Of a stretch of DNA of 64,000 nt, positions 1 through 64,000 are shown in pieces; within the stretch, counting starts at the first letter, position 1, and every line of letters starts with the position of its first letter. This DNA comes from Albugo candida (Eukaryota), in assembly GCA_040437565.1 (NCBI GenBank), contig JBDOQK010000021.1, positions 248,001 to 312,000 of the forward strand, written 5' to 3'. The position numbers and the translations under genes are program-made. The notes beneath the pieces are model-generated. The model was not told the DNA's origin and did no database searches. It saw only the letters and a program-made list of their open reading frames with translations.

Positions 1-6
1 GACATC

Positions 7-1103
7 TTGACAGATGAAAGTACTCGCACAAGATCAAGGACCCTGCCATCTTTGCAGGCCAGACAAGGATATAATCCACTTCCTAGCATTGATGAAAGAC
101 TCAGACAAGTCGCAGGCCAATCATTGGAAGGATGGATCCTCAAACCCGAGGCAACGACGCCTCACGAAGTGACGGCACGTCAAGCTCTACGTGAGCGATA
201 TCTGACGCCTCAGTTCATATTCATGGATCAATACCTGTCAAGATTAAAGGATCAAGCACGAGGTGCATCTGTAGCCACATTGAGGACCGTTCCTATCGTC
301 CATTACCCAGGAAAGTCGATAACGAAGTAGCCTTTGAGCACTGGGTGCAGCGCGTTCGTCGATTGCACAGTATTGACGCTCTTCGAGCAGTGACGATGTA
401 GCCGATGTACGTTTGGAACGCAAACTGCGCGATGACTTTGCGAACTTGAAGGCCAAAGGCTTATTGCGTTTCTTGTATCGATATTCTCACGTAATGATAC
501 CTGACGCTTCATTGCACACCAGTGCTTCGGCTGTCGAAGCAACGGGATCCAGTCATGATATGACAGTGAACCCTCCCACACCCGCACGAACTAGTGCGAA
601 GCGTGACGTGTTACAGCTGGGCCCTGCTCACGGCATTCAAAAACGTCTAAGTCATAGGGGCAATCGTGCTGCAATGAAGTTTCAAATTCCCACGACTTCT
701 CTGACTCAGGGTACCCCCGCCATTTCACCAAGTACTGGTTCTGGCCATTACGACGACGTCGCTTAGAAATTCTCATCACATGGAACTGGCGATTCCCTTG
801 CTTATCGAGCAGAACAGGCGAAGGTCAACACATCGGGACCATGATGATCTCTGCAAGACCATTGAAGAGCTGATGCACGAGGTGCAACTCCTTCGCGAGC
901 GTGGATTACGCCTGGAATCGCTTGAGAGCCGCGTACGAGCCTTGGAGCAGGGTCAACCTCTCTTGGAGGGGCAGCTGGATATCCTCTTGTGGATGCAGCA
1001 ATACGTAGCACCGCAACCTCCGCTGGCGCCAGCGCCACCAGATTCACATGGGAAGGATCCCGATAAGGCTCAAGAAAGCCAACGTAAAACAAGGGATGTG
1101 TGA
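7..1103 (+). pseudogene. Antisense ORF of the Gypsy element (frameshifted), unknown function, coiled-coil-like C-terminus
   Basis: Consecutive protein-like + strand pieces: 7-330, bridging frame VAFEHWVQRVRRLHSIDALRA, 413-766 (ERKLRDDFANLKAKGLLR) and 780-1103 (IEELMHEVQLLRERGLRLESLESRVRALEQ). Confidence 0.5.
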
Positions 1104-3700
1104 GCAACTTGCGCGGAAGGTTGAGCGTGTAAGCAAGGCCCTTCTTCGCCATGACCGTAAATGGCTCCAGCAAGCGTGGTCGCAACTTTGTCTTGAAGAC
1201 AGCGGACACTACATTTGTAGGTAGGTTTTTAGTACTGAGTAACGCTTGGTCTCCGACCGCATAACTTTCAATAAAATCTGTGCTTTTTGCATCAGCTTGT
1301 GCTTTTTGTCGGTCTTGGCTTTCATCCGTTGCGTCACGAACATGTCGTAAGACATCTGATCGCGTTGCGACAAACTCGTGAGCCTGTTTCTCAACAGTAG
1401 CAGGGCTGGCATCATCAAGCCGAACGGCCACCTCTCCACCACCAAGCCCTGAACCACGAAGCGATAGCGTTAATGAAACGCGAGGATGGGTGAGCCAGTT
1501 CACGTAGAACGGAGTGTAGCCAGTATAGGCATGAAAAGAGTTGTTTAACGCAAAATCAACAACAGGGAGCATGAAGCTCCAACGATTAGGTTTATCAGCT
1601 CAAATGCTGCGTAAGATATCACCAATAACGCGATTAACTTGCTCAGTTTGACCATGGTTCTGGGGATGATCCGCAGTGGACATATNNNNNNNNNNNNNNN
1701 NNNNNNNNNNNNNNNNNNNNNNNNNNNNNNNNNNNNNNNNNNNNNNNNNNNNNNNNNNNNNNNNNNNNNNNNNNNNNNNNNNNNNGCGACAAACTCGTGA
1801 GCCTGTTTCTCAACAGTAGCAGGGCTGGCATCATCAAGCCGAACGGCCACCTCTCCACCACCAAGCCCTGAACCACGAAGCGATAGCGTTAATGAAACGC
1901 GAGGATGGGTGAGCCAGTTCACGTAGAACGGAGTGTAGCCAGTATAGGCATGAAAAGAGTTGTTTAACGCAAAATCAACAACAGGGAGCATGAAGCTCCA
2001 ACGATTAGGTTTATCAGCTCAAATGCTGCGTAAGATATCACCAATAACGCGATTAACTTGCTCAGTTTGACCATGGTTCTGGGGATGATCCGCAGTGGAC
2101 ATATCCAATCGGGTGCCAAGCACCTTGAAGGTGGACTTCCAAAACTTTCCAGTGAAGCGAGCATCTTTATCAGAGAAAATTGAAACAGGCAAACCGTGTT
2201 GATGGAACACTCGTTCGATCAACAGCATAGCTGTACCTGCACCATCGATGCAGTCCGGCACAGCCGCTAAATAAGCCATATTGCTCATACGGTCAACGAA
2301 GACCACGATCCCCGTGTTGCCTTCCGAATCTTTCGGTAGGCCAAACACAAAATCCATGCTAACGGACTCCCAACACCCTGTGGGTACTGGGAAACTAGCT
2401 AGCGGCGCAGCCGTATGCACTAAGTATCTAACCCAGTGACATGTTTCACATGTACGTACGTACGTACTTAACCATTAATAGAGTTTGGGCCACCAATAGT
2501 GTTGGCTCACTGATCTATAGGTCTTCTTACGACCGATAGGACCAGTCAACGCAGTATCATGTGCCACATAGAGGATTCGATACTTCAACTCCTCATCATG
2601 AGGGACAACGATGCGATGACTATTCTCCACATCCGTGCAGTAGCACAACAGGCCTTGATCGATGGAATATCGATCTAGCCTCGCACTTAATCGTGCCGAC
2701 AATTCTATGTCTGAGTCTGTGAACTCCTCGCTTCCAAGCGCATGTAGCAATGCTACACACTGTTCATCCTTGGCATAAGCCCCACGGATCGTGATTAAAG
2801 ACGACAGTGTCGGAACATGAGAAAGCTCATATTCAGACCTGCGGGACAACGCATCGGCCAAAGCATTTTTCTTGCCCGGCTTATACTTCACCTCGAAGAT
2901 GTGTCCGGCAAAGAATCAAAGCCAACGAGCCATTTTCTGAGAAAGATGAGGCGACTAAGTCACAGTGCGTAGTGAAGCATGATCCGTGTAAATCACAAAA
3001 CCCTGGATCCTAGCAGATAATTCTAAATTTGACCAGAGCATACTTCATTGCAAGTAACTCCTTGTCATCAACCGGGTAGTTCTTCTCTGCAGTCTTGAGC
3101 TGGCGTGATTCATACGCGAAAACGCGCCCATGACCATAGGTATCTGTTTGAAGTAGCGCATAATCTATGGCAAATCAGATGCGTCGCAGACGACACTGAA
3201 TGGGGCTTGAAGGAGACTGTCCTTAACTGCTTCAAAAGCATCGTTCTGTGTGCTAGTCCAGCACCATTCCACATCCTTTTGAGAAGATCGGACAATGTCG
3301 AGCCATGTCAGCTTATTTCTCGCTGTACTTATCCATTTAGTTGGCGACGCCTAGCCACATCCGCAAATCCTTTTGGTTCTTAGGAACCGGCCAATTGACT
3401 ATGGTTTTCACCTTAGCGGTATCCGCTCCAAGGCCTCGCTTCCATATAAAGCACCCTAATAATGGAATCTCTTCCACACCAAAGATGCATTTCGAGGCGT
3501 CGGCATACAACTTGTTCGTGCGCATGCACTCGAGCACAGCTCGTAAATGGTCAACGTGATTTTCCATTTCATACCGACCGTTCATGGCACGGCTATGGAC
3601 ATAGATGTCATCAAAGTATGTTTGTGCGTAGACTCGATGAGGTCTGAACAGCTGTGTCACCATACGATTGAACGTAGCCGGAGCATCGGATAGCCCTTAA
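591..3700 (-). mobile_element. Degenerate Ty3/Gypsy (chromovirus-type) pol: RT C-terminal part, RNase H, integrase, chromodomain
   Basis: Minus-strand ORF pieces: RT (GLSDAPATFNRMV...YFDDIYVHS, 3337-3700), RNase H end (YKPGKKNALADALSR), integrase (SMDFVFGLPKD...VFVDR; STADHPQNHGQTEQVNR), chromodomain (YLVKWRGYPESEKSWE, 591-779). Many frameshifts and stops; gag and protease absent. Confidence 0.95.
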
Positions 3701-3709
3701 ACTTGACTA

Positions 3710-3850
3710 TGTCACGTTTCACATGACGTCCGTCTTGTACCACGTGGTGACCGTCACTCTTCGTCCCATCTGTGACGTCGTCACCAAAACAGCCATTCAA
3801 GTGAGGTCGGACTTTACCTGTGATGAATCTTGCAGTTGACGCGCGAACCC
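3710..3850 (-). repeat. Possible 5' LTR remnant of the Gypsy relic
   Basis: Minus strand ends ...AAACGTGACA about 10 nt before the truncated RT; no second LTR in the window to confirm. Confidence 0.3.
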
Positions 3851-3869
3851 TTGACGAAATGTCAGGAAA

Positions 3870-4508
3870 CGATCTCTTCTAACCGTATTTAAGCGACCAT
3901 TGCAGAAGGCAAAAAATCAGCCATTTATGACGTATATCGAGGTGCTCTTCTGCTCATAATTAACAACGTTTTTCAGACCAAAACCATAGCCGAGGCAATA
4001 GAGCTGGAGAAGCTACAGCTCGCTGATGCTGTTAAGAGCATGTTTCACGGCTGTCCCATAAATGGCAAAATCAACGAGACAGAAACTAATTATATAAAGT
4101 GATCAAAAGAATGATACATATGCCAATTTGCTACATCGAATGACTATGTGTCTCCTTCTTCGTTCCAACCCGCCTCGAAAAAGACTTTCATGGCAGCCAT
4201 CATCTGTACGATAAGTATGGACATCACTGGGTTTCATCTTTTTCAAGAGAGTCTCCCTCATTAGTAGGATGCCTCTCAATCTCCTGAAACGCGAGTGCGA
4301 TGCCTCTATGTTTGTCAATCGAATCGTAATTGTGTTATATTGCATGGGTGTCGAAAGCTACTCATTTTTCTCGATCAGATTGATTCAATTCGCTTTCGAT
4401 ATCAGATTTCTGTGGAAATGAACCAGTGTCGACAGCTTGCATGGCGGAACTGAATCGCTGGTGATTTAAGGCGTAGAAGAAACTTTAAAGGCTCCACAGC
4501 GTTGCTGA
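3870..4508 (+). pseudogene. Decayed member of the secreted-protein family (long variant), 5' truncated
   Basis: Encodes AIELEKLQLADAVKSMFHGCP; DNA clearly homologous to about 7150-7830. Confidence 0.55.
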
Positions 4509-4699
4509 NNNNNNNNNNNNNNNNNNNNNNNNNNNNNNNNNNNNNNNNNNNNNNNNNNNNNNNNNNNNNNNNNNNNNNNNNNNNNNNNNNNNNNNNNNNN
4601 NNNNNNNNACCCTATGAAACGGAAAATCACTGTGGCTGTTTATTTCATGCCGTAAGATAGCGAACAGAAGATTTGATTTTCCGACGAGCTTTGTATATT

Positions 4700-6800
4700 T
4701 GTGCGGAAAGATGACAGCCTTTGCATTCAATTTATTACAATCAAACTTCCAAGTAGACTCGGATATCCTTTTGTTGTTAGACTTGGTTTTGACTGGTGAC
4801 AGAAGGATGGAAAAATAAATGAGCTAGAGCAATCTTGAATGTGACTCCAAGAGTCAAATCAACTACAACCGTCCAAACTGTAAACGTTGGATATATATAT
4901 TACTTCTATACTTGATACGTCTGTCGTTAGTACATCGTCTTGATCCTTGCGGCATTGACCAGCACTTGTGCCACGCAGGGAACAAGAGCTTTCTTCGAGT
5001 GGTGGGCATCAAACAATGCGTTGACAAAGGGATCAAACTTAGAAAGGTCCATCATGCTATGGTGATCTCGATGATAACTTTCGTTCTTTTTTTAGAAGAC
5101 AATCTGGCTACTCCAACAGCACAGGAAGCTTTGTAAATGTTTTCAAAAAGAAAAAGCAGAAGTTTCTAATTATGAGTGGATGACATGAACAAATTCCCAT
5201 GAAATTTCAGATTCTGACTCTCTTTAGGTATGTTATTGACACAAACTCGTGATCTCAACCCACGCTAAACCTCCACCGAATATAATAGATCTAGTATGAA
5301 TTATCAGTCATGCAGCATTCCACCAAATTCAGTGAAGATGTACATTCGAATCCAACGTCCTTATTGCCATCGATTTGTTCTAGTTCCCATATCGATCCGT
5401 TCGGCTCACGATTAGACGTTGAAGTTATGCACCCAACACGCTCTCAAATATCAGAGTTTTCCGTCGTATGAACAAAACTTTGGTCGATTTTTGTGGTACT
5501 TTGCTTTCTCCGGCCACTCTTGCACGTCCTTCGTCTACGACAATATCAAAAGCACGTATACCTTTAGGTACACCAAAAGGTCAGCAGAAAGTGAGTACTC
5601 TCACAAAAAGTCTAGCGTGAATCTTTGTGCTCCATTTTAATCCCGTCATCTTGTGATACAGGATCATACCAGTGTACAGTGCCTGACGTGATTTGATTCC
5701 GCACAATGTCAGAGAAATGGTCTGAATGGCCGATCAGGATTGCAAATCACTTCAAGCGCATTCTTTCAAGCATCGGGTTAGGCCTATGTCTGCGCTGTTT
5801 TAGTTGATAGTGAAGTCTTATCACCTTCCAAGTAGCGATGACAGATACATATGAGCGTCATCAAAACCTATCAACAGGTATCGATTCCCGATTATAATAT
5901 CAAGTAAAATGGTAGGAATAGCTGAACATTAAGAATTCCCTTTTGCTCTGCCAGGTGCACTCTCACATAGTCGCGCCTCCGGCCGCCGATTCGATTGTTT
6001 CCAGTCTTGAATAAAATAGATGGACAGTCGACAAATGAGTGCGATCTTCTTGGAGCTTGAACACTTCACAAAAAATTCTTTTATGCGTTGTTGGGACTTG
6101 GTAGACATAGTCTTTACTACCTTGTGCACCAGACGCTCAACAAAGTCACCACTCATCTCCACGCATAGACCCATATACTTGATTCCTGCGCCCACGCGAC
6201 TAAATCGATCAACTGACAAATGGATGTCCTCGATCGATATTTTCAAAAGTANNNNNNNNNNNNNNNNNNNNNNNNNNNNNNNNNNNNNNNNNNNNNNNNN
6301 NNNNNNNNNNNNNNNNNNNNNNNNNNNNNNNNNNNNNNNNNNNNNNNNNNNAGTCTTTACTACCTTGTGCACCAGACGCTCAACAAAGTCACCACTCATC
6401 TCCACGCATAGACCCATATACTTGATTCCTGCGCCCACGCGACTAAATCGATCAACTGACAAATGGATGTCCTCGATCGATATTTTCAAAAGTATTTGCA
6501 TTTAACTCGCATCAAATCTTTTCCACTTCGATGCGTCCGTTTCGATGATAACAAAAGAGCTCTGCAGTAAAACACTAAATCAAATGTATCTTCCATGCAC
6601 ACTTGTACTTGTACTTGTCCTGTCACCTAAAGCCAGTCGCCTGCACACCAGCTGGCCTCATAACATCGTGTTGAATTAAAAATAAATGCACCTAACGAGT
6701 TGACGAAACAAGTATTTTACTCGACGTAAACTGACTCTTGTTAGCTTACCAGTAAGGTGATGCATTATGGCGCACTATTTCATACCAGGAACCGTGACGT
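4700..6800 (-). pseudogene. Divergent partner gene relic, type 1 (paired with the 6995 pseudogene)
   Basis: ORF piece 5929-6501 (GDFVERLV...KIALICRL...GRAKGNS); DNA homologous to 35370-36970 and 58060-59900. Confidence 0.6.
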
Positions 6801-6994
6801 TTACTTGGGTGAGGATTCATATTAGCACACGTCAAATTCGTTCCAAATAGTCTGAACAAGCGACATAGAAGAACACTATGGACAATGACGTAACATCAGC
6901 TGCAAGCAAGGATGCGCAGTATCACACATAATATCAAAGTAATTTGAACGCATCAGTTTGATCAGAATCTTACCTTCTCAGTAGCCACCAGCTC

Positions 6995-7830
6995 GGCATA
7001 TCTCTTCAAACTTTGTTGCAGCCATTATCGGACTTTCGACTAATCAAATTGTAGTCATTTGCTGCACAATATCCCGAGTCAAATGCTCCAAAAGTGGGAA
7101 CCGCAATTGAAGGCCAATGCCCAGATGAAAACGACAGGGGCGTTACTCCGTTGACATTGCAGAAGGCAAAAGCAATCAATCCCGTCATGGCGTATATCGA
7201 GGTGCTCCTTTTGTTCACAATTTGAAACGTTCTTCAGACCAACACTATAGACGAGACAATAAAACTGGAGAAAGTACAACTCGCTGATGCTGTTAAAATC
7301 GTGTTTTACAGCTACCTCATGACTGCTGTAAGGAACCACAAAGAAAATAATTCTATAGTGCCTGTGTACCTCGAGAATTCAGTCACATTGTTGGACTATG
7401 ATGACGTGATTTACAGAAAGAATGTTACATATCCCAATTCTCTGGATCGAATGACTATGTTTGACCTTCGTCATTCCAACCCGCCTCGTAAAAGACTTGC
7501 ATGGCAGCAATCATATGCACGAGAAGTATTTGGATCACTGGATCTCAATTCTCTCTCAAGAGGGTCTTACTCATCAGTAGGATGCCTCTCAATATCTTGA
7601 AACACGAGTGCGATGTCTCTATGTTTGTGAATCGAGTCGTAATTGTACTATATTGCATAATTGTCGAAATCTACTCAATGGTATCGATCAGATCGATTCA
7701 ATTCGCTCCCGATATCACAATTATGTGGATATGAACAAGTATCGATATCGACAGATTGCTTGGCGGAACTGACTCGCTGATGACTTTAAGCGTAGAAGAA
7801 AATCTAAAGACTTTACTGCGTTGTTGAACT
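6995..7830 (+). pseudogene. Decayed member of the secreted-protein family (long variant)
   Basis: Family promoter upstream (TGACGTAACATCAGCTG about 6886-6902; AAGTAATTTGAACGCATCAGTTTGAT about 6937-6962); signal-like SSNFVAAIIGLS; frameshift; then KLEKVQLADAVKIVFYSY. Confidence 0.55.
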
Positions 7831-8227
7831 CAAGTCGTCAGCCATCAACAATGACAATCATCCGACCTGCAACAAATTGCAAGGTAATATTGATTACACC
7901 ATTCCGCATTCATGAACCGCGACGTTCTTCCAAGAAAATGCACTCATAACGTAATGAAAGCATGATACCGTGCCTCGAGAAAGATACATTCATACGAACG
8001 TCAAGACACTTGTCACCCACTCCGGCGTGAATCAGCGGTAAGTAAATTTTCAATAAGCATGTGGTAGGATAGCGGGCTGTTTCGCGCTCGAGTAAGCATT
8101 GTTACGATCCCCGTCCTATTACTACTTTGCAGAGCTTGTTCTTTTAGACGCTTATTTGGGGTAAGTAGTGTTACGGTTCCAGAATCGAAGGATGTTGATA
8201 TAACAGGCAAACAGCCGAAATTAGGAA

Positions 8228-8841
8228 GTGTATCTTCCAAAGAATGACCAAGGTAGCAATATGGTCGAAACGGGAGACACCATTCAGTTAGAATCGTGCA
8301 GAACGGAGGAATCAGCCACGAAGGATCAGGAAGGATTAGTAGGAGCCATCTCCGAGTCATCGAGCACGACATTCGACAAACAACACCCAAAAGCTTCACA
8401 CAGACTTAACTTGCGTATATACAAGTCATAAAGACAGCGTTGCACTGAATGTGTACCACATCATTTACGCGCAGTCAGTTGGAGCGATAGTACGACACAA
8501 AAAGTAAGTGCAATTGAGCAATTAATGTTGACACAACTCTGATCCAATTGTAGTATACAGCTTTTATGGTAGGTAGAGTACACGGTGTTGCTGGTCCGGG
8601 TGGTATACTCGGTGTACTTCCGGCAGTCGGGTTACACGATTCCGTCAAATCAATTACATATCTAGGATCATTTTGCGTGGCTTCGATTTTGATCATGGGC
8701 ACGTTTGCGGGATGTTATGGAGAAGCAACAGCACGATTAGGCCAACGATCTGAAGTAGTTGCATTTCGAATTTCCATCTTCTCGTCAATGCTTTCGGTAA
8801 TCGTCGGAACTGTATGGATCATTCTATCATTGTTCCAATGA
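8228..8841 (+). pseudogene. 3' half of a UreH/NiCoT-like (HGxAG motif) membrane transporter gene, with one intron
   Basis: VHGVAGPGGILGVLPAV followed by two hydrophobic helices. A GTAAGT...TTGTAG intron (8504-8553) joins STTQK to YTAFMVG in frame. In-frame TAA at 8429-8431; N-terminal GPDH half not found. Confidence 0.65.
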
Positions 8842-9779
8842 ACTATATCATTATTACATTTATTATCAAATCAAATTTATAGAACTATGTGGATTATATG
8901 TAAGCATACTTGGCGTGTCGACAACTTTCGCAAAGTGCGCAATCATTATAATCAGACAAGCTATTTTCTCGTTGCGGCAGCCCCACGCAATCCGTTCTAA
9001 AGAGTGCAAATGAACTGGTGCGTATATTTAACATCAAGTTGCACAGGTCTTCTATGAAAACGTATATTCTGCATTCGCAGTTTTACTCGAATGACCATAC
9101 GCAACAATGAGCTACTCAGACTCAACGATTCCAGCCTCACCATCACATCAAACTCCTCGAAACCTCGCTGAGTGTATTATAGTCATCCGGCAGTATATAA
9201 ATCTTTAATATAGTAAGACTTCAAAGCCACTCTGCGAAATTTTACGCATATCGGACGATCGAATCATTTATAACTTACATCCTCGCAATCTCCTTGATAT
9301 GAGGGATGTAAGTGGACTTAAGAAGGATTCAACCGCAGATGCAAGTCGAACTCCTAGATCAGTAGCTCATCAGGGCAATTGCCTATACTTGCTAAAATGA
9401 TGTATGAATACATAAAAGCTCAAACGAAACAGAGAAACATATGTGAATTACACCAAATGTAACGTAACATACGTAAGACCGCACGGGAAAGCATTACAAG
9501 AGCATTATTCACTCTACTCCCGGCAATGCAAACCGCCCGAGGCAGTTTAATTGTCAACATAAACAGAGACGAGGTTCAGGTATGACGGCGGAGAATGTGG
9601 CCAAGGAGCGCCCTTTTGAAATCTAAAAGATGTACCCGTTGTACCTGCTCTTGGTGCGGTTAGAAAGACAATCGAAAAAGTTGCACGAGTGTTTGTCACA
9701 ACACTCCACAGAGAAGTTACGATCGATGATTATACTTGACACAAATTATCAAATGTGTACGTGTAGTGATACTATGGAG

Positions 9780-10850
9780 ACTTTGGATCCTTATGCACTA
9801 AACCAATACAGAGTCGTGTCCTACAGCCAATTGTCATTTCAATGTGTGAAATTTGAGGAAACATGACAAGAAGAGCAAAGTCTCATGAGTTTCAGAGTAT
9901 CCAAATGTAGCTGAACGTTCAGCGTTCGTTCTACTACCAGAACTGTAGTCTCGGATATCTGTACGTTGACTACCACTCCGAGTCTCCGAGTCTCCGAGTC
10001 TCCGAGTCTCCGAGTCTCNNNNNNNNNNNNNNNNNNNNNNNNNNNNNNNNNNNNNNNNNNNNNNNNNNNNNNNNNNNNNNNNNNNNNNNNNNNNNNNNNN
10101 NNNNNNNNNNNNNNNNNNCTCCGAGTCTCCGAGTCTCCGAGTCTCCGAGTCTCCGAGTCTCTGAGTCTTTGCGGTCAATGAAGTGTAATACAAGGAATGT
10201 CGGCGAATGTGGGTGTAGAAACAATGCTCACCTGTTGGTTCGCTTGGTAAAATGCAGTCTACGGAGTTGATCGCTGAGTGGTCGTTTTCATAAAGAATGC
10301 TTCAGCTTCAGTATCAAGTCATTTGAGGGATCCTTGACCTCATACAACGTCAATCAGAGACACTTTAGCTAGTCGATAAATCTGAAAGGGACGTTTACGC
10401 AAAACGTCATCGACATGGAATCCCGAGATCTTGCTGTAAGCATTGTAAGTCTCGTGCAAAGCCTTCTGACGCGTTTGCTTACATTGGTATCCACACTACC
10501 CAGTTCCTTGCGCACTAAACGCTTTACAGAGTCCCCCCTTTCACGCATAGGCCCGTAGATAAAGGACTTGATTCCTGCGCCCAGTTGCAGCTCTACCGAT
10601 ATGATGAGAAATGGTCGTCCCCGATCGGTATATTCTTCATGTGTTTGCATTCTACGCCCATCTGATCGTTACCACTTTCGGCTGAACTCTGCCGTAATAA
10701 ACTTGATTTTATGTTCTCACGATTGTAATCTAGTCAACGGCATACCCTTCTGTAGAAACGAAAGCAAACCGCACCATAAGGCGTTTGACACAAGAAAGTA
10801 ATACCTAACGAATGGATGAAGCAAGCATTTTCCTCGGCGATTAGCTGAGG
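9780..10850 (-). pseudogene. Divergent partner gene relic, type 2 (paired with the 11121 gene)
   Basis: LGAGIKSFIYGPMRERGDSVKRLV and SRTNAERSATFGYSETHETLLFLS; homologous to 63110-64000. Confidence 0.55.
9976..10168. repeat. (CTCCGAGT)n 8-bp tandem repeat spanning a gap
   Basis: Perfect octamer units on both sides of the 100-N gap. Confidence 0.95.
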
Positions 10851-10987
10851 TTTGAAAGCTTATGAATAAGGGCGACGCAGAATGGTAGATTACTTCAAAC
10901 CAAGAATATAAACATGTATAGAGTAAGAATTTATATGACACACGTCAGATTGCATACCGACAGGGCCACACAAGGGTCATAGAAACA

Positions 10988-11120
10988 TTAGGTCGTGTCT
11001 AAATGGCGTAATGCCAGGTGGATGCAGAGGATAAGCAATTTCACACAGTATGCCAAAGTAATCTAAACCAAACAGTCGATTCACAGTTGAAATAACCCCC
11101 CAGTGCTAAACAAAATTACA
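10988..11120 (+). promoter_or_regulatory. Conserved family promoter and 5' UTR
   Basis: AAATGGCGTAATGCCAGGTGGATG and TATGCCAAAGTAAT...GATTCACA...CCCAGTG, matching the upstream regions of the other family genes. Confidence 0.6.
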
Positions 11121-11612
11121 ATGGTCTCTCGAGCTTTCACAGTTCTCGTTTTCGGTCTGATCGCTGTTGCCATTTTAAGTCGAGCAGACTTTCATCGGAG
11201 TGATACAAAATGCCATTTATCAGCGTCTGCTAATCTTTATTATTATACGACATTTTGCATCAATGTTGACTCTGATGAGTGCAAGAAGACACGCAAGTTT
11301 GCCCTTCGGGATATAGTCGTGGAATATTTCACCGGCGTCCTAAACGGTAAAATGTACACGATGCACATGCTCGAACGTGCGTCGATTGATCTTATCGCCA
11401 AAGCATTACATGGAATGTTCGATACTGACGGCACGAATGATGTTGCCTTTGTTCAAGATTGTATGCGTTATATCAGAAAGAGAATATCCAAAAAAACTGA
11501 TTATGAAAGTATAATCTTCGACGAGGACTTGGTTGATTATCCTGTTCATCCCCAGGAGATCTACGACATTGCTCGTTTCATCTATTATGGTTGTCCAACG
11601 GTTCCTCTTTAA
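11121..11612 (+). CDS. Small secreted Cys-patterned protein, candidate effector (163 aa)
   Basis: ATG at 11121; signal peptide MVSRAFTVLVFGLIAVAILS; C-x14-C-x7-C; C-terminal IARFIYYGC; intact single exon; family 3' motif AAGCTTTGCATCAATACA downstream. Confidence 0.85.
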   Translation: MVSRAFTVLVFGLIAVAILSRADFHRSDTKCHLSASANLYYYTTFCINVDSDECKKTRKFALRDIVVEYFTGVLNGKMYTMHMLERASIDLIAKALHGMFDTDGTNDVAFVQDCMRYIRKRISKKTDYESIIFDEDLVDYPVHPQEIYDIARFIYYGCPTVPL

Positions 11613-11954
11613 AGGGTTTATAACAAACAAATGGTTTTTAGAGAAGCTTTGCATCAATACACTTACACTTTTCTCACAACGAGTGTGTCATTTCTTTTGA
11701 GCCGAGTTTTATTGGAAAAGTGTGTTCTACTAACTTAGATCTTCAGTTTGCCTAATCGGTTTTTGACAATATNNNNNNNNNNNNNNNNNNNNNNNNNNNN
11801 NNNNNNNNNNNNNNNNNNNNNNNNNNNNNNNNNNNNNNNNNNNNNNNNNNNNNNNNNNNNNNNNNNNNNNNNCCTAAAGTCACATGATCATCGCCAACAA
11901 TTTCTACTTCGTAGTAATAACCAATTTTTATTCAGACTTTTTATCCGACATATA

Positions 11955-14474
11955 CGGTGCATGACACTTAAAACCAGCAAACCCTGATTTTGAATGGCCA
12001 ATTTTTGGATCATTTAACCCTATAATGTTGTCACTGCTGATTGTCGCAAAGAAGATCATAAAGCGCGTTCCTGCTCTGACCTAGGCTCAGTCATCGCCAC
12101 TAACTACTTACCCGCTTGAAACCTCAACCATCTACCTGCATTCCGACAAATATCGTACAATTATGCATCACCTAACAAAGCTAAAAAGGCAGATGGGGCA
12201 AATGGAAGAGGTCAAGCGCAAGACAAGACCTGGATGTTTCGGAGGGTATCTGTTAAATCAAAAATTGGAAGAGCCTATCAAGCAGCTGTTATAGTTCTAC
12301 CGTTACCACGATTAAACCATAACAGGCCAATCCAATATACAGGTGGTGCACCTCTAACTCAAAGACGGGATAGAGCCGAACTAAAGAGGCTACTTCGCTC
12401 TTGCAGGACCAGGTTTGCAAGAAGCTGAGATTTCTTATGAGGGTGATGACGAGGGTGACAAAGAGCATGACGATGAGGATGGTGCAGTCTGGACCAGGGA
12501 GAGGCTGACAACCACCATTAACACACTTACCACGCAAGCAAAGACTGCCAAAGCCGAGCCAAACCGGCGGCTTGCAGCTCTTTCTTTTCTTCAGCTGGTA
12601 AAATCTGGATATGCGTGGATAGCAGCTAGGACACTGATAGCGGAAGGTGCTGGGAGGGGTGTGTATTTTGCGCGCTCTCTGCGTGCTTAGCCACACTCTG
12701 CTTAGAGGGCGAGAAGTTGCCTTTGTCGCAGACGGGAAAATACGCAAAACAACGAAGCTATCTGCAGGATGAGGACTGCATTCAACCGTTGCGAGAAAAT
12801 CATCGAGAGAACAAGTTTAAGGTGGAAGTATCATCTCTGATAGAACATATCAACAAGAAAATCCTTCCGCGACTTGGATACGCCCCATCTCCCACAGTCT
12901 CTGAAAAAAATGCGACACGCTGACCCCATTCACTCGACATCAATTATCGCAGTGTCTAAAGGAATACACACTGACGGCCATGAGCGGGAGGATGTCATTG
13001 CGTACCGGCAAGACCTCCTGAAAAGAATGACCGACCTTGAGGCGCGGATGCCGGCTGTTGCTGGGAAGGAGGAATTCGAGGATAGCAATGAATTTACTCC
13101 AATCACCTGGACCCCTAATGGCATTCGACCACTCATCTTGGTAACTCATGATGAGAGTAATTTGCCGCTCGTGATGGACTAAAGCGTCTTTGGTTGACAG
13201 ACGGTGAACAACCGTTGCGAAAAAAGGGGCAGGGAAGGTTCATTCACGTCAGCGACTTCCTGTGTAAAATCATCGGCCGGTTCGCGCTTGATAGAGAATG
13301 AAGAAAGGCTGCTCAGCATCCTGACCTACAAGGAGCGGCCTGCATCATCATGCAACCGGACAGGCAGCACGACGGATGGTGGATACCGCAGAAACTGTGC
13401 AAACAAGTCTGTGACTTGGCTATCCTGATTTTCGAAGCTCAATTTCTCGGCTTTCAAGCTCTTCTTGCCTTCGACAATGCAACTGGACACAGTGCATTCG
13501 CCCCCGATGCCCTTCGCGCCAGCGCAATGAACCTTTCAAGTGTAGGCAAGCAGCCAAAGACGCGTGCAAAAACGTGGGGGAAACGGATTTGATTTTTGCT
13601 TATGAAAATCCTGATGAAACGCTCTGTGGTCAGGTAAAGGGACTGAAAGTTGTGCTTGCGGAACGTGCGCTGAAGGAAGCTGGCCTGAAGGCGTGATGCA
13701 AAATATGTCCTGTGAATGGCGCAACCTGTTGCGCCAGAAGAATTATGGCCAATCAATCAGACTTTTTTTATTCATAGCAAAAGTAGGAATGATACAGGAG
13801 CGAATTGTTGCCGCTGGTCATCAAGTGCTCTTTTACCCAAAAATTCACTGCGAGTTCTCCTTCATCGGAAACTTTTGGGGAGCCGCCAAGCGATACGGCA
13901 GAAAATACTGCAATTACACTTGGAAAAACTTACTGGTCACAGTTCCAGATGCCTTGGCATCTATTCCACTGGACGAGATACGTCGACACTTACGAAAAGC
14001 TTTGCGATACATGGACGTTTACCGAAAAGGTCTGACCGGAAAAGCAGCAGATTATTCGGTGAAAAAGTACAAATCCCACCGACATGTACCCAATTCTGTT
14101 TTGATGGATGTGGCTGTTATGACAAGATAAGTAGTGAGTGTCAACCTGCGGCTTTTCTGAGCACCTTTTATTGACAGTTTCCTGCTAAAATTATGTTATC
14201 CTGCGAAAGTAATATTAGCCTGCGGAAAATAATATTTGATATAACAAGGCAGGCGGCCAAATTCTCTTCAACCCTAGCAAAATGCCAAAATTCAGACGAC
14301 TTTGCAACGCTACTGCTCCATGAAAAGTTGGGATAATAAAAATCCGAGACTTGTGAAGGGAAGCTTGGAGCATGCTCTTTGTTGCCAAAGTTTTCTGTGT
14401 AATTTGTATTTGGGCCAAGCCTTAGCGATTCTTTTAGGGCCACTAAAGTTGCTGGTTTTAAGTGACATGCACTA
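11955..14474 (+). mobile_element. Tc1/mariner-IS630 superfamily DNA transposon with decayed DDE transposase
   Basis: 26-bp TIRs (CGGTGCATGACACTTAAAACCAGCAA at 11955-11980; reverse complement at 14449-14474) with TA on both sides. Transposase motifs DGHEREDV, LVTHDES, FDNATGH, FYPKIHCEFSFIGNFWG, KKYKSHR in broken frames. Confidence 0.92.
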
Positions 14475-16038
14475 TACTGTATCTAAACATACTTGGCTTC
14501 TCGAGTATCTTCGCAAACTGCGCACTTAATATGATCGCAAAGACTATTTCCTGATTGCGGTAGCCGCGCGCATCTCACTTAAAAATTGTGCAAATGAACA
14601 TGTACTCAGCTTCAACATCAAATGCATTCACTGTTTTGTCACATTGTTGTCGCCTTTTTCTTCATGGTGGGCTTTCACTTTCTAATTTCGGTCTTCTAAC
14701 CGACATATAGTTGACATCAGCAAGGCTCCAGAATGATGTACCCTTGTGATTGCACGTCTAAATGTGATATTATGCAGAGATAAGAGCATTATGTCTGCAA
14801 TCAGACTTGTACCAGTTCTTGCAAGAACAGCCTAGATGGCACACAACGGCAAGATATGATACCGTATACCTCAATTTCCTGTTGGTCTTCGAGTGCAATA
14901 TCGCGATCCTGGTTCAAACAAAAGAGTACCTGAAAAGTAGTGGAAGAAGCTGCTATACCTTGTATAAATCGAATACATAAGCTCGTAATGGTGAATGTAT
15001 ATTAAAGTCTGACAGCGCCTCAAATCATCCAACTGTTTTGATCGATTTGCAAATCGATGTTAATGTCGCGTGCTACTTTCATCAATCGTGCCAACAATGA
15101 TAGGTTGAGAGGTCGAGCCCCGCACGTGGCGACATTCATGCTAGGGTTTTAGGACGACTTCAATACTGAGGGATGGGTTTGGTACCGGTTACGTATCTTG
15201 TTAGAAACGAGTCACGTCTCTAACGTATCAGGACAGTATTTTGAGCCGATGTTTCGAGATATCGGATCAACGTCTTTTTTCTAGATATTCGGAGTGGGAA
15301 GTTATTGATAAGATAATGTACGTACCTTTTATCAAGAAAACAAAGTCAACCAAGCCATCGACGAAGTTGTCGTCTGGATTGCTTGACGGAGGATTTGTGC
15401 GAGACAAATCACGATGAAGAAACAACAAAATTAATTTTAGCCAAGTAATAGTCCTTGGCAAGGTCTGGCGAAGAAGGACACTCAAGAGTTGAAGACATGA
15501 GTGCCAGCCAGGAGATGTATGAGAAGTTGGAGAGAATAGCGTCTGACTCTGAGGGCCCAAGAAATCCGAGCGTTCCGGCGATTAGATCCAGTGGGACCAT
15601 TTAATGGGGTACTCACGGATGAGATATTGCGGAGGATGACAGAGAATTACGAGATGACGGACGTCTTGGAGATACTAGGGTATCGAATGCACCCCAGCTT
15701 CCAAAGCACCCTATATGTAGAGGAGAGACAGCAAAGGACAAAAGCGATTTCGTGAAGCGATATCAAGATTACTGCAACACGCTGCTGACGTTCGAAACAT
15801 GTGTGAACNNNNNNNNNNNNNNNNNNNNNNNNNNNNNNNNNNNNNNNNNNNNNNNNNNNNNNNNNNNNNNNNNNNNNNNNNNNNNNNNNNNNNNNNNNNN
15901 NNNNNNNNATCGATTTGCAAATCGATGTTAATGTCGCGTGCTACTTTCATCAATCGTGCCAACAATGATAGGTTGAGAGGTCGAGCCCCGCACGTGGCGA
16001 CATTCATGCTAGGGTTTTAGGACGACTTCAATACTGAG

Positions 16039-16295
16039 GGATGGGTTTGGTACCGGTTACGTATCTTGTTAGAAACGAGTCACGTCTCTAACGTATCAGG
16101 ACAGTATTTTGAGCCGATGTTTCGAGATATCGGATCAACGTCTTTTTTCTAGATATTCGGAGTGGGAAGTTATTGATAAGATAATGTACGTACCTTTTAT
16201 CAAGAAAACAAAGTCAACCAAGCCATCGACGAAGTTGTCGTCTGGATTGCTTGACGGAGGATTTGTGCGAGACAAATCACGATGAAGAAACAACA
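16039..16295 (+). repeat. 5' LTR (an artefactual second copy lies at 15171-15427)
   Basis: Aligns with 20296-20549; preceded by TSD CTGAG. Confidence 0.9.
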
Positions 16296-19200
16296 AAATT
16301 AATTTTAGCCAAGTAATAGTCCTTGGCAAGGTCTGGCGAAGAAGGACACTCAAGAGTTGAAGACATGAGTGCCAGCCAGGAGATGTATGAGAAGTTGGAG
16401 AGAATAGCGTCTGACTCTGAGGGCCCAAGAAATCCGAGCGTTCCGGCGATTAGATCCAGTGGGACCATTTAATGGGGTACTCACGGATGAGATATTGCGG
16501 AGGATGACAGAGAATTACGAGATGACGGACGTCTTGGAGATACTAGGGTATCGAATGCACCCCAGCTTCCAAAGCACCCTATATGTAGAGGAGAGACAGC
16601 AAAGGACAAAAGCGATTTCGTGAAGCGATATCAAGATTACTGCAACACGCTGCTGACGTTCGAAACATGTGTGAACAAGCCGTTCGTGATGCCAGTATCA
16701 GCTTGCGTGGATGTATGGATGAGAGAGAAAATGTTGAAGTTTAGAATGGAAAAAGAACCGACGGAGGTTACCGAACAAGAGTAGATAAACTATTTTCGGG
16801 AAGCGGGAGAGCCGAATAAACGGGATTTGTCAAAGAGCGATAAAGAAATGCGTAAAGTAAGGATGCATACCACTCTAAAGGATGCAGGATCAAGAATATC
16901 GCGGTTGAGAAACCAAATCTACAGAATCTTGGATCAACACGGATTGCAAGAATACGTGGAACATGTGGATCCAATACGCATTGCCAGCGTATTGTCGATG
17001 CTTTAGAGCCTCAAACATTCAGAAGAAAATTGTGGAAAAACTCGAAATGAACATCCACAAACAAAGAAGAATAACGTTGTGATCTACTGGAAGTGGTGTC
17101 AGGAGCTTTTGAAAAGTTTCATGGAGTGGGAGCCAGATTTAATGAAGGATAACACGCTACGAAGATGCGAATATAAGGACACGAAGTCAAATAAGGGAGA
17201 AAGACGCAAGAACTTCCGCGAAAGAATGCTGGATAATGATTCGGGCAGTTGTCGACAGATACGAGCTGAAATAGCTACAGATACTAGCTCAAGCGTATGA
17301 TCACGTTTCAGATGTTTGAAGTGTGAAAGTGCGGATCATTCCTTGAGGAGTTGTCCTAAGTGTGATTTTGAAGAAGTGGAAAGACTACTGAAACAAAGCA
17401 AAACCCAGAACGAGAAAAGGATAGATGTCGTTACAAAAGTACGAAAATCAGTTAGAGACTACAGCGGAGAGGTACAGACCACAGTGGATGGTATTGATAA
17501 CGTAAACACGTTATTGGATTCTGGATCGAATTGTCGCATGGCATCAGTGGGTCTTGTAAAAGCGCTTTCCAGAGAAAAATTCTAGCGACAAAGTAAATGA
17601 AAAACCGATCGAAGATCGAAACTGTGGTGAAGACACCGGTGTGGTTAAAACGGAGATTTTTACTCCAGGGTGTGGAATTTAGCACAAGTGGAGGACGCTG
17701 TTGTGGAGAAACCTGGAAATGCTCGTAAAGGAGGAATACGAGTCGATTTCACTTATAATGGATAGACATTTAATGGAGAAGATGGGCATTCAGTTATGGC
17801 GATTCTGGAAAGAGCCAGAAAAAAAAGAGCAGATGGGATGTGATGAACAAAGAAAGTCCAAATACTCCTGGGTGCAATTCGCTTCAAGTATGTGAAGATA
17901 TACTCTTCGACGATGAAGTGGACTTCAGCGATGACAAGGAAGAATATGTACTTACACCAGAAGTGAGGCCAATGGATACACAGAAGGATCGTATTCGCAG
18001 CATTTTGGAGAAGAAAATAGAAAAAGCGAAGATCGCAGGTGCCAAAACTGAATCGGTAGATCGTTTGAGGGGCTTATTGTTCAAGTATGATGATGTGTTT
18101 CGTGTGGAGTTTGCCGCGGATCCTCCGGTCAAGGTTGAACCTCTCAAGGTCAGATTAAAGGATGGTTCAAGCCCTATTATGGTAAAATCCTGGCGGTATC
18201 CACCTCTCCATAGGGAATATATGGATACACATTTATCGGAATTAATGGAACACGATCTGATGTATCCTAACCCATATGCGCAATGGAGGTGTGCTCCTTG
18301 TATTGTGGGGCAGAAACAAGTCGGAGAATATCGAGGAACCATGGATTTTGAGTGCAATCAATGCAATAACAGTGCCAATGACGTGGCCAATGCCACATCT
18401 TGAGGTTGTCATGGCAAATTTGGAGGGATCAGCTTTTCATTTCTCGCTGGATTGTTTCCGTTTTTTTTGGCAGTTACTCTTGATGAAGGCAGCAGAGAGT
18501 ATCTTAGTGTGGTTACACCAAGTGGATTTTTACGGTGAAGCGGATCATAATGGGATCGACGGATGCATTTCCTTATGCGCGACAGGTGGCTGGAGAAGTT
18601 ATGAAGCCAGTGCTCGGGAAAAGGGTACATGTATGGCTGGATGATGTTCTCGGATATGCAAGTTCAGATGCACAAGTGCTGGATATATTCGACGTGGTTT
18701 TACAGAGATGCACTACATATGGGGTGAAACTAAGCCCGGAAAAGTGTACATTCATCGCATATTCCACAATATGGTGTGGGAAGAAATTCTAAGTAAAGGG
18801 ATTAGTCACTTTGAAAGTCGCGTAAAAGTTCTTTGTGAGATGGAAACTCCGAAGACGCCGGCGGAGCTGCAGCAATTTTTGTGCCCAGTAAGTTGGATGC
18901 GGAACACTATTCCGAATTATACAACATTGCTGAATGATCTCCATGAAGTTCCTCAAGAGCCGCGAAGGCGGCAGGCGGTCGTAAGAAGCGGAATCTGATT
19001 CATGTATTTTTGAAAGACCATGGATAGACATCTAAGAAGGATGAATGTCTCAAAAATGTGAAGAACGCATGTACGCAATTCTACCTATGGCACATCCTAA
19101 AGAAATTTGGGATGTATGTGCCTGTACGGATGCATAAAAAAATCACTGGGGAGCGATAATTACGCAGTTAGCTCCAGAAGAGCTATCCAAGCCAAGAGAT

Positions 19201-20295
19201 GAGTAGAACCATTTCCCTTTGGCGTGCATTAGTGAATCATTTCGAGGATCGATACTGAGGTGGGCAATTATTGAGAAAGAAGCCTATGCAATAGTGGAAA
19301 CGTGTAAAAGATTGGAATATCTATTGCTGAGAGCAAAAACGTTTTTACATCTTCACGGACCACAGAAACTTACAGTTCGTCTTCTACCCAGGGAGTATTG
19401 ACAATACTATCGCTCGACATAGAGCTGACAAGCTACGGTGTTGGGCCATGGCGCTACAGATGTTTAGATACATCGTTGAGCGTGTGGCCGGTACAGAGAA
19501 CGTCTGGGGTGACCTGCTTTCAAGACGGGGATGCGGAGATAATGAAGGTTTGAAAAAGGAGAAAACGAAATGTTATGCGGTTGCAGTGGCAGTGGTCGAA
19601 AACCGTTTCACCGCTACAATGTAATGAGTTCAAGTGGCCAGCACTGGATGAGACCAGCAAGGGGTAGCCGCGTATACAGAACATGAAATTAGGAAAATGC
19701 AGCGCCAGAACATGTAGGAATTGCAGTGTACACTGGATGGCATGCACAAAAAAAGTCCGAAGCTTCCAGCAAAAAGAATGAAGCTGCCCGGCACCGACAA
19801 GCAACAGAAACATGCCGTCTCTCTCGTGAACTTCGAAATTGGCGATTTCGTGCTGCAGGAGGTGTTACAAGGCGTACTAACAAATTGATGCTTCAGTGGA
19901 AAGGTCCTTGCAGAGGGGTGGCGATGTTGAACGGCTCGAATTACGACGTCCAGGAATTGGTGGCACCATTCAGTATCATCACAAGGCATGTCAGCAGGTT
20001 GAGGTTTTTTCGAGAAAATGATTTGGGCGTCTCACAAGATTTAACGGACTACGTCGCGTACGCAAACGGAGGACATTTAGTGAGCCGTTTCTTGGACTGC
20101 CGTATCAATCCTGACAATCACCAGTTGGAGGTACTCGTGCAATGGATTGGATTGGACGACACGGAGAATAGCTGGGAGCCAGCCAGTGTCCTGATGGAAG
20201 ATTTACCTACCTTATTGAGGAAGTAGGTAACAGTCGAACCCAAAGCGACCGAAAGCCGAAGTTTTATCGGCATTGAAACTTCAAGGAGAGGGAAA

Positions 20296-20549
20296 TGATG
20301 AGTTTGGTATCGGTTACGTATCTTGTTAGAAACCGGTCACGTCTCTAACGTATCAGGATACTATTTTGGGCCGTTTTTTTAGATATCGTATCAACGCCTT
20401 TTTTTAGATATTCGAGGGGCAAGTTTCTAATAAGATAATATACGTATTTTTATCAAGAAAACGAGAGTCGACCAAGCTATCGACGAAGTTGTCGTCTGGA
20501 TTGCTTGGTGGAGGATTTGTGCAAGACAAATCACGACAAAGACACAACA
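20296..20549 (+). repeat. 3' LTR (TG...CA)
   Basis: Follows the polypurine tract; ends ...ACAACA then TSD CTGAG. Confidence 0.9.
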
Positions 20550-23169
20550 CTGAGTGAGGTTCGCATATTACGCAAACCAGCTTCACTTTGGCTGGATACA
20601 GGTCAAATCTGCCAATGATAATGGATGAATATCTCCATTCGAATAAATTCACGTAAACGTCGTAGTTATCACCGGGATAGGGATCCAGATTGCTCATTGC
20701 AGAGCACAGAATGCGTCACACCTCTATGGCTAGCGTTCCGAAAAGGCAATCCATCGGAATGCCTGTATTTGCGTGGGTGGAGTGTATGCTTGATTTCCAA
20801 CTATTCACTTCACATCTATCGATGCAAATGGAATGAGACCTCCGGCAAAACTCTCTTTCAGACAACTTCGGGTCTTGTTATTGAATGGACTAAAGCTCTT
20901 GTACGTGTTTCACGACCATAATTGCACAATCAAACGTTCCTTTTCTACAATCAAAGCGTTTTACTTCGGTGCTTTGTTGGAATGCATCAACTGATGACTG
21001 AGTCTGATGTAAGGGTATAAACACCAGAATAGGTCACACTTGGTTACATTAGGCTGGAAATAGGCGGCTGATGCGTTAGGTTCTTATGTACGTAACCTTG
21101 CTCCACCCCTGTATTACTTCTCACCGTGCAGTAATAATAGAGCAAGGACCATGCTCGAAGTACGGTGAGCTATATTCGACCTGTATTTGTTCCCATGTTT
21201 TTACACTGCTACATATCAGCCAGGTTGGTAGGAAGAGTATTCTTTCAAGTCGGTATATGATTCAAATATTGCTGCGAAAGAGAATAACATATGCATCGCA
21301 TTGCACGCGATAGTAGGAAGCATTCATACAAAAGAGATTGAATACTGCGCAGCGCTATACAGACGAAATAGGAAAGTAATGGCTGTCTTTAGATAAGGGA
21401 AAAGTAGCTGGGGTAGTATAGGCTGTGCAGCTCTACCTAGTTTGATCCACAGCTCAATTTCCCCCAGTTGCCAACAACCTGACCCATGGTCTCTCTTGAT
21501 TTTGTAGATGCCGTGCTCAGTCTTCTCACTATTTTATATGCAGACCTTTCAGCAGGATACCACCACGTTCAGAACACTCTTAACAAAGTCAGCCGTCCAG
21601 CTAGATGGTCGGCTACTTTTAGAGAATATAAGTAGCCACTAATTGTGTTGACGTCATGAGCATTGCTAATGGCACTTCGGGAGGCGCAACACTCTATAAA
21701 AATCCATACATTGTGTGTACCCCGGAATAATGGCTGCCATTGAACCAGTGAAGCCACTTGATGGTGGGATGACCATGTGATTATGTATCTACTGGGATGT
21801 GCATATTGCGCAAAGATGAGATACAAAGTGTCGTATGAAAAGTCTACATAAGACTACTGTTCTTGACTCGATGTATATGATATGTTCCTAAGTGACTTGT
21901 GACACGAAGGTACGAATCACAAGATCAAAATTCCGGATCTGATCCTCCCAAAAATCATCTTTTGGCTGTTTAGGAAGCTCCATATCAACCGACCCGATGT
22001 ACTGTCGATGAAGTATCAACTACTTGCATTGTCACTGAGAAATTGCAATGTTCCAAGGATATCACCTGAAAAGACAGCGGGAAGACCAAGTCGGTTCCGA
22101 TGAATATGAAAATAGTAAGTGGAGGAAAATTACACCACGATCGCTCTTTCATTGCACAACACAGCTCATTGATGAGATCAACGAAGGTGATAAGTTCCAC
22201 ACGAACGAGTACTCTCATCTTATCATAAGGTAAGCTATATATTTGGGGATTTTAGATACTCTCAACAAGGTATGGGAAGCTCTGCCCACATGGAATCAAG
22301 ACTGTCTTCGTCATGCTTGCTTTCCCACATTCTACCCGACAGCAGCCTGATGTGTTACGCCAACATTACATATTCTCGCCTTAAGACATGATAGCAACGC
22401 GTGCTTGTATTCCCAAGATATGAAATAGCTTTCCCGTTTGAATCAAAAAGCAAGGTTTGTGTCATTCCATGCTGCATGATCGTGAACGGGAAAATTCTAT
22501 CAGTCAGTGAGCATTGTATGTTTTCTGGAAAGATAGCTGGATGTACTATCGATTTGTATAAATCAACATTCTACTTAGGATCGGTATTTCTAGTGTTGTT
22601 AGACTTGCATTGATTGCTGATAGAAGTATGCAGAGTTAACGAGAGATCCAACAATCTTTAGAGTACCTCCAATCATCTCCAAATGTCTGAATTCTTTTGC
22701 TTCCCTCAAACTCAAGACACAGAATACATCTGGAAACGCCTACCTTCTAGCACACTCTGGAGCGTTTCCCCTCTTTATATTTCCGACATTGATCAGCATG
22801 CTGTAGCCACGGCAGCTCTTTCGTAATGGTATGCTCTCCACAAGGCGTCACTAAAAGCTGGCAGACGGACTTACATTATGAAGTACTTGTATTTGGACTA
22901 AGGAGAAGAATGAGACTACCCCAAAAAGGTCCACCAAACGATCCAAAAGGCCTAAAGCTTTGGGTAGTTTTGATCGCGAAGACAGCAGATGGATGTGAGT
23001 ACGAGTAGGATGATATGAATTACATCACACGGAACATTAAGCTCTAAAACTCATTCGGTATACTGCTGCTCCAACCCCTGTGATCTGCAGCTACATTAAA
23101 CCTTGTATCACATATAATATATCTAGCATGGGGTCTAAGTCGTCCAGCATTTCAACAAATTCTGCAAAG

Positions 23170-23560
23170 TTATCATTTGGCAATAGAAGTGGAGAAGGTA
23201 CAGCTCGCAGATGCTGTTGCAAGCATGTTTTACGGCTATCCCATAGATGTCAAAAAGAACGAGAAAGAAGCGTATTTTGATCCAGTGCAAGTGCACACAC
23301 ATACCTCGACAATTTTGTCACTCTAGCCAAGTACGATTGCGTAATCCCAATTTCCCAAATCAGAGGCTCTGTTTGTAAATTTGAAGAAGTTCTCTGACAG
23401 TGACAATCTCTGCTCGTTAGGATTTCTGCATCAACAGATTTCATTACTCTCAATAGAATTGTCGTCAACTTACATGACCAAGCTACCTCGCCAGTCCTAT
23501 TGAAAGAACTCCCACAAAGTGCAGCAGACCATTGTAGGAGTTCGGTGCTTTATTGACTCG
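23170..23560 (+). pseudogene. Fragment of the secreted-protein family (long variant)
   Basis: AIEVEKVQLADAVASMFYGYP...YLDNFVTL matches the 3870 and 6995 copies; flank 23600-23920 resembles 7880-8080. Confidence 0.55.
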
Positions 23561-24157
23561 AGTCTTGAGCGATTGAGTATTAACAATAAACGAACTTGTA
23601 ACAGTCTGTCAGGCCATACTTATAATACCATTCCGGATTCATAAACCGCGACATCAAATGCTATCATACAGTAATGTGTACCAACGAAACTCATAAAGTG
23701 CCGTCATTAGCTCACATTTTTTGCTAAAAGACGAGACCGTGTCGCATGTAAAGTGCAGCGCGTTGTGACTTGAGCAATGAATGCCCAGTACACATACATC
23801 AACAAAGACACTGTCACAGGCATAGTACCGTACCCCGCGAAAGATGGAGGAATACAATTCAAAGACACTTGCTGTGGCTCCAGCGGTAAGTAACTTTGCG
23901 ATACATCATGTGGTAGAGGGGTTCACTGAGGTCAGGGAGTATCTTAGGGTAAGCACTCTTTCGATCACCTTCAGACTACTACTTACCCCTAAACAAGCGT
24001 AATCAGAGTAAAATCCTTGCCAACATGTAGTAATAACCATGACACGTGGATCAAAAGGATGTGTACGTCTACACCCTACATCAAAGTAATTTGGCTGCAT
24101 CACTTTGATTCACAACTCGACTTGCCTTCGACTTCCCAGCAGCCAACAACTTTACAT

Positions 24158-24688
24158 ATAGTCTCATTTTCCCACTTTATCCAACACACATTTTGTCATT
24201 TCTTTTGCAGCAAAGCGAATGAAGTCTCTCTTAATGCCAAAATTAACAAATGCCCCCTTGGTCTAGCACCCTATTTCTTTGACAAGGGATGTGATTCCAG
24301 CAAAGCTCTCACTACTCAATGTGAATCTGATTTCAAAGCGACCAATAAGGACTTTATTTCGATGTTATTCAGCGTCAGCACTGACTCCCCGATTGACCCC
24401 TTGCTGCCAGAGATGCAACCAAGAGCGATAGCTGACGAAGTCGGAGCATTTTTCAATGGGGACCACTATCAGAGCTCTGACAAAGACATGAAAACGTTTC
24501 TCCAAAACGCGCACAAGGCGATAATTAATGATTTGAAAACGAATCAGCCGCTGTGGGTAGATTATAAGGTTCTCTCCGACCCAAGTTTCCAAGCCGAATT
24601 TATCACTCGATTTGTACTGGCAGGGTTTTCACATTGCGACGCAGAGTGGAAAAAGGAGTCAAAGAAGAAGTTGCGATTTCTTATGTGA
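24158..24688 (+). pseudogene. Secreted-protein family member, open frame but ATA at the expected start codon
   Basis: Family 5' UTR (GATTCACAACTCGACTTGCCTTCGACTTCCCAGCAGCCAAC) followed by CAT-ATA-GTC-TCA where paralogs have ATG-GTC-TCT. C-x12-C-x9-C, AIADEVGAFF, ITRFVLAGFSHC. Confidence 0.7.
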
Positions 24689-25011
24689 TGGGGTGTGATA
24701 TAAATACATTTCATTTCTGTGCGCAAATGTGGTATCTGCCATTGTTCTGACTGGCCAACTTTTTCGTCATGCCTTACGTTCTCAGCAAGATTTGCGTAAT
24801 GATGTACGTCTATCAGCGCGCGATAAGCTTCGAGGTTACTTCGGCGAGTTGTTGTGCAATGATGGGATTACTCTCAAATGAGTGGGGGTTGCTGCCATTG
24901 CTGAAGGACTAGTATTGGGTGTAGAGTACATCATGTACTGGTCGGAGATGTCTGTCTTCGTTAGCCTTCGTGGTGGGACCAAGTGAAATGATCGCCTTTG
25001 ACAGATTCCTT

Positions 25012-26618
25012 CCCAATCACATTCCTTGCTCAGGTGTGACTGAGATTTCTTTGTGTCTCTACACGAGCCCTTGTTCGACTTGGTACTTGATTGTGTAGAT
25101 GGTGGCCATCCTCACTTTTGCGATACAGAGTGCTTGGTAGAATCGATCCACCTTCGAATTGACCTCCAGCTTGGCCTTGATGAACGCGTTCAATTCTGGT
25201 TCTATTGCCAGTGTTATGACCACACAAGTACAGATCGATCTCTCGCTCTGTTGCACTCCTCCATCAGCTACAGTATGGGGCTACTTTTTTTGCTTGATTC
25301 TCTTGCAATCTCTGCTGCAAGTTTGTGCACTACTTTGCGGCACCCTCACTGATACAGAACAAAAATCAGACATGTTGGGGGCGATATCTGCCACTGCTTC
25401 GCTTTCAGAGTCTCTACTTCCTCGTTACTCGTATCGACAATATACGACTTTGTGGCGACGTTCTGCTTCTTCTTGCCGGTAAGATCTCATCTCCACAGCA
25501 GGTGTATATTATTGTACTTGTAGTCCCTGGCGTCGAAGACTTTCATGTTGGTTCAGAAGAAGGTCGCTCAGATATTATCTTTGTTGCAAGTCAACTCGCC
25601 TTTTGTTAGTGTATTGAGTATGCGACCATTCTCCTGTGAGTGACAAATGAACGAGAGTGGCTATGTTCAGAATGATGTGTCTGAGAATCACTGAAGTCTT
25701 CATACAAAAGTCCAAAGCTTCTTGCCAGCCGCATCCATCGTCTCTGTCATTTTCAACCTTCCACGCCAATAGTTTGAGGCTTGCATTGGATGCCGTGAAA
25801 TACAAGATTCTGCTTGGTGGCACCACTTGTCGTGTATTTTTTATCCAGATGTGTTTGACCCCGATATCGCATCCTTGTTTGATTGTCTTGCTTTTTCTTA
25901 CCCGGTCAATTAGGAAAGTCTTTTTTTTGCCAAGCACAGTTTGCGTAGGCTATCATCTTCGATAAAATGTTGATATTGGTCTCAAATACAGTCGTCACGT
26001 GCACTGAACAATATTCCAACACAGTATTCAGGTACGTATATGAGAGAGAGGCGTCTCCTGAAGGCAGTAAGGGTTCATAATGCTTCTTGTACAACATGAT
26101 GAGTTTGTCTATAAAAGAGTGGTCGGTATATACTTTTCTGCTGACATACCGCCGTTGATACTGTATAAATTCGATACCGACCAGGGGCGATGAATTTTTT
26201 TGACGAATGAAGTACAGCCTCGGAAACNNNNNNNNNNNNNNNNNNNNNNNNNNNNNNNNNNNNNNNNNNNNNNNNNNNNNNNNNNNNNNNNNNNNNNNNN
26301 NNNNNNNNNNNNNNNNNNNNNNNNNNNGACGAATGAAGTACAGCCTCGGAAACAGCACACAGGATAGAATGGTCTTGGTTGTTTCGTAAGAGGGTACGTC
26401 AGGCTCTGGAGGCCTGTCGCCGAGTTCCAAGCGCACCTAAGTTTAGCGTCAAACGATGTTTCGATAGATATTTCTTGTTTTTCCGTAGCATAATGTTCTT
26501 TTAGTTGTAGAGAAGACTTGGTGAGTCCGAGTAATTGAACACCAATATCTTTTTGTCTCGTTCGTTTTGTCGGCCCCAACGTCTGATTTGTGTTGAGAAC
26601 CCTTTTTACAGGCGGCAT
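25012..26618 (-). pseudogene. Fanzor1 (eukaryotic TnpB-like RNA-guided endonuclease) relic, frameshifted and 3'-truncated
   Basis: Ordered Fanzor1-like blocks: RPPEPD..TTKTILSCVL; IDKLIMLYKKHYEPLL..LSYTYLNTVLEY..TVFETNI; AWQKK/TFLIDRVRK; TSVILRHIILNIATLVHL; RuvC-I relic ADIAPNMSD; FIKAKLEVNSKVDRFYQ/LYRK; TPEQ..VIG, after which similarity is lost. Confidence 0.75.
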
Positions 26619-26653
26619 CAGTTCCACCACTCTTAAACAGCTTTCGGCATCAG

Positions 26654-26992
26654 TCATCGTCGAGTGCCATTCACTCTATAACCTCTTGACAAGAAGTACA
26701 AAATTCCGAGATATGAGCCGATCGGGACACTTCTGTCGTCTAAATACATACCCAGAATAAATTCTGAAACGTCGTGCATGGATTTTGCTTCAAGGAGCTT
26801 CGATGTCATTTTAATTCTAGCCACAGTCCCTACTTTCGTATGGCCATGTAGTGTTGGCCTGAGCATTGTAAAACAGAGTAAACTGTATGCTGTTTCCAAC
26901 ACTATGATGAGACGACGTATGATCTCGTCTTCGTGTGCACCAGTATTGTCCCTGAGACACAAGTAGCCCCTCATATTAAATATTAATGCCAT
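26654..26992 (-). other. Unassigned ORF directly upstream of the Fanzor relic
   Basis: 112-aa ATG ORF on the same strand, overlapping the start of the next ORF; no recognised motif. Confidence 0.2.
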
Positions 26993-27490
26993 CCATCATG
27001 AAGCCTCCATTATTATGCAACTACTCATGATCGCTGCTATAAGTACTTGATGCAAACCGCATCATTCAAAGAAGACACAAGCACTCAAACGCAGGGTGTG
27101 ATGAGTATATCGTCCATCGATCATATTTTGTTATTTTTAAGCATCTTTGACAGCATAGAACGTCTTCAATTCATCTCTCTTAGGCATAATCTTCTTTTCT
27201 CTAAGCAAAGCGACTGCAAGAATCGGGAACGCTACCTACCATGACGGCGCCCAGCTCTGGTCTATGAGAGTAGGCTGTGCTGCGGTCATCTTGTTAGCCA
27301 CAGGGGCTATTACGTCCCTGATACAGTAAGTAATGTCTCCACCTGTTCACTCACCGGTTCAACGGCACTGGAGCGCGCGCCAGTTGCTCTTAGAGGCTTT
27401 ATTACTAGCTTGCGCGTTCATTCGGTTCTGTAGAGGCAATTTGGATCTCAACGACGTGCATTTTGACCAATATTTGAGTTATGTATGTAT

Positions 27491-28130
27491 ATGTCGATCG
27501 TTGAGGTTAAAGTGAAATTGGGGAGTCACCAAAAGGAGACGCTTCTTGTTCGTTGTTTACCAGTAGAGGAAATAGAACTGAGAATTGATTTGATCGATGG
27601 AACGCATGTTTGGTGTAGCTCAGTTGATGAGAGACATACACCGCCAGCTTTGGACATGGCTGGGACGCATTATCAATAGATTCTCGAATCGATATTTTCC
27701 GTGCCTTCTCCGATCAGTAGCCCTCAAGATGAAATGAAAAGGGAGATGCTTCGGGTTACTTATTATATTGGGATCCTACAAATGGCGTGCTTTCATTATC
27801 CCAGGAACTTGAGTTTCATGCCCAGAAGAGAATTACGGCAAACTTAACAGCGTTGCAGTTCACTCCAGTACCAGCAAAGGAGCTGGATCTCTATGGAATA
27901 TGTTTATGAAGGAGATAGTGTCATATAAGCTGGGTTTATACGGGAAGAGAGAAATGGGAACACGTTGCTGAAGAACGAAAACGTCTCATCTTGTCCAGAA
28001 ATGTGACAGTAAAGAAAGCCGCAATTGCAACAAAAGCGAAAATTAGAAAATTACGCTTTCTCTTCATTCATCGATCTCTTGAACGCCAAAATAGAAAGAA
28101 TTGAATAATTAGACTGCGAGTTACACACAT
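27491..28130 (+). pseudogene. XRCC4: XRCC4-like NHEJ factor pseudogene
   Basis: Head-domain-like LRIDLIDGTHVWCSSV and coiled-coil QKRKLENYAFSSFIDLLNAKIERIE resemble XRCC4 (xTLTDGxxxW and FxxxLNxKKxKI). In-frame stops (27677, about 28106) and frameshifts. Confidence 0.6.
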
Positions 28131-28339
28131 TAAGCTCGAGAAAAAGTAATTCGTTTACCAAACAGCCGTTATGCAATAAATACTACGGTCGGTTGAATAA
28201 TTGTATTCTCTGACACAATCACACACATGACGTAGCACAGTCAACGCACAGTCATCATCTGTGAGCATAACACCAACCCGCACCTCCATTCTAACGCATG
28301 ACGCATCAACTTAGACATATGACCCGTCCAAAAATCTTT

Positions 28340-31300
28340 CAAGAAGCGCCGACGTGGCAGATGTGGTTTTAGGATACAAATGCCAATCATAAGGTAGCAT
28401 CAAAGAGTATGTCATCTCAGTTGAAGGTGTCTATAATATCAGAATTAGACCAACTGACTTCTCTAGTTGCCTAGGCTATCTTAAATAACTAATATACATA
28501 AAAAACGTTTCGTAAAATACCTGTGAGAGATGATAATATGTCTTCTCGTTGATAATCCCGTATTGCAGTAGCCTCAGTCACCTTAATACGAGATTGTGTC
28601 CAGCTTGTAAATGCTGTAAAGTTGTAAAAATCGTCCAAAAGTACCGTGTTTGCAAAATGGTGTGCGTCACAGTAGCCTGAACAATGCCGTCCAACTAGGA
28701 CTAGCATCTGAGTTGCACTTGCATTTCCACTTGCCTGTGTCGTACCCGCAGCAATGATCTTCGACTTCTGAAAAATTCACCGAATGATCCTTGTGTTGCG
28801 AGTTGATCCAAAACCTTTGCAAGCCGAATGCGTTCGTTTTGGTCGTAACACTGTCTTCGATAGTACCGAACATGCGCACTAAACGTGGTGTAGATCACCG
28901 AAAGTGCTGGAACTGTCGGAGTTGCTGATCGCTGATCGAACAAAAGACGATTCCGATGGGTCCAGACGAAGTGTAATGTCACCGCTTGCAATGCAAGCCA
29001 TAAATCCGATATAATTTGTTGATAATCTTTCCAAACCGACCGTAGTGTTGGCACGATTGCACATGCGATATGCGATATGCGTCCAACGGGGTCGAGATTA
29101 GAAGAACTGATCCCAACTAAGGAGTAACTCCCTCTACATTTGTGCCGTGTGCTCGCATTTTAAAAAGAGACGTTGATCGGATTCCACTGCGCCACACGAA
29201 GGCTGCGTGCACAATATAATGTCGTGCTGAAGATGTTTTAGAACCCATAAACGAGATCGAACTGGCAACATTCGAAATGCCAGACGAAACTTTAAATCTC
29301 TAAAAAGGGGTAATGCACGTTTTCGAAGATGCCGGGATGTGGCCATAAATGTTCTAACCGTTCGGAATCCAGCGCATCCGATCTCTCCCGTGATGACCAA
29401 TGCGTTGACATCGGATGACTCTTGGTTGGTTCGGGAGGTTTCCAGATGATTTGTGAGCTGAGAGCGTGGAATTGATGGGAAATAATGCTTCCTTTCCTTG
29501 CTTTGTACTCCCACATAAAATGACCCGCCACTTGTGTTTAGTTGGATCCAAGTGATGAGACCAAATGTCGAGTGGATACGCTGTAAGATCTGAGTGACTT
29601 CATTGCAGAGTCGACTCAATAACTTTTCTTCAGCCATATCCGATGTATTCAGCTCTTCGTCGTTGTAATAAATGTCAACAAAATTTCTCTTCGTTGACTA
29701 TTTGACGCTTTATAGAAAAGAGTCTTGGAGACTTCGGATCTCGAAAAGCGTAGCGAACGATTTTAGAAATGTGCGATGTGGTTCACCCACCATGCCAAGA
29801 TTGCACCAAACGTTTTGCGTACTCGGATTACGAGTAGCAGCTTCGTAATGTAATTCTTGGTCGCAGTAAAACCACATCGGTTGTTCCATGTAGTACATGT
29901 AGTACTGACGGCGTTGTAAAACATTCAAATCGGAAATGAAAATGCTCCATCTGAAATCACATTTCAAATGCGTGTTTCCACCATGAAGATGTGCTCTCCC
30001 ATTGAACATTTTGCCCACATCGGTGTGGTGCGATAGTGAATATATCCATCGGCTTGTGTGGTCCAAAGGAAGGTTGGATAAGTTGTAATACTTCCGTCGA
30101 AGCAGTTGTCCAATTCGCAGGAATAACTGCCGACGAATGGGATGCGAACTGCTGAAGTGATTGAATACGTTGTAGCTTCAGTTGTTCACATTAAAATGGA
30201 CTGTTGTCCACCATATTGTCGGCGAAGATGTAAAAACTCTTTGCTGAGTAGGTGAACGTGTGTCGAATCTTTTTTGTGTTGACCAAGCACAAATCGATTA
30301 AACATCGATTGCTACTGTCGAATAGTCTCTGCTGGTATGTCTACGTGCATCGTGTAATGCCGCAGACGTGATAAAATCATCGTTTGCGCAACCAACCATA
30401 CACCAAACCCATCATAAAAACGCATGTCGAGAGTTGAAATAACCATCGGATGAGTCGGTTTCTGGCCGAACCGAATACCCAAATACTTGACCGAATCCTT
30501 CGGACCCAGTATGGTCAAATTGGGAATACGTGGGACNNNNNNNNNNNNNNNNNNNNNNNNNNNNNNNNNNNNNNNNNNNNNNNNNNNNNNNNNNNNNNNN
30601 NNNNNNNNNNNNNNNNNNNNNNNNNNNNNNNNNNNNCCAACTTTCCCACATTTTTCCGGGATTCGAAGTTTTCCGCAGCTGTTCGAGCACCAAATTCACT
30701 TCCAATTTGATTGCTTCGACAACTTTAGGATATTCAAATAGTCGTAATGAACATTTCCAATATCCTCGACCTGGAGATTGGGCTGGATTTGCAAAAGTTA
30801 CTTGTTGTGCCAGAAGATTTATCGCATGTCGTGGACGAAAATATTCTGAGGTTTTGTATACCATATTGAATAGCTCTTCCGACATGCAAATATAATCGAG
30901 TCGATTCTTGCTCGGTAATGGTGCTTTAATACGTTTTAGTGGTATGTTGGATTCGCCAAGCGTCTACCACACCCAACTGGGAAAGCCATTCCAAACACGC
31001 TAGTCGACTTGGTTCGTGTCGAATTGTTCCTCTCGAAGCATCGACAGCTGGATCGAGTGGTGTGTTAATATCACCAAATACGAGATGTGTTGCGGTCGAT
31101 TCTTAAGTGTTGGGGAGCAACAACTCAAAGAAAACCACTTTTTCGTCGTCCTTGACCGATGCATATACATTGTGAATATACACCGATGCATCGTGAATGA
31201 GAAGACGCAACACCAAATAGCGATTTCGAATACTCCGTTCGGTGAGTTCTTCAGCTGTTGTATAACCAGGAAAGTTCCAACAAAGGATTGTCATGACGCC

Positions 31301-34020
31301 GCCACTGCGGTTTTGAGTCGGATGTAGAAAAGCACTGTTGCGGTCATTGACAAACAGTTTGTGCTGCATTTTTGAATGTAATAAAAACTGCAATGATTCC
31401 AGTTGGTTGTGATCGTGAAACTTTGTTTCTTGAACACAATAAATGGAGTGGTGGGATAGGATGTGCTCGATAAACAGATGATTTTTTTTATGAACTCCAT
31501 TAACATTCACCGTGAGTGCTGAGATATTGTTCCACGTTGAAATAATCGAGGAGCCCTTAGCATTCACGATGAAGTGGTCCAGCGATCAACTTTTTGTCAC
31601 CGTCTTGAATGGTGAGGTGCCGTTTTGCTAATTATTCTGGGAAAAAGTAAGGTTTGAGAGACAGCTCGTCGATGTCACCGCAGAGAAGCCCTTTCCATTT
31701 ACCACCAACCCATTTTTAACAACACTTGATGCCTACTTCTGATCGTGACAACGCAAGTAGCACATTCGTTGACAATAATGGGCAATGATGTCCCGGAATC
31801 GAAATCACTGCCCCGTCAGTGAAGTATTGAACCCAATGATCGTTTGTGTAAACAGTGGGGCAATCCACATGAGTATTGACTCCATCAGGGCGAGAGCTTT
31901 CGTTGCACTTGTCAAAGTGAAAAATAGGCCCGGAACTGACTTCCACCAGGACCATATTTTTTGAAACATTACGTCACGCTTCGATGGAACTTTTCCACCA
32001 ACATGTCGACTCCATCGTGTCGCAAACGTAACGTCTTCATTCAAATCATGAGCAGCGAAGACTCTATTGATCATAAGTAGATTTGTCACGCACTCCAAAG
32101 CGTGATCATAATCTTGTCCAGATTCGTGCTGAACTGAATCAGCCTGCGCATATGTTCGATTTGTCCGTCCGCTTGGACTAGCTTGTCCGGGCGGATAGTG
32201 TGAATGGCATTTTTAGAATCGATTTTCATTAGCTCTCTCACCTCGCCAACCCAAGTTGGTCTCTCCGCTTTTTCAACTTTCGTATGGCGTTTCCGAAAAA
32301 AATAAGCAGCCTCTTTGAAATGGACACTTTTTCTGGCATCTTTGCTTTCAAGCGAAGAATTTGGTACCGTGTACCATGCTCAGAGTTGCCGACAGCTTCA
32401 ACATCCTTTATTTTCACCTCCATTTCTGCGAGAACAAAAATTAATTCTCGGTCACCAAACCGGGTAGAGCACGAGGGCGTGCCTTCGAAACCATGTAGCG
32501 AAAGGGATCCACACGGTGACGGTTGCTGCTCGAACGAGCCAACTGCATCTCGGTATCCCCATACCTCCCCAACGGTTCTGATAAGACCAGTGGAGCTGGT
32601 TTTTCCTCAAGTGCTAGGAGGAGGGGGGGCTGGTTGCGGCAATTCCAGTGTGCTCGAGGTGTGATGTCCGGAGCATTAAACTCCAACGACATTTGATCGG
32701 AAAGTTTCCTTTCCGCGGCAGCACTTTTTGAGTTGGAACTGTCAGCACCAACGACGTCGAGGCGACCACCTGCGCCTTTGTTGGTTGTTCTTTTGTGCTA
32801 TTTGAACTTTCGTTGGAGTAGAAGCTACGGCTTATAGATTTAAACAGTGTTGCCCACGCTGACCATAAAATGGACGTTCCGATGGAATCGGCGCATTCTT
32901 ACCCCTTACAGGGAAGAGTTGTTTGTCGACTGCGGTTTGCTCGCATACCTTCCCCACATGCACCAATGCTTCTGGGCACGTGAAAGACGCGAAGTAAATC
33001 CTCCACCTCGACAAAACGACTCATTTCAAGGAATTCGCTTCTCGAAAGGTATCCAGAAGGATTCCACACTTTTTCTCGTGAAGGGATTTCAGAATACCCT
33101 ACCTTTCGACCTCAAGACCGACTCCAGACACGTTCATATAATACCGGCGTTCCAAGGTGCCGTACTCTTTGAAAAAGTACTTCTCACCCAGAACGGTGAC
33201 TGACTGGCACTCCAGTTGTTTACAGGCAACGGTGGGCCGGACCATCACACAAACATTTCCCCCTGATATCTTAGACACCTGTCCAATATGAAGACTGTCC
33301 AGGAGAGACTCAAACACCGGGTTGCCGTGATCCCGGAGGAGTGAAGTCAGTAGTTTCCCATTGGGAATGCGAGTCAAGGCCTGACCCGTTTCCAGAATCA
33401 TCGAAAAAATTGCTTTCGCAATCTTGAAAGGCCTTACGGCCTCGATTTTGGCAGCCACAATCAACCAATCCGGATACTCTCCGGCACACAATTTAGATAT
33501 TGCAGCAACATCGGAAGACTTCGGCTTTGGGAGCTCCACGCGGTATTGCGCTTTCGCTCTCGCCCTGTCTTTGCGCAAGGACTCTTGCGACTTGGTAAGC
33601 CCCGCCAAAAAGTGGGACGTTTGGTGTCATCCACACTTTCAGTTGCCTTTGCACCACCCTGTGACGAGGCAGTGATAGTACCACTGGTACCACATGCAAT
33701 ACCAGTATTACCCTGTACCGTTACAATGGGGGTTGGTGTACTTTCCACGTCATCACACAGGGGTGATGACTCATCCCCAATCATGCAGTCACCTAAGGCT
33801 GGGTGACTCGTGAGGATTGCCACGTCACTACAAGTGGACGCGAGCACCCTTGGCTGTGTCGATATGTCGACTTGAACCATTGTTTTCGAGAGGAAGGAGT
33901 CTAAAAAAGTTGTATTTCGAGTTGTTTTGTACTGAATTGGCCGGCTACTACGTACCCGGCCAATTGAGAAGTGAGCACCCTTAACTGAGCTGGGGCGAAC
34001 CCCGCCTGCATCATCTTGGA
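28340..34020 (-). mobile_element. L1/Tx1-like non-LTR retrotransposon (ORF1 + ORF2), degenerate
   Basis: ORF2: APE endonuclease (TVNVNG, CVQETK, IHNVYA, RLDYI, GYWK), post-RT KYLGI, zf-RVT-like CxxxxC...ESDQRLFLKC and VWTHRN. The RT core falls in the gap at 30537-30636. ORF1 pieces 31700-33880. Ends approximate. Confidence 0.9.
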
Positions 34021-34692
34021 ATAATTGATCCAGATAAATACGGAATGCTGCGCTGCCGTTTTATTTTTAGAATAAAATTTGCCATTTCGGTCAAATTCTC
34101 AAGTCTCCATACATTTTCAGTGCTAAAAGCTAGATCAACGAGCTTTTATGCAACCGTTATTCGAACATGGATCGCTCAATTGGGAGTCATGGTGCTATTA
34201 CACCATAATACGAATATCATAGTGACTATGAGGTGTCATACTTCTATCATTAGGTATCAAAAGGTCATATTTAATCGCACATGATTCGACTCTATCTTGC
34301 GTAACATCCAAACGAGACGGTATATAGTACTGTTTCAATTGAGAAAACTGCACACATTATTGGTAGGTTCTTTCCTTCTTGCAATCTGTCAGTGGTAACA
34401 CGTCAGTCGTGTTCTATCGTAGATCTTTTTTTGCGAAGCGCAATAAGCCGCTTGAATCGGTACCTATTCACTAATGATCACAATTGAGACCATTATGCCA
34501 CTGGTAGAAAATCACCGATTTTTTTGATTTAACAAACGCATGAATGCATCACTCTCAGCTTTTCGTGAATTTTCAACATCTCTTGCTTGAGAGGAATAAG
34601 AAATAGAACCTTATTCATTTAAAAAAGGAAATGTATTGATGCAAAAGCTTATGAATGGACGATCATTGTTCGAAAAGCTCTTTCTAAGGATT

Positions 34693-35148
34693 CTATTGGC
34701 GGTCCGGTTCAAAGCAAATTGTAGCAAGCCTGATCATAAAGTTTTTAGCTCTCTGACAGGCTTCGATTTGCTCACGAGTCTTGCACACGTTATCTATATT
34801 TATTATATTTTTGTACACAGGGACATTCGCGTATACTGTTTCCATGAAACGTACAAGATCCTCGCCATTCAATTTGGAATCAGGATAAACTTTCTTCGCT
34901 CCAGCACCGAGTGCGGAAAGATCGAGCTTGGTTATATCAAGAGTCCCATGTGGTGAGAAAATCTGTTTAAATAGCGTGTTATAAGCTACCTGCCGCCACT
35001 TCCAACAAATCGTGCCTTTTTTAAACCATGGTAGGCTACCATCCCGATAAGGAGGAATATTGTCGATTTTAGGACAATTGACTTTAGACTCCACAGTTTT
35101 AAGACCGAAAAGACCAAATAAAAAGACCAAGCTTCCAGGAGACACCAT
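34693..35148 (-). CDS. Small secreted Cys-patterned protein, candidate effector (151 aa)
   Basis: ATG at 35148; signal-like MVSPGSLVFLFGLFGLKTVES; five Cys; family 5' UTR and 3' motif AAGCTTTTGCATCAATACATT; intact. Confidence 0.8.
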   Translation of the reverse strand: MVSPGSLVFLFGLFGLKTVESKVNCPKIDNIPPYRDGSLPWFKKGTICWKWRQVAYNTLFKQIFSPHGTLDITKLDLSALGAGAKKVYPDSKLNGEDLVRFMETVYANVPVYKNIINIDNVCKTREQIEACQRAKNFMIRLATICFEPDRQ

Positions 35149-35280
35149 GTGTAAGCTTCTTGTTGGCTGTTGGGGATTCGAAAGCAAAGTGAAGTTTTAA
35201 TCAAACTGATGCGTTCAAATCCCTCACCAAAGTGTGGACCATTACATCCAGCTGATATTACGTCATTGAAAAGACGGTTC
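35149..35280 (-). promoter_or_regulatory. Conserved family promoter and 5' UTR
   Basis: CATCCAGCTGATATTACGTCATT on the + strand; ATTTGAACGCATCAGTTTGAT...CACTTTGCTTTCG (INR/FPR-like) on the - strand. Confidence 0.6.
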
Positions 35281-35369
35281 TTCCTATTACGCGTATTCTG
35301 GCCTGCTGAAGCGTGTCATATGAATTCTTACCCTAGTATAAATGTTCCGATTCTTGGTTTGAAGTAATG

Positions 35370-36970
35370 TATCGTTACACCATCTCATTAGGTAATTGTT
35401 CTTTTGAGAAAAACGCCTTATGGTCCGGTTCAGTTTCAATTCTACACAGCGGCATGAACTAGCTGCCGTAGCTGACAAGTACAAGTCCAAGTGTCTGGGC
35501 GGACACATGTTGATTCATTCTTACATGGCAGTCGTTATCATTATCAAACCGGTCGAATCGAAGTGGCAAATATCATATCCGAGGGACGACCATTTGTCGT
35601 TTAATGGATAGTGCGCATAGGTGCAGGAACTAAGTCCTTTCGCTATGGGATATGCGTGAAGGAAGCTGGCGGAGACTTTGTGGAGTTTCTGGTGCGAGAG
35701 ATACTGGATACTATGCATACAAACTGCCACAAACTGCGCGGAGGTTTTTGCGTACAGCGTTTCAGCTATAATAAGATCGCACTGATTTGTCGACTTTTCA
35801 TCCATTCTATCTCAAGAATGGAAACAGTCGGATCGGCGGACGCATTACAATTATACCAAAGCGCACATGGCAGAGGAAAAGTTAATTCTTTATGTTCAGC
35901 TATGCCTACCGCTTTACGTGACATTAGACCGGAAAGCGATATCAGTTGCTAGGTTTTGATTACGATCATTTGTATCTGTCATGGCTACTTGGAAGGGGAT
36001 GAGGCTTCATTTTTCACTGAAATAGAGGAAGAAATAGGCCTACTCCTTGCAAGAAATTGATTTTATCTCTGCTCGACCATTTGGACCATTTCTCTGACGT
36101 TGTGCGGAATCATATCAAGTCAGACACTGGAAACTGGTATGGTTGTAGCAGCTTGGCCAAAAAACTCTAATGATCCAGTGCCACAAGAACACGGGATACA
36201 ATGAAGCAGGAAGATTAATTCTAGACTTTTTGTGAGAAGAAGCACTGTTACTGACCTTTTTGTGCGCCCGAAGTAATACGTGGTTTGATTTGGTCATAGG
36301 CAAAGGGCGTGCAATAGCAGCCGAAGTACGGTAAAATCGACCAAAGCTTTATTCATATAAAGAGAAACTCTAATATTTCCGAGCGTGTTGAATGCGTGAC
36401 ATTTCAGCACGTATGAATCAGTTTTAGGAGTTTTCAAGGCGCAAGTTTTGCTGTGTCTCTTGACAGAGAAGTCTTGACAAAATTGTGAGCCAAATACATC
36501 ACGATGACAACTAGAAGAAGTCGCTGGAAAGAAGGACGCTGGATTCGAGTTGTACATCTTCACTTAATTTGGTAAATTGTTGGACGACTCAGACCTCATG
36601 CGAGATCTATAATATTGGTTGAAGGTTTAGCGTAGGTGCAGATCGCGACGTTTGTGACAACAATATACCAAACGAGCTTCAGAATCTGAAATTCCTTGGG
36701 AAGTATGTCCATGTCGTCCATTCATAATCAGAACCTTCTGCTTTTTCTTTGTGCAAAACCCTAACAAAGCTTTAGATCTTCATTATCGGTTTTGATGGAC
36801 CTTTTCACGTTTGATCGTTTTGTCAACGCATTCGTTGATGTACACCACTGAAAATATATCTATTGCTCCCTGCATAGCCTACGTGGCGTGTGTGGTGCCA
36901 GTGCTGCTCAATGCCGCAACTATCAAGAGGACATGCTCACGAGAGACATATCAAGTATAGGAGAGGATAG
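35370..36970 (+). pseudogene. Divergent partner gene relic, type 1 (paired with the 35148 gene)
   Basis: GDFVEFLV...KIALICRLFIHSISRME...GRGKVNS; continuous DNA homology to 58060-59700; interrupted by the Copia relic. Confidence 0.6.
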
Positions 36971-37059
36971 ATATACTTAGTGTCTAAAACTGAGGAAACG
37001 CGAAAAATGTGAGCAGTTGTAAGGAAATTTCAAAAGTGAGCGCAGGAATCAATTTCTTT

Positions 37060-40000
37060 ATCTATGGGCCTATGCATGAATTTGCGTGGAGAATTTCTGG
37101 CGCTTAAAGCAGTATATACCATGTTCATCAAGTGCCGTGAGGTAATCCTGCGTGACGCATTTCTAGTTTTAGCAACATCGAAATCTCCATGTCAACAACG
37201 TTTCGAATTGATCCTTCGTTTCAAAGTTAATGCTTGTCTACATTGTTTTGAGAAGATGGTGCATTGAGTCAATGATCCTTAAAAATGCGTGTGAGAGTGC
37301 GCCTTGGCCTGCTTCAGTAGCTTTTGTTCGACCATATTTGGAAAGTGGACGGTGTCGTCACCTGATGACGACACCGTCAGAACTTTACAATACAATGGAA
37401 TGTGATGAAGAGTTTCTGCTTCCAAATGGAGAGAGTCTAAAAATATAGCTCAAGGGAAACGCCGATTTTGTAGTACGCGTCGATGGTGAGATTTTCGTCG
37501 CATCAAGCTAACAGACGTCTACTACTCGGCAGATCTTCCGTGGAATATAATTCGTATGGAAGAATTAAAGAAAAAGACTGTGACCTACGTTATGATGGAC
37601 GCACGTGCTCGATGGTCCGACGCAGCGACGGTTTCAAGATCTTATTTTGACAAGGACAAAAATAATGTATTGGTGTTACGTGCTGTGATCGAGGATGTAG
37701 TTGGACTTGGTGCCAGGAAAGATGAAAACTGCGTATTTGCAGCTCTCGCTCAAGCTATCAATTCAACAATTCCGATACACAAGCGGGAATTCTACTGGAT
37801 TTTCACTTGCTCTTTGCACATCTAGCTTATGACACCATCGAGAAGATGGCAAACGACCCAGAGAGCGTCATATTTCTTACGAATAAGGAAAGGCCACGTA
37901 CATAACATGCTCACAGGGCAAACAGACACGCAATAATCAGTCGACCAAAGACACTGGAATAAATGCTCCTATGGACCGAGTAGGTGGCGTTATCTTTAGC
38001 GATATCAAGGGTTCAATCACTCCAATCAACAGGTGTGGAAATAGGTGCCTTATAATTTCGTGGATCACAAAAGCAACTACTGCCGTGTGTTTCTGGCAAA
38101 AACGAAGGACAAGACGACCAAGTCATTTGAGAACTTTCTCGTATACTTTGAGAAGCGCTTCAACTGTAGGATTCACTGCCTATGCACCGATGGTGGAGGC
38201 GAGTACAGGGTCGTCGACCCGTTTTGTGAAAATCCGGAGTGCGACGTGAGGTATCGGAAGCGGGAAATCAAGCGTCGAATGGGAAGCCGGAGCGTCTGGA
38301 TCAAACAGTGATGAACATGGTGCGATCCAAGATTTTTGGATCAGGGTTGCCATTGAGTTTTTGGAGTGACGCTGCAGATATGCGTCTTACATTCTCAGCC
38401 GCAGAACAACGCGAGGAAATGAGATTTGCGCTTCGCCGATTGAAGTTTTGACGGGTTCCAGCCCAAAGCTGACGGATATTGTTATTTTTGGCTCCCCGTG
38501 CACCGCAATCCGGACCCCGAAGCATAAGACTCTCGATCTGCGTGGAGTAAAAGGCCCTATTATTGGCAAGAGCGACAAAGCGTACAAGGTTCTTTTCACC
38601 AAGGATCGTGTGGTACGAACAACGCAACATGTCAGAAATATTAAGACCGTCAGCGAGGATGCAAACGCGCAACTTGTTCTTCAAATAAATGCAAACAACG
38701 CGGAAGACGCTAACAGAAAGAAGACCGCTGATCCCATATACATTACCGTCGAGGCAACAGCTGAAACGTGTACGTCTAGTGACACACTACCAGACTCAAG
38801 TAGAGATGTTGGACATCGGGAGGAGCCACGAGTGGGATCAGGGAAGGTCAAGAAGCGCGGCAAGCGTGGCGGAAGAAGAAGTAATCTGAACAAATCGTCA
38901 GTCAATCAGCCATCATTGACCATGAGGACGAGAAATAATGGGACAAAGATCCCGCCACGCGAGATTATTCGTGCTGTTTATCGTGTGGATTTGAAGAATT
39001 GGGGAGAAGCCATGAATAGTGACAATATTGTGGAGTGGGAGCGCGCTGCTGAGTCGTAGATAGATTCACTACAGGCCAATGACACGTGAGAGATGGTATT
39101 TCGCATGGATGAAATATGCCCTCTTCACACAAAGTGGGTGTTCAAGAGAAATAGAGATGCTGACGGAACGTCGAGCGCTACAAGCACGGATGGTGGCATA
39201 TGGGAATGGGAATTCGTGTGGTAAAAATCATAAACTAACATTAGCTGCCGTTGTAGACATGACTACTGGGAAGGTTATCCTTGCATTATCCGAGATATGG
39301 GGTGTACCCGCACGCCATGGGGACGTGCCTAATGCATATGTCAAGCTCTCCACTGAACCGGACCTGGAAATTTACCTATAAGATCCACAAGGTATGAAAG
39401 AGAGTGAGATGGAGCTACAGCGATGTGATGCTCAGCCCACAAAATAAGTGGTGCTTCGACTTCAGTGCAGCCTTTATGGATTAAAACAAGCTGAATGACA
39501 CTGGGTGCAGCCTCTACATTCAGAACTACTTCGTGTCGGATTCGTACTTTGTGTCACAGACTCATGTCTCTACTACAAAGGTGATCACGATGGAAAGACT
39601 GTCGTAGGAGTAAATGTTGACGATTTGCTGGTGACCAGGACATCGAAGATTCGAGTTAATGATGTATTCAAACATTTAACAACGCTCCATATCAAGGACC
39701 TGGGCGTCGTTAGCAACTTTCTAGTGATGCGACTTACTCATTATCCGGAGTTTGTTTAAAGATTGGCCAAGAACCGATTATCGAGCTATTATTAAAGTTC
39801 GGTCTGCAAGATGCGCACTACGTGACGACACCAATCCGGCTCGCTCATGATACTAAAACGCGGAAAGCTGACCCGATTCTACCTGGGATGGGCCAGTCGG
39901 ATCAACATCGCTTAAACAGGATCAGTTGATCATGGGATCGCTGTTATGGTTCGCTCGATGCACACGAGCGAACATTGTTAATGCTGTGCACCGAGCTACG

Positions 40001-40835
40001 CGTCGAGTCCATGCACCTACGGTGAGTAACTGGCAATTAAGCAAAATAATTGCCGGGTATCGAAAGAAACGTCAAGTTTTAGCTTGGACAGAAACAGGTT
40101 CAGCAAATAACTATTGCGCAAATATAAAGCGCAAGCGATGCGGACTTTGCAGGGGACAAGATTAGCCGCAAGTCGGTAAGCGGAGCGATCTTTCGTGGGG
40201 GTGACATGATAGTGGGCTGGGCGTGCTGCAAGCAATCATAAGCATCTATATCGGCTAAGGAAGCGAAGTTCACGTCGGCTTCACATGCCGGTCAAGAGCT
40301 CCTCGGACTACGCGAGCTAATTGTTGAACTGAGGGTAAACGTGGAATTACCTATGCGGATGGAGATAGACAATCAAGCAGCTATCCGCCAGATGGAAAAC
40401 GAAGAAAGCTCGATGCGAGCGAATCACATGGACATTAAGCTCAAGTTCATCAAAGATTGCTCTGAAGGGGGCATCGTAAAGCACTGTTATATGCACACCG
40501 AAGAGATAGCGGCTGATTTGGTTACAAAGGCATCTAGCGCTGTTCGACTACAACATTTGATGGGACTATGCTCGCTGATACGCGAAACTATCAAGGATTA
40601 GGAATTGATTGAGCTAACAAACACACGGCGCCGTGAGGAAGGAGTGTTGGAAAGTATCGACTCCACATTGCTATCCGTCGGACGTTTTAATAAAACGATC
40701 CAAGAATCTAAATAGTGGTTTCGTAACTAAGAAATGTCGTAGGAAGAGATACTAACGGTCATACATAATATAAATATTTCTATTTTGCCCTCCCTTCAGT
40801 GAAGTAACTTTCCATTCTATGCGGCATTTTCGACA
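37060..40835 (+). mobile_element. Ty1/Copia LTR retrotransposon relic, 5' truncated
   Basis: Protease relic (LESGRCRHL), integrase (FVDHKSNYC, TDGGGEY, ASNGKPER), RT (HGDVPNAYV, LYGLKQA, VNVDDLLV), RNase H (IDNQAAI...HMDIK). PPT GAGGAAGGAG and 3' LTR 40645-40835 (TGTTGGAAA...TTTTCGACA). Confidence 0.93.
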
Positions 40836-41464
40836 TTCATTTTGTATATTCGTATCTTGAACAATTTCTAAATATGTCCTACACATCGCCTCAAAAATAT
40901 TATGGTCTTCTGTAGATTTTCATACGATACTTTGTTGAACGCGGATAGAAATATTGACATAATAACCAATAAGTACATGAAAACATCGTGATCCTACTAT
41001 GTAGAAGCTGTGCTGCTTCTTTTGCAGCCATTGCCCCAGTACTTCAGCATATGAATGCATTTCTATGGTACTGCGCCTTCGTGGCTTCAGCATTGGTCGG
41101 CGCATACTTTTGAGTGTTTTTCTTACAACATACTCAGCAGTACCCTTACCTTTCTGTCGCGTTTGTGAATGGATAAACAGTAATTAAGCCTTTTACTCTT
41201 GCGTCCCATGCAAAGTAGTGCACTTTTCCGCGATATGAAATAGTAGAATAGAGGAAAAGCTGAAAGAACGCTTCGTAAGTAAGAACTCGGCAATATATCC
41301 TCTTAAATTCTCTGCCAAGCCCAGATGAAGCTGAGTGTGACCTGGACGCTAGAGATCCTTGTACTGTGGACAGTGTGAGAAGATTTAGTCAGAAGCGCTC
41401 GGTAGAGATCTCAGATCTTTGAATTGGTGCCTGTGAACCGACCTGTTGAAATTAATCCTGAATT

Positions 41465-41751
41465 GGGGGGGGGGTGAGAATGGCCAAAGGGGTGTGTGAA
41501 TATAGGCGCTGCCTTAAAATAAATAAAACAATTCCCCTTTTGATCAGTTCGAGTCAAATGTCTGTTTAAGGCGTCTCAGATCTTGTGCACTTTGTGTTGT
41601 GTTGTCGATTCCCTGAATCGTTAGGTCCCTTGAATATAGACCTTAAGCTTTTAAGCTTGTTGACTCGTTGAGTCGAGTTCTTTTAAAGAACTAAAGTGCT
41701 CGTCGAGTAGATAGCTTTCCTCTGGCAAGGAGCTATAGTAGCTCCGCTACA
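41465..41751 (+). mobile_element. 3' end of an LTR element (G10 PPT + LTR 41475-41751) abutting a partner-gene fragment
   Basis: G10 tract then TGAGAA...AATAAA...CTCCGCTACA; sequence from 41752 resumes partner-gene homology (GTTGAGATCACGAGTTTGTGACAATAAC). Confidence 0.55.
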
Positions 41752-44639
41752 GTTGAGATCACGAGTTTGTGACAATAACATACCTAACGAGATTCAGAAT
41801 CTGAAGTTCCTTGGGGGTACGTTCATGTCATCCATTCATAATCAGAACCTTCTGCTTTTTTTTTATGAAAAGCTAAAGAAAGCTTCAGATGTCAAAATTA
41901 CCGCACAGAAATCTTCTGTGACTAACACAAGCAGCTCGAGCACTGTTAGAAGTACTATGTCGTACCGGTTGATAGGGAACTTCTAACTAACAAATGGTTG
42001 TTAAAGAATAAGCGCGTAAGAATATAATTTGTGAGTCTGTACATACGTGTCACCGTTCTGTTCCAGTTTCAAGGATGAAGTATATGTGGATTTTTCATAT
42101 GGTCTAGCATATCACTCAAAGTGATCGTAAGTTTATACTGACAATAAGTAAATGATCACATCATCAAAGAAGCCTTGCCTATGCAGGTGCAGCATTATTC
42201 GGATACACCGATGTATGAGTCTTTTTCTACAGGATTGCGTCTCAACGATTGCCATTAGTAATGCTCATGACGTCAGCACATCAGCGCCTACTTTTATTCA
42301 AATAGGTAGACAAGCTGGATGGCTGAGTTATTCCAGCGAATATGTGTGATTATAAAACTTCATGATATTCCATCGCAAAGTCTGCATTTGCATAGTATAA
42401 AACCGATTACGGCAGCAAGAAAAATGTACCATGGGTGAATCTACGACTACTGTGAATGAGAAGCTGAAAGAACCTTGGTTGAAGTTGATCTCAAGCGCTT
42501 TAGAATTCACACATTCTGCTGTATTCAAACAATATTCGAAAAAGTACCAGTATCTTCTTCGTGCGTTTGTAATTGACCAGGATGTAGTCTAATCAGTTAG
42601 TACGAATGCTTGCTACTACTACGTGCCATGCGAAGTCGTGTAGTATTATGCTTCATTCAGTTCATCATTTGACGCTTAAACACTGGCAATCACTTTCTCG
42701 TGCGACTTCTCGTATTTTAGCAAGCTTTTGAATTTTATGCCAAGTAGAAGGAATGTTCCTTTTGTAAAAACATATAAAAATATCTACTCAGCAACAAGTA
42801 ATACTCGGGTAGCAGCAAGCCAATAGATTATACAAATGGATTTATATTAAAGTTTTAATGGTGAAAGATCGTGTTTTCTGTTTAGCCCGTATGTAGACGA
42901 TTCTGGTCTACATATCCTTAAATAGGACACATAGATCCTTTGCTGCGCTCCATCACTAGCAGCGTAGTAAAACGCTTCGACAATGAACGTATGTGTGTTC
43001 CATGACGCAATGTCACTTCGCGGTAAAGATACAAGCATTTGGCTGTGGAAATCTGGTCGCAACCACTTCTAAGATCGTTTGTCAGGTCAGCTCCAAGCGT
43101 GAAGCAAGTCTTCAAGCTAGAATTGAATAACCCTTATATAATACAGCTATAGTTCACATGATTAAATGATGCAACTTGCGAGGCAATTTTCGAAGTGTTT
43201 CGATGAAGGTCTCTTTCTTTTTGAATCGGTGATGCCTCGATTACGATCGGTTCCGGTTTCGAAAACGAGAAATGACTCAACCGTATATCGTTGTCAGCAG
43301 TAGAGTCCGTTCTAATATTTCATACACTGTCCCAAATATATCTCTAGCAATTATAATATGAGCAAGCTATACTTGGACACCACGTGATAATAGAGCCTGG
43401 ACGTACCGTTGAGATAATTCATTAGAGCATATGAACACTCATCTAGCGGTACCACGTGAATCAATTTACTTTGACACAGATATTTTCTTATATTTTATGC
43501 GTAGTCCACTATGCTTGCATGGGCAGAACTGTAGGTGATTCTCAAATTCTTGCTTGCTAGTAATATACTCGGCCTTCTTTACAATTCACAACAATACTTC
43601 ATGTTACTATATGACCTGTCAAAAAGATGTATGGCTACCGATTAACACTCTGGACGATGCATCTTGATATTGAAAGTGACTACGATATTCTTGCAATTTT
43701 GATTGAGTTGAATGATATGTTCAGTGATCAATGGGATATCTGATATAAATGCAAGATGCAGCTACTTTGTAATTAGACAGACTTCGATTAATGTTGAAAA
43801 TCGTCTTCGGCGTCTATATAAGCACAATATCTGCCAAAAAAAGGTTCGAGATCCAACACTTCCTAGCATCAATATCGATACGTACGGAATTTGACCTTCC
43901 CACCCACTATCATTGACACGAATCTGAATTGTATAAAGTGAACAAGTTTTTTTTATATACTTGACTCTATCTCATTGAACCAAGATCGCTTATAAGAGAC
44001 ACCATAATGCCAACCATACTAATTCCAGACCAGCCCGAAGCTGCATATGCGGGATCCTATCATGCGAACAATGCCTTACTGTGCCATAATAAAGAAGCCG
44101 TGTTGGTACGCACACAATCATTGCCCCGTACACCTATTCTAAATATGTGCCTACTCAGCTGTTTCCGCATAAAGAGCGAGTCCGTTATCGAACTCACGAT
44201 TCAAATCCAATTAGCGTTTTTCTCTTCAAATTCATTCAGTACTCTTAATGATGTGCTGTGTCCTGAGAAAACTATGGTCATGAATTGATTTTATTTTGCG
44301 AGTTGTAGACCCTAATGCTACAGTCATGCTTTGCAGTATACATCGTCATCTAATTTTGAGCATTAGCGAGAGCGCGCAAATCCATTTTATCGCTGGGATT
44401 TGAGCACTGATCACAGTCGTGGCCAAAACGCTTTACTATATGAATAGAAAATAGAACACTGATGCGAAACAATTTTCCTTTTGAGTTTTTTTGGCTTCAA
44501 CTATCAGTTTGCTAGAAAAAACTGAGATTGGAAGTAAAGTAGTGTTATGAAGGAGACATGAGACCAATTCGTGAAAAGAAGAGAAGATTTGATATTGAAA
44601 AAGCTTATCAGATGGCCTATCTCTTTAGAGGAGCCATTA

Positions 44640-45168
44640 TAGATCAGTCACTTTATGTAAAGGTTCATGAGAAACCGAGAAATTTAAAATAGGTATTTGA
44701 GATGACTCGGATTGTTCTTTGCAATCAGCTGAGGATCCACTGGTTTCTCCGGCACAGACTTGACCATTGTGTTATAAGTACCTGTAAAGTATTCTTGTAT
44801 AGCTTCCGGACGGCCTTCCCCGGGGTGACCGGTAAAGATATCTGCTACTACTTCAGCGATTTCTACCATATTCAAGTTCGCAACATAGTTGATGGTGGAC
44901 TCTACTCGATCAGAAGGTTGAGAAAAAGTTGTGAGGATTTTCTGAAGGATCTCATTGGTTAGCCTATTGCAATCTTGCCTTTGTTTGTACCCATGCAATT
45001 GTCGCGGAAGTCTTTATTTTCAGAGAATTGCGAAGGACAATCGTATCCAGTGAATGTGAACGCAGTTTCAGGCTGCTGGCTTTCAGCATCTGGACTGGAT
45101 CGCACAGAAACCTCTGCAAATGCAAAAGTGGTTAGGCTGAAAACGGCAGCGTAGTTGATGAAGACCAT
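44640..45168 (-). pseudogene. Frameshifted secreted-protein family member
   Basis: Signal peptide MVFINYAAVFSLTTFAFA; C-x13-C; frameshift near 44980 into QDCNRLTNEILQKIL...EIAEVVADIFTG; second shift into ISRFLMNLYIK*. Family promoter motif at about 45274-45296. Confidence 0.75.
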
Positions 45169-45621
45169 GAGATAGTTAGCTGGCTACTGGGGGATCGAAA
45201 GCAAATGGACTTGTGACTTTGACTCCTGCGCTCAAATTACTTTGATCAAGAGTGTATGATCGCACATTCTTTCCATCCAGCTGTCATTACGTCATTTTGA
45301 CAAGACCTACGCGTATCTAAGATTGTACAGTAATATGACGTGTATTGTAAAGGTCCTTACTCTGATACACGTATTGGTCTTCCCGTGTGAGGTAGCGTTG
45401 TATTTGCGTCATCTTGCTGAGTAGCTATCGAGCGCAAATTTGTACGCCGAATATAGAATGCTATTATCATCACCTTGAGAGATGTTTGTCATGTAAGATA
45501 TCCAACTATAGACCGAAGGGAAGATTTGATAGGACTTGAGTACAAGCAGCTATAAAAGCTACCGATGTTTGGACAATCATCTGTTAATCAATCGATGGAA
45601 GACATCAAATGAGTACGTTCT

Positions 45622-46194
45622 TTATTGGTTTGTGCGCAAATAGTGTTCATTAAGCTCCGCGTGCACCAAAAGCGGAGGGGAGACTTTGTCAAGGTTTAGA
45701 TAATCGAAGTACTGGATTGTCAAGGATACCAACGCGTCAACAGGCTTTGGAACGAAGTGTGTGTGTTTCAAAACGTTCACGGCCTTCACATCAATGACCT
45801 GTATCAACCTTTCTTCATATTCACTAATGCCTGCTATGTCATTGAAATATGCTGCAATAGATTCAGTCACGTTCATATCATTCCGGGTGTTCCATACTGT
45901 ACCTGTAAGATTCTCCAAAAGCTCTTGAGACAGAAATCACTGTTCAAAGCTTCCCCTAGAGCTAATCCGTCTTCGACCGCCTTGTAAAGATATTTCTGCA
46001 CGAATGCTATGCTTTTTCCGATACAGAGTGTCATTTATCGATATAGCAAGCGCTACATTCCAATTATTGCGCGTAGTCGTAGCGGTGGTCTCATCACTAT
46101 TGCGCATGACATAGTAGTATTCAGAATTAAGCGATAAGCCAGTGCACCTGCCATTATTAAGTCATTACTGGCGATGGGAGATGGTTAAGGTCAT
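45622..46194 (-). pseudogene. Decayed gene, possibly a secreted protein
   Basis: 98-aa open segment 45622-45918; upstream broken frames contain LIMAGALA and LECSACYIDK*. Confidence 0.25.
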
Positions 46195-49100
46195 ATGTTT
46201 TTGTCGTGGCTACTTGAAGAGCTGAAAGCCCTAACTCTTTACTGCAGTTTTTCTCACTTCGTAATTTGGACATAGCTTCACATTAAGCCACCGAACCAGC
46301 GGAAGACACAAAGCTACAACAGTCTTACTCAAACAAGCTGCGAAGCGATACACCTGCACACTCGTCCATTTATTTCCGAGCAGACTCGTTTTTTGACACT
46401 TCTTGAGCATATACTAAATCAAAATAGCTGGCTAATTACTGGAGACTAAAAAATAATATACCGAACGTAGAACGCCTTTAGATTGATGACAGCACTTCCG
46501 TGGGTCCCGAGGTATACTTGCTTTGGCATGGTCGCAAAGAAATGGGACGTGTATTTCAACCGAGCATTTCTTAATTGATATTACTTGATTCCAATGATTC
46601 TGTAACAGCTGAAGGGAATATAAGTACCTAAATTCAAACAATTTGACCAATATTTAGCTCAGATGATGTAGACCTGTAGTATTTCAAAACGCGTAAGATC
46701 CATACTTTTCAGCCCGAATTTGGCAGCTCGAAAAATTTTAAGATACCCATAATCGCGCTAATCTCAACACAATCCAGATTCGAGAAGATTGTGGGCCGGA
46801 AGAGACTTGAAAAGAAGTGTGTAGTTACATGAAATCTGATGAAATATCAGACGACCCAGACTCTTGTTACATATATAATCGATTTCGGTAGAAAGGCTCT
46901 CGTAGGTGCAGATTACGACGTTTGGGGAAACAGTACACGAACGAGCTCTAGAGTCTGATGTTTCTTCTAAGTTGTCTCTTTGTGTTCATGTCATAGTAAT
47001 GTTCTTCCTCTGTCTCTGATTACATAAAAAAAAAAAAAGATTCATTGGCACATTTTTTCTATGAGTGCGATGCAGCTTCTATCTCGATATACCTGTGTCT
47101 ATAGTATCAGGTTCTTACTCTTTCTTCTTGGTATTTGATAGATGCATCATTTTGAGTCGTTATGATCCGCTTTTTTCGAAGCGATTGATTCTTTTTCACG
47201 TTGGTGATATCTGCACTCCTGACTAATATTGTGCTCGTATATGATCAGCCGCAGCGGAAGGGCAGAAGGTAGATATTCCTGACAGAGCTTCATGAGACTC
47301 ATCAGGATAGTGATTAGTGTGTTGTTAAGTCAAAGCAATAAATCATAATCCTATTTGCATAGAATTCTGCCCAAAAGCTTGATTTTGGTAGTGTTTAATG
47401 ATTTGATCTTTGTTTTACTCTGGAGACTCTTACGTTGCCGATACACAATCAATTTGATCGCATTAGTCCAAATAGGATTGTCTCAATGTGATTCCGATCT
47501 GTCCTCTCCACTTACGCCTCATTGAGTGTCCATCATTAAGAGAAGTGATTCTGTGGCACCGGTGTACTGTTCAAACTCGCAACGATCAAGAGGAGCTGGA
47601 AATGAGAGGATGTGGTAAGTAAGTGGTAGCCAGTAGTATTTTTCGTCTAAATTTGAGGGAAAGAAAACAATTTATACACTTGAAGACAATCCGAGCCATT
47701 CTGGAGATTGCGCTGATTCATTTATTTTCCATACGTGTGTCAGCAATGAAACAAGTATAAAAACAGTGAGAATACGTGAGCTATATAGAAGGACCATGCA
47801 AATTGATAGGATATTCTTTCCACAGAAATATACAAAAGTCTTTGACAGACCGACTCTCATGTTCACTATCTTACAGCATGGAGTGACCCACCACAATGAT
47901 TCTCTCAAAAAATGTTAAACCATACATCTGGAATAAAAGCACACTTGAGGTCCGATGTAGAGCTCGCTTGTTGAAGGGTACTCGTTGGCTGTGATTTTCC
48001 CATTTGATTAAACTCATCCATCTCGCAGTGGAAGATTCTATTGTGATGTGCTTATTGTTGCTGCATGTTACACGTGGAATTTGATTTGACCTCTTTCCTT
48101 CCACTCTTATTGACAACGCCCAGTAGCTGCACCTGTATTAAAAGTACATCGTGCCGGCTGCATGGAGTTTCTGAACCAGAAAATATGCACAGGAATATAC
48201 AATATGTACAATAGCACATCGTAATTCCATCATGATGAAGTCTTGCTGGTAAGGTTGCACCAATTATTTCGATGCACCATGATGTGAGTAGTTTCAACAG
48301 TAATTATTCTCTCCACCAGTTCCAACCCTCACTGCCAATAATAAATGGTAACGACTTCGTATCAACATGATCGGCTTTTTTTATGAAATGTGTATGATTC
48401 TGAAGGTATATAGGCGAGTGAGTTTGTTCCCTCCTGTTAGTAAGGTGCAAATTGTAATAAAATTGAGCTGTATGGATGTAGAACGATGTCAAATGGACAG
48501 CTGTTGTGTATTGCTCTGATAAAGAACGCTTTGAGCGCAAACTTTCTTCTTCCAACGTAAGAGAAGAAAAATAAGTTAAATGAGAATGGGACGTCTGTGA
48601 GACCTGCAGTAGCGATAATCAAGCCCTACCTCGATATAGACATATATTCCATAGAAGTATCAAGCTTATCTAAAGTGCACATTTGATTCATCAAAGCCGT
48701 TGGTGAGGAACCACCTGAGATGCTGATCTTTTTGCAGCGAGCTCTGTAGCCATAAATCCTAACTATTTCTCCACCACGAGGGGCTTGTTCGATTCGTTAT
48801 TAAGATATGTCAATATTGATCAGGCGGGATCTATTGGAATGAATCTCTGAAGATTGTATCACTCGACGTGTGCTATAGTAAGTATCCATTGCCGAAGTAC
48901 TTTATTCACTTACGGGTTGTACTACTCGAGTCCATGATCTCTAATTGTGAAGAGGTTGAGTTACAGAAGAGTTTATCCATTAGGATGGAAAGCACAATAA
49001 ATTTTGGCTCAAATCAATGTTTGGAGCACTCCATTATTCAATGAGAAACCGCATATCTTACGCAGTACAGCTTCACTTCCACTTTGTATATCAATACCAT

Positions 49101-49619
49101 ATCTTTTTTGTCGCCCAACTTCAAGATCGTACAGTAATTGAACCTCTACGCACGGATGCGCACTCTCCTTATAATAGCGGTTTAATCTCCTCTTGCTTGA
49201 ATGTGTAAATCCTGCTACATGCTTTTTTATAAAATGCTTGGGGTCTATTCCACGCCACTCAATAAGATATCAAGTCAGATACTCGTCGATACAACTCGTT
49301 ACCACTGTATTTGTAACTCGCTGATTGATGCAGGTGTCATAGTATCCTTGTTTTGGGAAAATCTCAAGATAATGGCCGCATTATGTGAATCAAGTGGGAT
49401 AAAACAAAATATTCCAAAAGAGCACCAAATTGGGTGAATATCGCGTATTATAGACCCGAAAGATAGAATGAGCTGTATGTCTGCTACAAAAATTAGCTGT
49501 ACTTTTAAAGTATTGCGTCGCGAATTAGTGCATTCTATCGAGTGATATTTTTTGACTCAGTAAAATGTATTGTTGTAAAAGCTTATGAATGGAAGATTGA
49601 TATTCCAAAGCACTCTTTT

Positions 49620-49990
49620 AACTTGTCAATTGCAATGGCATAAGACAAATGCAGAAATCCTGCAAAAGATGATAACGCTTAGATCCGTCCAGCCGGGAAG
49701 ATAGGGCGTTCATATGTAAGTGAGTAGACTTAATGGAAGCTTAACGCTCCTGAACCATTTTCACATATTCTGCTGCGTCCATGGAGCCTCCTCCACTGTA
49801 GCCACCATAGACCTCTCCTGAATTTTTGAACATGTCGGAATCGGAGAAATGTACTACCTGGTTGTAACACGCGACTTGTACATATGTCGGTAAGAATCAT
49901 GCAGCCCGTATGGAAATCTGTATCACTTGCAGTTTATGCGTGGCATTTGACACGGAAATTGACCGAATTGGATCCTCCATTTGCCACTGT
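49620..49990 (-). pseudogene. Decayed secreted-protein family member
   Basis: Manual translation: VKCHA*TASDTDFHTGCMILTDIC (C-x13-C-x6-C), DAAEYVKMVQER, ISAFVLCHC. Family 3' motif at 49564-49592 is nearly identical to 34630-34658. Confidence 0.6.
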
Positions 49991-52900
49991 TTGTTTACAG
50001 CACAGGGGATTATGTACCAAGAAGTATCGTGAATTAAACCGTGTCCATACCACTGTCCTATAGACGGTAGAATAATACACTGTAACGCATCATAGCTGCT
50101 TTTCCTACAGTTTATCGGATAAGCATTTTGTGACGTCCTTATACAGGGCTGTGAAGTAAATTTCGACGTCAAACATAAGAGAGTTTACCGTAGAGTACGT
50201 CCCTGCTTGTCGTACAAGAGAGTGTACTGTTCTTCCGCTTGCTTACTGCTAAGCTGGTTATCGCTGATCCTTTGCCAGGTGATCCTTCTTCACAAAACAG
50301 CATGAGCAAAATTGTTAAGGTATTACTACCTTTTTCTGCAAAGTGGGTTTCTTTATCATGTCGACACTACGTGGAGCTTTGGAAATGGTTCAGATGCGGG
50401 TAGAAGCTAGATTCCTCAAAAATGTGCTTCAAGGTGACGTCCTCACAGAAATTCGGTAAGGTCAGCTTGGATAAGGCCGATGAAAGCGCTTCTTATACTG
50501 TGGGGTTCTGCAAGCGGCTAGCTTTCATCGGAAGAAACTAAAGATCCTACTGACAATTAAAAAATCAGCGAAATATCTGACAAATGTTTACAATTCTCGA
50601 GTTTATTTCTTCAAAAGATAAATGATCCACATATGCTGCCTGCTACGGCTTTATAGCGTAACGGAAGAAGCGTGTGTTACACACGAGTTCTTCCTGTAAT
50701 TATTAAGCTGCCCCGAAGCGAAATGAGCATATGAGAGATGCTGATCGAAGATTTGTAGAGACTCTGGCGCTCAACGTAGTGCATTCTATCGGTGTCAATA
50801 TTGAGCAACGCGTCAGCAGCCTAAGCTATCGGATTATAACAAGACCGTAAACGATTCTTCCACATGTACCAACTGTCTACAGTGTCTTGGAATGACGTTG
50901 TGGTAAGGTCGTGGAAACTTTATTTACTTTATATTTCCGATGCTGAAGCTTAAGCGCTAAAGGAAGCGATTCCTGTCAGCAACCAACTTCGTGGAGTACA
51001 TACCAGTAACAATTTTGCGACCGCTTTTGCCAAAGCAATTCAGCACGTACGCTTTGTATTTTCACATACAGAGAATCAATCGCAACATTTCTTGCATCAC
51101 ATTGGCAAGACTGCGAAGATTCAGAAACTCGAAATGCACAATAGCTGCCATTTTACCTGATGATTTGATGTCACCGAAAACAACCAAAGATACAGACACT
51201 GACCGGCAGTACTTCTATCTATCTGGAAGCCTGTGAAATTCTGCCATACCTCGTCATCACTTCGTTCCTTAACGGACCTCTTATGTGATACTATCCAGTA
51301 AAAACGCTAGGTTGATTATTTGACTGACGATCACAATCTCAACGATTCAGTGCTACGTGGAACCCAAATTGATCATTATGGAAATGTTCCATGGGAGATC
51401 AGACGTATAAACCTTTTGGGTTGTTCGCAGGTGCAGGACGTGTATTTCAATGGAGCGTTCGTTTGCGTTCAGCTTTGCTTGAATCAAGCAAGAGAAGCTG
51501 AATGGACGCAACCTACTATCTGGAGTCGTTCCAATCCTCGTCGAAACCAAGTGACTTTATAATAGAACACTCGTGTTAGCTTCCTAGTTAGAATTGAGCA
51601 GCTGAACGAATGTCAACAAAGCTGTTTCTGTTCCTCATGACACGATAAAGTCTTGACCAAAGTGCGAATGGAGTGAGAAGCAGCATAACGGTAATGGCTT
51701 TAAGTGTGACACATTTTGCTCCATGGAATTTGATGAAGTATTGGTAGTAGGAATGCATTTGTACTAGTTGTCTCTTCTTAAAAGGTCCCGTTTTGGTGCA
51801 GATCACGAGATTTGAGAAGAAGTATACCGAACGATCCCCATAGTTTACTATTTCTTGTAATCTCGAGTTCTTGGAAGGGTAATGAAGCTTTGGCTTCCTC
51901 TCCAGTCTTCTTTACTTCTCTTTGAAGATGCATCAGTTTGAGTTCTTACCCGCTTCAGTTTTTCTTGTTTTCTTAAATCATACCGTAGCAATCGGTCCGT
52001 GATACCTCTGCTACCTGTACATTATCATTTCTGTATGTGTTCAAAAAAAGTGGTCCTTCAGAAGGTAGTCAACACAGATACAGCTTCATGGGATCAATCA
52101 GAATATCAGTAGTCATTGTAACGAGAGTAGCAAGAAGTCTAGTGTTTTTGCTTCAACATCTGGGATTTAACGGCTCCATTATGTATCTACGTTTGCTATC
52201 TATTCCATCTTGTTTTTTTCCAGCTCTTTGTACTTCCTATCTAGCTGCTGTAATTAGCGTATTCGTTAAAGCGTACCATTGGAAGTGCACATTTTCTTGT
52301 TTGAGGCTAATGCTGGTCGATGGAGCAAGGATCAAGAGAAGCTACACACAAGGGCATGCTGCAACTTGGGCGGAAGTGGGTGCGGGAGCGGGCATCGGAG
52401 GGAGGCTGGATTTATCCTGCTTGTTGAGATTGAGAAAAAAAAGAGAATGATTTGGATAGATGTCGATGATTGGAGTCATTCTCAAGATTTTTCTTGCTCA
52501 TTTCCTCTTCATTCAACATAAATCTGCCAGTAGTCAAACGCAAGTCCAAAGACGTGTAGGAATGCTCAATTCTACACAGCCGTTTCATACATGAAAGTTG
52601 AATCATGCGAAGTGATGTTACATACAGCCGAAACCCATGCTGACTATCTTAATATGCATCTACCTTGTTTTCAACCTATAGTTGGGTCGTCTGTGCTTGG
52701 TCATTTGACTGTCTTTCACACGCTGAGACCGATTTTATTTTCGTAACAGAGCATTTTATGGGACTCATGCAGGTAACAGGATCGTTTTTGAAAGACATCG
52801 TCCTGGCTGATATGGTGGATTCTGATGCAACAAATGATTTTTAAAGGATTGATACGGAAGATTGTGTTTCCGGTACACCATAGTATATGTGATTTTCAGA

Positions 52901-55249
52901 ATATTGTACCTTAACATTTGCCATGAGCAGCGGTCATGGAGTCACCACAAACACAAATCAGCGCCTTCTTCTATTTAAAACATACTTTAGCTAGATATCC
53001 GACTTCTTGTTCAGAATGCGTGATTCTACTCAAGTCACTTAATTTACTTCTTGTGAATAATAGTGCAAGCTCTCTGGGAAGCTGTATACAGCGTCGTACT
53101 AGAAAAAGTGAGAGAATACTTTTGTCAAATACGTATTATATAAGCAAGTGAGATTTTTGAGGCAGTAAGATTGTGTGTGTTGCTCTGAGAGCAAAAGGCC
53201 TCTGAGAGCTCCTCTGTCGCTCGCAACCTAAGAGAAAAACTAAGAAAAACCGAGTGAGAAATTTGGAATGGTGAGGATCAAACGAGAGAATGAGCGAACA
53301 AGCCACGTGAATATACATATCTCTCCATGAAAATTTTTAGCTCATCAAGACAGGCACCGCTTCTCACCCTAACGTTGTTATTTTTTCTTCGAGCTTCACT
53401 CAATGTGAAGGCGTTGCGTGTTTCTTACCAGAGACGACTTTGTTCAAATCGTCATTATCATACGTAAAATCTATTTACAGAGTCCGCTGCAACGAGACTC
53501 GTCGCAGCATTTTGAGAAGAAAACACAGAGCACAAAAGCTACGAAGTTGTACAAGACCATAGGCGGAGGGTTTGACTACTGGAGAATGGATAGCAAATTG
53601 TGTTGTGGATGTGACGTTTTCAAAGAGCTCTTTTATAACGTGCTAATTGGCCACTTTATTCTCCTTCGGTGATTGTATATGGTTGCGCATTAGTCTGTTC
53701 TGCTTCGTAAAAAATTCTCCAGATATTCCGGTCAATGTGTGCTAATAGAACTCAATGTGTACCTATCACACGAACTGAGCAAAATTTGCAGAGAGTTCGA
53801 ATAGATTGTACAAAAAATGACACATGAGCATCATCTGTCGTGCGAATAAAATCGAAAATCGTACTACTCTCTCCTGCAGCATACTTAGTTGGTTAGTAGA
53901 GAAACCCCTCACGGCAATGTGTTAATTACTCTGCTTGATATTGTATAGTCTATGATGATTTCTCTATTCGGAAGTGATTAGCCATGACGGTGAATACAAC
54001 TCTGGTCGGATTATGTCTCGTAGTCTACAAGTTGTCGCTTTATACCTCGGCTTCTAGGTAAAGAGGTATGTACACATCTGGAAAAAAGCCAATTTGGTAA
54101 ACAAGATTCTTCTCATGCATATTCATCCGGATGAACGTCGGCCAGAGTGCTAAATGTCGCTTCATGGGAACCACATGAACGGCGAAACATGCTTAGAGCA
54201 ATCATGTGCGGTTTTGATAGAATATGGGCACGATCTCATATGGAGCTTTGCGTAATCGTAGGGTTTATTTCGTTCGCTTCTTTACATCGAAGCGGTTCTT
54301 TGATTCGACTTTGGATTTGATTTTGTAAATGCTCTATATGGTAGGTACTACCATATGCACTTGTATGCAAATCGGGATCTAAAATAACCCAAGGTTCACT
54401 TCAACACAATCTGATCTCATTATGCTTGATTCGGCATCGCTGAAATTTAGGATCTCAAATTTAGCTTATGTTCGACTCATTTTATGTCCAGTTGCATCAT
54501 TAAAAGTCGTGGGTCGATTGCGAGGAAATCAATATGCATACAGTAATATGTGGATTTCGCAGATCAAATAGCAGGAGTCAAATATTGCTTCATAATCTAG
54601 ACATGTATTGTGAAATCATAAAACGCGATTACTTCAGTCAACGCGAGGGTGTATACGCGTTTGAGGTGACGCTGGAAGCGGCCTTATAGATTCTAATTAC
54701 GTCATCATGGTCTGTGCTCCTTCATTGTAAAGGTTTTATTTTACGACTATAAACTACATGTCTCGAAGTACGTTGTAAATATAGAAGTTGCACAGCAGCA
54801 CCGCATCCTAGTTGAAAGTATGCGCATCCGGTAACCACGCACGCAAAAAATATACGCTACAAAAGATTTGCGAGAGTTGACGTTAAATTTCACATATAAA
54901 TTCGACTGCTAGTGTTTTCAAGATGACGTGTGCCTTCTCAATTTTTCAGATACAACGCAATCCGCCAATCAAGTAAAACATATCGCTTCAGCTTTTCCGA
55001 CTACTTCCCAGAAACAATGGTCTAAGGTGATATCCGACATAAACGGGGTCCATTCTGCTGGCATGGCAACCCTGCTAAATCACGCTGTTTTGGATGATTG
55101 CATGATTGGGATGATTAATCAACCTTGTAGGATAACATGGCAAGTACCGCCAAAGGCGATACAAGTGACACATGAGGTACTTTTACTGCCTCATTTCAGT
55201 GACGTGAAAAATCCACTGCAAGTGTGCACGAACGCAGATGTTTCACTTT

Positions 55250-56700
55250 GGCTGACTTAATCAAGTGGCCAGAATTCTTACAGAAGGAAAAGCACAAGGC
55301 TAAACCAAAAGCCATAAAGCTCCATATTTCATAATATCCGAACTTCATGCCGGAGAGTGACAAAACGAGGCCTTTTGAGATTCCGGAAGCAATTTTCTGA
55401 TGCTCTTGGAAACGGGTCAGATATTCATCTCCATTGCAAATGCGAAGTTTTTATTTGACCCGTCTGGGATCTTCAGAACCCGGTCTTCAAATCTCTTTTG
55501 GATAGTCGCCAGATTAGACAAGTGTATAAGAGTTCAGGTGGGGATGTTCAATTGATGGTGACATCCAATGCCGCATGTGAGCCGTTTGGATGATATTTCG
55601 GTCATAAATCTTGGCGAAAAGTACTTATCATGGTACTACCATACATTGAAACACCGGTACAACCTGAACATGTTTGGATTTGGAGTAGGGATGGAGATCG
55701 AATGGGAGGGTATTTAGCGCTCTCTTTTCAAAAAAAATCCTCCCAAATAATTTCAAAAGGTAAGTTCCTCAGAAGAAGTGGTTCTGTTGACGTGGAGAAT
55801 CCACTTTGCTTCCTCTATGTCCCGCGAAGCATTGTTTTGCGCTGGAAAGTCTGCAAGCAAATCTCGTATGGGAAGTAGCTCCTCCCTTTTCGGTATTAGA
55901 ACGCTCCTATTTCGATAGAGAAATCACGTTTCGGCCACTTGAACCTTAAGGATCGGAGCTGGGAGTCACGTCGTCAACAATTAGGACAGGAAAATAATCA
56001 AATACAAAAAGTACAGCAACAAAATCAACAAAATGACACCCGTGGTGACCTTGAAAAAAAAATTTGCCACTTATGAGTCAAGAAAGTGAAACGGTAACCA
56101 CGGTAAATCTCATCAAAGTTAACTTTCTGATCAGCATCACATCACCCTGTGCATCACAATTCTCTTAATCATCCCCTCCACTAATCCATTCTGGAAGCTA
56201 TAACTGGGATGGGGATGTGACCAAGCAGGTGGTTTGGTCACGTGGGAAACCTCACCATGTGGAATCCAGTTCAACAACAAAAAATAAAAAGTGTGGCCAT
56301 CCATGTTTGAAGTGAGCAATTATTTTTTGTGGTAGCATCCAACGATTTGTCAATCTGGGGTATGGTAGTCGCGTTAGAAATCTTTAATGTGAAAACACAG
56401 TTGGCAAATGCGGTGGCCAGGGAGGGGCAAACTACTTATAAAATCGCAGAAAATCGTGAAAGAGAGGAGCGGCCTACCCGAGTTGGCGAGGTTGGAGAGC
56501 TTATGTAACTCGTTTCCAAAACGGCTCTGTTCCCACTCAAACCGGACGAGCAATTCTAAGCAGATGCACAAATCCCACATATGCGCAGGCTGGTCCAATT
56601 CTTCACAAGTCTGGATAATATAAGTGGAACTTGATCACAAACACTAAGAACCGTGTTCTACTCGCATATATTGTGTAAAGGATCAAAAGAGCGAAAAGGA
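55250..56700 (-). mobile_element. Highly eroded Copia-like integrase remnant
   Basis: SYSFQNGLVEGMIKRIV (like TPQQNGxxERxNRTI), FYFLLL, PYEI; otherwise weak. Confidence 0.3.
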
Positions 56701-56956
56701 AAAAATCTTCTTCTCGTCAATCGATTAATGGCTGTGCACAATATCAGGTAATATTATTTTTTTACGAGATAAAGTCAACATGATGGTGGGAAGTCCCTTC
56801 GAAGCGTGGTAGAATTCTCCAGAAATGAGTGTCGGGGTGAAGATCAGTGCCAGAGANNNNNNNNNNNNNNNNNNNNNNNNNNNNNNNNNNNNNNNNNNNN
56901 NNNNNNNNNNNNNNNNNNNNNNNNNNNNNNNNNNNNNNNNNNNNNNNNNNNNNNNN

Positions 56957-57470
56957 GCACCTTTGCAAGCTGAATGTTTTCGTCTTGATCGCAGCACTGT
57001 CTTCGAAAGTACCGAAGGTACGCACGAAGCCAGTGCTGCGATCAAGACGAAAACATTCAGCTTGCAAAGGTGCTGAATCAAGCAAAGATCATTCGGTGTA
57101 TTTTTCAGAAGTCGAAGGTCATTGCTGCGGGTGCGGCACAGTCAAGTAGAAATGCAAGTGCAACTCCGATCCTAGTCCTAGTTGGAGTTGGATAAATTTG
57201 TCCCCCTAGTGTGGTAGACACCAATTTGGAAAACACGGTTCTTTTGGATTATTAACATTTGTTACAAGCCGGACATAGTCTCGTATTGTGGTGGTTTGAG
57301 GCACGCATAATACAGGGCCATCTGGGAGAAGACTTAGTATACATCTAACAGGTATTTTCAAAGATTTACATGAACATTTATCATTTACGGCAGTTGGTCT
57401 AATTACACCAAACCTAGATGATGCCGATTTTGACCTATTTTGATGTTTATACCTTTCGAAAGGACTCAGC
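56957..57470 (+). mobile_element. 3' fragment of the same LINE family with a fold-back inverted 5' end
   Basis: Homologous to 28340-28880 (RHSQVEMQVQLR and 3' UTR). Perfect 43-bp inverted arms at 56957-56999 and 57031-57073. Confidence 0.75.
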
Positions 57471-57731
57471 TANNNNNNNNNNNNNNNNNNNNNNNNNNNN
57501 NNNNNNNNNNNNNNNNNNNNNNNNNNNNNNNNNNNNNNNNNNNNNNNNNNNNNNNNNNNNNNNNNNNNNNNNCCGCGAGGCGGCAGCCGAGCTCACCCTG
57601 ACTTCACCCACGACCCTCGCTCACGCCTCACCACTTGCTCTCGAACCCAGCTAACCCGCCTAACCCCCTTCTCGCCTGTGTAGCCTTCGGACAACTACAC
57701 ATTCTTCAGCCACCACAAGTCCGCAGTTCTC

Positions 57732-58012
57732 CTGCCATTACGTCATTTCCACACGACCTACCCCTTCATTGGGCCTATTCCGATAACTAATCTGACGTGT
57801 CTCACCTGAATGCTAGATCCTGTATGGAATAGTGTAGCACTCTGCGTCACCTATTTCAAAAGCTTAATCAAACCAACGCGTTTATATTACTTTGGCATAG
57901 GGTGTAAAATTGCACACCCTCTGCATCCAGCTGCCATTACGTCATTTCCACACGACCTACCCCTTCATTGGGCCTATTCCGGTAAGTAATCTGGCGTGTG
58001 TCACCTGAATGC
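57732..58012 (-). promoter_or_regulatory. Orphan, tandemly duplicated copy of the family promoter
   Basis: 57732-57864 is nearly identical to 62980-63113 and 57871-58012 to 62921-63062; no secreted-protein CDS is attached. Confidence 0.75.
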
Positions 58013-58059
58013 TCTCCCATGCTTACGTCATGAGTCATGGTATGAGATAGTGCAAGCTT

Positions 58060-59900
58060 TCAAGCCTATGCTAATCGCATAGTAAGATGCTTGCTTCATC
58101 ACTTCGTTAGGTAATTGTTCTTTTAGAAAAGGTCTTATGGTGCGGTTCGCTTTGACTTCTACACGATGGTATGGCGTTGACTGGATTTGAGCTGACAAAA
58201 CAACTACAAATACAAGTTTACGTAGTGGAGACATCAAATCAAATGTTCTACGGTAGAGTTCATTGTCATCATGGAACCAGTCGAACCCAAGTTGCAATGC
58301 TCGAATGCGACTAAAATGCAAACACTTGGATATCCATTTTTCATTTGATCGATGGAGCCGCAAGTGGGCGCACGGTTCAAGTTCATTCTCTATGGGCCTA
58401 TGCGGGGAAGAAGCTGAGCGGAGACTTTGTAGAACGTCTGGTGCTCGAGCTACAAGACACTTTTTAAACAAATGCACTAAAGTGTGCGAAGGATTTTGCG
58501 TAAAGCGTTCCATCCCTGATAAGATCGCACTCGTTTTTCGACTTCGCATCCATTCTTTATCAAGACTGGAATCAATAGGATTGGCGGTCACAGTAAGACT
58601 ATGTCAAAATGCACGTGGAAGAGGAAAAGAGAACTCGGAGTGTTCGGCTAGCCTACCGTTTTACGCGACATCATAGTAGGGAAACGATACCTGTTGATAG
58701 ATTTTGATTACGCTCATATGTATCTATCATGGCTACGTGAAAAGTGATGAGGCTTCACTTTTTACTGAAACAGAGAAAGGCATAGGCCTGCTCCAATGCT
58801 TGTAACAAGGCGCTTGGAGTAATTTACAGTCTTTCTCGACCATTTCTATGACATTGTGCGGAATCACATCAAGTCAGACTCTGGACACTGCTATGGTTGC
58901 AGCAGCTTGGCCAAGAATTTCTAATGATGCAGTGCCACAAGAACACGGGATACAAATGGAGCAGGAAGATTGCTTCTACGCGTATTGTGAGAAGAAGCAC
59001 TGTTACCGACCTTTTTGTGTGCCCAAAGTAAACGTGCTTTGGTTTTTGGCCATAGGCAGAGGGCGTGCAAGAGCATCCAAAGTGCGGTACAATCGAACAA
59101 AGTTTTGTTCATACAAAGAAAAATTCCAATATTTCTGAGCGTGTTGGATGCGTAACGTTTTAGCACGTTTGAAGCATCTTTGGGAGTTCTCAAGGCGCAA
59201 ATTTTGCCGCGTCTCTTGACAAATAAGTTTTGACGAAATTGTGTGCCAAATAGAATGAGATGAGAACTAGAACAAGTCGCTGTAAAAAAGACGTTGAATT
59301 CGAATTGTACATATAGAATAGAATGTTGGACAACTCAGACCTCATGCCAGATCTATTATATTTGGTGAAGCTTAAGCGTGGGTCGATATCACGACGTTTG
59401 TGACAATAATACACCTAACGAGATTTAGAATCTGATATTCCTTGGGAAGTATGTTAATGTAATTCATTCGTCTTCAGAACCTTCTGCTGTTTCTTTGTGA
59501 AAACCTTACAATGCTTTAGATCTTCATCATCGGTTTGTTGGACCTTTTCAACTTTGATCTTTTTGTGAACGCATTCGCTGACGCACACCACTCGAAAAAA
59601 GCTCTTGTTCCCTACGTGGTGCCAGTGCTGCTCAATGCCGCAAAGATCATGACGATGTACTAACGAGAGACGTATCAAATATAGAAGTGGAAAGACATAT
59701 CCAGCGTTAACAGTTTGGACGGTTGTAGGTAATTGGACTCTTGGAGTCACCCTCAAGATTGCTCTAGCTCATTTATTCTCCATACTTCTATCACCAGTCA
59801 AAACCAAGTCTAACAACAGAAGGATTCCCGAGTCTACATGGAAGTTTGGATTGAATAAATTCATAGCAAAGGCGGTCATATTGCCAGCACGTAGGCTCGC
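58060..59900 (+). pseudogene. Divergent partner gene relic, type 1 (longest copy)
   Basis: KIALVFRLRIHSLSRLE..GRGKENS, GKRYLLIDFDYAHMYLSWL, DEASLFTETEKGIGLL, KFCSYKEKFQYF; homologous to 4700-6800 and 35370-36970. Confidence 0.6.
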
Positions 59901-62383
59901 GTGGAGTAGCATGTGGGTAAGCAAGCGTGTACAATAAAATCTTGATTCCATGCCGGAAGAGCTTGGAATGCTTTGTTGATCGTATTCGTAATTCCTCCGA
60001 TATGTAGCTGTCTTGTGATAAGATAACAGTATCCGCTCGTGATGAATTACCGATTTTGTTGGCCTTATCAACGACCTTTGTCGTGCACTGAAAGAGCAGA
60101 TCATAATGTAGTTCTTCATCAACTGACTATCTCCATCTACATCGGAACCTTATTTTCGCGGTATTTATAGTCGGTCTGGTGTACTTGGTCTTGTCACTGT
60201 CTTCTCCCAAGCGAAGAGCATGGTTATCCTCGGAGCATTGCAATTTGTGTATGACAATGCAAGTAATTGCACCGTCGTTGAAGCATATCGTACCGATTGA
60301 TATAGAGCTATTTGAACCTAAGTGATGATTCTTTAAGGATTTCCACGGTGCATCTTGATCTCGTAACCCGTACATTCGTGTCATCAGTCACTTTCTGAGT
60401 TTTCCATATGCATCGATTAGATAAATTGTATACTGATTATTTTTCATACCCTACATGGTATCCCATTTCACAATGCGGGTCTCATTATTCACATTCCAAT
60501 ACGTAGACAAAGACATCGTGATCTCACCATGAAGCAGCTTTGGTGGATCAATCACAGCCATTTATCTCGGTACACCAGCACATGTGTCATTTTAGACTAT
60601 TGCACTTTAATAATTGTCATTAGCAACGCCCCTATCGTCAGCATTGGCTCGCTAGATAGCTGGCTGCTTTCTGAGAAATATGTATCATTATAGAACTTCA
60701 CGATGTCGTACTGCAAAGTCTGCATGTACGATAGTGGAAAGACCGCGTACGGTAGCTACAAATTTGAAGCAGACCATGGGTGAAGTCGCTGGGTCCTGGG
60801 AAAGGGAAGCAAGTTGAGTTGCAGAGCGACCTGATGCGTTCGAGTACTTTCGGGATAGGCTCAGAAAGTATACATTCTTGCCTCCATGTGTCCTTACAAC
60901 CTATTCAGCAAGACACTTCCATTTCTGTTGCGTTCTAATGGCTGGACACTAATCTTATAAGAGCTTTTTACTATTGCGTCCCATGCGAAGTAGTGTACTA
61001 TTTGGGGTATGCTGTTTGCTGACATGCCAAATAGAATTACTGCTCTTCATACTCCCTTTGTTGATAGCAACGTAGTATACAATACGGAATCATATACAGG
61101 TCGGATACGGCTCATTCCGCCTCAACCGCCTTCTCGCCGCATGTAGGAGCATACTCTAGCAGTAGTGCACGTGAGAAGACTTACTCGGTACAGCCACAAG
61201 AAGGAGACCTTTTGATTGTATGCAATTTGTGCGATGTTGCTACGCGTTTAGGTGGTGCACCTTAAGTTTGCTAAGGATCAGGAAACAATGCTATTGGATA
61301 AAAAGAACTCTTTAGCCGAACTTTGGGCCAAAGTTAATTACTTCGTCATAAAGAAAGACTTGTAGAAATGGTGAAAAGAAAGCGTACGCATTTGAGAACT
61401 TTGCAATAAATCCTCTGCCAAACCTAGAGGAAGTTTGACCTATTCTGATGTTTATGCCCTCAAATAGGACGCATTCATCACGAAATGCTTTCAACACGCG
61501 CAGGAAAACACTTTGATTGTAAAGGAAACTGGTAGTGGAACGTCGCGCAATCTCATATGCAGGTGGAAATAGATTCTTGGGGATGCAAATATGCTTGTTG
61601 TTAGCCTCGGTCTGGTCACTTTAGCGTAGCGTATTTTCTATCCCCACAAGACTGGCAACGTATCGTACTCGTTGGACATTGGACGTTGAACTCATGGTCA
61701 TTGATATACTGCTTGATGATACTGTTTTTCGTAATCGCCGCTACTTTCAACATTCACAACAACACCTGTAATTATTTGCTATGTGACTATATGCTGCCAA
61801 CAAGTGTTCTGATCAACGGTTAGCGGTATGGGGTCTATATGCAGATACCGGTAAGGCCTTCAACGTTTACGTGGATTTAGTATGGATTGAAACAATCCTC
61901 CATCATTATTGGGAGCTTCGACCTATATGGAGGCAAAATGGAATCGATTTGTGCTATATATTGACATCGCTCAGGATTAAAGCCAACGTCGTCATCTGAA
62001 GGATTAAAAGTATCAGCCAAATGCAACTGTTGAATTCAAAGGACAAGTATGTTGATTGACACTGTCAATCACTCCAACTTTGAGCTCAATCAGCGCAAAA
62101 GCAATCAGTTTTCTCAACACTTTGCTCCTTTCTGGGAAGATTTGACATCGTGTTATGTATTTTGCATCGTCACCTCTTCTGGTATCGATAGCGTCTATTC
62201 TATTTTGTTGGTGGTTGTCAGCATTGACCACAACTGGTGACATAACGCTCCTAGTTGTGCAATCACATTAGAGATAGATCTTGCATATCGAGGACAAAAA
62301 AACTGAACAACCTTTATGACAAAAATGTAAATGTATTGATCGCTTATCGGTCGGCCAATCGCTCCGTCAGGAACCCACTATTG

Positions 62384-62869
62384 CTACAACGTCCCGCAAT
62401 CGAAAAGGAGATAATAACCAAAGCTGGCTAGAAATATGAACGCGAAAACATTGTCGGGGTTCCAGCACTGTGTGAAAACGTCTTTGGCGAGATCTTCTTC
62501 TGCCACAGCAAACGATTTCATTACGGCTGTCAAATAATGCGTTTGATTTTTTCTTTCCGGGTTGTATTCTGTGAACAGAGGACTAACAAATTTAGCTATC
62601 TTCTTGTGACTAAATGATGCGAGTTCAACGAAATGCTTGCCATGGAAAGAAGACGCTCGGTAGTATTCCATCAGTATTTTCTGAATTTGAATTACCTGAT
62701 TACAATCTTCATTCAATGGTTGGCTTCGACGTATGCAATTATTCTGGAACGCTATTGTCTCCTTGCTTTTTTCCAAACACGTGCCTGGTATATATGTTGC
62801 CTTAATGTGAGCCATAACTCCAAAAGTGATTTGACCGAGAACGAGAACTGTGAAAGCGTAAGAGACCAT
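62384..62869 (-). CDS. Small secreted Cys-patterned protein, candidate effector (161 aa)
   Basis: ATG at 62869; signal peptide MVSYAFTVLVLGQITFGVMA, nearly identical to the 11121 gene; C-x13-C-x10-C; KIAKFVSPLF; C-terminal Cys; intact. Confidence 0.85.
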   Translation of the reverse strand: MVSYAFTVLVLGQITFGVMAHIKATYIPGTCLEKSKETIAFQNNCIRRSQPLNEDCNQVIQIQKILMEYYRASSFHGKHFVELASFSHKKIAKFVSPLFTEYNPERKNQTHYLTAVMKSFAVAEEDLAKDVFTQCWNPDNVFAFIFLASFGYYLLFDCGTL

Positions 62870-63010
62870 GTGTGATAATGTTGAGCACTGGGAGTCGGAA
62901 GCAAATTGAATTGTGAATCCAACCAACGCGTTTATATTACTTTGGCATAGGGTGTAAAATTGCACACCATCCGCATCCAGCTGCCATTACGCCATTTCCA
63001 CACGACCTAC
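62870..63010 (-). promoter_or_regulatory. Conserved family promoter and 5' UTR
   Basis: GCATCCAGCTGCCATTACGCCATTTCC on the + strand; TATGCCAAAGTAAT...GATTCACAATTCAATTTGCTTCCG on the - strand. Confidence 0.6.
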
Positions 63011-63109
63011 CCCTTCATTGGGCCTATTCCGGTAAGTAATCTGACGTGTCTCACCTGAATGCTAGGTCCTGTATGGAATAGTGTAGCACTCTGCGTCACC
63101 TATTTCAAA

Positions 63110-64000
63110 AGCTTGCAAGCTTCTGCTAGTCGCCGAGTAAAGTGCTTGTTTCATTACCTCGTTAGGTAATTCTTCTTTTGAGAAAAGTGACTAATAATGC
63201 GGTTCTCTTTCACTTCTACACGATAGTATGGCGTTGACTGGATTTGAGCTGACACAACAACTACAAATCCAGGTTTTGACACTCCATCGAGTATTTTCGC
63301 AGCAGACTTCATTGTCATCATCGAACCAGTCGAATCAAAATGGCAATGATTGAATGCGACTGAAATGCATGCACTTGAAGAATAAACTGGTCAGGAACAT
63401 CCATCTCTCATTTGATCGATCGAGCCTCAAGTCGGCTCAGGAATGAAGTATTTTGTCGACGGGCATATGAGGGAAGGGAGAGAGGACTTTCAAGAGCGTC
63501 TAGGAATTAGATTGTAGGATACCAATAAACGCTTCGGAAGGCTTTGTACGAAGCTTAATTGGTTACAACAAGATCTCGCGAGACCCGTGTCCATGACATT
63601 TCGCGTAAGCTTCCTTTCAGACGTACTGAATGACGGAGTGGCTTCGAATTACGTTGAATTACAGTCAAGGAACCTTCAAACAACATGATACTGAAGCCGG
63701 GAGGTTTTGTAAGCGGTTAAGACAGCGACTACGGTCAGCAATCAACATTCAACAAAGCGATTTAGCAAGTGTGCTTTTATGTACACCCTCAAAGAATAAC
63801 CCGCCGACATTGTTTGAAATCCGACACTGCACTCAGAATAGTAGAACGAACGCTGGAAGTTTCGCTACATCTGAATTACTCGGAGAAACTCATGAGGTTT
63901 TACTCTTCGTATCATATTTCACAGAAACATTGAGGTAATAAATGGCGGGAGGACCAGAATCTGTATTGATTCAGTGAGCTGCCTCTCGTGATAGTCGCAT
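63110..64000 (+). pseudogene. Divergent partner gene relic, type 2 (paired with the 62869 gene), runs off the window
   Basis: SRTNAGSFATSELLGETHEVLLFVS matches 9834-9940; the 5' part matches 58060-58400. Confidence 0.55.

Follow-up and report, generated by a model that had tools for sequence, protein, structure and literature searches.

A probable Fanzor1 pseudogene on the minus strand of an Albugo candida contig

The locus and the question

The minus strand between about 25000 and 26700 of the window, by which the whole 64,000-nucleotide stretch of Albugo candida DNA analysed here is meant, is broken up, in each of its three phases, into frames that measure 47-134 codons from stop to stop. 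The question raised by this locus is whether these pieces are the remains of a single gene and, if so, of which kind. Fanzor1 proteins are RNA-guided RuvC endonucleases of the TnpB type, forming the branch found in eukaryotes and giant viruses, and are carried by DNA transposons, and a sequence-only reading of the window had proposed that the frames join into one decayed Fanzor1 gene. Taken singly, the pieces say little. At the base composition of the window, chance alone gives ORFs nearly this long, and none of the 11 raw frame pieces had a credible family in a Pfam scan (best E 0.058). A word-index protein search with a 124-aa piece returned P0001 alone, a mechanical ORF of a near-identical copy that runs across other frames. 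In this work, the minus strand of 24985-26430, read from 26430 down to 24985, is interpreted with high confidence (a probability of roughly 0.93) as a pseudogene descended from a Fanzor1 gene.

Fanzor1 homology across the broken frames

A 106-aa piece, 25906-26226 (-), was searched by full HMMER (phmmer) against 1.84 billion representative proteins and gave 14 matches at E <= 1e-3. Two of them (P0002 and P0003) were near-identical mechanical ORFs of other assemblies, the P0005 cluster (E 7.5e-15) was a more diverged, decayed paralog, and P0006-P0008 and P0011-P0015 were short N-terminal ORFs of metagenomic origin (P0006, E 7.5e-12; P0007, E 7.1e-10). P0010 was an AT-rich 477-aa protein with no nuclease domain match. 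P0004 was rejected as a relative, as it is a tandem-repeat ORF without relation to Fanzor, and its match (E 2e-18, added up from 11 stretches) looks spurious. None of the clusters of the six matches that were looked up carried a name. P0009, the nearest relative of full length, is a protein of 647 aa (E 8.9e-7), and it alone of the 14 had a TnpB-type Pfam domain above cut-off (PF07282, Cas12f1-like_TNB, 34.5 vs 26.3 bits). By comparing P0009 with all PDB sequences, the Fanzor1 of Spizellomyces punctatus was recovered at E 1.1e-45 over residues 22-646 (8GKH), together with PmFz1 of Parasitella parasitica (9CF0, E 8.7e-34) and GtFz1 of Guillardia theta (9CER, E 1.1e-17); the sole further match was a ribosomal protein at E 0.33. 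At least 621 relatives of P0009 at E <= 1e-5 were found among the 8000 candidates scored. They were mostly unnamed, some were called 'transposase', and two came from Coccomyxa elongata. Furthermore, 471 of 505 pattern matches in IMG/VR encode P0009 relatives, many of them on contigs named GVMAG.

The identity does not depend on P0009. Profile A2, made of the window piece and nine N-terminal-only relatives with P0009 excluded, matched GtFz1, PmFz1 and SpuFz1 in the PDB at E 4.8e-8 to 8.3e-7, the next match being at E 0.62, so that Fanzor1 chains made up 3/3 of the matches below E 0.1. The best-preserved block of the window is thus a Fanzor1-type N-terminal region rather than a RuvC motif of general kind. 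Among the PDB matches of P0009 and of A2 at E <= 1 there was neither a Fanzor2 nor a TnpB chain, and P0009 matched no nuclease other than the three Fanzor1 proteins. The Fanzor1 assignment of the sequence-only reading is borne out by both routes.

An HMM of the Fanzor1 family was built from 37 P0009 relatives and run against 3899 six-frame fragments of the window. It was significant only at this locus, where 26226-25918 matched profile positions 52-164 (E 4.8e-14), 25214-25071 positions 457-502 (E 3.3e-4) and 25709-25611 positions 267-299 (E 0.02). At lax thresholds more weak pieces appeared, strictly collinear, several of them singly insignificant (E 1.7-500). A frameshift-aware profile alignment, for which the N-gap inside the locus was collapsed beforehand, placed P0009 residues 45-544 on window positions 26382-24985 with a score of 317.5. 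The 415 aligned codons were 34.5% identical to P0009, and about 500 of about 650 ancestral codons are still alignable. In comparison, scores were 27.4-35.8 for six shuffles, 26.8-36.5 for 12 segments or strands taken elsewhere in the window and 28.3 for the plus strand at the locus itself; the maximum of all 19 controls was therefore 36.5. The features of the locus are as follows.

24985..26430, minus: probable Fanzor1 relic, whole detectable extent (frameshift-aware alignment; collinear HMM matches)
26428..26430, minus: TTG at the start-ATG position of P0005 and P0007 (tblastn, P0007 residues 1-163 to 26430-25918)
26353..26421, minus: N-terminal block (PPEPDVPSYETTKT...), tblastn to P0009 6-29 with 50% identity, E 0.026; weak HMM match to profile positions 4-26, E 80
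26228..26353, no strand: spurious assembly gap, made of 100 N and a second copy (26 nt) of 26202-26227 (exact repeat; contig joins)
25918..26226, minus: best-preserved block, N-terminal REC-type region, profile 52-164 (hmmsearch; phmmer; A2)
25571..25917, minus: middle region, profile about 165-313, with a 27-aa deletion and five frameshifts; HMM matches at 25709-25611 (E 0.02) and 25786-25712 (E 2.7)
25356..25403, minus: RuvC-I block, IAPNMSD, catalytic Asp replaced by Ala; alone a weak HMM match, E 45
25071..25214, minus: FIKAKLEVN...FYQ block, profile 457-502 (hmmsearch)
24985..25044, minus: last aligned block, TPEQ / NVIG / KESVKG, with a 12-aa deletion of the GDWEQ segment
24659..24984, minus: tail in which no Fanzor homology was detected (C-terminal profile scores at background level)

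The alignment upholds the earlier proposal that the minus-strand frames form one collinear series, and the motifs quoted for it (YTYLNTVLEY...FETNI, WQKK/FLIDRVRK, TSVILRHIILNIATLVHL, IAPNMSD, FIKAKLEVN...FYQ and TPEQ..VIG) fall on their Fanzor1 counterparts; 'LYRK' is the exception, as the alignment favours another frame there. The extent first given, 25012-26618, is moved at both ends. Detectable homology starts at 26430, where a TTG aligns with Met1 of P0005 and P0007, and ends at 24985; no homology to the Fanzor1 profile was found in 26431-26618 by HMM search of window fragments even at lax thresholds. An in-frame TAG stands at 26439-26437, upstream of the TTG at 26430-26428. The PPEPDVPSY block (26421-26353) resembles the N-terminus of the relatives and is followed by a deletion of about 25 aa with respect to P0009, which in alignment A2 is common to the paralog P0005. 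Judged by its sequence, the locus is Fanzor1 by descent, with significant collinear homology that includes a Fanzor1-type N-terminal region.

Lesions, catalytic residues and copies of the locus

The relic carries 11 frameshifts and six in-frame stops (25570, 25555, 25489, 25332, 25266 and 25061). A further 85 residues are unmatched, including gaps of 27 aa (P0009 189-215) and 12 aa (524-535), and the codon aligned with Met1 of the relatives is TTG. One frameshift lies in an A8 run at 25920, where the copy P0001 reads through, and some of the frameshifts could be assembly errors. A functional Fanzor1 has an uninterrupted ORF, or spliced exons, of about 600-700 codons, and the relic has neither.

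In SpuFz1 the Mg ions are bound through E541, D383, N385 and D606, as described by Saito et al. (2023; PMC10432273). These residues correspond to E560, D394, N396 and D616 of P0009, as counted on the printed alignment, where a fusion offset of 394 fits all four; D394, E560 and D616 are invariant in the 37-sequence alignment. The Asp of RuvC-I (P0009 D394, SpuFz1 D383), present in 37/37 relatives, is replaced by Ala in the relic, encoded by GCC at 25382-25380, which agrees with the earlier observation that the IDP of RuvC-I had become IAP. The IAPNMSD motif is otherwise kept (395 P, 399 D), and the Asn two residues on (SpuFz1 N385) is retained. The tail at 24659-24984 is where one would expect the zinc finger together with the Glu of RuvC-II and the Asp of RuvC-III. 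The Fanzor motif given by Bao and Jurka (2013, PMC3627910) has the form D-X(125,275)-[TS][TS]-X-X-C4-X(5,50)-RD, its first D being the RuvC-I Asp. The profile of residues 545-647 scored 23.7 against 25000-24300, while shuffles scored 22.9 +/- 2.9 and 29 control segments 24.4 +/- 2.4. Neither the RuvC-II Glu in its DEFRTS motif (SpuFz1 E541) nor the [TS][TS]-X-X and C4 finger were detected in 25000-24300, the Asp of the RuvC-III 'RD' (WNRD; SpuFz1 D606) was undetected by HMM and profile alignment, and PF07282 had no match in the raw pieces or flanking ORFs. The zinc finger and RuvC-III had been called lost in the sequence-only reading, and these scores concur. The sole collinear candidate just before RuvC-III was 24986-24921, matching profile 581-602 at E 53. 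Two C-terminal look-alikes, 24977-24924 to P0009 586-604 (BLAST E 3.4) and 24846-24787 to P0009 549-565, were discarded because they are insignificant and cannot both be collinear. The C-terminal third (RuvC-II Glu, C4 zinc finger, RuvC-III Asp) was probably deleted or replaced rather than merely worn down, because no other part of a family member is normally so well conserved, yet the rest of the relic is still about 35% identical.

As a nuclease, the relic falls short on every one of these catalytic counts. The copy is dead because of its frameshifts, stops, missing residues, TTG start, Asp-to-Ala replacement and undetectable C-terminus, and it presumably cannot encode a nuclease. The guide-RNA (omegaRNA) gene of a Fanzor normally overlaps the 3' end of the ORF, which is lost here, so this gene is most likely gone too. 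An nhmmer profile made from the 3' ends of 54 giant-virus relatives in IMG/VR had no match at the locus (best E 21 elsewhere); this is a weak test, since the 3' flanks of those relatives are poorly conserved in themselves.

The gap inside the relic is an assembly artefact. Positions 26202-26227 equal 26328-26353 in 26/26 bases, and in three of four public runs (X1, X2 and X16) a contig passes from 26201 straight to 26328 and so leaves out 126 bases, with X4 having no joining contig. P0001 reads straight across the gap position, and the collapse leaves the frame unchanged. The gap had been called spurious from the repeat already, and the contigs now bear this out. The window holds ten gaps of exactly 100 N in all (1686-1785, 4509-4608, 6252-6351, 10019-10118, 11773-11872, 15809-15908, 26228-26327, 30537-30636, 56857-56956 and 57473-57572). 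At several of them, e.g. 1686-1785, 6252-6351 and 10019-10118, identical residues recur before and after the gap in the ORF translations, and the other gaps may be unmerged overlaps like that at 26228-26327.

The runs listed with the window stretch number at least 20; they come from 11 studies and bear several coded organism labels, some of the runs being labelled 'plant metagenome'. The contigs of X1, X2 and X4 show no other letters over 24931-26201 or 25151-26201. Because they agree fully with the window in the coding part that they reach, errors of this one assembly do not account for the lesions. In the X16 copy, which has another organism label, the sole difference among the indels listed for 24659-25900 is a 3-nt deletion at 25829, and none of the base differences listed falls in any of the six stop codons. 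Among the differences listed X16 thus shares the lesions, which appear to be old, with decay preceding the split from the X16 copy. A paralog is present on a 1331-nt contig in X1 and X2 and on a 1480-nt contig in X4; these contigs match 25973-26082 (14 differences), 26714-26801 and 27097-27189, and the paralog shares about 0.9 kb upstream of the ORF.

Two other readings of the frames themselves have to be weighed against a Fanzor1 pseudogene. The gene could be intact, its breaks being sequencing or assembly errors or unrecognised introns. The assembly is indeed imperfect, with its ten 100-N gaps, of which only that at this locus was checked and proved to have a duplicated end beside it; a homopolymer holds one of the frameshifts, and introns are described in Fanzor1 genes of some eukaryotes (CRe elements, PMC3627910). 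However, independent contigs agree on the coding part, the six stops and the Asp-to-Ala change are substitutions and not indel errors, no intron-sized insert occurs at the frameshifts, and the catalytic C-terminal third is absent, so the intact-gene reading is close to refuted. On the other hand, the likeness to Fanzor1 might be superficial and the relic might belong to another TnpB-type lineage (Fanzor2 or bacterial-type TnpB) or to an unrelated family, given that only the surroundings of RuvC-I are common to all TnpB-type proteins and that the raw pieces lack a Pfam match. This is highly improbable, because the best-kept N-terminal block matches only Fanzor1 chains in the PDB, and so does P0009, with no Fanzor2 or TnpB at E <= 1.

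A third reading accepts the descent of the relic and disputes its neutrality. It supposes that the relic was co-opted as a non-coding polyadenylated transcript, or that its 5' part keeps a role at the RNA level. A 2738-nt contig of X16 spans 24659-27175 and begins with 17 T at 24659, at the far end of the tail region, as a minus-strand RNA with a poly(A)-like tail would; in X1 and X2 the DNA contigs continue past 24659. The relic locus may thus be transcribed. Moreover, the X16 copy diverges far less from the window in 24659-26201, with 10 letters changed in 1543 nt, than in 26328-27175, with 41 changed in 848 nt, and the stretch is present in runs of 11 studies with several organism labels. 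The change in divergence falls near a 15-nt indel at 26105-26112. Against this, the RNA label of X16 is a guess for one contig of one run (the kind of X4 was guessed as well), and no RNA run is listed among the runs with the window stretch. The uneven divergence is equally explained by a chimeric contig or by recombination with the paralog, transcribed dead transposon genes are common and are no proof of function, and no Rfam family matched; in 22000-28500 Rfam gave one sub-threshold match to Xist_exon1 (E 0.41), taken as chance. Minus-strand transcription of the dead gene, with polyadenylation near 24659 and a body (24659-26200) kept much more alike between related organisms than the adjacent upstream DNA, is very unlikely. 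If this were true, it would point to a nuclease relic reused as a non-coding RNA. The Fanzor1 pseudogene is best regarded as neutral debris in a transposon-rich region, a locus that probably does nothing as a protein gene.

Surroundings and relation to known Fanzor elements

The window is eukaryote-like and rich in transposon debris. Among its 14 larger ORFs, Pfam matches above cut-off were Chromo (19693-20226) and SH3_retrovirus (38370-39059), with rve (2019-2474) below. Remnants of LTR retrotransposons lie at 802-2474 (-), rve-like, at 17774-20226 (+), Chromo, and at 38370-39059 (+), retroviral SH3-like. No convincing terminal inverted or direct repeats were found in 22000-29000, where the best candidates were of 20-27 nt at 70-85%, estimated to be about chance. 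Neither target-site duplications nor a transposase were found around the locus, and 0/80 flanking ORFs had a Pfam match at E <= 0.001. Since no transposon ends, target-site duplications or transposase were found, the mobile-element context of the relic is one that we infer.

Several neighbouring ORFs were also observed. Just upstream of the relic, 26657-26995 (-), of 113 codons, has Ribosomal_L14 clusters as its nearest in the ESM Atlas (0.87, a lead only) and no Pfam L14 match at E <= 1; part of this region (26714-26801) is common to the paralog contig. Convergent with the relic, 23993-24688 (+), of 231 codons, reaches about 30 nt past the putative poly(A) site and had no Pfam match and no usable ESM Atlas match. 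Part of this ORF is repeated in the window, as 24039-24145 is 72% identical to 45287-45181 on the other strand. Farther away, the ORFs at 11121-11609 (+), 34693-35196 (-) and 62384-62986 (-), of 160-200 codons, have hydrophobic N-termini that look like signal peptides by eye and no Pfam match. The first of them has a single relative, 98% identical. These three ORFs may encode lineage-specific secreted proteins.

The order of blocks in the relic, from the REC-type region through RuvC-I, where the solved proteins have IDPN, is the same as in SpuFz1 (PDB 8GKH, 9CEU-9CEZ; Saito et al., 2023, PMC10432273), PmFz1 (9CF0) and GtFz1 (9CER). In contrast to SpuFz1, the relic has Ala in place of D383, no detectable E541, zinc finger or D606, and its frameshifts and stops; the 30-nt inverted repeats of Spu-1 elements have no counterpart found at the relic. 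The profile of the giant-virus and green-algal family around P0009 recognises the window, as given above, at E 4.8e-14. Unlike the relic, the members of the P0009 family have unbroken ORFs of about 650 aa in which every invariant catalytic position is present, and the window copy and its paralog P0005 lack the stretch of about 25 aa near the N-terminus that this family has. That Fanzor1 occurs in oomycetes and giant viruses, as the sequence-only reading stated, is documented in Table 1 of Bao and Jurka (2013, PMC3627910). Their paper describes it from large dsDNA viruses and from 26 eukaryotes, among them Pythium ultimum, three Phytophthora species and Albugo laibachii. According to the same paper, transposons of the Mariner, Helitron, IS4-like, Sola and MuDr kinds have often captured Fanzor1 genes, and part of the coding regions have degenerated. 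The oomycete elements (PUl-1 to 6 of Pythium ultimum and those of Phytophthora spp. and Albugo laibachii; PMC3627910) resemble the relic, by their description alone, in being eukaryotic, transposon-borne and in some cases degenerated. They differ in that no Mariner transposase, terminal inverted repeats or TA duplications were found at the relic.

The locus is thus an ordinary dead relic, of a family known together with decayed copies from eukaryotes and giant viruses since 2013. For the annotation of the contig it means that a set of broken ORFs is corrected to one pseudogene, and that the N-gap inside it is an artefact. Combining a family profile with frameshift-aware alignment recovers relics that plain Pfam scans of the pieces miss. 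The genome once hosted Fanzor1 elements and may still host them, and the closest intact relatives of this subfamily are found on giant-virus-like metagenome contigs.
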